This document shows, one piece after another, positions 1 to 64,000 of a stretch of 64,000 nt of DNA. Position numbers and translations under genes: made by a program. The notes under the pieces are model-generated. The model had not been told where the DNA came from. It worked only from the letters and a program-made list of their open reading frames with translations, and did not search any database. The stretch comes from an uncultured Actinomycetes bacterium (lineage in GTDB: Bacteria; Actinomycetota; Thermoleophilia; UBA2241): the NCBI GenBank assembly GCA_963709345.1, contig CAVPVX010000001.1, positions 192,001 to 256,000 on the forward strand, given 5' to 3'. The stretch's first letter is position 1. Every line of letters begins with the position of its first letter.

Positions 1-1947
1 GGCGCCGACCTCCGGAAGAGCCGCGATGCGCGAGCGCACCTGCTTGCCGTCGGCGCCCGCAACGAAGGTCACCATCGCCGCGTTCACCGGATCGGGCGCG
101 TTCGGACCCAGCGACCGCCTGAGCGCCGGCGACGACATGTACGCGAACGTGCCCAGGGGTTCGTCCACGAACCCGGCGACCCGCTCATGGATGGTGGCGC
201 CGAGCGAAGGCAACCGCACGGTCACCTCGTCGCCGATCGCCACGTCGAGAAGGTCGCTGAGGGACTGCCCCATGAGCAGCCCTGAAGCAGGGAGCTCGAT
301 CTGCTTCCCATCCGCACTATAGAAACCGTGCGCGTGTGTATCCGTCTCATACGCCTGAAGCACCGTGCTGTACGCGCCGGAAGAGGACTCCAGGGCGACC
401 GGCACGTCGGTGACGGGCTCGGCACGCGCAACGCCCTCGACGGCGGCGACCGCGGCGACCGCGGCGAGATCCTGCCGAGTGGACGTGGGCTGGGCCACGC
501 CGCCATCGCTCCCAGCCGCGAAGTACGCCTCGGCGTCCTGCCGCTGGATGTCGACGAACTGCCGCTGCATCAACACGTCGATCGTGTCCAGCATGCCCCA
601 CGACGCGAGGATCAGGGTCGCGGCGAGGACGATTCCGAGCACAGTCGAGAGCGACCGTCGCCGGCTGCGGCCGATGCCGCGAAACACCATCTTCCAGCGC
701 GTCGGCAACCCGCGCAGCGGCGGGGCGACGCGCTCCACGAGACTCTTGCCCCCATGCCCGGGGCCGATCTGGCCCCGCATCGCCGTGGCCGGCGTCAGAC
801 GCGACGCTCGCGCCGCCGGAGCGAGCGTCGAGAGCGACCCCGCCGCAAGAGCGAATGCGAGGCCGACGACGATCGTCACGGGATGGAACTGGATGACGTG
901 GATGGGCACTGAAACGGCGTCCGCGTACATCCGGGTCACGAAGCGTGCCAGCACCATGCCGACGATGAGCCCGGGGACGGCACCGATGAGGGCGGCCGCG
1001 AGCCCGAAGGACAGGTAGTGGCGGAACACGGTGCGCCGCTCGAACCCGTTGGCGAGGAGCAGCCCGACGATCGCCTGCTGCGACAGCACGAGTCTCGTCA
1101 GCAGGATGTACGTCGCCATCGCCGCGGCGCCGAGAAACAGCACGGGGAACATGACGGCCATCTCTCCGAACCCATTGATGTCTTCGCTCAGGGCTGCATT
1201 CGACGGCTGTTGTTCCTGCGTGAAGGCGTCGGTCGCGCCGCCCCGGCGCGCCACGTCCCGGAGCTGTACGTCGACGGCGGCGCGGTCCGCGTCCGGAGCG
1301 TAGCCGAAGAGCACCTGGCTCGTCACCGCCGATGGCGGCAGGTCGTCGAGCAGCGTCTCGGACGCGAACATGACGCCGAAGTCGTCCTGCGAGACGAGGA
1401 TCTCCTGACGACTCGGCGCCGGCCAGAGATACTCGGCGGAGGCGGCTTCGCCGAGCATCGCCACGGTGATCCACCCGGAGTCGCCCAGCGCCTTGAGCCT
1501 CGCCCCCGGCCCGAGCTGGAAGTGCTCGGCCATGTGCTTCTCGACGAGGACGCCGTCCGGCCGGTCCGGAGACAAGTACTCGCCGTCGAGGACCATGACG
1601 CCGTTCAGGGGCGGCTGCCCGCCGGCCGGAAGGCCGACGAGCCGCCCGATCAGCTTCTGGTCGCCGACCGTGACGGGCACGTCCGCGACGCGTCGCCGTG
1701 CGGCGGTCGCGACGCCGCGGACCGCCTTGCCCTCGGCAAGGATCGCCTGCGTGTCGCCGCCGCTCACGGTGAAGTCGGCGAACCGGGTGATGTCGAAGAC
1801 GCGTTGGTAGGACGCCTTGAGATTCGCGTACGCGTCATAGGAGAGTGCGAAGAGAACCAGACCGAGGAAGATGGTCAGGATGACGGCCGCGAACTGCCCC
1901 CGACGGGCGCGCACGTCACGGCGCATCTTGCGGGTGAGCAGGCTCAC
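1..1947 (-). CDS. ABC transporter permease, FtsX/MacB family (runs off left edge)
   Basis: Minus frame from GTG 1947 reads MSLLTRKMRRDVRARRGQFAAVILTIFLG with several TM segments. It is open to base 1 and lies directly downstream of an ABC ATPase. Confidence 0.85.
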   Translation of the reverse strand, partial: MSLLTRKMRRDVRARRGQFAAVILTIFLGLVLFALSYDAYANLKASYQRVFDITRFADFTVSGGDTQAILAEGKAVRGVATAARRRVADVPVTVGDQKLIGRLVGLPAGGQPPLNGVMVLDGEYLSPDRPDGVLVEKHMAEHFQLGPGARLKALGDSGWITVAMLGEAASAEYLWPAPSRQEILVSQDDFGVMFASETLLDDLPPSAVTSQVLFGYAPDADRAAVDVQLRDVARRGGATDAFTQEQQPSNAALSEDINGFGEMAVMFPVLFLGAAAMATYILLTRLVLSQQAIVGLLLANGFERRTVFRHYLSFGLAAALIGAVPGLIVGMVLARFVTRMYADAVSVPIHVIQFHPVTIVVGLAFALAAGSLSTLAPAARASRLTPATAMRGQIGPGHGGKSLVERVAPPLRGLPTRWKMVFRGIGRSRRRSLSTVLGIVLAATLILASWGMLDTIDVLMQRQFVDIQRQDAEAYFAAGSDGGVAQPTSTRQDLAAVAAVAAVEGVARAEPVTDVPVALESSSGAYSTVLQAYETDTHAHGFYSADGKQIELPASGLLMGQSLSDLLDVAIGDEVTVRLPSLGATIHERVAGFVDEPLGTFAYMSSPALRRSLGPNAPDPVNAAMVTFVAGADGKQVRSRIAALPEVGA

Positions 1948-1960
1948 GAGACCCCTCGCG

Positions 1961-2689
1961 TCACCAGCTCACGCCAGACGCGGGCAGCGGATCGGGATTC
2001 CGCTCGTCGGAGACGATCTCCCCGGAGCGCAGCCGGACCACCCGATCAGCCGCGTCGGCGATCGCCGAGTTGTGGGTGACGACGACCACGGCGCGCGCGC
2101 CCTCATGCGCCGCGTCCTGCAGAAGCTCGAGCACCTGTCGCCCGGTGTCCAGATCGAGGGAGCCCGTCGGCTCGTCGCAGAGCAGGAGTCGAGGCTGTTT
2201 GACGAGAGCCCGGGCGATGGCCACGCGTTGTTGCTGCCCTCCCGACAAGGAGCCGGGGAATCGGTCGGCGTGCTCGCCGAGCCCGACGGCCTCCAGGGCA
2301 CGCCGGCTCTCGTCGCCCCGTCCCACGAGCTCGGCGATCAGCTGCACGTTCTCGAGCGACGTCAGCGTCGGCACCAGGTTGAAGAACTGGAAGACGAAGC
2401 CCACCTCCTCACGCCTGTAGCGGGTGAGCTCCTCACGGTCGAGGGCGGCCAGGTCGCGACCGTCGACAGACAGGCGGCCTGCGGTGAGCCGCTCTATGCC
2501 ACCGATGAGATCGAGAAAGGTCGTCTTGCCCGAGCCGCTCGGGCCGAGCAGGACGATGAGCTGGCCGGGTCGGATGCTCATGGTCGCGGGTCGCAGAGCA
2601 TGCACGGCAAGCTCACCCGTGCCGTAGGTCTTGGCGGCACCCTCCATCACGACGAGGCCGTCATCCGCTGGGTGTCTGTCGCCGGGCAC
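1961..2689 (-). CDS. ABC transporter ATP-binding protein (LolD/MacB-like)
   Basis: Walker A GPSGSGKT, LSGGQQQRVAIARAL, DEPTGSLD, VVVTHN. Confidence 0.95.
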   Translation of the reverse strand: MPGDRHPADDGLVVMEGAAKTYGTGELAVHALRPATMSIRPGQLIVLLGPSGSGKTTFLDLIGGIERLTAGRLSVDGRDLAALDREELTRYRREEVGFVFQFFNLVPTLTSLENVQLIAELVGRGDESRRALEAVGLGEHADRFPGSLSGGQQQRVAIARALVKQPRLLLCDEPTGSLDLDTGRQVLELLQDAAHEGARAVVVVTHNSAIADAADRVVRLRSGEIVSDERNPDPLPASGVSW

Positions 2690-2811
2690 GCCGCTCCTTC
2701 CCCACTCACCGCCGGCCGGCTACGCAATGGCACCGGCCATATCTCGCCCGCGCCCACGCGTCTTGCCGTCACGGGCGCCCTAGCAGTCTACCCCCGTGAC
2801 ACGTGTGGGCC

Positions 2812-3063
2812 TCAAAGGAGCACGGTCGTCGTCGACACTTCATCCAGCAACGGGGCGAGCCGGCACCTGATCTCTTCGAGATGCTCCGACCGCGTCACGA
2901 GGAGGAGCTCGTCCTCACGACCGATCACCCTGTCCGGTGCGGCGAACAGCGTCTCATCACCACGACGCACGCTGAGGACCAGCGTGTCGGCGGGCCATGC
3001 GGCCTCGGTGACGCTCTTGCCGACCAGGCCCGAGTCCGACGCCGGACGACCCTCCACCAGCAC
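2812..3063 (-). CDS. Stand-alone TrkA-C (RCK_C) domain, possibly a remnant
   Basis: SGLVGKSVTEAAWPADTLVLSVRRGDETLFAAPDRVIGREDELLLV fits the TrkA-C pattern; there is no N-terminal domain. Confidence 0.55.
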   Translation of the reverse strand: MLVEGRPASDSGLVGKSVTEAAWPADTLVLSVRRGDETLFAAPDRVIGREDELLLVTRSEHLEEIRCRLAPLLDEVSTTTVLL

Positions 3064-3099
3064 ACCGCGGGCGGCGAGTGCGTCGAGACGGCGAGCTCC

Positions 3100-3310
3100 A
3101 CAGCGTGTACTGGTTCATCACGCCCGAGTACACTGGCGGCGAGAGCCAGGAGAGCATCTCGCACGCCCTCTCATCGTTCTCCGGCGGAGTGAACGCCGCC
3201 GTGGCCGCAGCCACCCCGCAGTCGTCGAGCACCGGCGGCGGCGGGTTCTCCGGTGACGGCGGCTTTTCGGTGACAGCGGCTTCTCTGGCGGAGGCGGTGG
3301 CGCGGATTGA
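3100..3310 (+). pseudogene. C-terminal remnant of a DUF2207-like membrane protein
   Basis: VYWF..SISHALSSFSGGVNAAVAAATPQSSSTGGGGFSGDGGF, then after a frameshift GDSGFSGGGGGAD* (TGA 3308-3310). This is the typical Gly/Ser tail of the family. Confidence 0.55.
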
Positions 3311-3431
3311 CGCCCCATCGACACGACCCCACGAACACGGCCGGCGGGGCACGGACGGGGTAGAAGGGATGCAGATCCGTGGCCAGAATGAGTCAGAAAT
3401 GAGTCCGAGTCCGGCATCACAGCCTTCTGGT

Positions 3432-4715
3432 ATGGCGCGCAGCGACCGGCACCTGCGCGTTCTCTGCCTGGAGGATTCACCCGATGACGCCGAGCTGGTG
3501 GCAAGGACGCTAAGACGAGCCGGCTACCAGATCGACCTTGCCGTGGCGCCGGACAAGCGGCGTTACGAGGAGATGCTCGCCGACGGACCCTACGATGTCA
3601 TCCTCGCCGACTTCGCCCTCCCGGGCATCAACGCCCCGGAGGCGCTGGAGCTCGCCGGCGCGACCTGCACAGGCATGCCGTTCATCTGCGTTTCCGGCAC
3701 GATCGGCGAGGAGGCCACCGTCGAACTGCTCAAACAGGGCGCGGACGACTGTGTCCTCAAGGACAAGATGGGCCGCCTGCCGTTCGCCGTACAGCGCGCC
3801 ATCGAAGACAGGGCGCACGCGCAGACGCTGGCCGACAGCGAACGGCGCTTTCGCTCGCTGTTCGAGAACCTCCTCAACGGCTACGCCTATTGCCGGATGA
3901 TCTATGACGCCGCGGGAGAGCCGGCCGACTTCGTCTTCCGCGAGGTCAACCCCGCCTTCGAGCTTCTGACCGGCCTGAAGGACGTCGCCGGCAGACCAGT
4001 CTCGGAGGTCGTGCCCGGGATCAGGGAGGTGAGCCCCGAGCTCTTCGAGATCTGCGGTCGAGTCGCCCGCAGCGGCAGTCCCGAGACCATCACTTTCGAC
4101 TTCGCGTCGCTCGCCTTGCGGGTGTTCATCGCGGTGTACAGCTCGGAACCAGGATCGTTCGTCGCGCTCTTCGAGGACATCACCGAGCGCCACAAGGCGG
4201 AACTGGCGCTCCGGCAGCAGGAGGAGGACATCCGCCGGGCCTACGTGGACGTGCTCGACGCGGTGACCGGCGGCAAGCTCATCCTCCTCACCGAGGAAGC
4301 TTTCGCCGACGAGCTGGGCGGGCCACTCAACGATGCCATGCACATCACTGCGCCCGCGCAGCTGGCCGAGGCCCGTCGTCTGGTCGTCGAGGCATCCGAG
4401 CTCCGCTTTCCCGGGCGGATACGCCACGCCGACCTGCTCAGCCCGGTAGGCGAAGCTCTCGCCAACGCCCTCAAGCACGCTCGCGGCGGCACATGCCAGG
4501 TCTTCGCGAAGGATGGCTGTGTCCAGGTAGCCGTCACCGACGAGGGGGCGGGCATCGACTTCAGGACACTGCCGAAGGCCACGCTCGTGCCGGGCTTCTC
4601 CACTGCCGCCAGCCTCGGGATGGGATTCACGATCATGCTCCAGCTCTGCGATCGCGTGCTGCTGTGCACCCGCCCCGGCCGCACGCAAGTCGGATTGGAG
4701 TGGGCAGCCGGCTGA
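3432..4715 (+). CDS. Receiver + PAS + HATPase_c (RsbW/anti-sigma-type) signalling protein
   Basis: VLCLEDSPDD...ILADFALP...VLK receiver; ERRFRSLFEN...EDITERHKAE PAS; EALANALKHA, DEGAGID, GMGF ATPase boxes. Start re-set to ATG 3432. Confidence 0.85.
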   Translation: MARSDRHLRVLCLEDSPDDAELVARTLRRAGYQIDLAVAPDKRRYEEMLADGPYDVILADFALPGINAPEALELAGATCTGMPFICVSGTIGEEATVELLKQGADDCVLKDKMGRLPFAVQRAIEDRAHAQTLADSERRFRSLFENLLNGYAYCRMIYDAAGEPADFVFREVNPAFELLTGLKDVAGRPVSEVVPGIREVSPELFEICGRVARSGSPETITFDFASLALRVFIAVYSSEPGSFVALFEDITERHKAELALRQQEEDIRRAYVDVLDAVTGGKLILLTEEAFADELGGPLNDAMHITAPAQLAEARRLVVEASELRFPGRIRHADLLSPVGEALANALKHARGGTCQVFAKDGCVQVAVTDEGAGIDFRTLPKATLVPGFSTAASLGMGFTIMLQLCDRVLLCTRPGRTQVGLEWAAG

Positions 4716-4940
4716 AGGCCCTTGGCTGCCCGACGCAAATCACGCGGCGCCCGGATTGCCGCACCCCGCGGGCGTGGCCGATACCGCCGCCAGGGCGCCC
4801 GCGAGCAACGCGCGCGCAGAACCCCCTGTCGGCCAGCCGGCTCCACTCCACGGACGCGAGGCGGCCCTGAACTCATGGTGCTGCCGTCGCGGCGGGCATA
4901 GAATGTCGCCCTCAGCACCGGCACCGAGGAGACGCGCCCC

Positions 4941-6362
4941 ATGCGCCGCATTGGCATCCGCCGAGAGGACAAGGACCCCTGGGAGGCTCGCGTCCCTCTG
5001 ATCCCCGACGACGTCGCCAGTCTCACGAGCTCGGGCACCGTGGAGATCGTCGTGCAGCCCTCTCCGCAGCGCGTCTTCACCGAGGATGAGTACGTGCGCG
5101 CCGGAGCACGCATCGACGAGGACCTCAGCACCTGCGACATCGTCGTGGCCGTCAAAGAGATTCCTCGTGAACTCTTCACGCCCGGCGCGACCTACGCGTT
5201 CTTCTCGCACACCATCAAGGGGCAGCCCTACAACATGGACATGCTCCGGCGCTTGATGGAGCTGGAGTGCGAATTGATCGACTACGAGCGGATCACCGAC
5301 CACCGCGGGCAGCGGCTCATCTTCTTCTCGCGGTTCGCGGGACTCGCGGGCGCCATCGACAGTCTGTGGACGCTCGGCCGCCGATTGGAGTGGGAGGGCC
5401 TCACGCCGAATCCCTTCGCCACCCTCGAGCAGACGTACCGCTACCCGACACTCGAGGCGGCGCTCGAGGCAGTGCGTGAAGTCGGAGCGCGCATCGCCGC
5501 CGACGGCCTGCCCGCCGAGATCTGCCCGTTCGTGATCGGGATCACCGGCTACGGCAACGTCTCGCTCGGCGCGCAGGAGGTCGTCGCCGCGCTTGACGCC
5601 GTCGCAGTGAGTCCGGACCGGCTCGACGAGCTGTCTGCGGGCGGCGCCGCGGCGCACTCCTCCAGTCGTTCCGCCGTCAATGGCCGCCACACCGCTTACG
5701 CGGTCGTGTTCGCCGAGCGGGACTTCGTGGCGCGGCGCGACGCCGCCCAGCCGTTCGCGCTGGACGAGTACTTTCGGCATCCGGATCTGTACCAAGGCAC
5801 CTTCGAGCGCCGCCTGCCGCAGCTCACGCTGCTCCTCAACTGCGTGTTCTGGGACACGCCGTACCCCCGGCTCGTGACGAGGGCGGCGATCGGCGAGCTC
5901 TTCGCCGCCCCCATCGCGCCGCGCCTGAGGGTCATCGGCGACATCAGCTGCGACATCGAGGGATCCGTGGAGCTGACGGTCAAGGAGACCCACATCGACC
6001 GGCCGGTCTACGTCTACGACGCCGTCACCGGCGCCGTCACGGATGGCGTGGAGGGTCGCGGCCCAGTGGTGCTCGCCGTGGGCAACCTGCCGTGCGAGCT
6101 CTCGCGAGAGTCGTCCACCGCCTTCAGCGCAGCGCTCTCACCCTTGGTGCCCGCCCTGGCCGTGGCCGACCTCTCCCTGCCGCTCGAGCGGCTGAGCCTG
6201 CCGCCCGAGCTCCTTCGCGCGCTCATACTGCATCACGGCGAGCTCACTCCGGACTACGAGTACATGTGGCGGTTCGTGCACACCGTGCCGCCCGCCGGCG
6301 ACGCGCTGCCCGCCGGCGACGCAGCGCAGTCCGCCACCGAGCCCCAACCCCCTCGCGACTGA
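4941..6362 (+). CDS. Lysine-ketoglutarate reductase/saccharopine dehydrogenase-like protein (AlaDh/PNT fold)
   Basis: IGIRREDKDPWEARVPL, FFSHTIKGQPYNM, LIDYERI, TGYGNVSLGAQE, IGDISCDIEGS, NLPCEL. Confidence 0.85.
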   Translation: MRRIGIRREDKDPWEARVPLIPDDVASLTSSGTVEIVVQPSPQRVFTEDEYVRAGARIDEDLSTCDIVVAVKEIPRELFTPGATYAFFSHTIKGQPYNMDMLRRLMELECELIDYERITDHRGQRLIFFSRFAGLAGAIDSLWTLGRRLEWEGLTPNPFATLEQTYRYPTLEAALEAVREVGARIAADGLPAEICPFVIGITGYGNVSLGAQEVVAALDAVAVSPDRLDELSAGGAAAHSSSRSAVNGRHTAYAVVFAERDFVARRDAAQPFALDEYFRHPDLYQGTFERRLPQLTLLLNCVFWDTPYPRLVTRAAIGELFAAPIAPRLRVIGDISCDIEGSVELTVKETHIDRPVYVYDAVTGAVTDGVEGRGPVVLAVGNLPCELSRESSTAFSAALSPLVPALAVADLSLPLERLSLPPELLRALILHHGELTPDYEYMWRFVHTVPPAGDALPAGDAAQSATEPQPPRD

Positions 6363-6429
6363 AGATACAGGCGATCAGGAGGGCGCTGCTCGGCGCTCGA
6401 AAGGCCCGTGCACCTGGGGGAGAGCAGAG

Positions 6430-6505
6430 TGGTGGACCGCGCCGGAATCGAGCCGGCGACCTCCTCCGTGCGAGGGAGGCGCTCTCCCAACTGAGGTAGC
6501 GGCTC
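6430..6505 (-). tRNA. tRNA-Ala(CGC), atypical/possibly degenerate copy 1
   Basis: 76-nt cloverleaf with anticodon arm CCTCC-CTCGCAC-GGAGG, G3:U70, A73 and encoded CCA. Deviations: A2:C71, C10:C25 and T-loop CTCGATT. Confidence 0.75.
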
Positions 6506-6554
6506 ACGAGAGGGACAAGTACGGCGCGTGAAGACGGGGAGCCCGAGCGGGGCC
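6430..6554. repeat. Direct repeat copy A (tRNA-Ala + 49 bp upstream flank); partner 8940-9064
   Basis: Identical to 8940-9064 except for the T-arm and one flank base. Confidence 0.9.
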
Positions 6555-6834
6555 GCGTTCGCGTTTTGGCAACGGCGCCCGCGTTGAGGCCGACAGGGCA
6601 CGGGTGTAGTGTTGCGAATAGGCTCCGAAGAGAACCTGTCAGGGCCAGGGCGCCACGCAGCTCAAAGCCGTAGCGCCACTCAGGGCCGCCGCGCAAACGG
6701 CGGCCCTCGTGTCTCTGGGGTCGGCCCCGGCCATCTGCATCCCACACGTGCGGCCTCGTCTGGACCCATCTGGCGCGGCCGGCACGCTCACCAGCGCAGG
6801 ACAGAGTGCTCGCCGCCACGGTCGAGTCAAGCGG

Positions 6835-7747
6835 TCAGCGCGTGGATGGCTCCGGTCGAACGTACTCGTATGCCGCAGCATCCCAGCCGCCTTTCTCGAT
6901 GGCCACGCGATAGACGCTGTCGAGGAAGCTGAGGATCGCCCGGCGCGGTTCATCCGACGTCCGCACCGCCTCATATGGCAGGGACCACATTCCCATGGCC
7001 TCTATCCAGCCCGCGTAGCGAGGGCTCGATCGAGGCGTTCTCGCAGCCTTCAGGCCTCGGGGTCAGGTATGCGTAGAAGCTCGCAGGCGCGTTTTCGTCA
7101 CCCGGCCAGAAGCCTGCGCTCATGTGTTCGGCGTCAAGATCGTAGCGCATGATGTAGCCGCGATCGTCGGGCGCCGGCATGTGCGCTCCGTTGAACAGAA
7201 GCACCGAGAAGTCGAAGCCGCCCCACCACAGCTGGACGCCGCTGCGTCCGAAGAAGGACGAGCGAAACTCCTCGAATGCGCCGTTGACACTCGCCAGCAG
7301 CTGGTAGAAGCGCTGCGCGTGCTCCGCGACGATCGTGCCGTCGCGGGTGTTCTCCGAGAACGGCGTGGTATCGGCGACTTCCTGGGGCTTCTCCCAGATA
7401 TCGACATCGATGCCGAGGCCGGCGAGCGCCCCGGCGAAGTCCGCCCAGATGTCGGCGATGCACCGGTCGGGCCCAAGAGGGACCACCACGCGACTGCCGT
7501 CGCTCACGTCGATCCGCAGCGAGACGTCATACACGTCGATGCCCATCGACACGAGACGATCGTCGAGCGGGATCGCCCCCGTCGTGAACCCTCGACCGTC
7601 GAGGAGGAGAGCGGCATGAAGCCACTCGGGCCGTGGGGGGGCCAGAGCTAGCCGCGCCTTTCCGAGCATTTGCGCGCAGAGCTGCAGCGTCGTCTTCGTC
7701 GCTGCCCACTCCCCAGGAGAAAGCGCGGGCCATCCTGCGTGTTCCAT
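6835..7747 (-). pseudogene. DUF5996-family protein, frameshifted near 7020
   Basis: WPALSPGEWAATKTTLQLCAQMLGKARLAL N-terminus. The conserved C-terminus LPYEAVRTSDEPRRAILSFLDSVY..GGWD continues in another frame to TGA at 6835. Confidence 0.75.
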
Positions 7748-7992
7748 GATCTCGTCTCCTCGTTCAAGGTTCTGCTCGATGCATAGGACTCCATCGAGCT
7801 ATTCCCACGGAGAAACACTCGATCGCGACGAGTCCCACTGCACCGATGCGGCGGCGCCACGGCGGGATCGTCGAGGGGGTCGAGGGCCGGCCCGGCTACC
7901 GGCTCACGACATGGCCGTTTCGCTGCAGTCGGAATCGCAGCCAGCGCCACAGCGGCACGCACCGCGACCCTTGAGGCCTCAGGCGTTGGAGT

Positions 7993-8628
7993 TCGCCCCT
8001 GCGCGCGATCGACGGGTTCAGCGCCATGGTGCTCGCCGACGACGGAGAAGCACTCAGCCCGGAGTCCGTGGCGCACCTGGAGCGGGCACGTCTCGCGGCC
8101 GAGCGCATGGCGCGACTGCTGGACGACGTGCTCGGGCTCTCCCGCGTCTCGCGCCGGGACCTGCTGCGCGCGCACGTGGATCTCAGCGCGCTGGCGCGGG
8201 AAGTGGCGGAAGAGCTTCGCGCTGAGCATCCCGCACGCGCGATCGAGGTCGTTGTCGCGCCGGGGATGAGCGCGGAGGCCGATCCCGCAATGGCGCGCAT
8301 GATCCTCCGCGAGCTGCTCGACAACGCCTGGAAGTTCACGAGTAGGCACGCGGCTGCGCGCGTCGAGGTCGGCGCCGAGGACACTGGCGGAGAGCACGCC
8401 TTCTTCGTGAGAGATGACGGCGCCGGCGTCGACCTGCGCCACGCGGAGCACCTCTTCGGCGTCTTCCAGCGTATGCACCCCTCGGACCAGTTCACGGGCC
8501 ACGGCGTGGGTTTGGCCACAGCGCAGCGGCTCGTGACCCGCCACGGCGGGCGCGTCTGGGCTGCGGGCGAAGTAGAGAAGGGCGCGACCTTCTACTTCAC
8601 ACTGCCGGAGACTGCTGCCTCGGCCTGA
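7993..8628 (+). pseudogene. 5'-truncated sensor histidine kinase (partial HisKA + HATPase)
   Basis: SPLRAIDGFSAM begins just after the missing H-box His; LLDNAWKFT, DDGAGVD, FQRMH and GVGLA follow. Confidence 0.75.
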
Positions 8629-8939
8629 CGACCCCGTCGCACAGACGATCACCCGCGCTGGGTGCCCGCGCTCTGCCCCTGGCGCACCGAGTTCCTCACC
8701 CGTCACGCCTCCCACGTCCAGTCCTCGACCCGATTCCCCGGCTCCCGCGTCGCGCCGCTTGTAGAGAGAACCACACCGGCAGCGCAGCTTGCCGAGCGGT
8801 GACGCACCTCGCAGCGAGTTCCAGCCAGCCTCACTTCGTGCCATTCACTACCACGGATTTGGGTTGCAGCATGGTTGCAGAGGGGCGTTCCGGGGGTCTT
8901 CCGGTGGGGCAGGCAGAACACGATTCACCTGCGAATCCT

Positions 8940-9015
8940 TGGTGGACCGCAGCGGGTTCGAACCGCTGACCTCCTCCGTGCGAGGGAGGCGCTCTCCCAA
9001 CTGAGGTAGCGGCTC
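8940..9015 (-). tRNA. tRNA-Ala(CGC), atypical copy 2
   Basis: 76-nt cloverleaf, anticodon CGC, G3:U70, canonical T-arm AGCGG-TTCGAAC-CCGCT, CCA. Shares the A2:C71 and C10 deviations with copy 1. Confidence 0.85.
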
Positions 9016-9064
9016 ACGAGGGGGACAAGTACGGCGCGTGAAGACGGGGAGCCCGAGCGGGGCC
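8940..9064. repeat. Direct repeat copy B; partner 6430-6554
   Basis: Direct sequence comparison. Confidence 0.9.
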
Positions 9065-9082
9065 ATCGAGCCACGAGCACGT

Positions 9083-9126
9083 GGGTTGCGGATGGGTTGC
9101 GGATGGGTTGCGGATGGGGATTGCGG
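9083..9126. repeat. 11-bp tandem repeat (GGGTTGCGGAT)x3 + degenerate unit
   Basis: Units at 9083, 9094 and 9105, then GGGGATTGCGG. Confidence 0.9.
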
Positions 9127-9205
9127 CAACACAGCATACCGATTGCCGGATTGGACTCCACGACCGGCGACAGACATGATCGAGGCCATGATCCGAGGGG
9201 AACGG

Positions 9206-9997
9206 ATGGCAGACGGCGTGCAGGCCCGCGAGGTGGCAGCGCAGGTGTACTGGCTACCGCTCGGCAGGGGGCTCCGGGCAGCCAACGTCTACTTCGTCGG
9301 CTCGGCCGACACCTGGTGCCTCGTCGACGCCGGCTGGCCGCGCGACGCAGGGACGATTCTTCGAGCGGCGGACGAGCTGTTCGGCGCGGGGACCCGCCCG
9401 GTCGCCGTGCTGCTCACGCACGACCACCCTGACCACGCCGGAGCCGCTCGCGAGCTCGCACTGGCATGGGGATGCCGGGTGTGGATGCACCCGCTGGAGC
9501 TACCGCTCGCCAGTGCGGACGCAGAGGCGATCCGCCGCTACGCCGGTCCGCTCGACCGGTCGATCATCCTGCCGTTGCTGCGCCTCATGGGGAGGCGGCG
9601 GATGCAGGCGATCCTCGCCAAGAACAGCCTCGCGGACGTGGCGGCGGCGCTCGACCCGGCCGCACCTGTGCCCGGCCTCCCGGAGTGGGAGGTACTCCCC
9701 ACGCCCGGACATACGCCTGGTCACGTGGCCTATGTGCGCAGCGAGGATCGCGTCGTGATCACGGGCGATGCTCTCGTGACCGTCGACCTCAACTCAGTGC
9801 GCGGCATCGTCCGCCGGGAGCCCACGCTTGCCGGGCCGCCGTGGTACACCACCTGGAGCTGGCCGGCGGCGAAGGCCTCAGCCGCGGCCGTCGCGGAGCT
9901 CGCGCCGCGAGTGGTCGCCGGCGGCCACGGTGCACCGCTCTCGGGCCCGGACGTCGACGCGAAGCTCAGCGCGTTCCTCACGGCCGCACGACGCTGA
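9206..9997 (+). CDS. MBL-fold metallo-hydrolase
   Basis: LVDAG, THDHPDHAG, TPGHTPGH, TGDAL, GGHG. Confidence 0.9.
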   Translation: MADGVQAREVAAQVYWLPLGRGLRAANVYFVGSADTWCLVDAGWPRDAGTILRAADELFGAGTRPVAVLLTHDHPDHAGAARELALAWGCRVWMHPLELPLASADAEAIRRYAGPLDRSIILPLLRLMGRRRMQAILAKNSLADVAAALDPAAPVPGLPEWEVLPTPGHTPGHVAYVRSEDRVVITGDALVTVDLNSVRGIVRREPTLAGPPWYTTWSWPAAKASAAAVAELAPRVVAGGHGAPLSGPDVDAKLSAFLTAARR

Positions 9998-10209
9998 CGG
10001 CGCAGAGGCGCGCAACGCCTCCAGCCGCCGGTTCGTCGCGGCCGCCCGCACCGCGGCCTCGCGTAGCACGCACTTCCTCCGCGAGATCCTCGACCCGACC
10101 TGAGGCGCAGTACGACGAAGGGTGAAGGCCTCGAAGACCCGGGGGACGAAGCACGGGGCTTCAGCGGTTCTGACGCCTGTGTCGGGCTACCGGCGTCTGC
10201 GGCGCCGCC

Positions 10210-10788
10210 GTGGGCACGCCCGTGGCCGGGCCCCTCCTCTGCCTCGTCACCCTCGGCGTGCGCCGCGGGGAACTTCTCGGCCTCACCTGGGACGACGTCG
10301 ACTTCGATGCTGCTCAGGTCGCAGTACGGCGCACGCTGGAGGAATCCTCATCCGGCGTCATGCTCAAGCAGCCGAAGACGGTGTGCGCCACCCGCACGCT
10401 CGCCTTGCACGAAGTCACGGCCGAGGCCCTGCGTGAGCATCGGCGCGCGCAGCGGGAGATGAGGCTGCGCCACGGCCCTCGCTACAACGTCAAGAAACTC
10501 GTCTTCTCCGGAGCGGACGGTGAACCCTGGTGGAGCTCGAACTTCGCTCGCGCCTGCCGACGCGTCTTCGATGACGCCGGCCTCTTCCGCTCACGGCTGC
10601 ACGACCTACGGCATACGCACGCGACGATGCTGCTGCGCGCCGGGGTGCACCCCAGGGTGGTCAGCGAGCGCCTCGGACACAGCTCGATCTCGATGACTCT
10701 GGACACGTTTTCGCACGTGATGCCGGGGATGCAAGCGGAGGCCGCAGAGCGCATAGACCAGAGCATGCGAGCTGCACTCCCCGGATGA
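10210..10788 (+). pseudogene. Tyrosine integrase catalytic-domain remnant
   Basis: GVRRGELLGLTWDDVD, RLHDLRHTHATMLL, LGHSSISMTLDTFSH. N-terminal domains are absent and the nucleophile position is Phe. Confidence 0.85.
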
Positions 10789-11127
10789 CCCGCTGTGGCC
10801 CCGGTGGGGATGCGCGCCCCAGGCGCAACACCGTACCACAGGCTCAAGAGGGCCGGTAAGGCAGCCTTTGAGAGAGGCAACATGTCGCCACAGCCCCGGC
10901 ATGGTGCTCCGCATGGCGCAGACCCCCGGTCGTTGGCGGCCCGCCGGGGGAGCTGTTGCGACCTGCAGTTGTACACGCAGCGCTTCCATGGCGGCGGGAG
11001 GACGACGCACGACTGCCGGCAGAGACCCAAGCGACCTAGCGACCGAGGCGACCACTCTCCACCCCGTGCGGGCGCACGTCTCCAACCCGCGTATGACGAC
11101 GCTCGACACCCGGAGCCCCAAAAGGGG

Positions 11128-11153
11128 CGAGGCCCCGGAGGGCCGGGGCCTCG
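11128..11153 (-). terminator. GC-rich hairpin, probable intrinsic terminator
   Basis: cgaggccccgg-aggg-ccggggcctcg, a perfect 11-bp stem followed by CCCCTTTT on the minus strand. Confidence 0.5.
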
Positions 11154-11384
11154 TACAAGGGCTTGGGGGGAAACCCTCGCTTTGGGGGGGTCTATCGCTT
11201 GCCAGCGAAAGGAGCCACTCACATCCTGCCCGGTGAATGTTGCGAGCCTGTGAAGGGGACGCGAACGAGTGCGAAGACATCGGTGACTCCGGAGCGACAG
11301 GACCGCGTTCCGCACGACCCCAGCGGATCCGGCTGGGAGCGCGCCCGCTGATGCCATGGCGGCCGCGCCGCCAGCTCGACTGCC

Positions 11385-11719
11385 CGGCGATCGCCCGGTC
11401 CGCCGATGCTCAACCCGACCAGGTAGTGGTTCTCGGCGAGGGACGCCGCCCACTCGTCGTCGAGCAGCACGCCGTTGGTCCGGATGGTGCACTCGACCGC
11501 CACGCCTCGAGGCACGTGGGCTGCCTCGACCGCCCCGTCCCGTCAGAAGAAGTCGAGGCCCATGAGCATCGGCACACCGCCCTGCCAGGCGCCGGTCACC
11601 TGCAGGACACGCTGGACGTCCACGGTCTGTGCGATGGAGGCCTCCATGACCTCGTCCGTCATGCGGAAGTCGCCGCCCGGGTGCAGACGGTCCTTCTCGA
11701 GAAAGAAGCAGTGGCCACA
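11385..11719 (-). pseudogene. Anaerobic sulfatase-maturase (radical SAM) fragment
   Basis: CGHCFFLEKDRLHPGGDFRMTDEVME..AWQGGVPMLMGLDFF* (stop 11543-11545), then in frame TIRTNGVLLDDEWAASLAENHYLVGLSIGGP. Confidence 0.75.
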
Positions 11720-11722
11720 GCG

Positions 11723-12970
11723 TCAGCCCTGCGGCATCACGCCGTCGAGCCACTCGTACATCCGCAGGTCGTAGAGGCTTCGGGCCTTGGGCTCGCAGTG
11801 CCAGGCCGCGCCTTCGTCCCGCTTGAACGGCATCAGCTTCACCGGGCAGGTGAGCTTGCCGGCGAGCTCCTGGGACTGCCCGGGCCAGAACTGCTCGTCG
11901 TCGGGGTCGGCGATGAACATCGGGCAGGTGATCTGCTCGACCACGTCGCGCAGATTGAACTTCCGCGACGCCGCGTACCACTCGTAGTAACTGGTCGTGC
12001 CGTAGGGCTTCATCCGCCACTTGACCTCCTGAAGGGCGGCCGAGGGCGCGGCCTTCAGGCCCTGGTCGAAGTACGTGTCGAAATCGGCCTTGTCGCCGGC
12101 GTCCAGGAGCGGCAGCATCTCCGGCGGCAGGCTCTTGCTCATGATCGTGAAGACGTCCATGACGCCGGGGTCGGCGATGCCGGCCGCGATTCGGTGCTCG
12201 AACGCCAGGGCGCGCGGCACCCAGTAGCCGCCCTGGCTGAGACCGGAGAGGGCGATGCGCGCAGGGTCGATGTCGTCGCGCGCCACCAGCAGGTCGACGA
12301 TCGGCGTGATGACCTTCTCCCAGTCGTAGCGCCAGGGGACGTCGTGCAGCCACAGCATGCTGTTCTGCCCGGGGCCGTCAAAGACGAGCGCGGCGTAGCC
12401 GCGCGCCAGGGCGCCCGCGGCCCCGGACGACCACATGATGCTGGTGGCACCGTCGCTGCCGTTGTTGAAGATGACGACCGGCAGCTTACCGGTGGCGCCG
12501 CGTGGTCGGAAGAGCCAGCCCGGCATGGGGACGTCGGCGTCCGGGCATGGGATCTCGACCCTCTCAGCCGGTGGATCGAGTCGGGCGCAGAACGACTCCC
12601 AGCAGGCCAGATGCTGCTTCCAGGCCGGGAGTTGCCGGGAGGGGTCGTCGGTGCCGTCGATGAAGAGGACCGAGTTGGCATAGTAGTTGGCGGCCCGCAG
12701 ATAGGCGGCCCGGGCGCTCACGTCGTGGCCGGCCGCGGCAGAAGCATCGGCCAGGCCGCGGACGCGTTCCGCGGTGGCGCGCCACGCCCCGTACCAGCTC
12801 TCGAAGTCCCCGTCCGTGATGCCGTCGACCACCGCGAGGATCTCGCCGGTGTCCGACCCTCCGTAGTAGCTGCGGCCGAGGATCGCCTGGATCTGGTAGT
12901 CCATCTCCTCGTGCTGGAGGAAGTAGTGCCTGGCGCCCGTGGTCTGCGTCCCGCCGGTCTTGTCCGCCAT
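11723..12970 (-). CDS. Alpha/beta hydrolase (S9/FrsA-like)
   Basis: AYLRAANYY, NGSDG, FDGPGQ, nucleophile GLSQGGY, GAAWHCE. Confidence 0.85.
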   Translation of the reverse strand: MADKTGGTQTTGARHYFLQHEEMDYQIQAILGRSYYGGSDTGEILAVVDGITDGDFESWYGAWRATAERVRGLADASAAAGHDVSARAAYLRAANYYANSVLFIDGTDDPSRQLPAWKQHLACWESFCARLDPPAERVEIPCPDADVPMPGWLFRPRGATGKLPVVIFNNGSDGATSIMWSSGAAGALARGYAALVFDGPGQNSMLWLHDVPWRYDWEKVITPIVDLLVARDDIDPARIALSGLSQGGYWVPRALAFEHRIAAGIADPGVMDVFTIMSKSLPPEMLPLLDAGDKADFDTYFDQGLKAAPSAALQEVKWRMKPYGTTSYYEWYAASRKFNLRDVVEQITCPMFIADPDDEQFWPGQSQELAGKLTCPVKLMPFKRDEGAAWHCEPKARSLYDLRMYEWLDGVMPQG

Positions 12971-13235
12971 CGTGACTCCCGTCGGCCGTTGGTCCCGTGC
13001 GACTCTCTTCGGACGCGGCGTCGTCCTTCTTGAGCCACACCGTGAACTCCGCCGGGACAATCGCGGGCCACGTCCGGGCGCCGTCCCCGCAGATTGACAC
13101 TGTACCAACGGTGTTCACGAGTCCGGCCTGGGGAGATTGATTGAGACCTCGTGAATGAGGTCGGCAGATTCCAACCGCGCAGCCACAGCGTCGGAACGGG
13201 GCAACAGCGCCGGCGCCGAGAGGTGAGGTGTCACC

Positions 13236-13604
13236 ATGAAGATTTCAGCACAACGCCGGGCGAGTCCCGGCGTCGTCGCAGCCACGGGCTCCTCGTCGGC
13301 CGCGGGTACTGCCGGCCGCGGTGGGGTCACGGCTTTCGCCGCGTCCACGCCATCCGCCGGCACCCAGGGCAGGGGCGGCATCGCATCCGTCCCGGCGACC
13401 ACAGCGGGCGTCGCCGCCCAGGCGCAGCCCACGTCGTCCGGTTCCTCGGGCACCACGACATGGATCTGGGTCGGCGTGGCGCTGGCCGTCCTGGCCGGCA
13501 GCGTCGCGGCGTGGGCCGTCTTCCGTCGCCGCCGCGCACAAGGGGAGCCGTCGTCGGAGTACTGCTCGACGCATCCCGACGACGCGCTCTGCCGAGCGGC
13601 CTGA
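13236..13604 (+). CDS. Small Ser/Gly/Thr-rich protein with C-terminal membrane anchor (possibly a remnant)
   Basis: GAGGTG SD before the ATG; WIWVGVALAVLAGSVAAWAVF-RRRR anchor. Confidence 0.4.
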   Translation: MKISAQRRASPGVVAATGSSSAAGTAGRGGVTAFAASTPSAGTQGRGGIASVPATTAGVAAQAQPTSSGSSGTTTWIWVGVALAVLAGSVAAWAVFRRRRAQGEPSSEYCSTHPDDALCRAA

Positions 13605-13744
13605 CAGGCGTGCGGAGAGGGCGCGGTCGGTGGAGAAGAGCTGAAAGCCACGACCGCCCGGCGAGGACGGACGGCCGAGGAGCGACTCGGCCTGGGCCCT
13701 CCAGCGTGCCTCCATCGGGCGCGCCCAGCTCGTGGTGGGGCTCC

Positions 13745-13990
13745 CCGGCGCCGCTGCGCTTGGCCTCGTACATCAGACCGTCCGCCTGCTGAATGAGATC
13801 GTCGAGGGAGACCTCGGCGCTGGGGTCGACCGCGACGATGCCGTGGCTCAGGCTGAGCCGGAACGGCCGCCATGCGCTGCCGTTGCGCTCGCCGAGGGCC
13901 TGCTCAAGGCGGCCGAGGAGACTCCACACGGCCCCTGCATCGGCCTCTACGACGAGCGCCACGAACTCGCCGCCGCCCGCGCCCCTCGCA
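13745..13990 (-). pseudogene. GGDEF domain C-terminal fragment
   Basis: GGGEFVAL...LSLSHGIV...LIQQADGLMYEAKRSG; the N-terminal half is missing. Confidence 0.7.
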
Positions 13991-14117
13991 TCCAACCCCG
14001 TCTGGACCCAGGCCGTGCCGGCCAAGCGCCAGCACAACCACGTATGGGTTGCAGAATGATTGCAGATCGGGGCTTCGGGCGGAGGGTCTGGCGAGACGCG
14101 AAATCGCTGCAAATCGC

Positions 14118-14194
<77 letters not shown>

Positions 14195-14309
14195 ACAGGG
14201 GTCTGGAGTCTACGAGCGCGGCGGCGAGGCGTCAACCGCGCGAGGGCCGCGCCGGTAGCGCGTTCCACGGGGTCCTGCATCCGGATGCGGCGCCGGTGCA
14301 CCGCAGGAC

Positions 14310-15935
14310 TCAGCGCACATCCCACACGTGCACGACGGAGTCGTCGCCGTCGGCCAGCGGCTCCAGGACGAACAGGCGGCTGTGGGCGCGGTCGAAGGCG
14401 ATGGCGCCCACGTGGTACTTCTGCTGGTCCGAGCGTACCGCGAAGAGATAGTCGTCGATGGGCAGGCTCGCGTAGGGCTGCGGCCGGTCGGGATCGAGCG
14501 ACCTGGCGGCGATCGCCGCCAGGTCCGCCGGGTCGTAGAAGAGCAGCTCGCCGAAGAAGGAGTTGCTCCACCAGCCACGGTCGCCGTCCGGCGGCACCGG
14601 CGGGTACGGCGGTTCGTCCGGCCACACAGTGCCGTCGGAGAAGCCGTACCAGCAGTCGCCGGTGCCCTTGGTGCCGGCGAAGATCACCGCGGAGCGGCCG
14701 GCGGCGGAGCCGTCTCCGGCCGTGACCCACGCCGCGCCGGACCACTCGTCGCTGTGGTGGTAGCCGGCGAGGATGTGCTCCTCGCCGTTCCAGACGTTGT
14801 CATACAGCAGCAGCGGCAGCGCCGGCACAGTCCCCCCCGCGGGAGTGGAGTCGACCGCGGCCGGCGAGAACAGCAGTATCGACGGGCCCATCGTGCCCTG
14901 GCCGCCGTCGCGAAAGCGCCCGGTCGCGAGCGACTTGCCGGGCGCGTGCTCCGCCGCCCACTCCGGGTCAACGGAGAAGAGGTAGTCGCAGGTGATGAAG
15001 TCCTCGTAGCCGCCGACGGACCAGGGTCCCTGCGGGTCCGGAGCGGAGAGGTCGAGCCCGCACCACATGTGCGTCGCGTTCGCCTCGCCCAGCTGCATGT
15101 GCCGTCCCCACCCCATGAAGAGGCGTCCCTCGGCGTGTCCGCCCCCGGGCGCGACGTACTCGAGGTCGGCGCGCCGGATCTCCTCCCCGAGGTCGGGGTA
15201 CAGATCACCGCGGACGTTCGCGAACGGCTGCAACGTGCGCGCCCGCGGCAGGTCCGCCGGATCCTTGTCGGCGGAGACGACGGGCGCGGGAATGCTCACC
15301 TCGCTCAGATCATGCTGCCAGTCGTGGCCGATGCCGAAGAGCGAGCCGGGGTAGCCGTCGACGTCACCCCCCGGGTCGCCCTCGGGGTAGTACGTCAGTC
15401 CATCGCCACTCCAGTCCCATGACGACGTCCCGGACGGGCCGGGCAGGCGGAAGGCGCCGGCGTAGACGAGGGCGGCCGGGTCGAGGCGGCCTGCGACCCA
15501 CGGCCCGGGCACCGAAAGCCGCAAGCTGCGGCGACGCACCTGGCCGCGCCAGACGGCTCGGACACGGACGGTGACGGTCTTGCCAGCAAGCGATGCGCCG
15601 AACGTGCGTCTGAACGTCACCCGCCCTGTCCGGCCGGTCGTCTTGGTCCCGCGCGCGACCCGGTCGGGCAGCACCCAGGCGATGTGCACGCGCACATCGC
15701 GCAGCGGCCGGCGGGCGCGATCATGAGCGCGCACGCGTATCGTGACCGCCCGGCCCACGGCCGGAGTGAGCGTGGAGGCCGCGGCCGTCAGCACGAGCCG
15801 CCGCGGCCCGGCGTCGCGCTGCGCCGCGGCGGGCGAGGCGACACCGGCGCCTGCCGCCACCGCCGCGAGGACGCCGGCGGCCGCGGCGGCCAGAGCGACC
15901 GCGACGATCCCTGCTGTCGCTCGCTTGCGTTTCAC
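14310..15935 (-). CDS. Secreted hypothetical protein (signal peptide, basic beta-rich domain, acidic beta-rich domain)
   Basis: MKRKR + hydrophobic signal, SD GAAGGAG, 541-aa ORF with GC3-rich codons. Confidence 0.75.
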   Translation of the reverse strand: MKRKRATAGIVAVALAAAAAGVLAAVAAGAGVASPAAAQRDAGPRRLVLTAAASTLTPAVGRAVTIRVRAHDRARRPLRDVRVHIAWVLPDRVARGTKTTGRTGRVTFRRTFGASLAGKTVTVRVRAVWRGQVRRRSLRLSVPGPWVAGRLDPAALVYAGAFRLPGPSGTSSWDWSGDGLTYYPEGDPGGDVDGYPGSLFGIGHDWQHDLSEVSIPAPVVSADKDPADLPRARTLQPFANVRGDLYPDLGEEIRRADLEYVAPGGGHAEGRLFMGWGRHMQLGEANATHMWCGLDLSAPDPQGPWSVGGYEDFITCDYLFSVDPEWAAEHAPGKSLATGRFRDGGQGTMGPSILLFSPAAVDSTPAGGTVPALPLLLYDNVWNGEEHILAGYHHSDEWSGAAWVTAGDGSAAGRSAVIFAGTKGTGDCWYGFSDGTVWPDEPPYPPVPPDGDRGWWSNSFFGELLFYDPADLAAIAARSLDPDRPQPYASLPIDDYLFAVRSDQQKYHVGAIAFDRAHSRLFVLEPLADGDDSVVHVWDVR

Positions 15936-16074
15936 GTCGTCTCCTTCTCACTCCGTGCATCGGCACTCCGCGCCTGCCGCTGAGCGTCCGGCGTTGCCAG
16001 ACCGGCCGACTGCTGTCGGACGTCGTGCCGGAGCACCGCGGCCGCTGCTGAGACGACCCGGACCCCGAGGAGAC

Positions 16075-16598
16075 GTGATTCCTGTACGCAGAAACGAGCG
16101 CAGTGGTCAAGGCGCTGCTCCAAGAGGCCGGCAAGGCCCTCGTCCGTGGCTGGTTCAAACAGGCCGAGCAGGTGGCCTCCAGCGTCGTCACGTACGCGGA
16201 GACGTGCGCCACGCTCAAGAGGAACGGCCGTCTCGGAGGGACTGACCCGGGCAGGATGCGCAGGCAGCCCGCGGAGTCTGACGCACAGTGGCGCGAGTTC
16301 CTGGTCCTGCGTGTCGCGGGACGCGCCGTCGGTCGCATGGCGCTGGTCCACGGGCCGCCGCGGCATGGGCACCGTACAGTTCGGCGCGGCGGTCGCGATC
16401 CGCAAGACGACCGCCATCCACGCGCCCGAGGCCGACGTCGTCGTCGCCGCCTTCGACCGGCGCCTGCTCGAGGCCGCCGAGCGAGAGGGCTTCATCACGC
16501 TCGGCGGTCCGCTCGCGTCGCAGCTCGGGGCGGACGGCGCAGCGTCACGCGGGCGGGCCGCGCAGCCGCTCCCGCCTCTCTTGTCACGTACGGTGTGA
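16075..16598 (+). pseudogene. VapC/PIN-domain toxin, frameshifted
   Basis: SD GAGGAG + GTG, then LYAETSAVVKALLQEAG..ASSVVTYAE and, after a second shift, RGMGTVQFGAA..AAFDRRLLEAAEREG. Catalytic Asp positions are altered. Confidence 0.65.
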
Positions 16599-16627
16599 GG
16601 TCCCCGGCCTTGCCGTATACTCACTCC

Positions 16628-17257
16628 ATGAGCGAAGTCCAGGAAATGGTCATCTACGGCGTCAGCTTCGACGTCATCGGCAAGCAGCCGATCGTGCTGC
16701 TCAAGACGGTGGAGGGCAATCGCTTCCTCCCCATCTGGATCGGGCACCCCGAAGCCGCCGCCATCCTCATCAAGCTGCAGGGCACCAGCCTCCCGCGGCC
16801 GATGACCCACGACCTGCTCACCAGCGTCATCGGCCAGTTCCACGCTGAGGTCTCGCGCATCACCGTGACCGAGCTCAAGGAGAGCACCTTCTACGCCCGG
16901 CTCACTCTCATGAGAGACGGTGAGGAAGTGGACATCGACTCACGCCCCAGTGACGCCCTGGCCCTCGCCGTGCGCACCGACGCGCCGATCTTCGCCAGCA
17001 CCGAGCTCATCGACGAGAACGCCATCGAGTTCGAGCGCGAGGTCGACGACACCGAGGAGATCATCGAGGGCTTCCGCGACTTTCTCGAAGGCGTCACTCC
17101 AGACGACTTCCGCACCGCCGAGGTCACGGCCGACGACGAGGCCTACGCCATCGACGCCGACGAGGATGAGGACGACGACGAAGAGGACGACGACGAAGAG
17201 GACGACGACGAAGAGGACGAGTTCGACGACAAGGCCGGCGGCGGCCCGCACAACTAG
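16628..17257 (+). CDS. Bifunctional nuclease family (DUF151) protein with acidic tail
   Basis: PIVLLK, LPIWIGHPEAAAI, RPMTHDLL, IDSRPSDALALAVR; TATACT 6 nt upstream. Confidence 0.9.
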   Translation: MSEVQEMVIYGVSFDVIGKQPIVLLKTVEGNRFLPIWIGHPEAAAILIKLQGTSLPRPMTHDLLTSVIGQFHAEVSRITVTELKESTFYARLTLMRDGEEVDIDSRPSDALALAVRTDAPIFASTELIDENAIEFEREVDDTEEIIEGFRDFLEGVTPDDFRTAEVTADDEAYAIDADEDEDDDEEDDDEEDDDEEDEFDDKAGGGPHN

Positions 17258-17328
17258 CGCCGGCGCCACTCGCCGCTCTCGCCGGCCCCCCGATTGCGCA
17301 TCCACGACTCCACGACGAAAGGCCCCCC

Positions 17329-17619
17329 GTGAGCACGCCCAACGACGACCCCGTCATCAAGCAGTTCCGCGACCAGATCAGCGACAACGACCTCAAGATC
17401 GTCGACCTGATCAACAAGCGGCTGAAGCTCGTCGACAAGCTCTGGCGCTACAAGGCCGAGCACGGGATCGACATGGAGAGCCCGGAGCGCGAGGAGTGGA
17501 TGCTCACCTTCCTCTCGCGCGCCAACAAGGGGCCGCTTGCGCCGGAGGCGCTCGCGCAGGTGTACAGGGCCATCGTCGAGACGACCAAGGCGGAGGCCAG
17601 GCGGCTCGGGGCCGGCTGA
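17329..17619 (+). CDS. Chorismate mutase type II (AroQ-like)
   Basis: FRDQISDNDLKIVDLINKRLKLVDKLWRYK..SPEREE. Confidence 0.75.
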   Translation: MSTPNDDPVIKQFRDQISDNDLKIVDLINKRLKLVDKLWRYKAEHGIDMESPEREEWMLTFLSRANKGPLAPEALAQVYRAIVETTKAEARRLGAG

Positions 17620-17643
17620 GGCGCGCAGCGCCCCGCCCGGCCT

Positions 17644-19089
17644 TCAGCCCTTGAGCACGCCGAGCGGCCGCAGGCGCGCGACCTTGCGCGAGAGGCCGAT
17701 TGCGTCCACGACGGCGACGACGTCGGCCACGTCCTTGTAGGCGAACGGCGCCTCTTCGGCCAGCAGGCCGACCGACGCCGATTTCACCACGATGCCGCGC
17801 TCCTCCAGCTCGCGGCGCACATCCGGCCCACTCCTGACCTTGCGCGCCGCGTGGCGCGAGAGCGTACGGCCGGCGCCGTGGCACGTCGAACCGAAGCTCT
17901 CGGTCATCGCCGTCTCGGTGCCGGCGAGCAGCCAGCTCTCGCTGCCCATGTCACCGGGGATGATCACCGGCTGGCCGATGGCCCGGTAGTCCGAAGGCAC
18001 CTCGGGGCGACCGGGGCCGAAGGCCCGCGTCGCCCCCTTGCGGTGCACCCACACCGAGCGGTGGCGGCCGTCGACGACGTGGGTCTCCTTCTTCGCGATG
18101 TTGTGCGCCACGTCGTACACGAGTTCCACGCCGAGACGCTCCCAGCTGCTCCGGAACACCTGCTCGAAGGCCCCGCGGACCTCGTGCAGCATCATCTGCC
18201 GGTTGGCGAAGGCGAAGTTGCAGGCGCAGGCCATGGCCACCAGGTACTCTCGGGCCTCGGGCGAGCCGAGCGGCGCGCAGGCGAGCTGCCTGTCGGGCAG
18301 CTCGATGCCGGCGCGCGCCGCCGCGCTCGCCATCCGAGCCACGTGGTCGGTGCAGATCTGGTGGCCGAACCCGCGCGAACCGGAGTGGATCATCACGACC
18401 ACCTGGCCGGCGGCGACACCGAAGGCCCTCGCCGCCTTTTCGTCCACCACCTCGTCCACGAACTGGATCTCGAGGAAGTGGTTGCCCGAGCCCAGACTGC
18501 CGACCTGCAGGCGGCCGCGCTCCATGGCCCGACGGCTCACGACGCGCGCGTCGGCGCCCAGCAGCATCCCGTTCTCCTCAGTGTGCTCGAGGTCGCGCTC
18601 CGTCGCGAGACCCCGCGCCGCCAGATACGCGGCTCCGCCTTCGGCCAGCCGCTCCAGCTCGCCCTCGGCCACATCCAGAGCTCCGCCGCGCCCTGTCCCC
18701 TGCGGCACCCGCCGCATCACCTCGCTCAGGAGCGGCTCGAGCCGCGGCCGGACCTCGTCCACGCCCAGTCCCGTCCGCACCAGGCGCACGCCGCAGTTGA
18801 TGTCGAACCCCACACCGCCCGGCGAGACGACACCGTCGGACGCGTCGAACGCAGCCACGCCTCCGATGGGAAAGCCGTAACCCCAATGGATATCGGGCAT
18901 CGCGATGCTGGCTGTGACGATGCCCGGCAGGGTCGCGACGTTGGCGACCTGCTGCAGCGCCTCCTCATGCCCGGCCTGCTCGAAGAGGCTGGGGTGCCCG
19001 TACACGCGGCCGGGCACGCGCATCGCACCCTCGGCCGGGATCTCCCAGGTGAACTCGCCTGTGCGCTCGACGCGCATCGTCGCCGGCAC
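17644..19089 (-). CDS. rtcB: RNA-splicing/repair ligase RtcB
   Basis: MPDIHWGYGFPIGG, DINCG, GSGNHFLE, HSGSRG, AHN, HRKGAT, HGAGR, EEAPFAYK. Confidence 0.97.
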   Translation of the reverse strand: MPATMRVERTGEFTWEIPAEGAMRVPGRVYGHPSLFEQAGHEEALQQVANVATLPGIVTASIAMPDIHWGYGFPIGGVAAFDASDGVVSPGGVGFDINCGVRLVRTGLGVDEVRPRLEPLLSEVMRRVPQGTGRGGALDVAEGELERLAEGGAAYLAARGLATERDLEHTEENGMLLGADARVVSRRAMERGRLQVGSLGSGNHFLEIQFVDEVVDEKAARAFGVAAGQVVVMIHSGSRGFGHQICTDHVARMASAAARAGIELPDRQLACAPLGSPEAREYLVAMACACNFAFANRQMMLHEVRGAFEQVFRSSWERLGVELVYDVAHNIAKKETHVVDGRHRSVWVHRKGATRAFGPGRPEVPSDYRAIGQPVIIPGDMGSESWLLAGTETAMTESFGSTCHGAGRTLSRHAARKVRSGPDVRRELEERGIVVKSASVGLLAEEAPFAYKDVADVVAVVDAIGLSRKVARLRPLGVLKG

Positions 19090-19106
19090 CCCCCTCCGCC
19101 CGGCCC

Positions 19107-19526
19107 TCAGACGTCCAGAAGGACGAACCCCTCCCAGCCACCCTCGCGCTTCTCAAGGGCGAGGGCGTGCAGGGTCGCCGCCTTGACGCCGCCGCAGAGG
19201 ACGTGGCGATCGCCGTCCATGAGTTCACCCGTGACCCGGGCGCGCAGGCTCTTCTCGCCCACCTCGAGCACCTCGAACCGGGTGAGCACCAGCCGGCGCG
19301 CCTCGAAGATGTACAGCAACTCGTTGAGCCAGGCCGCCAGCAGCAGATCCTGTGCCTCCGCCTTGAGCGTGACCTCGACGGACTCGCGCTCGTCCACTTC
19401 GCGCGGGTCGCAGACCAGCGAGAAGAGAGCGCGCGCCGCCTGCTCGAAGACGTCGGCCTGCGTCGCGCCCCAGGCGTGCACGCCGATGTCGGCGGTGTGC
19501 TCGATCAGTTCGTATCCCGCGCCCAT
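19107..19526 (-). CDS. Archease
   Basis: EHTADIG, WLNELLY, VKAATLH, LLDV C-terminus; immediately upstream of rtcB. Confidence 0.95.
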   Translation of the reverse strand: MGAGYELIEHTADIGVHAWGATQADVFEQAARALFSLVCDPREVDERESVEVTLKAEAQDLLLAAWLNELLYIFEARRLVLTRFEVLEVGEKSLRARVTGELMDGDRHVLCGGVKAATLHALALEKREGGWEGFVLLDV

Positions 19527-19619
19527 AGGCGGACTCTACCCCTTCCGGGAGCGGAGCAGGCCGTCGAGCCGGGGCGCAGAATCGTCTGGAGGTACGGGGA
19601 GCGGGAAGGGAGGCGCCCG

Positions 19620-19787
19620 ATGGCTGGCAGAACGACCTACTGGCTGGCGGTCGGCGACATGGTCGCCGGCGTCGTCGTCGGCTTCTACGCGTGGTTCGAG
19701 GGACCGGGGTGGCTCGCGCTCGTCGGCGCGGCGCTCGTCGTCGGCGGAGCGGTCACGATCCTGGTCACGCGGTCGCTCCGGGTCTGA
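19620..19787 (+). CDS. Small two-TM membrane protein (55 aa)
   Basis: SD GGGAGG; two hydrophobic segments. Confidence 0.55.
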   Translation: MAGRTTYWLAVGDMVAGVVVGFYAWFEGPGWLALVGAALVVGGAVTILVTRSLRV

Positions 19788-19862
19788 CCGGGGCGTGAGG
19801 GCGGGCCAAGAGGCGCGGGGCCCGGCCGACCGGAGTGCGGGACAGGACGCCGGGAGACTCCG

Positions 19863-20816
19863 TCAGGCGACCACCGTGGCGCCGGCGGCGGAGGCGCCGA
19901 GGCCGAGCGGGATCGCCGTGACGCCCTCACCGGCGAACGCGTCGGCCATCGCGCGGGCGATACGCAACGCGTCGGTCGCGAGGGCGACGAAGGCGACAAG
20001 GCTTGGCCCCGACCCGGACACCGCGACTGCCGCGGCGCCGGCCTCCAGGGCGGCCAGCCAAGCCGTACGGGCGCCCGGGATGAGCCTGAGGCGGGCGGCC
20101 TGGTGCAGCCGGTCGTCCATCACCTGGCTGAGCAGGTCGTAGTCGCCGGTGCGCAGCGCCTCCACCACGAGCGGCGTGCGCTGCAGGTTGAACACGGCGT
20201 CCTTCATCGACACGTGCGTGGGCAGGTCGGCTCGTGCCGAGCGCGTGCTGAACGGGACGTCGGGCACGGCGAGGGCGACCCTGACCTCGGGCACCAGGAT
20301 CCTCTTGGTGAGCAGGCGGTCGCCCTGCTGCACCACGATCGTCAGGCCGCCGAGCAGGGCCGCCGCGACGTTGTCGGGATGGCCCTCGATGTCGGCGGCA
20401 AGCTCCAGTATCCGGGTGAGGTCGAACGGCCGGCCCAGCAGCGCGTTCGCGCCGAGGAGGCCGGCCGCCACCGCAGTCGAGCTCGAGCCGAGCCCCGACG
20501 ACGTCGGCACGCGGATGTCGCAGTGGATGTGCAGGCCGGCGGGAGCGGCTACGCCGGCCGCCTCGCAGAGCCGCGCGTACACCTGCGCGACCAGGTTGCG
20601 CGCGTCGCGCGGCAGCCCGGCGCCGTGCTCACCCGCCACGTCCACCACGACGCCGTCGCCCTCGAGCGTGAAGCGCACGTCGTTCCACAGGTCGAGCGCG
20701 AGGCCCAGACAGTCGAAGCCGGGGCCGAGGTTCGCCGTCGTGGCGGGCACGCGGACCCGGCAGGTCGCGCCGGCGGCGGCGGGGCTCCCGCCGGCGCCTG
20801 CGGCCGCGGCGTTCAT
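19863..20816 (-). CDS. thrB: Homoserine kinase
   Basis: VPATTANLGPGFDCLG, GLGSSS, EGHPDNV, SGSGPS; start overlaps the dedA stop. Confidence 0.93.
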   Translation of the reverse strand: MNAAAAGAGGSPAAAGATCRVRVPATTANLGPGFDCLGLALDLWNDVRFTLEGDGVVVDVAGEHGAGLPRDARNLVAQVYARLCEAAGVAAPAGLHIHCDIRVPTSSGLGSSSTAVAAGLLGANALLGRPFDLTRILELAADIEGHPDNVAAALLGGLTIVVQQGDRLLTKRILVPEVRVALAVPDVPFSTRSARADLPTHVSMKDAVFNLQRTPLVVEALRTGDYDLLSQVMDDRLHQAARLRLIPGARTAWLAALEAGAAAVAVSGSGPSLVAFVALATDALRIARAMADAFAGEGVTAIPLGLGASAAGATVVA

Positions 20817-21463
20817 GCCTCGTCCCCGTAGTCCGCCGGGCCGGGACCCCCGGGCCGGCGTCCCCTCCTCCACTTCACGAACGCCCCCACGACGATCGCG
20901 ACCAACGCCGCGACCACCACGTAGTCGGCGTAGTGCAGGTACGGGCGCAGATCCTCCCAGTGAGCGCCGAGCCGCGTGCCCAACCAGCCGAGAAAGAAGA
21001 CCCAGGGGACGCAGCCGAGCGTGGTGTACAAGGTGAACTTCCAGAACGGCATTCTGGCGATGCCCGCCGGCAACGAGATGAACGTGCGCACGATCGGCAG
21101 GCAGCGGCTGAAGAAGACGACCGGCGGCCCGTACTTGGCGAACCAGCGCTCCGCCAGCTCCACGTGGTGGTGGCGGAGCAGCACGTACTTGCCCCACCTG
21201 TCGATGAAGGGGCGGCCGCCGTAGAGGCCGACCCAGTAGGCGATCCACGAGCCGACGACGTTGCCGGCCACGCCGGCGACGGTGATGCCGAAGAGGGTCA
21301 TGGCGCCCTCGGTCACCGCGAAGCCGGCGAAGGGCATGATCGCCTCGCTCGGCACGGGGATGCAGGCGCTCTCGAGCAGCATCAGGAAGAAGACGGCCGG
21401 CAGGCCCCAGTCGCCGATGAGGCCCGTCGCCCACTGCACGACGATGTCGATGATTGAGGTCAC
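20813..21463 (-). CDS. DedA family membrane protein
   Basis: LESACIPVPSE, RCLPIVRTFISLPAG. Confidence 0.93.
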   Translation of the reverse strand: MTSIIDIVVQWATGLIGDWGLPAVFFLMLLESACIPVPSEAIMPFAGFAVTEGAMTLFGITVAGVAGNVVGSWIAYWVGLYGGRPFIDRWGKYVLLRHHHVELAERWFAKYGPPVVFFSRCLPIVRTFISLPAGIARMPFWKFTLYTTLGCVPWVFFLGWLGTRLGAHWEDLRPYLHYADYVVVAALVAIVVGAFVKWRRGRRPGGPGPADYGDEA

Positions 21464-21596
21464 GCGCGCAAGAGTACCGCACGCGGCGCATCAGCGGCGA
21501 ACACCGCGCGCGAGGACCGCCCGCCAGGTAGCCCATCTCCGGCGGCCTGTGGTAGGTTCCGGGCCCGACATCTCCCGCCGCAAGGAGGCGCATCGC

Positions 21597-22694
21597 ATGG
21601 CCGTCGGACTCATGGACATCAAGGGGCAGTACGCCGAGCTGCAGGACCGCATCGAGCAAGCCGTGCTGGACGTGCTGCGCAGCGGCCGCGTCATCCTCGG
21701 GCCGAACGTCAAGAGCTTCGAAGAGGAGGCCTCCGCGTACATGGGCACTTCGGGGTCCGTCGGCGTCGCCAACGGCACCGACGGCCTCACCATCGCGCTG
21801 CGCGCGCTGGGGATCGGCGCCGGCGACGAAGTGATCACGGTGCCGTTCACCTTCTACGCCACGGCCGAGGCCATCGCCCAGTCCGGGGCGAAGCCGGTGT
21901 TCGTCGACATCCTGCCCGACACGCTCTGCATCGACCCCACCGGCGTCAAGGCCGCGATCACGCCGCGCACCAAGGCGATCATGCCGGTCGACCTCTTCGG
22001 CCTGCCGGCCGACTCCGACGCCGTCCGTGCGGTGGCCGAGGCCCGCGGCATCGCCATCGTCGAGGACGCCTGCCAGGCATGGGGCGCGACCTACTTCGGG
22101 CGTCGCGCCGGCAGCCTCGGCGACCTGGGTGTCTTCAGTTTCTTCCCGACCAAGAACCTCGGCGGGTACGGCGACGGCGGGCTCGTCACCGGCCATAGCG
22201 AGGTGCTCGTGCAGCGCGCCCGGGAGCTTCGCTTCCACGGCAGCAAGGACAAGAAGACGTTCACCGACATCGGCTTCAACTCGCGGCTCGACGAACTGCA
22301 GGCCGCGATCCTGCGCATCGAGCTCGGGGTGATCGACGAGTGGAACGGCCGGCGCGCCCTGGTCGCGGAGTGGTACGACCAGTACCTGCCCGACGAGGTC
22401 ATGCGCCCGGCCGTGCCCGACGGCATCACCCACGTCTACCACCTGTACGTGATCCGCCACCCCGAGCGCGACGCCATCGCCGCGGCGTGCAAAGAGCGTC
22501 ACGTCGACTGCGCCGCCTACTACACGACGCCGCTGCACCTGCAGCCGGCCTTCGCCGACCAGGGTCACAAGCTCGGCGACTTCCCGAACACGGATGAGGC
22601 CGCGGCGCGTAACCTCGCCCTGCCGATGCACCCGAACCTCACCGAGGAGCAGGTCCAGGAGGTAGCCGCGGCCGTCGCCGCCGGGCTCGCCTGA
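21597..22694 (+). CDS. DegT/DnrJ/EryC1/StrS sugar aminotransferase
   Basis: VANGTDGL, EDACQAWG, SFFPTKNLGGYGDGG, NSRLDELQAAIL. Confidence 0.95.
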   Translation: MAVGLMDIKGQYAELQDRIEQAVLDVLRSGRVILGPNVKSFEEEASAYMGTSGSVGVANGTDGLTIALRALGIGAGDEVITVPFTFYATAEAIAQSGAKPVFVDILPDTLCIDPTGVKAAITPRTKAIMPVDLFGLPADSDAVRAVAEARGIAIVEDACQAWGATYFGRRAGSLGDLGVFSFFPTKNLGGYGDGGLVTGHSEVLVQRARELRFHGSKDKKTFTDIGFNSRLDELQAAILRIELGVIDEWNGRRALVAEWYDQYLPDEVMRPAVPDGITHVYHLYVIRHPERDAIAAACKERHVDCAAYYTTPLHLQPAFADQGHKLGDFPNTDEAAARNLALPMHPNLTEEQVQEVAAAVAAGLA

Positions 22695-22745
22695 CGGCCC
22701 CCGGCGCTGCAGGCGTCGCCGGCGCCGCGCCGAAGCCTTGACGCG

Positions 22746-23840
22746 GTGAGGATCTGGGTCGACATCACCGACGGCTCGGCGGTCGTCTTCTTCGCGCCCA
22801 TCGTGCGGCGGCTCGAAGAGGGCGGCCACACGGTGACGCTCACGGCGCGCCGCTTCGCCGGCGCCGACCTCATCCTGCGGCGCTACGGCCTCGGCGGCGT
22901 GCTCACGACCCAGCACCGCGGCGGGAGCCTGGGTACCCGCGCCGTCGGGCTCGTCAACCGCACGGCGCAGCTCCTCGTCTCGGCCTCGAGCGGCCACTTC
23001 GACGTGGCCGCCGGCAGCCACGCCAGCGACTTCGTGCTCACCGCCTGGACGCTGGCGATCCCCCAGATGACCTTCCTCGACGACGAACGCCTGGGGCGCG
23101 GCAACGCAGTCAGCGCGCGGCTCGTCGACGAGATCGCCGTGCCCGACGCCGTACCTGCGGCTTCACTCGCCGCCCTCGGCGTACCGCAGCAGAAGGCCTG
23201 GCTCTACCCGGGCTTCAAGGAGGAGTACTACCTGCACGACGCGCGACCCGACCCCGAGGCGCTGCGTCGTCTCGGGGTCGACCGCCGCCGCATCGTCGGA
23301 GTGGTGCGCCCGGCCGCATCCGGCTCGCCCTCGCCCGGCGGCTCGGCGGCGGCCGGGGAAACGGCGCTCGGAGAGCTCCTGCGGGAGCTCGCCGGCCGGC
23401 GCCGCGTGACCCTCGTCGTCGTGGCGCGCGACCGCGAGCAGCGGCGGCGCTTTCTGGCGCTCGAGCTTCCGGGCGTGCTCGTGCCCGACGGCCCGGTGGA
23501 CGGCGTAGGGCTGCTGGCAGCCGCCGACTTCATGCTGGGGCTCGAGGGCGCAATGACGCGCGAGGCGGCGGCGCTCGGCACCCCCGCCTACACGTTCTCG
23601 CAGCGGCGGGCGACGGCTGTCGACGCGACGCTGCTCGCGGACGGGCGCCTGAAGCGTGCGACCGGGCCCGACGACGTCGCCCTTCGCAAGAAGGACACGC
23701 GCACGGCGGCCTTCGCCCCGCGCGACCCCGGGCTCTTCGCCGGCCGGCTCCTCCACCTGGCCGGCCGAGACTTCCGGCGAGCCCGCCGCGGCCGCCTCAT
23801 CCAGGACGCCACCGACGAGCCGCCAACGCCACTCGTCTGA
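22746..23840 (+). CDS. DUF354-family GT-B-fold protein
   Basis: MRIWVDIT..FFAPIVRRLE..GH.V.LTAR, YPGFKEEYYL, MTREAAALGTP. Confidence 0.75.
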   Translation: MRIWVDITDGSAVVFFAPIVRRLEEGGHTVTLTARRFAGADLILRRYGLGGVLTTQHRGGSLGTRAVGLVNRTAQLLVSASSGHFDVAAGSHASDFVLTAWTLAIPQMTFLDDERLGRGNAVSARLVDEIAVPDAVPAASLAALGVPQQKAWLYPGFKEEYYLHDARPDPEALRRLGVDRRRIVGVVRPAASGSPSPGGSAAAGETALGELLRELAGRRRVTLVVVARDREQRRRFLALELPGVLVPDGPVDGVGLLAAADFMLGLEGAMTREAAALGTPAYTFSQRRATAVDATLLADGRLKRATGPDDVALRKKDTRTAAFAPRDPGLFAGRLLHLAGRDFRRARRGRLIQDATDEPPTPLV

Positions 23841-23907
23841 GCGTCTGCCCGCCCGCAGGCAGCCCGCCCACTGGCTCCGGCGAGGCATCCTGAGATAAGG
23901 TTCGCTT

Positions 23908-24810
23908 ATGGACATCCGTCAGATCAGGCTCTTCTGCCGCATCGTCGACCGTCGCAGCTTCTCGCTCGCCGCCGACGAGGTGCACATCACGCAGCCGGCC
24001 GCGAGCCAGCAGATCCGAAGTCTGGAGCGCGAGCTCAAGACGACCCTGCTCGACCGCTCGCGCCGCACCGTCGTGCCCACGGACTCGGGGCAGGTCCTCT
24101 ACCGGTACGGCCGTGAGATCCTCGGCCTCCACGAGCGCGCCTGCACGGAGATCCTCGACCTCGGCGAGCTGGTCGCAGGCCACATCAAGGTCGGCGCCTC
24201 CACCGGCCCGGGGGAGCACGTGCTGCCGGGCATGCTCACGAGGTTCAAGCGAGAGTACCCGGGGATCTCGATCACGCTGAACGTGGACGATACGCACGCC
24301 GTGATCGAGCGTGTGCTCTCTCGGGAATTCGAGGTAGGGGCGGTCGGCGCCGTGACGCCGCGGCCGGAACTGGTCGCGGAGCCGCTCGCGCGCGACGAAC
24401 TCGTGCTGGTCTGCAACCCGAGCCACCCCTGGGCGAAGCGCGACCAGGTGACGTTGGGCGATCTGGCCGGCGAACCACACATCATGCAGCAGAAGGGCGC
24501 GGGCGTGCGCACCGTCCTCGAGAACCACCTGCGGCGCGCCGGCGTCCGCCCCGAGAAGCTCAACGTGGTCATGGAGATGGGCCTCATGGAGTCGGCCAAA
24601 CAGGCGGCCATCTCCGGCGGCGGCGTCACCTTCGTCAGCCGCTGGGCGATCGGCCCCGAGCTCGACTACGGGTCTCTGACCGTCGTGCCCGTCGAGGGCT
24701 TCAGGATCCTGCGCGACTTCTACAGCGTGCGCTCGAAGACGCGAGTGCTGAGCAAGGCCGCCGAAACCCTGCTCGCCTACTTCCGCGAGCAGTACGCGGC
24801 GGCCGGCTGA
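23908..24810 (+). CDS. LysR-family regulator (CysL-like)
   Basis: SFSLAADEVHITQPAASQQIRSLE HTH; VGASTGPGEHVLP. Confidence 0.9.
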   Translation: MDIRQIRLFCRIVDRRSFSLAADEVHITQPAASQQIRSLERELKTTLLDRSRRTVVPTDSGQVLYRYGREILGLHERACTEILDLGELVAGHIKVGASTGPGEHVLPGMLTRFKREYPGISITLNVDDTHAVIERVLSREFEVGAVGAVTPRPELVAEPLARDELVLVCNPSHPWAKRDQVTLGDLAGEPHIMQQKGAGVRTVLENHLRRAGVRPEKLNVVMEMGLMESAKQAAISGGGVTFVSRWAIGPELDYGSLTVVPVEGFRILRDFYSVRSKTRVLSKAAETLLAYFREQYAAAG

Positions 24811-25018
24811 CCTCCGGTCCGGCCGAATCGGCGGCGGCCGCAACGGCTGCGTCGAGGTGAAGGGACGCCGCCGGACCGACGGCCTCCGGGTTCCCGCAAC
24901 TATTCAAATTTCGTATTCCACCAGGATCGTGTATCAGGCCAGCTAATGCCGCGGGCACGTGCAGGCGTGGCCCGGCGGGTGCGACCGCGCGGCCTCCTTC
25001 TTCATTCCGGAACCTTAT

Positions 25019-25047
25019 TTGACAGATAATCTGAGCCTGCCCATACT
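25019..25047 (+). promoter_or_regulatory. Sigma70-type promoter for tauE-comA
   Basis: TTGACA-N17-CATACT. Confidence 0.65.
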
Positions 25048-25138
25048 CACGCCCATTCGGGGCGCCGGTCCCGCTTCGCGCGGGCTCCGCCCAGCGCGGA
25101 CTCGTGCGGCGACCGCCGCCCGCAAGCCCAGGGGGCAG

Positions 25139-26167
25139 ATGACCGAGAGTGAGAGCACAGCCGTAGCCGTCGAAGGGGCGCCGGGCGCACCGGCGCGGGA
25201 TGAGGCCGCGCAGGCAGCCCCCGACGACGACGTCTTCGACCCGGACATCGACGACACGATTCCTCCGTTCCGGCCCGGGCCCGAGCCGACGGGTGTCGGT
25301 TCGAGCGCCTGGCTGAAACGCTGGGCGCTCGGCATGAGCGGGTGGGCCGTCGTCGTCGTGGTCGCCTACCTCACGCTCGGGGGCGAGCTGAACGGCTACC
25401 TGACCATCACCGGCCTCTTCGTCGGCTTCCTGGTCGGGCTGACCGGCATGGGCGGCGGCGCGCTCATGACCCCGGTGCTGATCTTCTTCTTCGGGTTCTC
25501 CCCCACGATGGCGATCGGCACCGACGTCACCTATGCCGCCGTCACTAAGGTCTTCGGCTCGTGGAAGCATTGGAAGCAGGGCTCGGTCGACGTGCCGCTC
25601 GCCCTCTGGCTGGCCCTGGGCAGCATCCCCGCGTCACTCGCCGGCGTCGCCGCCGTGGCCTACGTCAAGAGCACCTACGGCGACCTGGTCAACCACATCC
25701 TCTACCGGGCGATCGGCTCGGCGCTGATGCTGGTGGGCGTCCTGCTCATCGTCAAGGTCGTGCTGCATGTCGACCAGCGGCACCGACGCGAGAACATCAC
25801 GATGACCACCCGCCTCAAAGTGATGACGGTGTGCCTCGGCATAGGGACCGGCTTCGTGATCGGCCTCACCTCGGTCGGCAGCGGTACGCTGCTGGCCGTC
25901 TTCCTGATCCTCTTCTATCCGCTCACGACGGACCGGATCGTCGGCACCGACGTCTTCCACGCGATGATCCTTCTGACCATCACCGGTCTCGCGCAGATCG
26001 GCGTCGGCAACGTCGACCTGTGGATGGTGACGGCGCTGCTCATGGGCTCGATCCCCGGAGTGCTGCTCGGCTCGCAGCTCACGGTCCACGCCCCCACCCG
26101 CATGCTCCGCGGCATCCTCGCCGCCGTCCTCTTCCTCAGCGGGCTCGCGCTGCTCTTCAAGAGTTGA
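25139..26167 (+). CDS. Sulfite exporter TauE/SafE family
   Basis: GLTGMGGGALMTP, AIGTD, GLTSVGSG, IVGTDVFHA; multiple TM segments. Confidence 0.9.
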   Translation: MTESESTAVAVEGAPGAPARDEAAQAAPDDDVFDPDIDDTIPPFRPGPEPTGVGSSAWLKRWALGMSGWAVVVVVAYLTLGGELNGYLTITGLFVGFLVGLTGMGGGALMTPVLIFFFGFSPTMAIGTDVTYAAVTKVFGSWKHWKQGSVDVPLALWLALGSIPASLAGVAAVAYVKSTYGDLVNHILYRAIGSALMLVGVLLIVKVVLHVDQRHRRENITMTTRLKVMTVCLGIGTGFVIGLTSVGSGTLLAVFLILFYPLTTDRIVGTDVFHAMILLTITGLAQIGVGNVDLWMVTALLMGSIPGVLLGSQLTVHAPTRMLRGILAAVLFLSGLALLFKS

Positions 26168-26248
26168 CGCTCGCCCGAGGCGGGCCGCCGGTCTGGTACC
26201 ATCTGTCGAGGGCCGTGAAAAGCGGCGCGCGACCACGGAGGATGACCG

Positions 26249-27001
26249 ATGTTCGAGTTCCTGGCGCTCCCCGATCGCACCGCGAAGCCGCGCGAGAGCG
26301 GGCTCACGCACGTGCTCGACAAGGGGTACAGCCTCGACCAGGTGCGCCAGTTCCTCGAGGTGGCCGAGGGCTACGTGGACATCGTCAAGCTCGGGTGGGG
26401 GACCGCGGTCGTCACGCCCAACGTCAAGGAGAAGATCACCCTCTACCAGAGCTTCGGCATCCCCGTGTGCTTCGGCGGCACCTTCTTCGAGGTCTGCTTG
26501 CGACAGAACAGGCTTGAGGAGTTCCTGGCCGCCGTGCGCGAGTGCGAGATGGACTACGTGGAGGTCTCCGACGGCACGATCGATATCGACGAAGCGGACA
26601 AGCTCGCGATCCTGCGCCGGCTCAGCCGGGAGTTCAGGGTACTCAGCGAAGTCGGCAGCAAGGACGAGGCCTCCGTCATCGCCCCTTTCAAGTGGGTCGA
26701 CAGCATCAAGCGCGAGCTCGACGCCGGCGCCTGGAAGGTGATCGCTGAGGGTCGCGAGTCGGGGACCGTCGGCATCTACCAGCCGGGAGGAGAAGTCAAG
26801 GAAGGCCTGCTCGACGAGATCCAGAGCGCGGTCGACCCGGCGCAGCTCCTCTTCGAGGCGCCGATCAAGCAGCAGCAGACCTGGTTCATCAAGAAGTTCG
26901 GACCGAACGTGAACCTCGGCAACATCCCGCCCGAAGAAGTGATCTCGGTCGAGACCCTGCGTGTGGGCGTACGCAGCGACACGCTGCTCGACTTCCACTG
27001 A
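26249..27001 (+). CDS. comA: Phosphosulfolactate synthase
   Basis: KPRESGLTHVLDKG, VKLGWGT, GGTFFE, EVSDGTI, SEVGSK, EGRESG, FEAP, VNLGNI, ETLRVGVRSDT. Confidence 0.95.
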   Translation: MFEFLALPDRTAKPRESGLTHVLDKGYSLDQVRQFLEVAEGYVDIVKLGWGTAVVTPNVKEKITLYQSFGIPVCFGGTFFEVCLRQNRLEEFLAAVRECEMDYVEVSDGTIDIDEADKLAILRRLSREFRVLSEVGSKDEASVIAPFKWVDSIKRELDAGAWKVIAEGRESGTVGIYQPGGEVKEGLLDEIQSAVDPAQLLFEAPIKQQQTWFIKKFGPNVNLGNIPPEEVISVETLRVGVRSDTLLDFH

Positions 27002-27003
27002 CC

Positions 27004-27624
27004 GTGCCGCCCGGACGCCCGCTCGCGCGACTCCTGCTCATCCGCCACGGCCAGACCGACTGGAACCTCGAGCCGGCGCGATGCCAGGGCTGGGCCGAGG
27101 TGGAACTCAACGAGGCCGGCCGCGCACAGGCGCGCGACCAGGGTCGCGCGCTCCGAGGGCGCGGCCTCCAGCTCATCGTCACCAGCCACCTGCTGCGCGC
27201 CTGCGAGACCGCCGACCTGATCCACGCCGAGCTCGGCGGTGACCTGCCGCTCGTCGTGGATCCCCGTCTCGCCGAGACGCACCGCGGCGAGTGGGAGACG
27301 CGCCTCTTCGCGGACATCGTCCGCGAGGAGGCCGAGACCTGGCGCGCGTACCAAGAGCGCCCCGAGGGCTTCCGCTTCCCGGCCGGCGAGAGCCTCGCCG
27401 AGCAGCAGCGCCGGGTGCTCGCCTGCCTGCGCGACTGCGCGCTCGACGGTCGCAGCGCGCTCCTCGTCACTCACGGGGGCAGCATCCGCCTCACGCGCTG
27501 CTTCATGGAGGGTCGCGGCATCCACGCCTTCCACACGACGAAGACAGCCAACGGCGGCGTCGATGAGGTCGCCACCAGCGGCCTCGCCGAGCGCATCGAC
27601 GACTTCCTGGCGCCGGACGGCTGA
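27004..27624 (+). CDS. Histidine phosphatase family protein
   Basis: LIRHGQTDWN, SHLLRACET, GESL, VTHGG; starts 2 nt after the comA stop. Confidence 0.9.
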   Translation: MPPGRPLARLLLIRHGQTDWNLEPARCQGWAEVELNEAGRAQARDQGRALRGRGLQLIVTSHLLRACETADLIHAELGGDLPLVVDPRLAETHRGEWETRLFADIVREEAETWRAYQERPEGFRFPAGESLAEQQRRVLACLRDCALDGRSALLVTHGGSIRLTRCFMEGRGIHAFHTTKTANGGVDEVATSGLAERIDDFLAPDG

Positions 27625-27635
27625 GGACGGGCGCC

Positions 27636-28793
27636 GTGAGACCGCCCGAGAGCGCGGGAGGCGGCGGGCCCTTCGGCAAGCGCAAGGCCCGGGTGATACC
27701 CGACCCGCCGGAGATGGATGAGGCGCAGGGTCGGCGGGCCTTCTGGTTCGTCCTCGTGCTGCTCGCCGTCACAGCGCCGGCGATGGCTGGCGTGGTCACG
27801 CTCAACGTGGTGGCCGACCCGTACGGCACCGTCGGCACTCGTTTCTTCCCGACGGTGACGGCATCGGACCGGACGGTCAAGGCGGACAAGATCGAAGAGC
27901 TGAAGGAGCCTCCCGAACTTGTCGTGCTCGGCAGCTCACGCTCCATGCGCTACGAACCGTCCTATCTCGAGGAGAAGACGGGGCTGCGGACCTTCAACGC
28001 CGGCGTCAACGGCATCGGCGGCATCGCCGATGCGTGGGCGATGACGCAGTTCATCCACGAGACCTGGCCCGACGCGCGCCCCGCCTACCTGTGGTTCATC
28101 GACGTCGAGTCGTACGTGCCCTTCGAGATCGGCGTCCGCACCGCAGGCGAGCCGCGGCTGGCGCGATTCGTCGATCAGGCGTCGGCCGGCGAGGGAGCGC
28201 GACGGCTCGCGACGGCCGTCTGGGAGAACCGCTCGACCATGTGCTCACTCGCTACTGCCTGGGAGTCGGGGCGTCTCCTCCTCTTCCGCAAGAAGGCGAA
28301 GGTGGAGCAGACGAAGTATCGCAAGCGGATCCTGGACGACGGCGCCCTCAAGCAGCGTCGCTGGAGCGAGAGGGAGTGGAAGCGCCGCTGGGTCGACTCC
28401 CGCGAGCGCTACACCGAACTCTACGCGACCATCTACGAGAGGATGGACCCCAGGACCGAGGAGTACTTCGAGAAGACGCTCGAGTTCATGAACGAGCAAG
28501 GCGCGGCTCCCCTCGTCGTGCTCACGCCCATCAACCCCAAACTGCGCAGGATCCTCGTCCCCCTGGGCTGGAACGAGCGCCACGAGCAGGTGACGGCGTA
28601 TATCGAAGCACAGCAGAGCGTGTACGACTTGACGTTCCTCGACATGACCGACCCGACGGTCTTCGGCTTCGATCCCACGCAGTGGTACGACGGCGTACAC
28701 ATGACGGCGATCAACACGCGGCCCGCGATCGACCACGTCCTCGAGCAGACCGGCGGCGTGCCGCCGGTCGAGCCGGCGGCGAGCGGGGACTAG
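27636..28793 (+). CDS. Membrane-anchored SGNH-like protein (MBOAT partner)
   Basis: N-terminal TM, LGSSRS, FNAGVNG, C-terminal WYDGVHM (DxxH). Confidence 0.7.
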   Translation: MRPPESAGGGGPFGKRKARVIPDPPEMDEAQGRRAFWFVLVLLAVTAPAMAGVVTLNVVADPYGTVGTRFFPTVTASDRTVKADKIEELKEPPELVVLGSSRSMRYEPSYLEEKTGLRTFNAGVNGIGGIADAWAMTQFIHETWPDARPAYLWFIDVESYVPFEIGVRTAGEPRLARFVDQASAGEGARRLATAVWENRSTMCSLATAWESGRLLLFRKKAKVEQTKYRKRILDDGALKQRRWSEREWKRRWVDSRERYTELYATIYERMDPRTEEYFEKTLEFMNEQGAAPLVVLTPINPKLRRILVPLGWNERHEQVTAYIEAQQSVYDLTFLDMTDPTVFGFDPTQWYDGVHMTAINTRPAIDHVLEQTGGVPPVEPAASGD

Positions 28794-28803
28794 GGCCGGC
28801 GGC

Positions 28804-30219
28804 TTGCTTCTCAACAGCTACACCTTCCTGCTCGTCTTCCTCCCGGTCGTCGTCCTTCTCTACTGGGCGATGCCGCGCGGCTACCCACGCCTGCTGTTCC
28901 TGATCGCCGCCTCGCTCGTCTTCTACGGGCTCTGGGATTGGCGCTTCATCCCACTGCTGCTTGCGACGACGCTCGTCGACTGGGCGGCAGGTCGGCTTCT
29001 GGCGCAAGACGAGGGCGAGGACGGAGGCGGCAGGAGCGGCCGCCGCCGCAAGCTCATCCTTGCGGCGGCCATCGCCGTCAACCTCGGCTTCCTCGGCTAC
29101 TTCAAGTACCGGGGCTTCTTCGTCGACTCGCTCGACGGCCTCATCCGGCTCCTCGGCGCCGGCGAGCCGCTGCCGGCCCTGCGCGTCCTGCTGCCGATCG
29201 GCATCTCCTTCTACACCTTCGCCGGCATCTCGTACGCCGTCGACGTCTACCGCGGCACGATCAAGCCGGCGGAGAGCGTGGTCCACTACCTCGCCTGGGT
29301 CACGCTGTTCCCTTACATCCTCGCCGGCCCCATCATCCGCTACGGCCACGTCGGCGCCCAGCTTGAACGCGCGCAGCAGCGCTTCCGCTGGGCGCTCATC
29401 GGCACCGGCCTCTTCTTCCTCGTCATGGGCCTCGCCAAGAAGATGCTCGTCGCCGACATGATGGCGCCCTACGTCAACGACCTCTTCGCCCATCACGCCC
29501 AGCTCGGCCTGCTGTCCGGCTGGGGCGCTGCCCTCGGCTTCACGCTGCAGCTCTACTTCGACTTCTCCGGCTACAGCGACATGGCCGTGGGCGTGGCCTT
29601 CATGATCGGGCTCCGCTTCCCCCAGAACTTCGACTCACCCTACAAGGCGGTCAGCGTCAGTGATTTCTGGCGGCGCTGGCACATGACGCTCTCGAGCTGG
29701 CTCCGCGACTACATCTTCATCCCGCTCGGCGGCTCGCGCGGCTCGAAGCTCCTGACCGTCCGGAACCTGCTGATCACCTTCCTGCTCGGCGGCCTCTGGC
29801 ACGGCCCCGCCTGGACCTTCGTGGTCTGGGGTCTCCTCTGGGGCGTCTACCTCTCGGTGCACTCGACCCTGCGCAAGCACGGGCTCACGCCGAGGTGGGT
29901 GTGGCTCAATCGCGGCATCACCTTCCTGTGCGCCGTCGTCGCCTGGGTGTTCTTCCGCGCCTCGTCGCTGCGCGCGGCCGGCGACGTGCTGCAGGCGATG
30001 CTCGGGTTGAACGGGGTGGGCGGCGCGGGCACGCTGCGTCTCGCGCCCGTCCTCGGCGCCTTCATCGCCGGCGGCCTCCTGTGGGTGAACGTCCTGCCCA
30101 ACACCTGGGAGATCACGCCCAGACCCAAGCTGCGCTACGCGCTGCTCCTCGGCATCCTTCTTGCCGCCTCGCTGCTGGCGTTGAGCAAGCCGAGCGCCTT
30201 CCTGTACGTGCAGTTCTGA
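28804..30219 (+). CDS. MBOAT O-acyltransferase (AlgI/DltB-like)
   Basis: LPIGISFYTF, AGPIIR, QLYFDFSGYSDMA, FWRRWHMTLSSWLRDY, GLWHG. Confidence 0.95.
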   Translation: MLLNSYTFLLVFLPVVVLLYWAMPRGYPRLLFLIAASLVFYGLWDWRFIPLLLATTLVDWAAGRLLAQDEGEDGGGRSGRRRKLILAAAIAVNLGFLGYFKYRGFFVDSLDGLIRLLGAGEPLPALRVLLPIGISFYTFAGISYAVDVYRGTIKPAESVVHYLAWVTLFPYILAGPIIRYGHVGAQLERAQQRFRWALIGTGLFFLVMGLAKKMLVADMMAPYVNDLFAHHAQLGLLSGWGAALGFTLQLYFDFSGYSDMAVGVAFMIGLRFPQNFDSPYKAVSVSDFWRRWHMTLSSWLRDYIFIPLGGSRGSKLLTVRNLLITFLLGGLWHGPAWTFVVWGLLWGVYLSVHSTLRKHGLTPRWVWLNRGITFLCAVVAWVFFRASSLRAAGDVLQAMLGLNGVGGAGTLRLAPVLGAFIAGGLLWVNVLPNTWEITPRPKLRYALLLGILLAASLLALSKPSAFLYVQF

Positions 30220-30301
30220 GCGACGGGTGCGGCTCGTGGATGGACGCGCCGACGACGGGACGGGCCGGCATCGCTGCGCGCGAGCCGCTCCCGGGAGGGC
30301 G

Positions 30302-31279
30302 TCAGAGAGAGAGGCTGAGGGCGGTGTCGCGCAGCGCCCAGCGCCGAAGCTCAAGATTCTTCGGCAACTTCACCCAGAAGGCGAAGGCCTGCTCGTCACC
30401 GACGAGACCGGAGACGCCGTTCTGCGTGACCTCGATCCAGCCCTGCCAGCGGCCGGCGAGGTCGAGCGGCCAGGCCGACGACACCTGCAGCTCCTGGCCG
30501 GGCTGAAGCGTCAGCGGCTGGTCCGAGACGAGGTCGTGGTCGGTGCCGCCGGGCCCGCGAATGGCGAGCCGGATGCCCTCCAGGTCGAGAGGCGCGTGTC
30601 CGCTGTTCACGAGCGTGAACCAGGCGTAGATGCGCTGGCCGACCTCGCGGTCGCCGCTGTCGAGCTTGACGGAGCCGTCCAGGGCGACGAGCCCGGGCAG
30701 ACTCGAGGGCGGCTCGGAGGGCGCAACGGTCGCGGCGCCGGCGCCGAGGCGCGTGTCCGCAGGGTCGCCGCCGAGTTCCGCCATGAAGGCCTTGACGTTG
30801 GCGACCCAGTTCGCGGTGCCGTCCGGGCAGTACTTCGGAGCGATCGCGTCGACGGAGTACAGGCCGGAACCGTAGTAGAGGCTCCCGGCCAGACCGGCGG
30901 CGACGCGCTCGATGCCGTGCTCCCACGACGTGAAGTCGCTGGTCGGCCACGTGGGTCCGTAGAACCAGTTGAAGGCGTTGTACGTGCACTGGTCGCCGTT
31001 CTCCGAGTACAGGTACAGGCCGAAGCTCGACTCGGCGCCGGCTATGGCTACCAGGAACGCGGGCGCGACACCATTGGCCTCGCCCGCGGCCACGAAGGTG
31101 GCGCCGCTGCCGGCCATCGGCGAGCCGTGCGCCGTGAGAAAGGCGTCGATCTGCGCGGCGTCGGGGGACGCCGCGGCCGCCGGCGCGAACGCGCCGGCCA
31201 GGGCGGCGGCCAGCAGCGCGACGAGCAGCGCCGCGAAGAAGACGCGGGAGCGGATGCTTGGTGCTGTGGTGACGATCAC
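30302..31279 (-). CDS. Secreted lysozyme/glucosaminidase-like protein with C-terminal Ig-like domain
   Basis: Signal peptide; IDAFL..GSPM..G..FV..G...GV.P.FLVAIAGAESSFG, NAFNW, IAPKYCP. Start is uncertain. Confidence 0.65.
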   Translation of the reverse strand: MIVTTAPSIRSRVFFAALLVALLAAALAGAFAPAAAASPDAAQIDAFLTAHGSPMAGSGATFVAAGEANGVAPAFLVAIAGAESSFGLYLYSENGDQCTYNAFNWFYGPTWPTSDFTSWEHGIERVAAGLAGSLYYGSGLYSVDAIAPKYCPDGTANWVANVKAFMAELGGDPADTRLGAGAATVAPSEPPSSLPGLVALDGSVKLDSGDREVGQRIYAWFTLVNSGHAPLDLEGIRLAIRGPGGTDHDLVSDQPLTLQPGQELQVSSAWPLDLAGRWQGWIEVTQNGVSGLVGDEQAFAFWVKLPKNLELRRWALRDTALSLSL

Positions 31280-31454
31280 CGGCGCGGGCCTTTCTCTGCG
31301 AGTGCGGACTCCGAGTATAGACGAGTCGGGTGCGGCAGCCGACCCGAGCCCCGTTCGAGAGACGCCGGGCGGGCGGGCGCGGTTCGTGGTCCCGACCCCG
31401 TTGGCCCGGCGGCCGACGGACCATGAACGGGTCGCGACCAGATAGGATGACGCC

Positions 31455-32588
31455 ATGACCGCAGCGACCGACGACAGACGCGATTACCACGCCTGCGACG
31501 ACCGGTTCCCGGGCGCGCAGGTCATACGGCTCGCCCGCCGGGCTATCGAACGCGCACGCCTGGACCTCACGGGTCTGCGCGTGCTCACGGAGGCGTCCGT
31601 GGGCTACCGGCGCGTGACTCCCGTCATCGCCGCGCTCGCCGGGGCGGACGCCGTCTTCGCCGTCGGCCGCGACGGCGTGCAGGCGTCGCGCAAGCAGGCG
31701 GAGGAACAGACCGCCTATCTCGCGGCGCTGGCTCGGGTGGACGACCGCATCATGCTGCTCTCCACCCGCCTGCAGGCGCCGCTCGACACCATCGACGTGG
31801 TGACCGACCTGCCCGGCGTGCGCCCCGTCGACGAGTCGATCCTGCGTACCGTCGCCGAGTCCGCCGCCGTCACGCTGATGCGCGGCACGGCGCACTGGAG
31901 CGCTGCGAACGTCGATGTCGCGACCTGCCGGCGACGGGGCATCGCCGTCGCGGGCGTCGACGAAGAGGCGGTCGGCCTGTACCGCTACCTGCCGCTTGAG
32001 ATCCTCGCCGGGCTGCTCGACCTCGGAGTCGAGGTCGCCGGCTCGACGCTGGTCGTAGCCGGCGCCGGCGCCGGCTACGCCTACGTCGTGCAGGCGCTCG
32101 GCCGGCTCGGGGCGCGCGTGCTCGTGGCCGCGCCGGACACGGCCGGCCGCATCGGGCTCTACGGCGGCGAGCGCATCGGCGAGACGCTCGGCGACGAGTC
32201 CGTCGTCGGCCGCCTCGCCGAAGCGGACGCGCTCGTGCTGTGCCCGGGTCCGGGCGGCGAGCGCTGGGTGGGGCCCGGCGCCGTCGTGGACGCGGCCCGC
32301 CTGGCGGCCGCCGCGCCGCACCTCGCCGTAGCCGGCTTCAGAGCCGAGGCGGACCTGCGCACCCTCGCGACGGCCGGCCTGCACTGCCGGCCGGCCGGCG
32401 ACACCCGCGATCTCTTCGACCTGCTGCCGCAGCCGCTCGTCGCCCTGCACGCCGCGGGGCTGAAGGTCGGTGAGGTCATGGCGCGTGCCCGGCGCCGCGG
32501 TTCGTCCCCGCTCGCGGCGGAGCAACTGGCAGCCGCCGACGCGCACGCCGAACTGCTTCCCCAGGACCTCGGCGGCCGGCGCCGGTGA
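31455..32588 (+). CDS. Hypothetical protein with Rossmann/dehydrogenase-like features
   Basis: LDLTGLRVLTEAS, RPVDE, NVDVATCRRRGIAVAG, VVAGAGAG; leaderless TAGGAT promoter. Confidence 0.6.
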   Translation: MTAATDDRRDYHACDDRFPGAQVIRLARRAIERARLDLTGLRVLTEASVGYRRVTPVIAALAGADAVFAVGRDGVQASRKQAEEQTAYLAALARVDDRIMLLSTRLQAPLDTIDVVTDLPGVRPVDESILRTVAESAAVTLMRGTAHWSAANVDVATCRRRGIAVAGVDEEAVGLYRYLPLEILAGLLDLGVEVAGSTLVVAGAGAGYAYVVQALGRLGARVLVAAPDTAGRIGLYGGERIGETLGDESVVGRLAEADALVLCPGPGGERWVGPGAVVDAARLAAAAPHLAVAGFRAEADLRTLATAGLHCRPAGDTRDLFDLLPQPLVALHAAGLKVGEVMARARRRGSSPLAAEQLAAADAHAELLPQDLGGRRR

Positions 32589-32694
32589 TAAACTAGCCTC
32601 CCGACGACGGCGACCGGCGGCCGGCGGCCGTCCCCGCAGCCGGCCGATCCCACCAGCTCCCGGAGGCACCACGAACCCGCTCGCCAAGCTCCGC

Positions 32695-34413
32695 ATGGGT
32701 AAGCGCAAGAAGGCCGGCAGCCACGGCTACTCGCTGCTGCTCAAGGATTCGGTGATCTACGGCGCCGGGCGCGCGCTGCAGAAGTTCCTCGTCGCACTCC
32801 TGCTTCCCCTCTACACCGCCTTCCTCACCCAGGCGGACTACGGCATCCTCGGCATGGTCGTCACGGTCACGACCTTGCTCGACGTCTTCGTCACGCTGGG
32901 CTTCGACGTCGCCTTCAGCCGCTTCTACTTCGACGACAAGGGCGAGGCGGCGCGCCGGCGCGTCATCACCAACGTCTTCTACGTGTCCACCGTCTACCCG
33001 CTGATCCTCCTCGGGACGGTGGGAGTACTCATGCCGCGACTCGCGCCGCTCCTGCTCGGCAAGGAGTACGACACCGGCGACTGGCGCTACTTCGCCGTAG
33101 CGCTCGCGACGCTCTTCTTCAGCAACCTCAACGACCTGCCCTTCACGCTGTTCCGCCTCGAGCACCGGCCGTGGATCTTCTCCGCGTACACGATCGGCCG
33201 GGTACTGGTCCAGGTACCCCTCTCCATCGTCTTCGTCGCCGTCTTCGACTGGGGGCCCATGGGCGTGCTGCTCGCCAACCTCTTCACCGCCGCCGGCATG
33301 CAGTGCGGTCTGTTACCCACCTACATCCGCAAGGTCGACTGGCGCTGGCACTGGCAACTCATGAGGCCGATGCTGGCGTTCGCCGTCCCGGCGCTGTTCA
33401 CCGGCGTCTCGTTCTACTGGCTCAAGCTGTCGGACCGCTACTTCCTGCTCCACTACCAGGGCAAAGCGGTCGTCGGCCTCTACACGGTCGCGTACTCGCT
33501 CAGCCAGCCGCTGTACCTCACGCTGATGGCGTTCCGCATGGCGTGGCCGCAGTGGCACTACGCCAAGCTGCACGAGCCCGAGAGGCACAAACGGATGGTC
33601 GCGCGCTCGTCGACGTACTTCCTCGCCCTGAACGCCCTCCTGCTCGTGCTGATAGGCGCCTTCATGCCGCTCATCGTCCACACCTTCCTCAACGAGCGCT
33701 TCTGGAGCATCGGCCCTACGACCGTCGTGCTCTCCCTCTCGGTGGTCGTGTACGCCGTCTACTTCGTCTTCTGGGTCGGCTCCAACGTCGCCAAGAAGAA
33801 CCGCATGATCCCGGTCTTCTTCCTGATAGCCTCGGGGGTGAACATCGGTCTCAACTTCCTCCTGGTGCCGCGGTACGGCATGTACGCGGCGGCATGGACC
33901 CACGTGGCGGGCTTCGCGATCCTGGCGGTGACCGTCTACTTCTACTCGGAGAAGTGGTACCCGATCCCCTACGAGTGGCGGCGGCTCCTCAAGATCGTCC
34001 TCGCGACCGTGCTGACCCTGGCCGCGGCCTGGGGCATCGCGCGGGCCTTCGGCCAGAGCGTGTACATGCCCTACGACGAGCTGGTCGTGAGCTCGCTGGC
34101 GCAGGTCCCGGCCCTTCTCGTGTTCCCGCTCGCGCTCCTCGCCACGGGGTTCTTCACACCGGGCGAGCGTGACAAGCTGCGCCGCGCGTTCGGGCGGCTG
34201 TCCGGGCGGCGAAGCGTGCCCGCGCCTGCGGAGGACGCGGCCGTGCCGGCCGCCGCGGCGGCGGCGCTCCCGGCCGCGGCGGGCGGCGAAGAAGTCGACC
34301 GCAGCTCGCGCCTCAGCGCCGACGACATCGAGGCCGAGGAAGAAGAGCTCGAGATGGAGAAGGCAGCCGACATCGACCTCATCGAAGGCCCCACCACGAC
34401 CACCATCACCTGA
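32695..34413 (+). CDS. wzx: Polysaccharide flippase (Wzx family) with acidic tail
   Basis: DSVIYGAG..LLLPLYTAFLTQADYG, SDRYFL..VGLYTVAY, LNFLLVPRYGMYAAAW. Confidence 0.88.
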   Translation: MGKRKKAGSHGYSLLLKDSVIYGAGRALQKFLVALLLPLYTAFLTQADYGILGMVVTVTTLLDVFVTLGFDVAFSRFYFDDKGEAARRRVITNVFYVSTVYPLILLGTVGVLMPRLAPLLLGKEYDTGDWRYFAVALATLFFSNLNDLPFTLFRLEHRPWIFSAYTIGRVLVQVPLSIVFVAVFDWGPMGVLLANLFTAAGMQCGLLPTYIRKVDWRWHWQLMRPMLAFAVPALFTGVSFYWLKLSDRYFLLHYQGKAVVGLYTVAYSLSQPLYLTLMAFRMAWPQWHYAKLHEPERHKRMVARSSTYFLALNALLLVLIGAFMPLIVHTFLNERFWSIGPTTVVLSLSVVVYAVYFVFWVGSNVAKKNRMIPVFFLIASGVNIGLNFLLVPRYGMYAAAWTHVAGFAILAVTVYFYSEKWYPIPYEWRRLLKIVLATVLTLAAAWGIARAFGQSVYMPYDELVVSSLAQVPALLVFPLALLATGFFTPGERDKLRRAFGRLSGRRSVPAPAEDAAVPAAAAAALPAAAGGEEVDRSSRLSADDIEAEEEELEMEKAADIDLIEGPTTTTIT

Positions 34414-34431
34414 CGCAAGGATGGCCGCCGC

Positions 34432-35670
34432 ATGACCCCCCGCACAGCGAAGAAGCTGCTCGTGATCGCAAATCCGTACCCGCCGATGGCGAGCGCCGGT
34501 ACGACGCGGGTCGTCCGCTTTCTGCGGCACCTGCCGGAGCACGGCTGGGAGCCGGCCGTGCTCACGGCGAAGGCCGAAGGCCCGGCGGCACTCCCGCCGG
34601 GGGTGCGCGTCGCGCGCGCGACCGTACCGTGGCCGCGCCGGTTGCTCGGCGGCGGCCCGCGCAGCACGAAGGTGAACGGCTGGGTCGCGGTTCCCGACCC
34701 GTACTTCGCCTGGGTCGGGCCGGCCGTGCTCAAGGGCCGCGAGATCTTCAAGCGCGAGCGCTTCGACGCCATCTTCAGCAGCTCGCCGCGGGCGAGCGTG
34801 CACCTCGTCGCCGCAGTCCTCTCCGAGCACGCCGACGTACCGTGGCTGGCCGACTACCGCGACCCGTGGTCGACCTACCAGTTCAGAAAGTACCCGACCG
34901 GCGCGCACAAGAACGCCCACGCCCGACTCGAGTCGTGGGCCCTGGAACGCGCCGCCGCCGTGACCGCCGTGAACCGGCCGATCGTCGACGACCTCGTCGC
35001 GCGGCATCCCTGGCTGGACGGCCGCACGCACGTGCTCCCCAACGGGTTCGACCGCGCAGAGGTGCCGGCGGACGTATCGCTCGGCGAAGGCTTCTGGATC
35101 GTGCACACCGGCCGGCTCTACGGACGCGAGCAGCAGGTGAGCGCCTTCCTCACCGCCCTCGCCGGCCTGCCGCCCGACGTCAAGGCGCTGTTCGTCGGCG
35201 TCGACGAGACCCGCATACGCCCGGACGCCGAGCGACTGGGGCTCGGCGACCGCGTCCGCGTCGAACCACTCGTGCCTCTCGACGAGGCGCTCGGCTACCA
35301 GCGGGCGGCCGACGCGCTGCTGCTCGTGAACGGACGCCGGCCGGAGAGCATGTCCAGCAAGGTCTTCGAGTACCTGCAGGCCGGCCGGCCGATCTTCGCC
35401 ATCTCGCCGGCCGGCTCGGCCGCACGGGGGCTCTTCGAGGAGGTCGGCGGCGGCACCTGCGTGCTGCCAGACGACCCGATGGGCGAGCCCCTCGCGGCCT
35501 TCGTCGCCGAATCTCGCGCCGGCGCGGTGGCACGCGCGGAGCCGGCGGCCCTCGAGCGCTACGAGCTGGGCCGCCTCACCAGCGACCTGGCCGCGATCCT
35601 CGACGGCCTTGCAGTGCCGCTCGCGAGCACCGGGCAGGTGGGCGGGGGCGCTGGTACCATGGACGAATGA
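34432..35670 (+). CDS. Glycosyltransferase, GT4-like
   Basis: YPPMASAGTTR, ADYRDPW, PNGFD, SKVFEYLQAGRPI. Confidence 0.9.
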   Translation: MTPRTAKKLLVIANPYPPMASAGTTRVVRFLRHLPEHGWEPAVLTAKAEGPAALPPGVRVARATVPWPRRLLGGGPRSTKVNGWVAVPDPYFAWVGPAVLKGREIFKRERFDAIFSSSPRASVHLVAAVLSEHADVPWLADYRDPWSTYQFRKYPTGAHKNAHARLESWALERAAAVTAVNRPIVDDLVARHPWLDGRTHVLPNGFDRAEVPADVSLGEGFWIVHTGRLYGREQQVSAFLTALAGLPPDVKALFVGVDETRIRPDAERLGLGDRVRVEPLVPLDEALGYQRAADALLLVNGRRPESMSSKVFEYLQAGRPIFAISPAGSAARGLFEEVGGGTCVLPDDPMGEPLAAFVAESRAGAVARAEPAALERYELGRLTSDLAAILDGLAVPLASTGQVGGGAGTMDE

Positions 35671-37271
35671 GCGGCGGCCCCTCAACGGACGTACACGCCG
35701 GCCCCGTTTCCGGGGCCGCCCCACGGCGGCGACTCGGCCGCGGCGACGCGGCGCTGCTCACCGGCGGCGCCGTACTGACCGCGCTTCTCGCCGCCGCGGC
35801 CACGCTGCGCCCCGGCGCCGTCGTCGGGGTCCTCGTCGTGCTGTCCTTCGCAGCGCTGGTACTGCTCGGCCGCGAGCGCATGGCACGCACGCGTGTCGGC
35901 GCCGTGCTCACGGCCCTGCTCGTCTCGCTGCCGCTGCTCGCCCTGCTCGGCCCGTCGTTCGCGGCGTCGGCCTTCCCCCAAGCTTTCCTCTTCCGCGTCG
36001 TGCTCGCGCTTGTCGTGTATGCCGGCATGTGCTTCGTGATCGTTCTGCGCGACCCCCTGCCGTTCGCTGCCAAGGATCTGGCGCTGCCGGCCGCGCTCTG
36101 GTTCGCCTGGCTGCTGCTGAGCGTCACCTGGGCGCCGGATAAGCTCGTCGCCTTCAACTACGTCGCCATCGTCGTGACCATGGCGGCGGTCCTCGCGGCG
36201 ACGGCGGCGGCCGGGGGTACCCGCCTTCGCCTGCGCTGGTTCGGCTACTCCATGATCGTCGGGTACGCGTTCATCGTCGGCTTCACACTCCTCGAATCGC
36301 GCTTCGGCATCAGGCTTCCAACGTCGCGGCTGCTCACCACGGTGACGTCGCAGACGTTCGCCGTCACCAGCGTCTTCCACAATCAGAACGACCTCGCCAC
36401 CTACCTGGCCATCTGCTGGCCGTTCATGCTCTGCGCCTGCTTCTTCACCAGGCGCGCCGCCTGGCTCGCGCTCACCACGGTCTTCATCCTGCTCGGCGGC
36501 TACGCCTTCGTGCGCACCGGATCACGCTCCAGCCTGATGGCGGCGGGCATCTCGTCGCTCTCGGCCGTCGTCCTCTTCTGGCACCTCGGTCCCCGCCTTT
36601 CCACACGCGCCGGCAAGCTCGCTGTGGGCGTCGTCATCGCGCTCCTCGTCGTCGTCGGCGGGTGGCTCCTCTTCAACGACTCCCAGAACGTCATGCTGCG
36701 GCAGTTCCGCCTCGAGGCGCTGATCAGCCAGGCGCAGTCGAACACCGGCTCCGGCGCCATCCGTGCCAGCCTCACCGACCGAGGCCTGCAGATCGCCGGC
36801 GCCAGCTACCTGCGCGGCGCCGGCGCCGGTCAGGCCGAGGGGATCATCGCGTCGGGCATCGACGCGCTCGGCATCTCGAACCTGCACAACTGGTGGCTCG
36901 AGACATACGCTGACGGAGGCCTCGTGGGCTTCGCCCTGCATCTCGGCTTCTTCATCCTCCTCGTGCTTGCTCTCTGGCCCGTCGCGCGCCGCGACCCCGA
37001 CCCCTTCGTGCGCTACCTGGCCGGCGGAACGGTGCTCGCCCTGCTCGGCTTCACGATCGGCGCCGTCGGGCCGAGCAGCTCCGTGGGCTTCGCGCCCATG
37101 TGGATCCTGTACGGCCTGGGACTTGCCGTCGTTTCGCGAGCGCGGCTGGGTGCGCGGGAGCGAGCGCAGAGCCTGAAACCCGCGGATGGCCCGGAGGCGG
37201 CGGACGCAGCCGGGTCGGCGATGCCAGATACGGCCACGACCACAACCACGACGACCACGAGGCTTCCATGA
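35667..37271 (+). CDS. O-antigen ligase/polymerase (Wzy_C, TuaE-like)
   Basis: Many TM segments; SVFHNQNDLATYL, TGSRSS, GAGAG, LHNWWLE. Confidence 0.8.
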   Translation: MSGGPSTDVHAGPVSGAAPRRRLGRGDAALLTGGAVLTALLAAAATLRPGAVVGVLVVLSFAALVLLGRERMARTRVGAVLTALLVSLPLLALLGPSFAASAFPQAFLFRVVLALVVYAGMCFVIVLRDPLPFAAKDLALPAALWFAWLLLSVTWAPDKLVAFNYVAIVVTMAAVLAATAAAGGTRLRLRWFGYSMIVGYAFIVGFTLLESRFGIRLPTSRLLTTVTSQTFAVTSVFHNQNDLATYLAICWPFMLCACFFTRRAAWLALTTVFILLGGYAFVRTGSRSSLMAAGISSLSAVVLFWHLGPRLSTRAGKLAVGVVIALLVVVGGWLLFNDSQNVMLRQFRLEALISQAQSNTGSGAIRASLTDRGLQIAGASYLRGAGAGQAEGIIASGIDALGISNLHNWWLETYADGGLVGFALHLGFFILLVLALWPVARRDPDPFVRYLAGGTVLALLGFTIGAVGPSSSVGFAPMWILYGLGLAVVSRARLGARERAQSLKPADGPEAADAAGSAMPDTATTTTTTTTRLP

Positions 37272-38305
37272 CCCTGCCCCCGCTGAAGATCGTCCTCACC
37301 GCCGCCGGCTGCCCGGGCGCCAGCACGCTGATCCGCATGCTCAAGGCGAACGGCGAGCGCGAGATCGCCATCCACGGAGTCGACATGCGACCGGACGCCA
37401 TCGGGCGCTTCTTGTGCGACGGCTTCAGCCTGGTGCCATCCGGGACCGCGCCCGACTACGTCCCGGCCCTGCTCGAAGTCGTCGGGCGCGAGCGACCGGA
37501 CGTCCTCCTGGTGCAGTCATCCGGCGAGGTGGAGGCGGTCGCGCGCTCCCGCCTGTCGTTCACGGACCTGGGTGCGGCCGTTCTCGTCGCCGGTCCCGAA
37601 GCCATCGCGGTCTGCAACGACAAGGCCGCGATGCACGCGGCGCTTCGGGGCACGCCCGTCGTGCAGCCCCGCGCGCTGACGCCGGCGAGCATCGAGGAGT
37701 TCGTCGCGGGCGCTCACGAGCTCGGCTACCCGGACGCGCCGGTGTGCTTCAAGCCCCCGGTCGCGAAGGGCTCGCGCGGCTTCCACATCGTCGCCGCAGG
37801 CGGCCGCGCCGGTCTGCTCGAGCAGCGCGGCTGGGCGGCCGTGCTCACGCTCGAGGAGGCCGCCGCGGCGCTGCGCCACGGCGGCGCCTTCCCACGGCTC
37901 CTACTCATGGAGTACGTCGATGCCCCGGAGTTCGTCGTCGACGCGCTGGTCGACGACGGTGAGATCGTGCTCTACCAGGCCAAAACGCGCGAGGCCGTGA
38001 AAGCCGGCCTCGCGATGTCCTTCCGCACCGTCGAGAGTCCGGAGCTCGTCGCCGCCTCGCGCCACCTCTGCCGCGCCCTCAGCCTGGACAAGTTCGTCAG
38101 CATCCAGTTCATTGGCGACCGGCTCCTCGAGGTGAATCCCAGGGTCTCCACGTTCGTCTACCAGGAGGACTTCATCCTGCCGTACCTTGGGATCAAGTAC
38201 GCCCTGGGCGAGCTGGACGCCGAAGGCGTGGCGCTCGCCCAGTCGCGCGTGCGCACCTCACGCCACTCGATACGCTACTACGACCAGGTGTTCTGGGACG
38301 AGTGA
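37268..38305 (+). CDS. ATP-grasp domain protein (carbamoyl-phosphate-synthase-like)
   Basis: LTAAGCPGA, CNDK, FKPPVAKGSRGF, MEYV, LEVNPRVS. Confidence 0.85.
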   Translation: MTLPPLKIVLTAAGCPGASTLIRMLKANGEREIAIHGVDMRPDAIGRFLCDGFSLVPSGTAPDYVPALLEVVGRERPDVLLVQSSGEVEAVARSRLSFTDLGAAVLVAGPEAIAVCNDKAAMHAALRGTPVVQPRALTPASIEEFVAGAHELGYPDAPVCFKPPVAKGSRGFHIVAAGGRAGLLEQRGWAAVLTLEEAAAALRHGGAFPRLLLMEYVDAPEFVVDALVDDGEIVLYQAKTREAVKAGLAMSFRTVESPELVAASRHLCRALSLDKFVSIQFIGDRLLEVNPRVSTFVYQEDFILPYLGIKYALGELDAEGVALAQSRVRTSRHSIRYYDQVFWDE

Positions 38306-38368
38306 CGGGCGGCGGCGGGCCGCGGTCGCCGCCACGGACGCGGTGCTATACTGCCCGTTCACCAGCTC

Positions 38369-39067
38369 GTGCACGCGCGCGTGCGCGGTTTCGGCAACGT
38401 CAAGGAGGCGCGCATCGTGAACTGGGACGACTACGAGCACCACGCCCCAAGCGGCTCCTGGATCGCCAAAGACTTCCGCCACGGAAGCGACTTCGAGCAC
38501 GGGCTGCAGTGCATCATCGACCCCGATGTCGTCGTCGGCGACGACGTGCGTCTGGGTCACCGGGTGCACCTCGCCTCCGGCACCCGCGTCCTCGACGACG
38601 TCGAGATCGCCGACGACTGCGTGACCACGGGCATCTCTCTGCTGGGCAACCACGTCCGCGTGCGCACCGGCAGTTGCATCTCCAAAGCCGTCATCGTCGA
38701 CGACTGGTGCTTCATCGCCGCCGGCATCATGAGCTCGCACACCAAGAACATCGACCACGCGCGTCCCCGGGCGTCGAAGCGCCAGCTCATCACGCGTTTC
38801 GGGTACGGCTCCATCATCGGTAGCCGCACGAACATCAGCGCCGGCGTCAGCGTCGCCTCCGGGGCGATCGTCGGCTACGGCTCGCAGGTCGTCGTCGACC
38901 TCGAGGTCGCCAATGGCGTGTACTACAACGACCCACACCCGTGGGCCACGCTGCAGCGCGAACTCGCCCCTGACAACCCGTACTACATCGAGGTCGCGGC
39001 AGGGTACGTGCCGCACGAGTTCGACGCAGAACTCCTCGGCAGGTACCTGCCGCACTACCGCCCGTGA
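38369..39067 (+). CDS. Hexapeptide-repeat acyltransferase
   Basis: VVVGDDVRLG, VEIADD, IIGSRTNI repeats. Confidence 0.75.
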   Translation: MHARVRGFGNVKEARIVNWDDYEHHAPSGSWIAKDFRHGSDFEHGLQCIIDPDVVVGDDVRLGHRVHLASGTRVLDDVEIADDCVTTGISLLGNHVRVRTGSCISKAVIVDDWCFIAAGIMSSHTKNIDHARPRASKRQLITRFGYGSIIGSRTNISAGVSVASGAIVGYGSQVVVDLEVANGVYYNDPHPWATLQRELAPDNPYYIEVAAGYVPHEFDAELLGRYLPHYRP

Positions 39068-39900
39068 GCGCCACCGCAGCCGAGGTCGTGCGGTTCCTCG
39101 AGGAGACCGGCCGGCTCGAGGCGCTCCTGTCGGCTCCCGGAGACGACCACGAGCGTGTCGCCCTCACCGGCGTGAGCGGCGACGTGGAAGCGGGGCCGAA
39201 TGACATCGCTTGGCGCCGTGCCCCTATCGCCTCCGCGGCAGACGCCACGGCCGGCCTGCTGATCTGTGCCGGACCGGCCGCGCCCGACGGACCTCCGACC
39301 GGTCACGTCGTGGCCGTCTGCGCCGCGCCCAGACTGGCCATGGCCGAGGTCCTCGACCGCTTCTTCTCCGAACTCGGCGTCGACCGCGACCCCTCGTACG
39401 CGGAGCCGGATCAGGCCGAGTCTGTCGCCCGCAACCACTCCTGGGTCAAGAACGCGACCGTCGGCCCCCGCGTGAGGATCGCGCAGCACGTCGTCATCGG
39501 CTGCAGCGGAATGGGCTACGAACGCGACGCCGACGGTCGTCTCGTCGGCTTTCCCCAGCTCGGCAGAGTGATACTCGAGGCGGACGTCGACGTCGCCGCG
39601 CACGCCACCATCCAGCGCGGCGCGCTCCGCGACACCGTCGTGCGCCGCGGAGCCAAGATCGGCCCACACGTCAACGTCGGGCACAACGTGGAGATCGGCG
39701 AAGACGTACTCGTCACCGGTCACGCGCAGCTCGGCGGCGGCTGCCGCCTGGGCGATCGCGTCGTCGTCTGGCAGTCGGCCGCGATCGCGAACGGCGTGAC
39801 CGTCGGCGAAGGCGCGGTCGTCGGCATGGGCGCATGCCTGCGCAAAGACGTGCGCCCGGGCGAGGTCTGGGCCGGCAACCCCGCTCGCCGGCTCCGCTGA
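39064..39900 (+). CDS. LpxD-like hexapeptide N-acyltransferase
   Basis: IGCSGMGY..FPQLGRV..TIQRGALRDT..VGHNVEIG..WAGNPAR. Confidence 0.85.
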   Translation: MSATAAEVVRFLEETGRLEALLSAPGDDHERVALTGVSGDVEAGPNDIAWRRAPIASAADATAGLLICAGPAAPDGPPTGHVVAVCAAPRLAMAEVLDRFFSELGVDRDPSYAEPDQAESVARNHSWVKNATVGPRVRIAQHVVIGCSGMGYERDADGRLVGFPQLGRVILEADVDVAAHATIQRGALRDTVVRRGAKIGPHVNVGHNVEIGEDVLVTGHAQLGGGCRLGDRVVVWQSAAIANGVTVGEGAVVGMGACLRKDVRPGEVWAGNPARRLR

Positions 39901-40015
39901 CCACGCGCGCCGGCGCCGAGGCGCCGCGCTCTGATTGGCGACCCCGGCGCCTCGGCTTGTATCATCGCGAGCGAGCAGGAACAGGCGCCGTCGGCTGCGC
40001 CGCGAAAGGACGTGC

Positions 40016-41242
40016 ATGAGGTTCGAGCGGTTTCTTGGGAGGGCGGCGGCTCGTCACCCGGCGATCGTCCTGCAGGTCTCTTGGGCCAACGGCCTCGGCA
40101 TCATCCGCGATCTGTCTCGCCACGATGTGCCGCTGCTCGCCCTGGACGCTAACCCTCGCGCGCTCGGCCTGAACTCGCGCCGTGCCGCCGGCATGGTGTG
40201 CCCCGACCCCAAGATCGACGAGGAGGCCTTTGTGACCTTCCTCGAGGATCTCGGCCGGAGGCTGCCTCTGCGCGCCGTACTCTTCCCGACGCACGACGAG
40301 TACATCTGGCCCATCTCGCGGCACGCCGAGCGTCTCGACCCCTGGTTCATCATCCCGTTCTCCCGCTGGGAGACGATGCGGCAACTCCACGACAAGCGGG
40401 CGCAGATCGAGGGCGCTTGGCGCTGCAGCGTCGACACGCCCAAGACCGTGTTCATCGAGTCCGAGGCCGATCTCGAGCGCGGCGCCGACGAGATCGGATT
40501 CCCCGCCATCTTCAAGCCCGTCGAGTCACTGGCCTTCAAGCTCCGCTTCCACCGCCACGTTCTTGAGATCGCGAGTCGCGACGAGATGGAGAGCGTCTAC
40601 GCCCGGGCGAACGACTGCGGCACGCTGATGATGCAGGAGATCGTACCCGGAGGCGACGACGAGCTCTACACGCTCGGCTCATACCTGGACGAGGAGTCGC
40701 GCCCGCTCGCCGTGTTCACCGGGCACAAGCTACGCCAGCACCCGCCCGTGTTCGGGCACTGCCGGATGGCGGTCAGTCGCTGGGTCCCCGAAATGGCCGA
40801 CGCGGGCGTCCGTCTGCTGCGGGAGCTCGACTACCACGGCGTGAGCCAGGTCGAGTTCAAACGCGACGTCAACGACGGGCGCTACAAGCTGATGGAGATC
40901 AATGCCCGCCACTGGATGTGGCACGCGCTCGGCACCGATTCCGGCGTCGACCTCTCCTACGCCGCCTACTCCGACGCCGTCGGACGCCCCTTCATCGCTC
41001 CCTGCCAGACGGAGGGCGGCAAGTGGGTGATCTCCCTCACCGACGCGAGCGACTCGATACACGAGTGGCGCAAGGGCGAGAGGGAGCTCCTCCCTTGGAT
41101 CAGGACGTACGCGAACGTGCGGCGTGACGGGCTCTACGACCTTGCCGACCCCATGCCCGGCCTCCTGGCCACGACTCGCCAGCTCCGCCGCGTGATCACG
41201 CGGGGGCCGCACAGGGGCCACGCAGCGGGGGGCGGCGCGTGA
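40016..41242 (+). CDS. ATP-grasp carboxylate-amine ligase (D-aspartate-ligase-like), paralog 1
   Basis: NGLGIIRDL, LFPTHDE, HDK, FPAIFKP, QEIVPGGD, KLRQHP, VEFKRD, EINAR. Confidence 0.85.
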   Translation: MRFERFLGRAAARHPAIVLQVSWANGLGIIRDLSRHDVPLLALDANPRALGLNSRRAAGMVCPDPKIDEEAFVTFLEDLGRRLPLRAVLFPTHDEYIWPISRHAERLDPWFIIPFSRWETMRQLHDKRAQIEGAWRCSVDTPKTVFIESEADLERGADEIGFPAIFKPVESLAFKLRFHRHVLEIASRDEMESVYARANDCGTLMMQEIVPGGDDELYTLGSYLDEESRPLAVFTGHKLRQHPPVFGHCRMAVSRWVPEMADAGVRLLRELDYHGVSQVEFKRDVNDGRYKLMEINARHWMWHALGTDSGVDLSYAAYSDAVGRPFIAPCQTEGGKWVISLTDASDSIHEWRKGERELLPWIRTYANVRRDGLYDLADPMPGLLATTRQLRRVITRGPHRGHAAGGGA

Positions 41243-42453
41243 GAAGAGCGTCCTTCCTCCGTGAAGCCGGATCTACGGCACCCGCCGTCGTCCTGCAGGC
41301 AAGCTACGCCTGCGGCCTGGGCATCATCCGGGATCTCGGGCGCCACGGCGTCCCGGTCGCCGCCATGGATCCCGACCCCGAGGCCCTCGGCTTTCGTTCG
41401 CGGTACGCGGCCGGCCTCGTCTGCCCCGATCCTCTTGATGACGAAGAGGCCTTTCTCGCCTTTCTCGAGGAGTTTGGGCGCTCCTTGCCTCAGCCCGCCG
41501 TCGTCTTCCCCAGTCACGACGAGTACATCTGGCCGCTGTCGCGCCACGCGGAGCGTCTGGCGCCCTCCTTCATCGTGCCGTTCTCGCGCTGGGCGGTCAT
41601 GCAGCGCGTCCACGACAAGCGTGCTCAGCTGGAGGCCGCCTGGAGAACCGGCGCGGACACGCCCAAGACCGTGTTCGTCGAGTCTGGATCTGAACTGGCG
41701 GCGGCGGCCGACGAGGTGCGGTTCCCGGCCGTGCTCAAACCGGTGGACTCCCTGGCGTTCAAGCTGCGCTTTCACCGGCACATCATCGACGTGGATTCGC
41801 CGGCGGAGCTGGAGCGCGTCTACGACAAAGTGGACGACCTCGGGCTCCTGATTCTGCAGGAGCGCATTCCCGGCGGCGAGGACGAGCTCTGGACCGTCGG
41901 CTCCTACCTCGACGCAAGCTCCCGTCCGCGGGCCGTGTTCTGTGGTCGCAAGCTGCGCCAGTACCCGCACTCCGGGGGCAGCTGCCTCGCCGGCGTCGGC
42001 GCCTGGGACCAGCGCCTCGTCGATACGGCGCTCCGTCTGCTGCAGGAGCTGCGCTTTCACGGCGTGAGCCAGGTAGAGTTCAAACGCGACCCGCGCGACG
42101 GGCGCTTCTGCCTGATGGAGATCAACGCCCGGCACTGGAAGTGGCACGGGCTGGCGGCCGCCAGCGGCGTCAACCTCTCGCTGGCCGCCTACCGTGACGT
42201 CACGGGCGAGCCCTCCCTGGCGCCGCGACAGACCGACGGGGTCAAGTGGATCGTGGCCAACAAGGATGTCCCCTTGGCGATCCTCGAGATCGCCCGACGA
42301 GAGCGGCGTGCCGGAGAGTACCTGAGATCCCTTCGCGGCACGCGTATAGACGGTCTCCACTCTCTCAACGACCCCATGCCCGGCGGCGTGAACGCCTTTC
42401 GGGTCGCGCACCAGGTGGTGACGCGTCAGCCGCGCGCCCGGGCGGACGTATGA
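41239..42453 (+). CDS. ATP-grasp carboxylate-amine ligase (D-aspartate-ligase-like), paralog 2
   Basis: Same motifs as paralog 1; collinear tandem duplicate. Confidence 0.85.
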   Translation: MRRASFLREAGSTAPAVVLQASYACGLGIIRDLGRHGVPVAAMDPDPEALGFRSRYAAGLVCPDPLDDEEAFLAFLEEFGRSLPQPAVVFPSHDEYIWPLSRHAERLAPSFIVPFSRWAVMQRVHDKRAQLEAAWRTGADTPKTVFVESGSELAAAADEVRFPAVLKPVDSLAFKLRFHRHIIDVDSPAELERVYDKVDDLGLLILQERIPGGEDELWTVGSYLDASSRPRAVFCGRKLRQYPHSGGSCLAGVGAWDQRLVDTALRLLQELRFHGVSQVEFKRDPRDGRFCLMEINARHWKWHGLAAASGVNLSLAAYRDVTGEPSLAPRQTDGVKWIVANKDVPLAILEIARRERRAGEYLRSLRGTRIDGLHSLNDPMPGGVNAFRVAHQVVTRQPRARADV

Positions 42454-44048
42454 CCCACGTGCCGTCGCCACTCGCGAGCCTCGAGGTCTACGTCGACGCG
42501 CCGGATGCGTTCGCGCCGCGCGCCGCCTGGGCGCTCGAAACGCTCCTGGCGCCGTTAGGCCGCGCGGTCGCGGTGACTCACGACGCCGCGCGAGCGGGCG
42601 AAGCCGCTCTCGCCTACGCGCCCGCCCCCGTGGCCGGCGTGCCGACCATCCCTCGCAGCGACGAGGCGATGGACATCTTCGCCGCCTCGAGGCCGCTGCC
42701 GAACGGCGCGTTCACGCGTCTCGCGGCGGCCGCGCCGGCCCCGGAGGGCGCCGGCGGCGCCATGCTCTCGGTCGTCGCGGCCTTCCCCGCACCGGACCCG
42801 GTCCGCTTTGCAGCACCTTGTGACCTCGTCGCCTCGTCGTTCGCGCTCCTCGCCTGCTGGGACGAGCGCACCACGTCCGAGCGCGACCGCTTCGGTCGCC
42901 TGCCGTACTCCGCCGGCGTGTTCGCCGCCAACCCCGAGCTGGCGATCGACGAGCCGGCCGTCGACGGCTACCTGGAGCTCCTGCGCGCCGTCCTCCCCCC
43001 CCGCCTCGCGACCCTCGGGCTCGAGCCCTTGCCGAAGCCAGGCTGGATGTGGAGTGACGGGGAATTCGCGGTCGCGCTCACGCACGACCTGGACAACCTC
43101 TGGCGCTGGACGCGGCGCGGGTTCGCCGCCGCGGGCTACCGCACGGCCCGCGGCGTCTGCCGACGCGACTTGGCCGCGGTGCGACGCGAGCTCGGCGACG
43201 CCGGCGACTGGCTCGTCCATCATCTCCCGCGGCGCACCGATCCCTTCTGGACCTTCCCCCGGATCCTCGGTGGTGAGGACGCCCGCGGCGTCACATCCAC
43301 CTTCTTCGTCATCGCCCGGCACACGCACAAGCAGGACGGCAACCAGCCGGAGACGTACCGCAGGCGCATTCCCGAGGCTCTCTCACTGCTCGCCCGGCAT
43401 CGGCGCGAGATCGGCCTCCACGGCAACGACGCCGACCGGCTCGGTCTCGACCCGCTGATCGACGACCGCGCGCTCTTGGCCCGCAAGGCGCACGCCGAGG
43501 TGCACGGGATCCGCTACCACTACCTACGCTGCCTCTATCACGAGACGCTGCCGCTCCTGGAGAACGCCCGGTTCAGCTACGACACGAGTCTCGCCTTCGC
43601 CGAACACGAAGGCTTCCGCTGCGGCTGCTCCTTCCCCTTCCGCCCCTATTCGCTGGCCGAGGAGCGACCCCTCGACCTGGTCGAGGTGCCCCTGGCGGTG
43701 ATGGACGGGACGCTGCAGCAGCCGCACTACCGCGCCCTGCCGGCACCCGAGGCCGAGCGCGCGGCCGCCGCCGTGCTCGCGCGCGTGCGTGCAAGTGGCG
43801 GCGCCTCCAGCCTGCTCTGGCACAACAACCGCTTCGACCCGCGCCTCTCCCGAGGCTACGACAAGGTCTACTGGAAGCTCGTGGACGGAGTACGGGAGCA
43901 GGGCGGCGTCGCCACCTCGGCGGGAGACATCGTCGCGCGCTGGCGGAGAGCCTTCGGGTTGCCCGAGCCCTCCTCTCTTCTGGCGGCCGGGACACCGACA
44001 TGCGAATGCCGCGTCGATGCCACGGCCGGCGTCCGGCGCACAGCGTGA
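42450..44048 (+). CDS. Polysaccharide deacetylase family protein
   Basis: LTHDLD, EIGLHG, RYHYLR, YDTSLAFAE..GFRCG, MDGTL, LLWHN. Confidence 0.85.
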   Translation: MTHVPSPLASLEVYVDAPDAFAPRAAWALETLLAPLGRAVAVTHDAARAGEAALAYAPAPVAGVPTIPRSDEAMDIFAASRPLPNGAFTRLAAAAPAPEGAGGAMLSVVAAFPAPDPVRFAAPCDLVASSFALLACWDERTTSERDRFGRLPYSAGVFAANPELAIDEPAVDGYLELLRAVLPPRLATLGLEPLPKPGWMWSDGEFAVALTHDLDNLWRWTRRGFAAAGYRTARGVCRRDLAAVRRELGDAGDWLVHHLPRRTDPFWTFPRILGGEDARGVTSTFFVIARHTHKQDGNQPETYRRRIPEALSLLARHRREIGLHGNDADRLGLDPLIDDRALLARKAHAEVHGIRYHYLRCLYHETLPLLENARFSYDTSLAFAEHEGFRCGCSFPFRPYSLAEERPLDLVEVPLAVMDGTLQQPHYRALPAPEAERAAAAVLARVRASGGASSLLWHNNRFDPRLSRGYDKVYWKLVDGVREQGGVATSAGDIVARWRRAFGLPEPSSLLAAGTPTCECRVDATAGVRRTA

Positions 44049-45178
44049 CTCGAGTCCTGCATCTCAGCGTCGTCCACAGGCCGGACGACCCACGCATCTA
44101 CGAACGCGAGTGCCGCACGCTGGCACAGGCCGGCTACGAGGTCATGTACATGGCGCCCGGCGCCGAGCGCGGGCGCGACGTCGCGGGAGTCCTGCGCGCT
44201 CCGCTGCCGGTGCGCGGCCGCCGCACACGCTTCCTCAGCTCGGTGGACATCATGAAGGCCCTGCATGCGCTGCGGCCCGAGGTCCTGCACGTGCACGACC
44301 CCGAGCTGCTCACCCTGTTCCCGGCAGCAAAGGCCTTCGTGCCGCGTCTTGTGTACGACATGCACGAGTATGTGCCCGAGGCGGTGGCCGGCAAGCCGTA
44401 CATCCCCGCAATGGCCCGGCCGGCGGCATCCCGGACCACCGCCGTCGCCCAGAGGAGCCTGGCGGCGTTTGGCTCCGGCGTCGTCGTGGTCACCGACGGC
44501 CAACTGGCGGCCCTGGGCAGCGTGCCGAAGCTACGGCTCGTCTCGCCGAACTACCCACGGGTCGAGCGCTTCGACGGCGCGACACCCGTCCCCGGACTCG
44601 CCGCCGACCCACGGCTCAAGCTCATCTACGTCGGCAGCCTGTCGCGCGCGCGCGGCTGCGCGATGATGCTCGACGTCATGGAACAGCTCGAGCCGGATGA
44701 GGCCGCGCTCTACCTGGGCGGCGCCTTCAACGACCCTGCCTTGGAGACCGAGGTCGTGGCGCGGCTCGCCGCCGGTCTCGACGATCGTGTCAAGCTGCTC
44801 GGCCGAATCCCGCCGGCGGAGCTCCCCGGGCACCTGGCCGCGGCCGACGTGGTCTGGGTGCCGTCGGTCCCTACCAGCCAATACAGCCATCCGGCCGTCC
44901 CCACGAAGCTCTTCGAGGGCATGGCGATGAGTCTCGCCGCGCTGGTCAGCGATCTGCCGGGGCGCGGCGAGCTCGTCCGCTTGGAGGAATGCGGCCTCGC
45001 CGTCGAGCCCGGCGTGGAAGGTCATCTACGCGGTCTGCGGCGCCTGCTCGCCAACCGCTCGGCGCTCGCCGAGATGGGCGCTCGCGGCCGCCGCGCGGTC
45101 GAGCGCCGCTACTCATGGGAGGCCGTGCAAGGCGATTTGGTAGACTTCTATGGTTCGCTCTGCGCCGGGCGGGCGTAG
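44045..45178 (+). CDS. Glycosyltransferase, GT4
   Basis: VHRPDDPRI, HVHDPEL, YDMHEY, PTKLFEGMA. Confidence 0.9.
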   Translation: MTRVLHLSVVHRPDDPRIYERECRTLAQAGYEVMYMAPGAERGRDVAGVLRAPLPVRGRRTRFLSSVDIMKALHALRPEVLHVHDPELLTLFPAAKAFVPRLVYDMHEYVPEAVAGKPYIPAMARPAASRTTAVAQRSLAAFGSGVVVVTDGQLAALGSVPKLRLVSPNYPRVERFDGATPVPGLAADPRLKLIYVGSLSRARGCAMMLDVMEQLEPDEAALYLGGAFNDPALETEVVARLAAGLDDRVKLLGRIPPAELPGHLAAADVVWVPSVPTSQYSHPAVPTKLFEGMAMSLAALVSDLPGRGELVRLEECGLAVEPGVEGHLRGLRRLLANRSALAEMGARGRRAVERRYSWEAVQGDLVDFYGSLCAGRA

Positions 45179-45237
45179 CCGGCCCCGGCGCAGCGCCCAA
45201 TGAACCGCGCAGCGCCTCACCGAGGGGAGTGCCTCAC

Positions 45238-45876
45238 GTGAGCATCGATGGCTTCAAGAACGTCCTTGTCCTCGCGCCACACACCGATGACGGCGAGTTC
45301 GGCTGCGGCGGCACGATGGCCCGCCTCATCGAGCAAGGGATCAAGGTCACGTACGCCGCCTTCAGCACCGCCGCCAAGAGCGTCCCCGAGGGCTTCCCCA
45401 AGGACGTCCTCAAGCACGAGGTCCGCGCCGCGACCGGCGTCCTCGGCATCCCCGAGGCCGACCTCAGGATCTACGACTTCGAGGTCCGCACCTTCCCGAC
45501 CGTGCGACAGGACATCCTCGAGGAAATGATCGTCCTGCAGCAGGAGCTCGACCCGGACTGCGTGCTGCTGCCGGCATTGATCGATCTGCACCAGGACCAC
45601 AAGACGATCGCCGAGGAAGGCTTACGCGCCTTCAAGCGCACGACGGTGATGGCCTACGAGATCCCATGGAACAACCTCAACTTCGAACAGCAGGCCTACG
45701 TGCGGCTCGAGGAGCGCCACATACACAAGAAGATTGACGCCCTGGCGTGTTACGCCAGCCAGGGCCATCGCAACTACCTGAACGAGGACTACATCCGCAA
45801 CGTCGCGTTCACCCGCGGCATCAACATCGGCTGCGAGCTCGCCGAGGTGTTCGAGGTCTACCGCTGGATCCTCTAG
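45238..45876 (+). CDS. PIG-L/LmbE family N-deacetylase
   Basis: LAPHTDDGEFGCGGT, DLHQDH, CYASQ. Confidence 0.92.
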   Translation: MSIDGFKNVLVLAPHTDDGEFGCGGTMARLIEQGIKVTYAAFSTAAKSVPEGFPKDVLKHEVRAATGVLGIPEADLRIYDFEVRTFPTVRQDILEEMIVLQQELDPDCVLLPALIDLHQDHKTIAEEGLRAFKRTTVMAYEIPWNNLNFEQQAYVRLEERHIHKKIDALACYASQGHRNYLNEDYIRNVAFTRGINIGCELAEVFEVYRWIL

Positions 45877-45950
45877 GGCCGCTCGGGACGGCCCGCGATT
45901 CGTAGCCGGAGCCGGCCCACGCGCCCCCGACCAAACGGAGACGTGCCCGC

Positions 45951-47207
45951 GTGCACATCCTCTTCCTGACCCACTACTTCAGCCCCGAGAACAACGCCCC
46001 GGCCGCTCGCGTGCACGGCATGGCGAAGGAGTGGGCGCGCCTCGGGCACCGGGTGACCGTGCTGACCGGCGCGCCCAACGTGCCCGCCGGCGTCGTGTAT
46101 GAGGGCTACGAGAACCGCGTCTACCAAGAAGAGTGGATCGACGGCATCCGCACGGTCCGCGTCTGGACGTGGCTGGCGGCCAACCGCGGCCGCGTGCGCC
46201 GCGGCCTCAACTTCCTCTCGTACCTGGCCGCGGCCGGCGCAGCCGGCCCGCTGCTGCGGCCGCGCGCCGACGTCGTCGTCGCGACCAGCCCGCAGTTCTT
46301 CGCCGGCTGGGCGGGCTGGCCGGTCGCGCGCGCCCACGGCGCGCCGTTCGTGCTCGAGATTCGCGACATCTGGCCCGACTCGATCACCGCCGTCGGCGCA
46401 CTCGAGGAGGGCCGCGTCATCCACGCGCTCGAGAAGCTCGAGCGCGCCCTCTACGACAGCGCCGACCACATCGTCGCCGTCGGCGAAGGCTACCGTCAGA
46501 ACATGATCCGCAAGGGCGTCGACCCCGCCAAGATCGACATCGTCACCAACGGCGTGGACGTCGACCTGTTCGAGCCGCGCGAGCCCGACCAGGAGCTCCG
46601 CGCGCATCTGGGCTTCTCTCCCGAGACGTTCGTCGTCACCTTCGCCGGCACGATCGGCATGGCCAGTGGGCTCGAGGTCGTGCTCGGCGCCGCCCGCCGG
46701 CTCAAGGCGCAGGGGCACGGCGACATCGCCTTCCTCCTCATCGGCGACGGCGCCGTGCGCGCCGAGCTCGAGGCGGCAGCGCGTTCCGAAGGCCTCGGCA
46801 ACGTCGTCTTCACCGGCATGGTGCCTCGCGCCGAGCTGCCCGGCTACCTCGCGAGCAGCGACGCCTGCCTCGTGCACTTCCGCAAGCAGGACCTCTTCGG
46901 CACCATCCTGCCGAGCAAGTTCTTCGAAGATGCGGCGATGGAGCGGCCTATCCTGCTCGGCTTCGAGGGCGACGCCCGGGCGATGCTGGACGAGGCCGAT
47001 TGCGGCATCGCCTTCGAGCCGTCGAACGATGAGGAGCTGGCGGCGGCGGCCGTGAGGCTCGCCGCCACCTCGACCGACGAGCGGCGGCGGCTCGGTCGCA
47101 ACGGCCGCGGCTACGTCCTCGAGCGCTTCGAGCGCCGCAAGCTCGCGCACGACTACCTCGAGATCCTCGACCGCGTGCGCGCCGGCCACCGCCTGGGCCG
47201 GCGATGA
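45951..47207 (+). CDS. Glycosyltransferase, GT4 (WbuB-like)
   Basis: THYFSPENNAPAAR, ATSPQFF, EIRDIWP, LPSKFFE. Confidence 0.92.
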   Translation: MHILFLTHYFSPENNAPAARVHGMAKEWARLGHRVTVLTGAPNVPAGVVYEGYENRVYQEEWIDGIRTVRVWTWLAANRGRVRRGLNFLSYLAAAGAAGPLLRPRADVVVATSPQFFAGWAGWPVARAHGAPFVLEIRDIWPDSITAVGALEEGRVIHALEKLERALYDSADHIVAVGEGYRQNMIRKGVDPAKIDIVTNGVDVDLFEPREPDQELRAHLGFSPETFVVTFAGTIGMASGLEVVLGAARRLKAQGHGDIAFLLIGDGAVRAELEAAARSEGLGNVVFTGMVPRAELPGYLASSDACLVHFRKQDLFGTILPSKFFEDAAMERPILLGFEGDARAMLDEADCGIAFEPSNDEELAAAAVRLAATSTDERRRLGRNGRGYVLERFERRKLAHDYLEILDRVRAGHRLGRR

Positions 47208-47267
47208 GAGCCGGCAGCGGCGGCAGCGGCCCTCGCCACCCCGCAGGCTCACCCCCGCAGGCTCACC

Positions 47268-48098
47268 TCAGCGCGGCTCGCCGAACAGGCAGCGCTCGGC
47301 GTTCCTGGCGAAGAACAGCTCGCGCAGCTCCGGCCTCACGGCTTCGCTCCAGGCCTCCACGGCGGCGCCGAACTCGACGAGCGGGTAGTCGGTGCCGAAG
47401 AGGCAGCGGTCCTTGAGGTAGGAGTTGACCGCCTGCAGCGTCGCCTCGGGCAGGTACTGCGGCCACAGGGCGCTGAACTCGAGGAAGACGTTCGGGTGCT
47501 TCTGCGCCACCGCCAGGCCGAGGGTGCCGAAGCCGTTGCCGGCGTGCGAGATCACCAGCTTCAGGTTGGGGAAGTCGATGGCGATCTCGTCCATGTACTT
47601 GGGATCGCCGAGCCACATGCTCTGGAAGCGGTTGTAGTGCAGGCTGCCGTGGACGATGGCGACGAGGCCGTGGCTCTCGCAGTACGCGTAGAGGGGGTAG
47701 AGCACGCTGGCGTTGGCCGGGATCCCCCAGATCCACGGGCTGACGTTCACCCCGAGGAAGCCGGCCGTGCGGCAGCGCTCCAGCTCCTCGAGGTTGCGGC
47801 GCACGCCGTACTTGGGGTGGACGCCGGCGATGGTGTAGAAGGGGCTCTCGCCGCCGAAGGCGTCGACGACCGCCATGAGGTGGTCGTTGTCCTCGAGCGA
47901 GCCGCCGCACACGACGCCGCGCGAGACGCCGCCGCGCTTCATCGTGGCCACGTACTCGGGCATCTCGAGCGGCGTCAGCCGGGGGCGCATCTTGTAGAGG
48001 TCGATGTACTGCGCGAAGTGTGGCGCCGGATCGTCGGGGTTCCAGGGGCCGAGCATGTGCTCCGTCCGGAGCCGTACGCGGAAATCGACGACGTCCAT
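47268..48098 (-). CDS. Amidohydrolase family 2 protein
   Basis: YPLYAYC, IVHG, FPNLKLVISHAG, LFGTDYP; SD GAAAGGA. Confidence 0.85.
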   Translation of the reverse strand: MDVVDFRVRLRTEHMLGPWNPDDPAPHFAQYIDLYKMRPRLTPLEMPEYVATMKRGGVSRGVVCGGSLEDNDHLMAVVDAFGGESPFYTIAGVHPKYGVRRNLEELERCRTAGFLGVNVSPWIWGIPANASVLYPLYAYCESHGLVAIVHGSLHYNRFQSMWLGDPKYMDEIAIDFPNLKLVISHAGNGFGTLGLAVAQKHPNVFLEFSALWPQYLPEATLQAVNSYLKDRCLFGTDYPLVEFGAAVEAWSEAVRPELRELFFARNAERCLFGEPR

Positions 48099-48377
48099 GC
48101 GTGCGTCCTTTCGTGTATCGGGCGGCTAGGTCGGTCGGGGCAGACCTGTCTTTTTGGGACCTGCCCATGGAGCAAGCCGTCTTCACGGGCAGTATCCTCC
48201 CCCAGCGCATGAGGGCACAACCAGCCTGGAGCACGGTGAGGACGCGCGGCGGCGTGTGGTCGGCGAGGGGCCACCGCCCTCCCGAAGCATGTAAAATGGG
48301 TGCATGAATGGAGTTCACGAACGCGCCGACGCGCGCGCCGGTGCGGCGGCTTGCTCGGCGGGCGAGGAGGCCGGATC

Positions 48378-49553
48378 GTGAAGGTCCTCGTCGTGTCGCA
48401 CCTGTATCCATCGCCCGGGGTCGAACGACATCTCTTCGTCCACCAGCAGGTACTCGCGCTCAAGGAACTCGGTGTCGAATCGCGTGTGCTGTCCCCGACT
48501 CCGTGGGCGCCGCGTGCGCTCTGGCGGAGCGAGCGCCAGCGGCGTCGCGGCCGGAAGCCGCGCGAAGCGACCCGCGACGGCGTCGTCGTCGAGTACCCGC
48601 GAGTCCTGCAGCCCCCGAAGCGCTTCCTGTTCGACCGCCTCGGCGATGTCGCCTACCACACGGTGCACCGGCTGCCGTCGACACGGTCGGCCGGCTATGA
48701 CCTCGTCCACGCGCACCAGGCGCTGCCGGACGGCGCGCTCGCGCAGCGCCTGGCCGCCGACCTCGGCCTGCCGGTCGTGATCACCGTGCACGGCGCCGAC
48801 GTCTACCAGCACTTGCGCATGGGCGGAGCCGTTGAGCGGCGCGTCAGGCAGGTGCTCGGTAGTGCCGACGCGGTGATGGCGAACTCCAGCGTCGTCGCCC
48901 GCCTGCTCCGCGATGTCGTCGCGCCGGAGAAGCTGACGGTCGTGCTCAACGGCACGACCGGTCTCGGAACACCGGTCGAGCCGGCCTCCGACTACCTGGC
49001 CGGCGGACCGCTCGTACTCACCGTGGGCCGGCTGATCGAGCGCAAGGGCACCGCCGACCTCATCGCCGCCGTCGGCAAGCTGAGCCGCGCCGGCCGGCGC
49101 ATCCAGCTCGCGATCGTCGGCGACGGACCGTTGCTTCACGCTCTCGAGGAACGGGCCGCGGCCGAGGGTGTGACCGACGACGTCCACTTCGTCGGCCGCA
49201 TGGAGCACGCACGCGTGCTCGCGACGATGGCGCGCGCGCAGCTCTTTGCCCTGCCGAGCTGGGACGAGGCCTTCGGGCTCGTCTATACGGAGGCCATGGC
49301 CCAAGGCACGCCCGTGCTCGCCCTTCAGGGGGGAGGCCCGGAGGACTTCATCGACCACGGCGTGAGCGGCGGCTGGCTGGTTCCCGCACGGGATCCCGGC
49401 GCGATAGCGGAGGTGCTCGCCTGGGTGCTCGACAACCCGGACGGGGCGGCGGCGATCGGCGCGGCAGGACGCTCCACCGCCCTCGGCCTCAGCTGGCAGC
49501 GCAACGCCCGCCTGACGCTTGACGTCTACGAACGCGTGCTCAAGCACCGTTGA
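48378..49553 (+). CDS. Glycosyltransferase, GT4 (TuaC-like)
   Basis: LVVSHLYP, HAHQALPDG, TVHGAD, VGRLIERKG, EAFGLVYTEAMA; SD GAGGAGG. Confidence 0.9.
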   Translation: MKVLVVSHLYPSPGVERHLFVHQQVLALKELGVESRVLSPTPWAPRALWRSERQRRRGRKPREATRDGVVVEYPRVLQPPKRFLFDRLGDVAYHTVHRLPSTRSAGYDLVHAHQALPDGALAQRLAADLGLPVVITVHGADVYQHLRMGGAVERRVRQVLGSADAVMANSSVVARLLRDVVAPEKLTVVLNGTTGLGTPVEPASDYLAGGPLVLTVGRLIERKGTADLIAAVGKLSRAGRRIQLAIVGDGPLLHALEERAAAEGVTDDVHFVGRMEHARVLATMARAQLFALPSWDEAFGLVYTEAMAQGTPVLALQGGGPEDFIDHGVSGGWLVPARDPGAIAEVLAWVLDNPDGAAAIGAAGRSTALGLSWQRNARLTLDVYERVLKHR

Positions 49554-49673
49554 GGACTCCGGCGCCGTACGCACGACCATCCCGAGATCCTCGAGCGCGC
49601 TGCGGGCCCTGCTACCGTCGCCCGCCGCTCGCCTGCGGTAGGATGACCCAGTGAAACCATTGCGGAGGACCAC

Positions 49674-50552
49674 ATGAGCAGCCCCGATAGCACGACCATC
49701 GACGTCGGTTCCTGGCTCTCCACGCTCACGCGCAACTGGTGGGTCGTCCTGGGGCTCGTCGTGCTCGGCGCAGCCGTCGGCGCCGTCATCATGCTGGTGC
49801 AGCCCAAGGAGTACAGCGCCGCGGCGTCCGTCTACATCGGCCAGACGACCGACGCCAACGGCAATCCCATGGCAGGCCTCAGCTCCAACAACAAAGCCGC
49901 GGTCCAGCTCCTCGCCAGCCAGGCGATCCTCAATGACGTGGCCGAGCGCACGGGGGACGGCATGACCGCGAGCCGGCTGCGCCGGGAGACGTCGGTCCAG
50001 ACTCCCTCGTCCACGGTCAAGACCACGACCTCCGTCGTGAACATCGTCATCATCACGGTGACGGATACCGATGCCGAACGCGCCACGGCGGCCGCGAACA
50101 ACCTGGCCGACGCGCTGCTGGAGCGCATCGACAGCGGGGTCGAGGCCAAGATCGCGCTGCTGGAGACGCAGGTCGAGATCGGCAAGAAGGCCTACGCCGC
50201 CTCGATTGAGCGCAGCGCAGCCGCCCAGGAGGCGCTTGCCGCCATCGCCGACGGGAACGGCTCGACCGGCGAGAAGGCCGTAGCGGCGGCCCCGTACATC
50301 GCCGTCGTCCAGGCGGCCGCGACCGAGCAACAACAGCTTTCCTCGAGCAACCAGAAGAACGAGCTCATGCTCCTCACGGCGCAGCAGACCGAGGAACCTC
50401 GGCTACTGCACGAGGCGGCGGTGCCGGACTCACCGAGTGGCCCCAGCATCACCCTGAACGTCGCCGCCGGCGCGCTTGCCGGGCTCGTAGTCGGCGTCAT
50501 CGTCGCCTTCGTACGCCGGCGCCTCAGCGAGCGAGACTCAGCCGCCGCCTGA
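49674..50552 (+). CDS. Wzz/CpsC-type chain-length determinant
   Basis: N-terminal TM + PKEYSA, coiled coil, PDSPSGP + C-terminal TM. Confidence 0.8.
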   Translation: MSSPDSTTIDVGSWLSTLTRNWWVVLGLVVLGAAVGAVIMLVQPKEYSAAASVYIGQTTDANGNPMAGLSSNNKAAVQLLASQAILNDVAERTGDGMTASRLRRETSVQTPSSTVKTTTSVVNIVIITVTDTDAERATAAANNLADALLERIDSGVEAKIALLETQVEIGKKAYAASIERSAAAQEALAAIADGNGSTGEKAVAAAPYIAVVQAAATEQQQLSSSNQKNELMLLTAQQTEEPRLLHEAAVPDSPSGPSITLNVAAGALAGLVVGVIVAFVRRRLSERDSAAA

Positions 50553-50584
50553 CGCACAGGCGTCCGGCCCGGCGTCACCGGACC

Positions 50585-51439
50585 TCACAGCTCGTAGACG
50601 CCCGGCCGCCGATTCTCGAGCGACGGAATCTGCGCACGAACCTCGTCAAGCCGGTCCAGGTCAAGGTCGGCGACGCACACCCCCGCGCCGTCCTCCACCC
50701 GCGCGAGCACCGTTCCCCACGGATCGACGATACAGCTCTGCCCATGACAGGAGCGCCCCGGCAGATGCTCACCGACCTGATCTGGAGCGAGCACGAAGCA
50801 CGTGTTCTCCACGGCCCGGGCACGCACCAGGACGTCCCAGTGCGCCGCGCCGGTGTGGGCCGTGAAAGCCGCCGGCGCGCAGAGCACGGCCGCGCCGCGG
50901 AGCGCCAGAGCCCGGTAGAGCTCGGGAAAGCGGAGGTCGTAGCACACGGTGAGCCCCAGCCGAAAAGCCTCATCACGGGAGACGGTCACGTCGGCGGTCA
51001 CCAGATCCGCTCCCGGGACGACGTCGCGTGACTCCTCGTAGGCCACGTCGCCGGAGACCACGTCGAAGAGGTGGATCTTGCGGTAGACGGCGCGAACGGT
51101 CCCGTGCGGGTCGAACAGGACCGAGGTGTTGTAGACCCGGTCCGCCAGCGGCGAAGTCTCGTAGATGGATCCGGCGAGCAGCCACATGCCGCGGCGGGAC
51201 GCCGCCGCGGCCACCGCCGTGTTGGAGGGACCGTCCGGGGCCTCCGCCGTCGCCAGGATGCCCTCGCGGGCACCCTTGAACGCCCACGTCTCCGGCAGGG
51301 CGACGAGCCTTGCGCCCTGATCCGCGGCGGCCTCCACCAGCCCAACGGCCGCGCGCACGTTCTCGGCGACGTCGCCGCGCGAGTTCATCTGCACGCAGGC
51401 GGCGCGCAGGACGCGGTCCGACGCGAGCGCCTCCGTCAC
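50585..51439 (-). CDS. Carbon-nitrogen hydrolase (Nit1-like)
   Basis: ALPE, YRKIHLFD, VCYDLRFPE triad, RARAVEN, VDPWG. Confidence 0.9.
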   Translation of the reverse strand: MTEALASDRVLRAACVQMNSRGDVAENVRAAVGLVEAAADQGARLVALPETWAFKGAREGILATAEAPDGPSNTAVAAAASRRGMWLLAGSIYETSPLADRVYNTSVLFDPHGTVRAVYRKIHLFDVVSGDVAYEESRDVVPGADLVTADVTVSRDEAFRLGLTVCYDLRFPELYRALALRGAAVLCAPAAFTAHTGAAHWDVLVRARAVENTCFVLAPDQVGEHLPGRSCHGQSCIVDPWGTVLARVEDGAGVCVADLDLDRLDEVRAQIPSLENRRPGVYEL

Positions 51440-52386
51440 TCGCCCGCTCCCGAAGGCTCGCAGGCGATCAGCGACAGCAGTTCGTAGGCGACCGTGGCGG
51501 CGAAGGTGGCGGTGAGGCTGCCGCTGTCGAGCTCCGGGACGACCTCGACGACGTCGGCGCCGGCGACGGCGAGCCCGCGGCAGGCCCGCACCAGCGCCAA
51601 GGCCTGCATGGAGCTGGGGCCGCCCACCTCGGGCGTGCCCACGGCAGGAGCGAAGGCGGGGTCGACGAAGTCGACGTCGACCGTGATGAACGCCCTGCCG
51701 GCCGCCTTGTCGACGGCCGCGGTCACCATGCCGGTACCCAGCTGCGCAAGGTCGTCCCACGAGACCACGGTGAAGCCCAGGTCGCGCGCCTGCTCGTGCT
51801 CGTCCGGCAGGTCGAGCCCGCCGCGCATGCCCATGAGGGTCGAGCGTGAAGGGTCGATCACACCCTCTTCGGCGGCGCGCCGGATGATCGAGCTGTGCAT
51901 GCGGGGCTCGCCGCCCGTCTCGTCCAGGGCGTCGGTGTGCGCGCCGAAATGCAGGAGGGCAAGCGGGCCGAACCGCTCCGCCGCGACCCGCAACTCGGCG
52001 AGAGTGACGGTATGGTCTCCGCCGATGCCCAGCGGGACGGCCCCGGCCTCGTGCATCGGGCGCAGCGTCTCCTCGATGGCGGCCAGACTGCGATCGGTGA
52101 AGCCGGCGACCACGCGGGCGTCGCCTGCGTCGATCACCGAGAGCCGTTCGAACACGGCGATTCGCTGCGCCGGGTTGTACGCCGGGTGGAGCGTCAGCGA
52201 TGCCTCGCGGACGGCGCGCGGGCCGAAGCGCGCTCCGGTCCGCACCGCGAGACCGGTGTCGAACGGCAGACCCACGACGGCCACATCGACGCCGTCGCTG
52301 TGCGTCACGTGCGGGAGCCGAAGAAACGTGGTGACGCCGGCGATCCTCGGAGCATCCTTGGGCCCGGCCGGACCATATCCCTTCAT
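51436..52386 (-). CDS. Agmatinase/ureohydrolase-family protein with altered metal motif
   Basis: PFD..GARFGP, GGDHT, FGAHTD (for FDAHxD), DVDFVDPAFAPAVGTPE, DVVEV. Confidence 0.85.
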   Translation of the reverse strand: MKGYGPAGPKDAPRIAGVTTFLRLPHVTHSDGVDVAVVGLPFDTGLAVRTGARFGPRAVREASLTLHPAYNPAQRIAVFERLSVIDAGDARVVAGFTDRSLAAIEETLRPMHEAGAVPLGIGGDHTVTLAELRVAAERFGPLALLHFGAHTDALDETGGEPRMHSSIIRRAAEEGVIDPSRSTLMGMRGGLDLPDEHEQARDLGFTVVSWDDLAQLGTGMVTAAVDKAAGRAFITVDVDFVDPAFAPAVGTPEVGGPSSMQALALVRACRGLAVAGADVVEVVPELDSGSLTATFAATVAYELLSLIACEPSGAGE

Positions 52387-52534
52387 CGCCGCCTCCTCAC
52401 GTGACAGTCATCCGCGTGAGGACTAGTCTACTGTCTAATCGATTCCCGCACTCTGCCGATAGAGGGGATGCGCGGGTTGGGCCCAGGGGCTCGGGGCGAC
52501 GATCGCCCTGCTGGGCAAAGGGGGTGGGTGGGCA

Positions 52535-54238
52535 GTGGCGGACGACCAGTTCCGCATCCTCATAGTCGACGACGACGACGACCTCAACACGTCGGTCGCC
52601 GCATCCCTCGAGGCACACGGCTTCGAGGTCTTCTCGGCGACCAGCGGAGAGCGGGGTCTTGAGCTCGCCTTCACCCGGCATCCGCACCTCGTCCTCCTCG
52701 ACGTCATGATGCCCGGCATGGACGGCTACCAGGTGTGCCGCGAGCTCCAGTTCGGCTACACCAAGGACATCCCCGTCGTCTTTCTCACGGCCAAGACGCA
52801 GCTGGCCAACATGGTCGAGGCCAACCGCTCGGGAGCTTCTGCGTACCTCACGAAGCCGTTTCGCACCGAGCGTCTCCTCGAGACCATCCGCGACGTGCTC
52901 CGCGACACGAGCGTCTACTACGACGAGATCACCGGGCTCCCGACGCTCGCCAACGTCCAGGTCGAGGTCCAGCGGATGCTGTTCGACCACAGCCAGCTGG
53001 GCATCATCTACGTCAGCCTCGAGGGCATGCACGCGCTCGAGCAACTGCAGGGGTTCGAGGTCGTGGACGACGTTCTGCGCGTGGTCGGCCGCCGCCTGCA
53101 GGAGGCGCGGGGGCACCTGATCCGCAACGAGGACTTCGTCTCCATCTCGAGCCTCGGAAACGCGTTCCTCGTCGTGCTCTCGCCGGGCCGCGACCGTCGC
53201 TCGGTAAGCGAGGACGACCTGCTGGCCATCAAGCAGCGCCTCGAGCACGAGTTGCTCGACCGGCTGGAGGATGAGCTCGAGGGCCGGCTCTTCGCCACGA
53301 TCGACCTGTTCGTCGGCTACGCCCGGCTCGCGCAGTCTCCCAAGGTGCGCTTCAGGCGCGCGCTGCTCGACGCCATCAGGCGCGCCACGCGCTCGATACA
53401 GGTCGAGCGCGACGAGATCCGCGGCCGCCTCGTCGAGGAGCTCGAACAGGTCATCTCCAAAGAGCAGGTGTCGTGCGTCTTCCAGCCCATCGTGGCCTTG
53501 AGCGACTTCGCCGTGCTCGGCTACGAGCTTCTCGCGCGCGGGCCCCTGGAGAGCGAACTGCACCGCCCGGACGCCCTCTTCGACCTGGCTCGCGACGAGG
53601 GTCGCGTCTCGGAACTGGACCGGCTGTGCCGGATGATGGCATCGCGCAGCAGCGCGACGCTGCCGCCCCGGTACCTGCGCTTCATCAACACGGAGCCGGT
53701 GGCCCTCTTCTTCCACTCCCGCAGCGACCTCTTCGTCCAGGAGTTCGTTGACGGGACACCGCCGGAGCTCCGCGGCCAGACGGTGATCGAACTCACCGAG
53801 AACAGCGTCATCGACGACTTCGACCACATGCGCGACGTCGTGCGCCGCCTGCGCTCGCACGGATTCCGCATCGCCATCGACGACGCGGGAGCGGGGTACT
53901 CCGGGCTGCAGACCATGGTCGAGATCGAGCCGGACTTCATCAAGCTCGACCGCTCGTTGATTCGCAGGCTCGACGAGTCGATCGTCAAGCAGAAGCTCGT
54001 GCGCACGCTGCGTGAGTTCTGCGACGAGGCCGGCATCACGCTCATCGCCGAGGGCATCGAGACTCACCCACAGCTGGAGACCCTGCGCAGCCTGGGCGTT
54101 GAGCACGGGCAGGGCTTCCTCTTCGCCTACCCAGGCTCGCCCTACCCGCTGAGTCGCACCTGCCCGCCCGACGCCGAGGTGCAGGCTCTCGGTGGGCCGG
54201 CCACCCCGCCGGTGGCCCCCGGGGCTCAGGCACTGTAG
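52535..54238 (+). CDS. Receiver + degenerate GGDEF + EAL protein
   Basis: LLDVMMPGMDG; DEITGLP with SLGNAF instead of GGDEF; FQPIV, ELLAR, ELTE, DDAGAGYS, IKLD, AEGIE, QGF. Confidence 0.88.
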   Translation: MADDQFRILIVDDDDDLNTSVAASLEAHGFEVFSATSGERGLELAFTRHPHLVLLDVMMPGMDGYQVCRELQFGYTKDIPVVFLTAKTQLANMVEANRSGASAYLTKPFRTERLLETIRDVLRDTSVYYDEITGLPTLANVQVEVQRMLFDHSQLGIIYVSLEGMHALEQLQGFEVVDDVLRVVGRRLQEARGHLIRNEDFVSISSLGNAFLVVLSPGRDRRSVSEDDLLAIKQRLEHELLDRLEDELEGRLFATIDLFVGYARLAQSPKVRFRRALLDAIRRATRSIQVERDEIRGRLVEELEQVISKEQVSCVFQPIVALSDFAVLGYELLARGPLESELHRPDALFDLARDEGRVSELDRLCRMMASRSSATLPPRYLRFINTEPVALFFHSRSDLFVQEFVDGTPPELRGQTVIELTENSVIDDFDHMRDVVRRLRSHGFRIAIDDAGAGYSGLQTMVEIEPDFIKLDRSLIRRLDESIVKQKLVRTLREFCDEAGITLIAEGIETHPQLETLRSLGVEHGQGFLFAYPGSPYPLSRTCPPDAEVQALGGPATPPVAPGAQAL

Positions 54239-54333
54239 GCGGACGGCACACGAGGCGACTGCCGACCGCTGGCGCCGAGGGCCGAACGTGCGTGTTCCTC
54301 CTTCCGGCCGCGTGTGGTACACTGCCGCGCACT

Positions 54334-54405
54334 ATGTCGACCAGCGACGCCACACGCAGCATCACCGCTTGCGCCACTTGGCGTCGCTGGCTCTGGCGCG
54401 CGTAG
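54334..54405 (+). promoter_or_regulatory. trpL: Trp-rich leader peptide (attenuator) MSTSDATRSITACATWRRWLWRA*
   Basis: Three TGG codons clustered at the 3' end; extended -10 TGGTACACT at 54315-54323; 150 nt upstream of trpB2. Confidence 0.75.
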
Positions 54406-54555
54406 CGCGCCCTCACCTGACACCCCGCGCGGGCCCTGCCCGCACCCCCTGACCACATCGTGGTCGTCCCGTCCCCAAGTATGGAGAGTCGGATCAGTGC
54501 ACCTTCATCCCCTGGCACCACGACATCGAGCGCGTCATTCGAGAGGAGGCCGGTC

Positions 54556-55920
54556 ATGAGCGAGTACAAGAAGAAGTTCGTGCTTGACGAGGAGAGGATC
54601 CCCAAGGCCTGGTACAACATCGTGCCGGATCTCCCCGCGCCGCCGCCGCCGCCGCTCAACCCGGCGACCATGCAGCCGGCCGGCCCCGACGACCTGGCGC
54701 CCATCTTCCCACCCAGCATCATCGCCCAGGAGGTCTCGGCCGAGCGCTACATCGAGATCCCCGAGGAGATCCACCAGATCTACCGCATCTGGAGGCCGAC
54801 GCCGCTCATCCGCGCCACCGGCCTCGAGAAGGCGCTGGACACGCCGGCCAAGATCTTCTTCAAGCACGAGGGCGTGAGCCCGGCCGGCTCGCACAAGAGC
54901 AACACCGCCGTCGCGCAGGCCTACTACAACAAGCTCGACGGCACCACGCGCCTCGCCACCGAGACCGGCGCCGGCCAGTGGGGCAGCGCGCTCAGCATGG
55001 CCTGCCAGATGTTCGACCTCGAGTGCATGGTCTACATGGTCAAGGTGAGCTACCAACAGAAGCCGTACCGGCGCAGCATGATGCAGCTCTGGGGCGGCAG
55101 CGTGATCCCCAGCCCGAGCGACCAGACCAATGCCGGCCGCGCCGTACTGGCTGAGGACCCCGACTCGCTCGGCAGCCTCGGCATCGCGATCAGCGAGGCC
55201 GTGGAAGACGCCGTCACGCACCCCGGGTCCAAGTACGCCCTGGGCAGCGTGACCAACCACGTGCTGCTGCATCAGACGATCATCGGCGAGGAGTGCATCC
55301 TTCAGGCGCAGGACGCCGACGCCTACCCGGACGTGGTCGTCGGCTGCGTCGGTGGCGGCTCGAGCTTCGGCGGCATGGCCTTCCCGTTCCTGCGTGAGAA
55401 CCTCGCCGGGAAGACCAACACGCGCCTCGTGGCCGTGGAGCCCACCGCGTGTCCATCACTCACCAAGGGCCAGTTCCGCTACGACTTCGGCGACGAAGCC
55501 CAGACCACGCCCCTGTTCAAGATGTACACGCTTGGCCACGACTACATGCCGCCCGGCATCCACGCCGGCGGCCTGCGCTATCACGGCATGGCCCCCTTGC
55601 TCAGCCACGTGTACGACCTGGGGCTGCTCGAGGCCGTGTCGGTCGCACAGACCAAGGTCTTCGAGGCGGCACAGCTCTTCGTGAAGACCGAGGCCATCGT
55701 GCCGGCGCCGGAGAGCGCGCACGCCATCCTCGCCGCCATCGACGAAGCGCTGAAGGCCAAGGAAGAGGGCGTGAGCCGGAACATCCTGTTCAACCTCACC
55801 GGCCACGGCCTGCTCGACCTCGGCTCGTACGACAGGTACCTGAGCGGCGAGCTCGAGGACTACGACCACCCGGAGGAGGCCATCGCGGCCTCCATCGCGA
55901 AGCTGCCGCGGGTGGACTGA
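54556..55920 (+). CDS. trpB2: TrpB-like PLP enzyme (tryptophan synthase beta type 2)
   Basis: [56 protein letters not shown]. Confidence 0.93.
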
Positions 55921-55980
55921 CGCGGCCGGAGCGGCGGGTGGCGAACCGCCCACACGCCGCGGACTGACTGCCGACGCACG

Positions 55981-56012
55981 AGAGGCGGCGGGGCTTTCGC
56001 TCCGCCGCCTCT
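55981..56012. terminator. Hairpin terminator after trpB2
   Basis: agaggcggcgg-ggctttcgct-ccgccgcctct between convergent genes. Confidence 0.7.
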
Positions 56013-56022
56013 TACGCGTACG

Positions 56023-56760
56023 TTATCCGCGCCGTGTATCGAGTAGGTCGGCCGCGCGTACCCCGAGATAGGCCTCCACCCGTCCGCCCGTCGTGCCGAG
56101 GTCCACCCCGAGGATCTGCTCGACACGCGCCAGGCGCTTGCGCAGAGTATTGCGATGCACGTACAGATCGGCGGAAGTCTCGGCCGCCGCGCCGCCGTGA
56201 GCGAGGTAGGTCTCGAGAGTGCTCAACAACGCGCTACCTCCGCTGCTGTCGGCGGCGCGCAGGCGCCCGACGACGGCGTCCACGAGCTCCTGCAGCTGCT
56301 CGTCAGAGAGCGCGTCGAGCACCTTGTAGCGCCGCCCCAAGTCGTCGAAGGCGACGACTCGCACCGCCGCGCCGCCGGCCAGCCCCGCCTGTCGCAGAGC
56401 AAGACGCGCCTGGCCCGCGCCTCGCGGAACCGCATCGAGGCCCGCCAGTGCCGCCGAGACGCCCCCGTCGATCCTGGCCGTGCGAATTCGTGCGGCGGCG
56501 CTCGTCGCGACCTCACCGAGCAGAGTCCGCACCGCGGCCGTGTCCATCCCTTCGACCAGCGGCGTCAGCACCAGTACCTGACCGCGGCTGCGACGCGAGA
56601 TGAAGGGGACCTGGCGCTCTTCGAGGAGCCTGTCAATCGTGCCGAGAAGGGCATCGGCCATCGCGTCGGCGACCGACGGATGGTCGCGCCGGCTGCCGCC
56701 TTCGACGCCCACGGAAAAGGCAACGAGGCGCCACGACTCGGTCGGCTCGATGCCGTGGTA
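56023..56760 (-). pseudogene. PucR/CdaR regulator C-terminal fragment
   Basis: LLSTLETYL..G.AAETSADLYVHRNTLRKRLARVEQILGVDL HTH; the N-terminus is missing. Confidence 0.7.
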
Positions 56761-57234
56761 GGCTTCACCGGCGCGGTCTTCGATGCCTTCTGCGAAGGGC
56801 TCGCAGAAGCAGGCCACTCGATCGAGGTTGCCGACCTCTGCGGAGAGGGCTTCGACCCGCTTCTCGGCCCCGACGACTATGCCCAGTTCGAGGGCCGGCC
56901 CATGCCCGCCGACGTGCTGGCGGAGCAAGCGCGGGTGGCGTGAGCCGATGCCCTCGTCTTGGCCTTCCCCGTCTGGTGGTGGTCGTTCCCCGCCATGCTC
57001 AAGGGCTGGTTCGACCGCGTCTGGTCGATGGACTGGGCCTACAGCTTCCAGCCCGGCCTCTCGCGCGGCCTGTTACCGAATGGTCCGGCCATGCTGCTGT
57101 GCGTGGCCGGCTCGCGCCGCTCCACGTACGAGGAGTACGGCTACGATAAGGCCATGTGCGATCAGATCCAGGTCGGCATCCTCGGCGACGGCGCCACCCG
57201 CAGCGTGCACGGGAAGGCGGCGCGCAGTTCCTGA
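56761..57234 (+). pseudogene. NAD(P)H dehydrogenase (flavodoxin_2) pseudogene
   Basis: GFTGAV..DLCGEGFDP..EQARVA*ADALVLAFPVWWWSFPAMLKGWFDRV. In-frame TGA at 56941; both ends eroded. Confidence 0.8.
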
Positions 57235-57385
57235 CTCCCGTCAGCGCCCTCCCTGAGCCCCCAATTGACGGCACGCGGTGGAGCTGATGGCCCACCCGCA
57301 TCCGACCCAGCCGCGCGCTGACGAGCGGCCGGTCGAGCCACGCCGCGCCGAGAGAACCTGCAGCGGTCCAACCGCCGGCGTCGGC

Positions 57386-58189
57386 TCAGAGCAGCGCGCC
57401 GGCCTCGGTGCGGAGCGTCGCCGCCAGATCCTCCCGGCGCACGACGAGGGGCTTCAGAAGACGAAGCGCCGGCGGGGCATCGCCGACGGCGATGCGTACC
57501 CCGGCGACCCGGAGTAGCGACTCGTCGGCCTCCGAGTCGCCGCAGGCGACCACGCGATCCAGCGGCACCCCCAGATAAGCCGCCGACAGGCGGACCGCAT
57601 CGCCCTTGTCGGCCCGGGCGTGCAGGACGCTTATGAAGCCGGGACGGATCGGCTCCACCCTCAGCCGCCCCGCCCACCTCTTCATCAGGGTGGGGAGGAG
57701 CTGAGAGACCAGCTCCGGCCGGCCGTGCAAGACGAGCCGCGTCACGCTCGCTCCCAGGGGAGCGCTCTCCGGCCCACGGCATCGCGCCCGCGCGACACCC
57801 GGGCACGCTTCGGCCGTCACGCGAGTCAGCTCGCGGGGTTCGTCGACGTCGTAGACGGTGACGCCGAGCCCGCGATCGAGCACTTCACCGGCGAGCGCGC
57901 TCGCGGCATGCTGCGGCAGCGGCAGATACCGCAGCTGCAGGCCGGAGCCGGGGTCGACGACCAGCGCGCCGTGGTAGCACATGTAGACGGCGGGCTCCGC
58001 CTCCAGCCGCTCGACCGCGCGCCTCGCCGCGTGCAGCGGGCGGCCCGTGCACACCGCCAGCGACGCGCCGGCCTTGCGAAGGACGGAGAGGGTCTCGACG
58101 ATGTCCCGGACCGGAATCCCCTCGGCATCCAGAAGCGTGCCGTCGAGGTCGCACGCCAGCAGTGCGCGGATGCGGAGGGACGCGGTCAC
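57386..58189 (-). CDS. Cof-type HAD hydrolase
   Basis: DLDGTLL, CTGRP, ADKG, GDSEADE. Confidence 0.85.
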   Translation of the reverse strand: MTASLRIRALLACDLDGTLLDAEGIPVRDIVETLSVLRKAGASLAVCTGRPLHAARRAVERLEAEPAVYMCYHGALVVDPGSGLQLRYLPLPQHAASALAGEVLDRGLGVTVYDVDEPRELTRVTAEACPGVARARCRGPESAPLGASVTRLVLHGRPELVSQLLPTLMKRWAGRLRVEPIRPGFISVLHARADKGDAVRLSAAYLGVPLDRVVACGDSEADESLLRVAGVRIAVGDAPPALRLLKPLVVRREDLAATLRTEAGALL

Positions 58190-59367
58190 GGCCGGCCGGC
58201 CACCGCGTCGGCGTCGGCTGCCGCGGTCGCCGCGCCGCCGGCCAGGGAGCGACCAGCACCTGCGATGACCTCCGTCAGCGGGCGCCCGACCAGCTTTTCG
58301 ACCTGCGCCGCGACGAGATCGGCCGCGTCGAGCCGCCGGCGCGCCGCGGCGAGCGCCGCGGCATCTCCGGCGAACCGCGCCTCGGCGCGCCGGCCCTTGT
58401 CGGCAAGGCCGGCGACGCCGGCCCCCACGGTCAGCTTGTCGGCGAGGTACAGCAGTTCGGTCTCGCCGGGCACGGGCGGCGGCCACCCGGGGAGCTCCAT
58501 GTGGTGCCGGACAAGGGCCGCCACCCGGGGGTAGCCCTCGGCAGCGATCACATCGGCGCCCGTCTCGGCGTGGCCGGGAGCGGCGCGCACCACGTCGTGC
58601 AGCAGCGCCGCGGCCTCGAGCAGCCGGAGGTCGAGACATACGCCGGCGGCGCGCAACGCGGCGCCCAGGCGGCCGGCCACGGCAGTGACGGTCTCGGCGT
58701 GGGCCACCACCGGCGCCGGCGTGGCGTGACGCTCCAGAAGCTCGAGGCACGCCTCCGGACCGGGCAGGCGCTCGCGCGCCGCGAGGCGGCACAGCCGCTC
58801 ATACGCGGCGCGATCGTCCATGTCGAGCAAGACGTTGGGGTCGGGGACCACTACGTCCACCGCGTCGCGGTCGCACTCCCTGAGCAGAGCCTGCAGACCT
58901 CCATCCGGGTCTCCGTCGGCGATGAGCCGGCGCAGCGCGGCCGAGACGAGCGGCGGGTGCCCGCGCCGACCTTCGAACATCGGATACGTCACTGAGGAGG
59001 CCGGGACGGCAGTGCGCGCGAGCAGAGCTATCGTCTCGGGCCGCACGAGAGCGCAGTCCACAGGGTGGACGAAGAAGGCGCTCGTCGCGGCCGGCAGCGC
59101 CCGCACGCCGCAGCGCACCGACGAGTACATGCCGACGGAGTAGTCCGGGTTCACGACGTGGTGCACGCGGGCCTCCGCCAGGACCGGGGCGATCTGATCG
59201 GCGCGATCGCCGAGCACGACGAGTGACTCCACACCGATCGCCGAGTAGCACCCGGCGACGCGGAGGACGGCGGGGACGCCGTCCAGCGGCAGGAGTGGTT
59301 TGGCCTCGCCCATGCGGGTCGACAGGCCCGCGGCCAAGACGACGGCGCGCAAGACGCCGGCGATCAT
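58186..59367 (-). CDS. MocA-like NTP transferase fused to HD domain
   Basis: LAAGLSTRMGEAKPLL, GMYSSV, PVD, GHPPL, DMD; HAETV, LLHDV, ADK. Confidence 0.85.
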   Translation of the reverse strand: MIAGVLRAVVLAAGLSTRMGEAKPLLPLDGVPAVLRVAGCYSAIGVESLVVLGDRADQIAPVLAEARVHHVVNPDYSVGMYSSVRCGVRALPAATSAFFVHPVDCALVRPETIALLARTAVPASSVTYPMFEGRRGHPPLVSAALRRLIADGDPDGGLQALLRECDRDAVDVVVPDPNVLLDMDDRAAYERLCRLAARERLPGPEACLELLERHATPAPVVAHAETVTAVAGRLGAALRAAGVCLDLRLLEAAALLHDVVRAAPGHAETGADVIAAEGYPRVAALVRHHMELPGWPPPVPGETELLYLADKLTVGAGVAGLADKGRRAEARFAGDAAALAAARRRLDAADLVAAQVEKLVGRPLTEVIAGAGRSLAGGAATAAADADAVAGRP

Positions 59368-60416
59368 CTCGCAGTCTCTGCCCGCACCCTGATCAGCTCG
59401 GCCGTGATGCTTACGGCCAGCTCCGCGGGCGTCTCCGCCCCGATCGCGACGCCGATGGGCGTGTGCAGACGCTCCAGGTCGGTGGTCGAGAACCCGGCGT
59501 CGGTGAGGGCCTTGAGGATCTTGCCGCGCTTCGCCTTGCTGCCCATGAGACCTATGTAGCGCGCATCGCTGCGCAGCGCCTGCTCGACCACGGTGTAGTC
59601 GTGCTCGTGACCGCGCGTCACGACGACGACGTAGCTCCGCGGCCCAAGACCAACGTCGTCGAAGGCGTGCGCAAAGCCGTCGAGAGGCTGCACGCGCGTG
59701 GTGGACGGGAAGCGCTCGGCGGCCGCAAAGGCCGGCCGGTCGTCCACGACGACGACCTCGAAGCCCACGGCGGCGGCGGCCGGCGCGAGCGCGACGGCCA
59801 CGTGGCCCGCGCCACAGATCACGAGGATGCTCGGCGGCAGGATCGCCTCGACGGCGACCGACCTGCCGTCGGGCAGCTCGGCCACGCCGTGAACAGCCAA
59901 TTTCCCGGCGAGCTTACGCAGCAGTTCGGGTGCGCAGGGCAGGTCGCCGACCGCCGTCCCGTCTTCCAAGAGCACGACGTACCCGACATCGACCACCTCG
60001 ACCGTGTCTTTCGCGAGGTGGAAGAACGTGTAGAGCCAGGTCGGCCGTCCGTCGTCGCGAGCCTGCTGCAACGCCCGAAGCGCATCCAGCAGGCGTTCGT
60101 CCCCGCCGGGAACACACGCCATCAGCATCTCCGCACGGCCACCGCAGAGCATGGCTGCGTCGGCGACGGACCGGCCCTCGAGAGCGATCGAGCTGACCCG
60201 GGAGCGACCGCGTCTGAGGGCCTCGCCGGCGCCGCGGATCATGGTCGCCTCAAGAAGCCCGCCTCCGATCGTCCCCGCGACGGAGCCGTCGCCGCGCACC
60301 AGCATCTGCGTGCCTGCGGCTCGCGGCGTTGAGCCGTGTTGCGCCACGATGCTCACGAGGACGAACGGCTCCCCCGACACCAGCATGTCGAGAGTCTCGC
60401 TCAGGATCTCGCGCAT
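59364..60416 (-). CDS. xdhC: XdhC family molybdenum-hydroxylase maturation factor
   Basis: GSTPRAAG, GTIGGGLLE, LCGG, GAGHVA, TRGHEHD, YIGLMGS, PIG..IGAETPAELAVSI. Confidence 0.9.
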   Translation of the reverse strand: MREILSETLDMLVSGEPFVLVSIVAQHGSTPRAAGTQMLVRGDGSVAGTIGGGLLEATMIRGAGEALRRGRSRVSSIALEGRSVADAAMLCGGRAEMLMACVPGGDERLLDALRALQQARDDGRPTWLYTFFHLAKDTVEVVDVGYVVLLEDGTAVGDLPCAPELLRKLAGKLAVHGVAELPDGRSVAVEAILPPSILVICGAGHVAVALAPAAAAVGFEVVVVDDRPAFAAAERFPSTTRVQPLDGFAHAFDDVGLGPRSYVVVVTRGHEHDYTVVEQALRSDARYIGLMGSKAKRGKILKALTDAGFSTTDLERLHTPIGVAIGAETPAELAVSITAELIRVRAETAR

Positions 60417-60417
60417 C

Positions 60418-61847
60418 TCACCCCTCGTCTGCGTCCGTGGCCGGCAACTCGACCGTGAACACGGCGCCCCCGTCCGGTGCGCCGCCGGCACTGATCGACC
60501 CGCCCTGCGCCTCCACGAGTGCCCGGCAGATGGCGAGGCCCAGACCGGCGCCCGGGGTGCCGCGGGCGCCCTGGCCGCGATAGAAGCGGTCGAAGACGAA
60601 GGGCAGATCCACCGCGGCGATCCCAGGCCCGTCGTCGACGACCGTGAGCAGCGCACGAGCGCCCTCCGGGCCGTCGGCGCCGGCCACCGACAGTCTCACG
60701 TGCCCGCCTGCAGACGTGAACTTGAGCGCATTGTCGAGCAGGTTGACGACGACTTGCAGCATCCGGTCCCTGTCGGCGACCACGACGACGGCCCTCAGAT
60801 CCGACTCGAGCGAGACCCCCTTGGCGGTGTACGCCGGCTGAACCCGGTCGGCCGCAGCGCCGGCCAACTCGTCGAGGTGCACGCGCTCGTGCTCGATGCT
60901 CAGGTCTTCGCTCTCGAGCTCATTGAGACTGCGCAGAGCGCCGAGCAAACGCCCGAGGCGTTCGACCTCCTCGCCGATCACGCGCAGGTTCTCGGGCGTC
61001 GCCGGCAGGACGCCGTCCTCGAGCGCCTCGACCCGCGATTGGATCGTGGCCAGCGGCGTGCGCAGCTCGTGCGAGAGGTCGCTGGTCATGTCGCGCCTCC
61101 ACTGCTCGTCGCGCGCCAGCCTGTCGGCCATCGCGTTGAACGCTCGCGCCAGAGCCCCGACCTCGTCGTCGCCGCGGGGCGCGACCCGGACCTCGAAGTC
61201 GCCGCCGGCGACGTCGCCGGCGGCGTCGGTCAGGTCCTCGAGCGGACCCGTGATCCGACGACTCACCAGCAGGCTCACCAAGAGCGCGAGCGCCGCGGCG
61301 ATGACCGCCGCGATCGCGAGGTTCCTGGTGAGCGCGCTCTGGTACGCCGACTCGGCGCCCGCTCGGGCGCTCCTCGGCGCGTACACCTCGGCCGTCGCCA
61401 CCTGCTCGCCCTCGACGGTGACCGGGAAGCTCTCCACGATGAAGTCGGCGCCGCTGAGCGACGTCGCCTGCGGCGCCGGCGAACCGAACCCACCGGCTCC
61501 GGCGCCCTGACCCCCTCCCGAGCCACCGCCCATCATGCCCTTGCCCATGTGCCGCCCCTCAACGGTGAAGAGCAGTTGGCCCCTCGGCGAGTACACGGCG
61601 ACGTCGACGTTGTTCAGCGTCGCCACGCGGCTGAGCGCGTAGATCGCGGTGGCGTCCCAGCCGTCGGGCTCGCTGTACGTCTCGGTCAGAGTCCGGACCA
61701 CGGCCTCGTTGCGGGCGCGTTGCACCTCGTTCAGGTAGCTGTCGAACCGTCGCGACCCGGCATAGGTGACGATGAGAGCCACGACGACGATGGCCAGCAC
61801 AGCCACCGCGAGGTGGGTGATCGCCAGCCTCAGGCGGAGCCCGCGTC

Positions 61848-61851
<4 letters not shown>
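60418..61851 (-). CDS. Sensor histidine kinase (HAMP-HisKA-HATPase)
   Basis: Two TM segments, HAMP, SHELRTPL, NLLDNALKF, DDGPGI, GLGLAI. Confidence 0.93.
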
Positions 61852-62552
<701 letters not shown>

Positions 62553-62643
62553 CATCACATCATACCCGCACACCCCGGGGCGGGCTCCCGGAGCGCGGTG
62601 ACCTCATCTGATAGGATGCACGGCACGCCCAAGGAGGTCTCCC

Positions 62644-64000
62644 CTGCCCAACCTCAAGGTGTATCGAGTCGCCTGGGTCGTCGCGGTGGTCCTCGTCGTG
62701 GTCTCCCTCTTCGCACTGCGCAGCCCAGACACCCCCAAGCTCAGCCCGGAGCCACCGTCGTTCGACGGGGCCGCCGCGACCGCCGATCTCAAGGCCATCG
62801 TCGAGCAGTTCCCCCAGCGAGTCGCGGGCAGCGACCCGGACAATCGCGCCGGGATCTGGGTGGAGCAGCAATTCCGGCAGGCCGGCCTCGAGACGCACAT
62901 CGAGGGCTACGCGGCCAAGGTGAACGGCGAGGACGTAGCCCTGCAGAACGTGTGGGCCATCTCCAAGGGGCGCACGCAGGGGACGATCATGCTCGTCGCG
63001 AACCGCGATGTCTCTCAGCTGGCGACGCAGGGCGCCGGCGACAACGCCTCCGGGGTCGCGGCGCTGCTCGAGCTGGCGCGAGCCTTCACGGTCACGGCGC
63101 ACGAACACAGCATCATCTTTCTGTGCACCACCGGCGACGCATACGGGGCGCTCGGCGCGCGGCGCTTCGTCGAGGACCACGAGACCGACGACCTCTACGC
63201 CGTCATCGCCCTGCGAGACATCGCCAAGCGCGAGGTCGATGGCGTCGGGCTCGACGGCTGGAGCCCCAAGCCCAGAGCGGCGCCTCCTTGGCTGTGGCTG
63301 CTCACGGCGCCCGCCGCGAAGCGCGACTCCAATCTGGATGCGTCGCTGCCCACCGTAGCCGCCCAGGTCCTGCGTCTCGCGGTTCCCATCAGCTCCGGGA
63401 GCCAGGGCCCGTTCGTCGCCGCCGGCGTGCCGGCCGATCACGGTCTCCGCCGCCGGACCATCCGTCAGCGCACAGAACGACACCCTCGACAACGTCTCCG
63501 CCGAGACGCTCACGAAGATCGGCACGACAGTACAGAACATGGTGATGGCGCTCGACGGCACCACATCCCCAGGGCAGGGCAGCGGCGGCGCCATCTTCTT
63601 GACCCGCAGGGCGACGCTGCCCGGCGGCGCGCTCGCGGCGATCCTCGCTGCGCTGCTGCTGCCGCTCGTCGCCGTGACCGTCGACCTCTTCGCCCACTGT
63701 CGCCGCGCCCGCATCGCACTGCGCCCGGCCCTCGTGCGCGCAGCACTGCATCTGGCCCCATGGCTTGTTCTCATCGTCATCGTGTACTTCGCGAACCTCA
63801 TCGGCCAGTTGCCACGGAGCCCCGACGCGGTGATCCCGCCGGAGTCGCGGCTCGTGGAGAACCCGCGCTATCTGCGGGTGGTGATCCTCATGGCACTCAT
63901 GCTTCTCGCGTACGCGTACGCGGTCGCCGTCGAGCGGCGCGTCGAGCGGCGAGTGCTCACCGACCGGCGCGCAACCATCTTCGTATCCCACCTGTTTCTG
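62644..64000 (+). CDS. M28-peptidase-fold membrane protein, frameshift ~63436, runs off right edge
   Basis: SD AAGGAGGT (start CTG 62644 or GTG 62659), N-terminal TM, RVAGS, QNVWA, GAGDNASGVAALLELAR. Continues in the +1 frame as DTLDNVSAETLTKIG plus TM helices. Confidence 0.7.
   Translation, partial: MPNLKVYRVAWVVAVVLVVVSLFALRSPDTPKLSPEPPSFDGAAATADLKAIVEQFPQRVAGSDPDNRAGIWVEQQFRQAGLETHIEGYAAKVNGEDVALQNVWAISKGRTQGTIMLVANRDVSQLATQGAGDNASGVAALLELARAFTVTAHEHSIIFLCTTGDAYGALGARRFVEDHETDDLYAVIALRDIAKREVDGVGLDGWSPKPRAAPPWLWLLTAPAAKRDSNLDASLPTVAAQVLRLAVPISSGSQGPFVAAGVPADHGLRRRTIRQRTERHPRQRLRRDAHEDRHDSTEHGDGARRHHIPRAGQRRRHLLDPQGDAARRRARGDPRCAAAAARRRDRRPLRPLSPRPHRTAPGPRARSTASGPMACSHRHRVLREPHRPVATEPRRGDPAGVAARGEPALSAGGDPHGTHASRVRVRGRRRAARRAASAHRPARNHLRIPPVS

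Follow-up and report, generated by a model that had tools for sequence, protein, structure and literature searches.

Characterised relatives of the locus

The first two steps of coenzyme M synthesis in methanogens are carried out by ComA and ComB, which recur in the spore sulfolactate genes of Bacillus subtilis as YitD (ComA) and YitC (ComB), encoded together with sulfate-activation genes and making free sulfolactate. MBOAT acyltransferases, which use thioester donors, are known from the DltB/DltD, AlgI/AlgJ and PatA/PatB systems. In Xanthobacter autotrophicus, the bacterial coenzyme M pathway XcbABCDE starts with a ComA homologue (XcbB) and removes phosphate by an aspartase/fumarase-type lyase, leading on to coenzyme M (PMC9457059). 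The misNOPQ cassette of the misaugamycin cluster (ACP, acyl-CoA ligase, ComA and glyoxalase) is predicted to supply a 2-sulfoacetyl tail, and sulfite feeding favoured the sulfonated product (PMC9136965).

The locus described here lies in a window of 64,000 nucleotides, the whole stretch of DNA analysed, from an uncultured soil actinobacterium of the class Thermoleophilia with a genome 98% complete. It resembles the Bacillus and methanogen systems in a ComA homologue that matches YitD (PDB: 1u83, E 1.8e-58), as well as PDB 1qwg (E 2e-48), and is followed by a phosphatase gene, and the Bacillus genes also in the sulfate activation and reduction genes found beside ComA in relatives of the organism. 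The phosphatase, however, belongs to the histidine phosphatases and is not ComB, for which the genome search gave no match; no later steps of coenzyme M synthesis were found either; and, unlike in Bacillus, the genes sit in a Wzx/Wzy glycan locus, with a product that is probably polymer-attached rather than stored free. As in the Xcb pathway, the ComA homologue is bacterial, but phosphate would be hydrolysed here rather than removed by a lyase (PMC9457059), and later Xcb-like genes are absent from the window; a Lyase_1 gene, of the aspartase/fumarase type found in Xcb, adjoins ComA in a Binatia locus (L184). The misNOPQ cassette provides a precedent for an actinobacterial ComA homologue that contributes a sulfonated acyl group to a larger molecule, but it encodes a carrier and a ligase of its own and acts on a peptide (PMC9136965), whereas the window has no carrier, pairs ComA with a phosphatase and would have a glycan as its target.

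Organisation of the locus

The features of the locus are as follows.

20813..21490, - strand: VTT/DedA-family membrane protein (Pfam VTT_dom, 93 bits), upstream edge of the glycan locus
21261..22694, + strand: DegT-family sugar aminotransferase (Pfam DegT_DnrJ_EryC1, 385 bits)
22746..23840, + strand: DUF354 protein (Pfam DUF354, 101 bits)
23908..24810, + strand: LysR-family regulator (Pfam HTH_1 and LysR_substrate; NCBIfam NF040786, 262 bits, cut-off 250)
24959..26167, + strand: TauE/SafE (TSUP) anion permease (Pfam TauE, 150 bits, residues 149-398)
26249..27001, + strand: ComA, (2R)-phospho-3-sulfolactate synthase homologue (Pfam ComA, 302 bits)
27004..27624, + strand: histidine phosphatase, branch 1 (Pfam His_Phos_1, 153 bits; RHG and THGG motifs)
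27636..28793, + strand: DltD/DUF1574-like SGNH-fold protein with an N-terminal membrane helix (fold closest to DltD; GSS and DxxH invariant)
28804..30219, + strand: MBOAT membrane acyltransferase (Pfam MBOAT, 111 bits)
30302..31483, - strand: secreted protein, convergent, ending the operon (high GC3; weak glucosaminidase/SLT hints)
31455..32588, + strand: soluble two-domain Rossmann protein, dehydrogenase-like (Foldseek on a structure model)
32470..34413, + strand: Wzx-type flippase (Pfam Polysacc_synt, 64 bits)
34432..35670, + strand: GT4 glycosyltransferase (Pfam Glyco_trans_4_4 and Glyco_transf_4)
35700..37268, + strand: Wzy/O-antigen-ligase-like polymerase, start not fixed (Pfam Wzy_C, 48 bits)
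37100..38305, + strand: PylC-like ATP-grasp ligase (Pfam ATPgrasp_Ter, 46 bits, and PylC-like_N)
39935-41242 and 41128-42453, + strand: two paralogous ATP-grasp-like genes (weak Pfam CPSase_L_D2, E 7e-6)
42246..44048, + strand: DUF7033 protein (Pfam DUF7033, 34 bits)
44989..45876, + strand: PIG-L family de-N-acetylase (Pfam PIG-L, 55 bits)
49647..50552, + strand: Wzz chain-length determinant (Pfam Wzz and GNVR), downstream edge of the locus

Comparisons draw on 22 assessable loci of the genus, 11 sister-genus loci, 20 loci of other families and the best 80 ComA loci, with families numbered f1, f2 and so on.

Six co-oriented genes (23908-30219) encode LysR, TauE, ComA, the phosphatase, the SGNH protein and the MBOAT, and the ORF coordinates bear out the gaps of 2, 11 and 10 nt originally reported for the last four. 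Since these gaps are tight and site prediction in the window found no + strand terminator-like site within the run, the four genes are probably co-transcribed; genes transcribed together usually share a function, a point in favour of the transfer of a sulfolactyl group by the SGNH/MBOAT pair, as first proposed. The surroundings constitute a Wzx/Wzy/Wzz glycan locus. An operon set between DegT/DUF354 and wzx/wzy was correctly described as to its upstream genes and the Wzx further on, but wzy does not directly follow the MBOAT gene, after which come the convergent secreted-protein gene, the Rossmann gene and then Wzx.

TauE and a LysR regulator do precede comA, but the best NCBIfam match of the regulator is the 'selenium metabolism-associated LysR' model rather than CysL; it is presumed to control the sulfur module, and LysR genes occur near ComA in families f1, f2 and f3. 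The TauE ORF spans 402 aa with its domain beginning only at residue 149, so that the start codon is uncertain, and a promoter-like site lies within it (25019-25047, + strand; a consensus match only). The position of TauE beside ComA would fit a soluble product, as would the free sulfolactate of Bacillus, and both would count against glycan decoration. At the upstream edge, VTT/DedA orthologues adjoin DegT in ComA loci of f1, f2 and f5, and the best NCBIfam match of the DegT protein is PseC (226 bits, under the cut-off of 423).

Two predicted modules in one operon

The locus is tentatively read, with a probability of about 0.45, as two modules sharing one operon within a Wzx/Wzy-dependent envelope-glycan locus, in which sulfolactate would decorate the glycan and the SGNH/MBOAT pair would separately O-acylate it. 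The first module would comprise LysR, TauE, ComA and the histidine phosphatase: ComA would convert sulfite and PEP to phosphosulfolactate, and the phosphatase, in place of the missing ComB, would release (R)-sulfolactate, assignments drawn from the protein families, the coupling of the genes and the lack of alternatives. The sulfite would derive from sulfate activation and reduction, and the sulfolactate would most likely decorate the glycan built by the surrounding genes; its likeliest attachment would be an amide bond made by an ATP-grasp ligase to a sugar amine from DegT or PIG-L, a step suggested purely by co-occurrence. The second module, the DltD-like SGNH protein with the MBOAT, would be an insertion specific to the genus and would O-acylate a polymer on the outer side of the membrane. 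That polymer is probably this glycan, and the acyl group is probably a common one, e.g. acetyl, rather than sulfolactate. From the original prediction of sulfolactate made for a sulfonated surface glycan, the sulfolactate module and its placement in glycan loci (f1 and f5) are supported, whereas the SGNH/MBOAT pair as transfer route is not. The locus gives a hint of a sulfonated surface glycan not yet described.

Sulfolactate synthesis and the supply of sulfite

ComA is single-copy in the genome, and the phosphatase, whose top PDB matches are the phosphatases PhoE, PspA and GpgP, is inferred to be a phosphosulfolactate phosphatase replacing ComB; the two genes are 0-58 nt apart in 21 of the 22 genus loci. 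Profile searches of the genome found no ComB, ComC/Ldh_2 or ComD, and no ComE above cut-off (best score 29 bits vs 221), extending to the whole genome the earlier statement that no other coenzyme M genes lie in the window. ComA paired with its own phosphatase, where no coenzyme M pathway was found, fits sulfolactate synthesis, and the pair is credible as, and probably constitutes, a module for it.

PAPS reductase and ATP sulfurylase are encoded in the genome, and in relatives a gene for a sulfate ABC transporter, PAPS reductase, APS kinase or ATP sulfurylase adjoins ComA; sulfate activation and reduction is the only source of sulfite seen. As siroheme sulfite reductase (NIR_SIR), the competing sink searched for, was found in none of 54 genomes of the genus, ComA is the one sink identified for that sulfite. 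The description of the route as PAPS-independent is apt in that no sulfotransferase is needed, but not as regards the sulfite source seen.

Conservation of the ComA–phosphatase pair in glycan loci

The ComA–phosphatase pairing recurs in 8 of the 11 sister-genus loci (f1) and 37 of the best 80 ComA loci, and lies inside glycan loci in two Thermoleophilia families (f1 and f5/Solirubrobacterales), where ComA is flanked by VTT/DegT/DUF354 on one side and Wzx/GT4/Wzy on the other; the internal make-up of the module differs between these families while the flanks are the same. DUF354 occurs near ComA in f1, f2, f3 and f5, and in f2 and f3 DegT/DUF354 remain close by, but the partner enzyme is a flavoprotein instead of the phosphatase. 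The presence of the pair inside glycan loci in f1 and f5, with DegT/DUF354 near ComA in f2 and f3, suggests a link to a surface glycan and favours it over chance. Gene order common to relatives may reflect inherited synteny and not functional coupling.

Such synteny is central to a somewhat unlikely alternative, in which sulfolactate is a free small molecule, kept in the cytoplasm as an anion or compatible solute, like that of Bacillus spores, or exported by TauE, e.g. for sulfite disposal, and the SGNH/MBOAT and glycan genes are independent of it. LysR, TauE, ComA and the phosphatase do read as a self-contained regulator, permease and two enzymes, TauE belongs to a family of exporters for sulfite and sulfonates by its Pfam name, and the closest characterised case, through the 1u83 match, is YitD/YitC; retention of the module between the same flanks in f1 and f5 despite its differing interior, and the nearness of DUF354/DegT in f2 and f3, argue the other way. 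In other lineages ComA is also found in non-glycan contexts, such as among glycogen genes in Balneolaceae, and in f2 there is no linkage between ComA and the ATP-grasp relatives, but in MAGs of the unrelated Binatia and Deltaproteobacteria ComA is once more found amid glycosyltransferase, ATP-grasp, PIG-L or flippase genes. In the sister genera, moreover, ComA–phosphatase continues into Wzx–GT4, with little or no space for another gene in some loci; GT4 there lies a few kb downstream, often behind Wzx.

Candidate genes for attachment to the glycan

Glycan decoration, the preferred reading, calls on genes further downstream in the window. The PylC-like ATP-grasp protein matches carbamoyl-phosphate synthase and RimK/LysX-type structures in the PDB, the paralogous pair at 39935-42453, though weakly assigned to the ATP-grasp family, are candidate ligases for the sulfonated acid, and the PIG-L de-N-acetylase could free the sugar amine. 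In 6 of the 11 sister-genus loci, and also in f10, ATP-grasp orthologues are found no more than 9 kb from ComA, together with PIG-L and DUF7033; in the f10 locus L097 the DUF7033 gene, which accompanies ATP-grasp genes, directly follows ComA. Relatives of the paralogous pair (32-34% identity) occur beside or near ComA in two MAGs: in the Binatia MAG, ComA sits amid ATP-grasp, PIG-L, GT4 and deacetylase genes, PIG-L accompanying ATP-grasp genes there as in the sister genera; ComA of the Deltaproteobacteria MAG has an AG3-like gene directly after it, beside a glycosyltransferase and a flippase. Because ATP-grasp and PIG-L genes accompany ComA more widely, including in two other phyla, they would be a likelier attachment route than the SGNH/MBOAT pair. 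Their distance of 10-15 kb from ComA in the window counts against the link, and in f5 ATP-grasp genes are rare (3/24) compared with ComA–phosphatase (14/24).

The SGNH/MBOAT pair as a separate addition

The SGNH-like protein reaches no Pfam cut-off (GDSL_2, E 0.021; DUF1574, 0.022; DltD, 0.15), and its homologues have precomputed DUF1574/DltD matches. The top ten Foldseek matches of its structure model (pLDDT 78) are all DltD (E 4e-7 to 7e-6), so that the SGNH-like label is right on the basis of fold, not Pfam. Like DltD, it is membrane-anchored and has a conserved Ser/Asp/His set, G99-S100-S101 and D352-G353-H355 being invariant in 35 sequences, and its gene lies 10 nt from that of its partner. 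The MBOAT aligns to the DltB structure 6bug (E 7.7e-26) over its conserved His-containing motifs, in the RWHMTLSSWLRDY and GLWHG stretches, a likeness shared with the DltB/DltD, AlgI/AlgJ and PatA/PatB systems; unlike DltB, it scores only 164 bits on TIGR04091, far under the cut-off of 375, and, unlike the Dlt, Alg and Pat systems, the SGNH gene precedes the MBOAT gene.

The original proposal, modelled on DltB/DltD, was that sulfolactate, once activated, passes via the MBOAT and that the DltD-like protein esterifies it onto an extracellular glycan. This now seems improbable. Besides the tight, terminator-free run of four genes, the proposal draws on an SGNH partner of the DltD type, rather than the AlgJ or DUF459 type, DltD being a protein that handles a non-acetyl acyl group, and on the neighbourhood survey within the genus, where 18 of the 22 assessable loci keep the arrangement (17 with the MBOAT, and L066, which is cut off after the SGNH gene); the other four retain ComA and phosphatase and lack the pair. 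Outside the genus, where ComA–phosphatase persists in glycan loci, the comA–MBOAT adjacency is not kept, a result named in advance as telling against the proposal: the SGNH orthologue is absent from all 11 sister-genus loci and the pair from all 20 loci of other families, and an MBOAT gene lies near ComA in just 4 of the best 80 ComA loci, all from the genus, the other 76, more distant, having none. With estimated starts, phosphatase-to-SGNH spacing varies from -4 to 681 nt across the genus loci, whereas 9 of 17 loci have the SGNH and MBOAT genes 7-11 nt apart. An MBOAT would need a thioester donor, but no CoA ligase, adenylating enzyme or carrier protein is encoded in the operon or its spacers and, unlike in the D-alanylation system, the genome yielded no DltC and no DltA above cut-off. 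The genome holds two further MBOAT–SGNH(DUF459) pairs away from ComA, the window pair resembles the other MBOAT–SGNH pairs, and the DltD-like family is multi-copy (8 matches in one search, 5 places in another). The pair is probably a separate add-on to the ComA module.

The SGNH orthologue was also found in none of the nine genus genomes without ComA, a point for the transfer proposal that fits whole-locus loss as well as coupling. In locus L038, the position of the pair is occupied by two other genes, one GNAT-like and one for an amidohydrolase.

A catabolic ComA, or one acting on another substrate, so that the module would not make sulfolactate, is highly improbable: the protein does fall under the NCBIfam equivalog cut-off (TIGR03849, 262 vs 280 bits), but it is highly similar to solved phosphosulfolactate synthases, its partner is a phosphatase and not a kinase, relatives tie it to sulfate activation and reduction genes that supply sulfite, and any sulfite released would find no siroheme sulfite reductase in the genus to use it.

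Genes between the operon and Wzx

The Rossmann protein has no Pfam match even at E 10; its structure model (pLDDT 87.6) retrieves DpaA first in Foldseek (2rir/3d4o, E 3.5e-10, TMt 0.71), followed by D-2-hydroxyacid dehydrogenases and SAH hydrolases. The convergent secreted protein falls in no Pfam family beyond its weak glucosaminidase/SLT hints, and its gene is kept in f1 loci.

Locus architecture

A single long envelope-glycan locus spans ~20.8 to 50.6 kb of the window, as delimited by open reading frame (ORF) coordinates, third-position GC and Pfam/NCBIfam scans, in a genome (G000) of 3.11 Mb that is 98% complete and ~70% G+C. Matches to Polysacc_synt, Wzy_C and Wzz/GNVR, together with four GT4 genes in the window, characterise it as Wzx/Wzy-dependent, and no initiating phosphoglycosyl transferase was seen within the window.

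Gene order of the envelope-glycan locus, with coordinates in the window for the genes discussed
First block: VTT/DedA (- strand), DegT aminotransferase, DUF354
Second block: LysR, TauE, ComA (26249-27001), His_Phos_1 phosphatase (27004-27624), 385-aa SGNH-like protein without a Pfam family (27636-28793), MBOAT (28804-30219)
Third block: convergent secreted protein (- strand), then a 377-aa soluble protein without a Pfam family (31455-32588)
Fourth block: Wzx, GT4, Wzy_C
Fifth block: ATP-grasp (37100-38305), two hexapeptide acyltransferases, two ATP-grasp-like paralogs (39935-42453, including the 39935-41242 gene), DUF7033
Last block: GT4, PIG-L, GT4, amidohydrolase (- strand), GT4, Wzz

Gaps of 2, 11 and 10 nt separate the ComA, phosphatase, SGNH-like and MBOAT genes by their ORF coordinates, matching the original prediction. 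A promoter/terminator scan, in which sites are consensus matches only, returned one promoter-like site (25019-25047) and no + strand terminator-like site; the latter, with the tight packing, suggests that the four genes are co-transcribed. The placement of wzy directly after MBOAT in the same prediction was mistaken, the 31455-32588 gene encoding a soluble Rossmann protein. The structural model of this 377-aa protein (pLDDT 87.6) shows a two-domain Rossmann fold with DpaA and D-2-hydroxyacid dehydrogenases as its nearest neighbours in Foldseek, and the sequence has no Pfam match even at E 10; a dehydrogenase with sulfolactate or a sugar as its substrate is conceivable. The protein is conserved but limited to loci of family f1 (of Thermoleophilia families f1-f10, the one holding the window's genus and its sister genera), so that sulfolactate dehydrogenase is at most a tentative assignment. 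A PDB sequence search with DUF354 gave chance-level matches only.

ComA and its partner phosphatase

ComA belongs to Pfam family PF02679, matching profile positions 2-243 of 243 at 301.8 bits (cut-off 25.2), and at 261.8 bits falls under the cut-off of 280 for the NCBIfam equivalog TIGR03849, which denotes archaeal ComA function. Among solved phosphosulfolactate synthases it is nearer to bacterial YitD (B. subtilis, 1u83, E 1.8e-58) than to ComA of M. jannaschii (1qwg, E 2e-48), and addition of sulfite to PEP is its predicted activity. The adjoining phosphatase falls in histidine phosphatase branch 1 (PF00300, 152.7 bits) and contains LIRHGQT and VTHGG, whose RHG motif and second histidine (THGG) we take from family knowledge to be the catalytic residues; its nearest solved relatives are phosphatases, not mutases, namely PhoE, phosphoserine phosphatase and glucosyl-3-phosphoglycerate phosphatase.

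Pairing of the two genes is tight and old: their spacing is 0-58 nt in 21/22 genus loci, and the pair recurs in 8/11 sister-genus loci and in 37 of the best 80 of ~600 ComA loci in a species collection, mostly from Solirubrobacterales, with MAGs labelled Conexibacter and Solirubrobacteraceae among the ComA loci listed. Coenzyme M synthesis, the other known bacterial use of ComA (PMC9457059), is ruled out by genome content, as ComB (PF04029), ComC (PF02615) and ComD (TIGR03845) have no match in the 98%-complete genome and ComE (TIGR03846) has sub-threshold matches to TPP enzymes only, peaking at 29 bits (cut-off 221.5); the absence of other CoM genes noted earlier for the window thus extends to the genome. 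The operon phosphatase is consequently the sole candidate for the second step, the product of which would be sulfolactate. From the 2-nt coupling to ComA, the conserved pairing and the absence of ComB, we infer that the phosphatase takes a ComB-like role on 2-phospho-3-sulfolactate; no paper on a histidine phosphatase acting on phosphosulfolactate was found, in a search diluted by unrelated uses of 'coma' and 'comb'.

Probable sulfite supply and sink

Siroheme sulfite/nitrite reductase (PF01077) was found in 0/54 genus genomes, G000 included, by a search that was positive in 11/14 control genomes. Genes of the PAPS reductase family and ATP sulfurylase are present in the genome, and in relatives a sulfate ABC transporter, PAPS reductase, APS kinase and ATP sulfurylase lie between LysR/TauE and ComA or after ComA. 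These sulfur genes beside ComA, with no PF01077, suggest a lineage in which sulfate is reduced to sulfite and ComA serves as the sink, the only one seen in a search that left sulfite oxidases and the sulfoquinovose route outside its scope; sulfate reduction in the genus may stop at sulfite, with no assimilation into sulfide. A route described beforehand as PAPS-independent is accordingly better termed sulfotransferase-free, since it would still depend on sulfate activation.

ComA across the Thermoleophilia

ComA is present in 166/301 sampled Thermoleophilia genomes, with marked differences between families, and relatives of the 39935-41242 gene roughly track it by family.

Genomes with ComA and with a relative of the 39935-41242 gene, by family (kin are non-independent and the counts descriptive; f5 is Solirubrobacterales)
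f1: ComA 41/49; relative 45/49
f2: ComA 53/62; relative 46/62
f3: ComA 55/59; relative 31/59
f5: ComA 14/24; relative 3/24
f10: ComA 2/2; relative 2/2
f4: ComA 0/44; relative 1/44
f6: ComA 0/21; relative 0/21
f7: ComA 0/32; relative 2/32

Around 19 kb surrounding ComA was compared in 56 loci by tblastn and ORF clustering, the latter taking in 55 loci with a GC3 filter that drops some genes. VTT/DegT/DUF354 genes stand upstream of ComA and Wzx/GT4/Wzy downstream in f1 and f5, and DUF354, DegT and LysR occur near ComA in f2 and f3; the glycan-locus flanks of ComA persist much further than the MBOAT pair. The partner enzyme varies by lineage, being the phosphatase in f1 and f5 and a ~400-aa FAD_binding_2 flavoprotein in f2 (6/6), f3 (7/7) and f10 (2/2), with fumarase-like subunits alongside ComA in f3, f10 and some f1 genera; phosphatase and flavoprotein never occur together in the 55 clustered loci. 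Sulfolactate is the sulfonate analogue of malate, which makes a sulfoacrylate or sulfopropionate route conceivable where the partners are of the flavoprotein/fumarase-like kind. Loci in which the flavoprotein partners ComA are L051, L054, L058, L060, L061, L100-L104 and L126, several with fumarase-like alpha and beta subunits.

The SGNH-like protein and MBOAT pair

MBOAT is a clear member of PF03062 (110.7 bits), and its stretches RWHMTLSSWLRDY and GLWHG align with their equivalents, the conserved histidine motifs, in DltB 6bug; against the DltB equivalog TIGR04091 it scores 163.7 bits, far short of the cut-off of 375. The SGNH-like protein lies below Pfam cut-offs for DltD (11.8 bits, cut-off 22.7) and DUF1574 (14.5 bits, cut-off 29.1) and has chance-level matches only in a PDB sequence search; among its homologs at 55-75% identity, many have precomputed matches to PF07611 or PF04914. 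DltD takes all ten top Foldseek places for its structural model (pLDDT 78), at probability 1.00, E 4e-7 to 7e-6 and a TM of only 0.34-0.44, and GSS and DGxH are invariant in 35 sequences, pointing to a DltD-like fold with a putative Ser/Asp/His set. A canonical Dlt system is ruled out, as the genome contains no match to DltC (TIGR01688) and its best match to DltA (TIGR01734), on another contig, reaches 98.9 bits against a cut-off of 559.85.

Among 25 genus loci, MBOAT occurs in 17 and the SGNH ortholog in 16 (one of the latter, L066, is cut before MBOAT); 3/25 are too short to judge for the pair, and four have room for it yet lack both genes (L038, L046, L064 and L056), L038 carrying a GNAT-like gene and an amidohydrolase in its place. 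Beyond the genus, the SGNH ortholog is found in 0/11 sister-genus loci and MBOAT in 1/11 (27% identity, opposite strand), and neither gene is found in 20 loci of other families; MBOAT accompanies ComA in 4 of the best 80 of ~600 ComA loci, all with ComA of at least 77% identity and hence of the same genus. Linkage of comA with MBOAT, whose lack of conservation in relatives was originally named as a refutation, is thus confined to the genus, and the pair is an insertion specific to that genus, placed after the phosphatase and ahead of the convergent gene.

SGNH-to-MBOAT spacing is 7-11 nt in 9/17 loci, and the distance from the phosphatase to the SGNH gene varies between -4 and 681 nt in 18 loci on estimated starts, which are uncertain because several loci have a conserved in-frame N-terminal extension. 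This extension is all that the longer phosphatase-SGNH spacers hold, a hidden carrier-protein gene having been sought and not found in those of six genus loci; in L032, L035, L036, L040 and L043 the conserved stretch upstream of the gene reads ..CGILRPRA..FSLL.E.MTPPDDPT..., which points to a longer N-terminus, or else a conserved leader, possessed by many genus members and missing in the window.

Functional coupling of the pair to ComA was part of the original prediction, in which ComA and the phosphatase would make sulfolactate and the SGNH-like/MBOAT pair would move sulfolactyl groups onto the glycan. With no terminator-like site on the + strand, the packing of the genes in the window fits co-transcription with ComA and the phosphatase, and the SGNH ortholog is likewise missing from the nine genus genomes that have no ComA, although loss of the whole locus explains this joint absence equally well and the co-loss cannot separate the two, both giving the same pattern. 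Such a transferase is nevertheless unlikely: the pair is confined to the genus, neither the operon nor its spacers encode a ligase, an adenylating enzyme or a carrier, DltC is absent, and DltA falls below its cut-off. Further pairs exist in the genome, where tblastn places MBOAT at four sites and DltD-like proteins at five, among them two MBOAT-DUF459 (SGNH) pairs arranged in tandem on a different contig, whose MBOATs share 43-44% identity with that of the window. With the genus limitation, the spacing and the missing carrier and ligase, these make ordinary polymer O-acylation more likely than sulfolactyl transfer as the role of the pair; that the acyl group is acetyl would be a guess.

A second TauE-family permease comes after the two tandem pairs, which lie at ~8376-15215 of L193 (G000:C4:266001-286000); ComA is not nearby, and this is the genome's second MBOAT-SGNH-TauE neighbourhood. 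The fourth MBOAT is distant (28% identity); in the G000:C2:245789-251715 region, ~3.5 kb separate it from the adenylate-forming enzyme that yields the top DltA match in the genome, itself sub-threshold, and the two may constitute a separate acyl-transfer system.

Possible attachment of the sulfonated acid

Genes other than the MBOAT pair accompany ComA more widely, with ATP-grasp gene orthologs, PIG-L and DUF7033 within 9 kb of it in 6/11 sister-genus loci and DUF7033 directly after it in the f10 locus L097. Two unrelated MAGs show similar groupings: a Binatia contig carries a PylC-like ATP-grasp, PIG-L, GT4, a protein resembling the ATP-grasp-like paralogs of the window, an XcbC-like lyase, ComA, GT4, an epimerase, PAPS reductase and a polysaccharide deacetylase, and a Deltaproteobacteria contig a glycosyltransferase, a Wzx-like flippase, ComA, a further protein resembling those paralogs and the flavoprotein. 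This co-occurrence of ATP-grasp/PIG-L genes with ComA is the reason for preferring, as the candidate attachment, an amide of sulfolactate with a sugar whose amino group DegT supplies or PIG-L unmasks. The ATP-grasp assignment is clear for the 37100-38305 gene and weak for the 39935-42453 paralog pair; relatives of the 39935-41242 gene are seldom found in f5, and those in f2 show no linkage to ComA.

A possible sulfonated surface glycan

A sulfolactate module tied to a surface glycan is plausible. The broader reading, to which we assign a tentative probability of about 0.35, is that much of the Thermoleophilia makes an envelope glycan with a carbon-bonded C3 sulfonate, for which PEP and sulfite are the starting materials and which an ATP-grasp ligase links to an amino sugar. 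The acid would be sulfolactate in families with the phosphatase and of a sulfoacrylate or sulfopropionate type in those with fumarase-like and flavoprotein partners; the genus, without siroheme sulfite reductase, would reduce sulfate to sulfite mainly for an anionic, phosphate-free surface polymer, to which its own DltD-like/MBOAT pair would then add a second acyl decoration.

Known bacterial glycans obtain negative charge from phosphate, carboxylate or sulfate esters. If the reading is true, abundant soil actinobacteria produce an anionic surface polymer that is free of phosphate, resists hydrolysis and requires no sulfotransferase, a histidine phosphatase gains a function as a ComB replacement, the sulfate-reduction genes kept in a genus without sulfite reductase are explained, and the soil sulfur cycle has a new C3 sulfonate source; cultured relatives with the ComA-phosphatase pair could serve as test material.

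As far as found, such a module is undescribed: nothing was retrieved on sulfolactate in Thermoleophilia or as a component of glycans, and 'sulfolactyl' and 'sulfolactoyl' have 0 occurrences in the literature searched, from which subscription journals were mostly absent, so that absence is unproven. A SAR11 paper among the results deals with a transporter island, not with glycans. A precedent for ComA feeding an acyl decoration comes from misaugamycin, for which a cassette of ACP, ligase, ComA and glyoxalase is predicted (PMC9136965) to supply a 2-sulfoacetyl tail.

Genes flanking the locus

Just upstream of the glycan locus (16079-19535), RtcB RNA ligase and archease adjoin a PIN plus bifunctional-nuclease-domain protein, and a 204-aa phage-integrase-family ORF at 10174-10785 is possibly a mobile-element remnant. 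Downstream, a 499-aa PLP-dependent (PALP) enzyme (54421-55917) adjoins a response-regulator-EAL protein.
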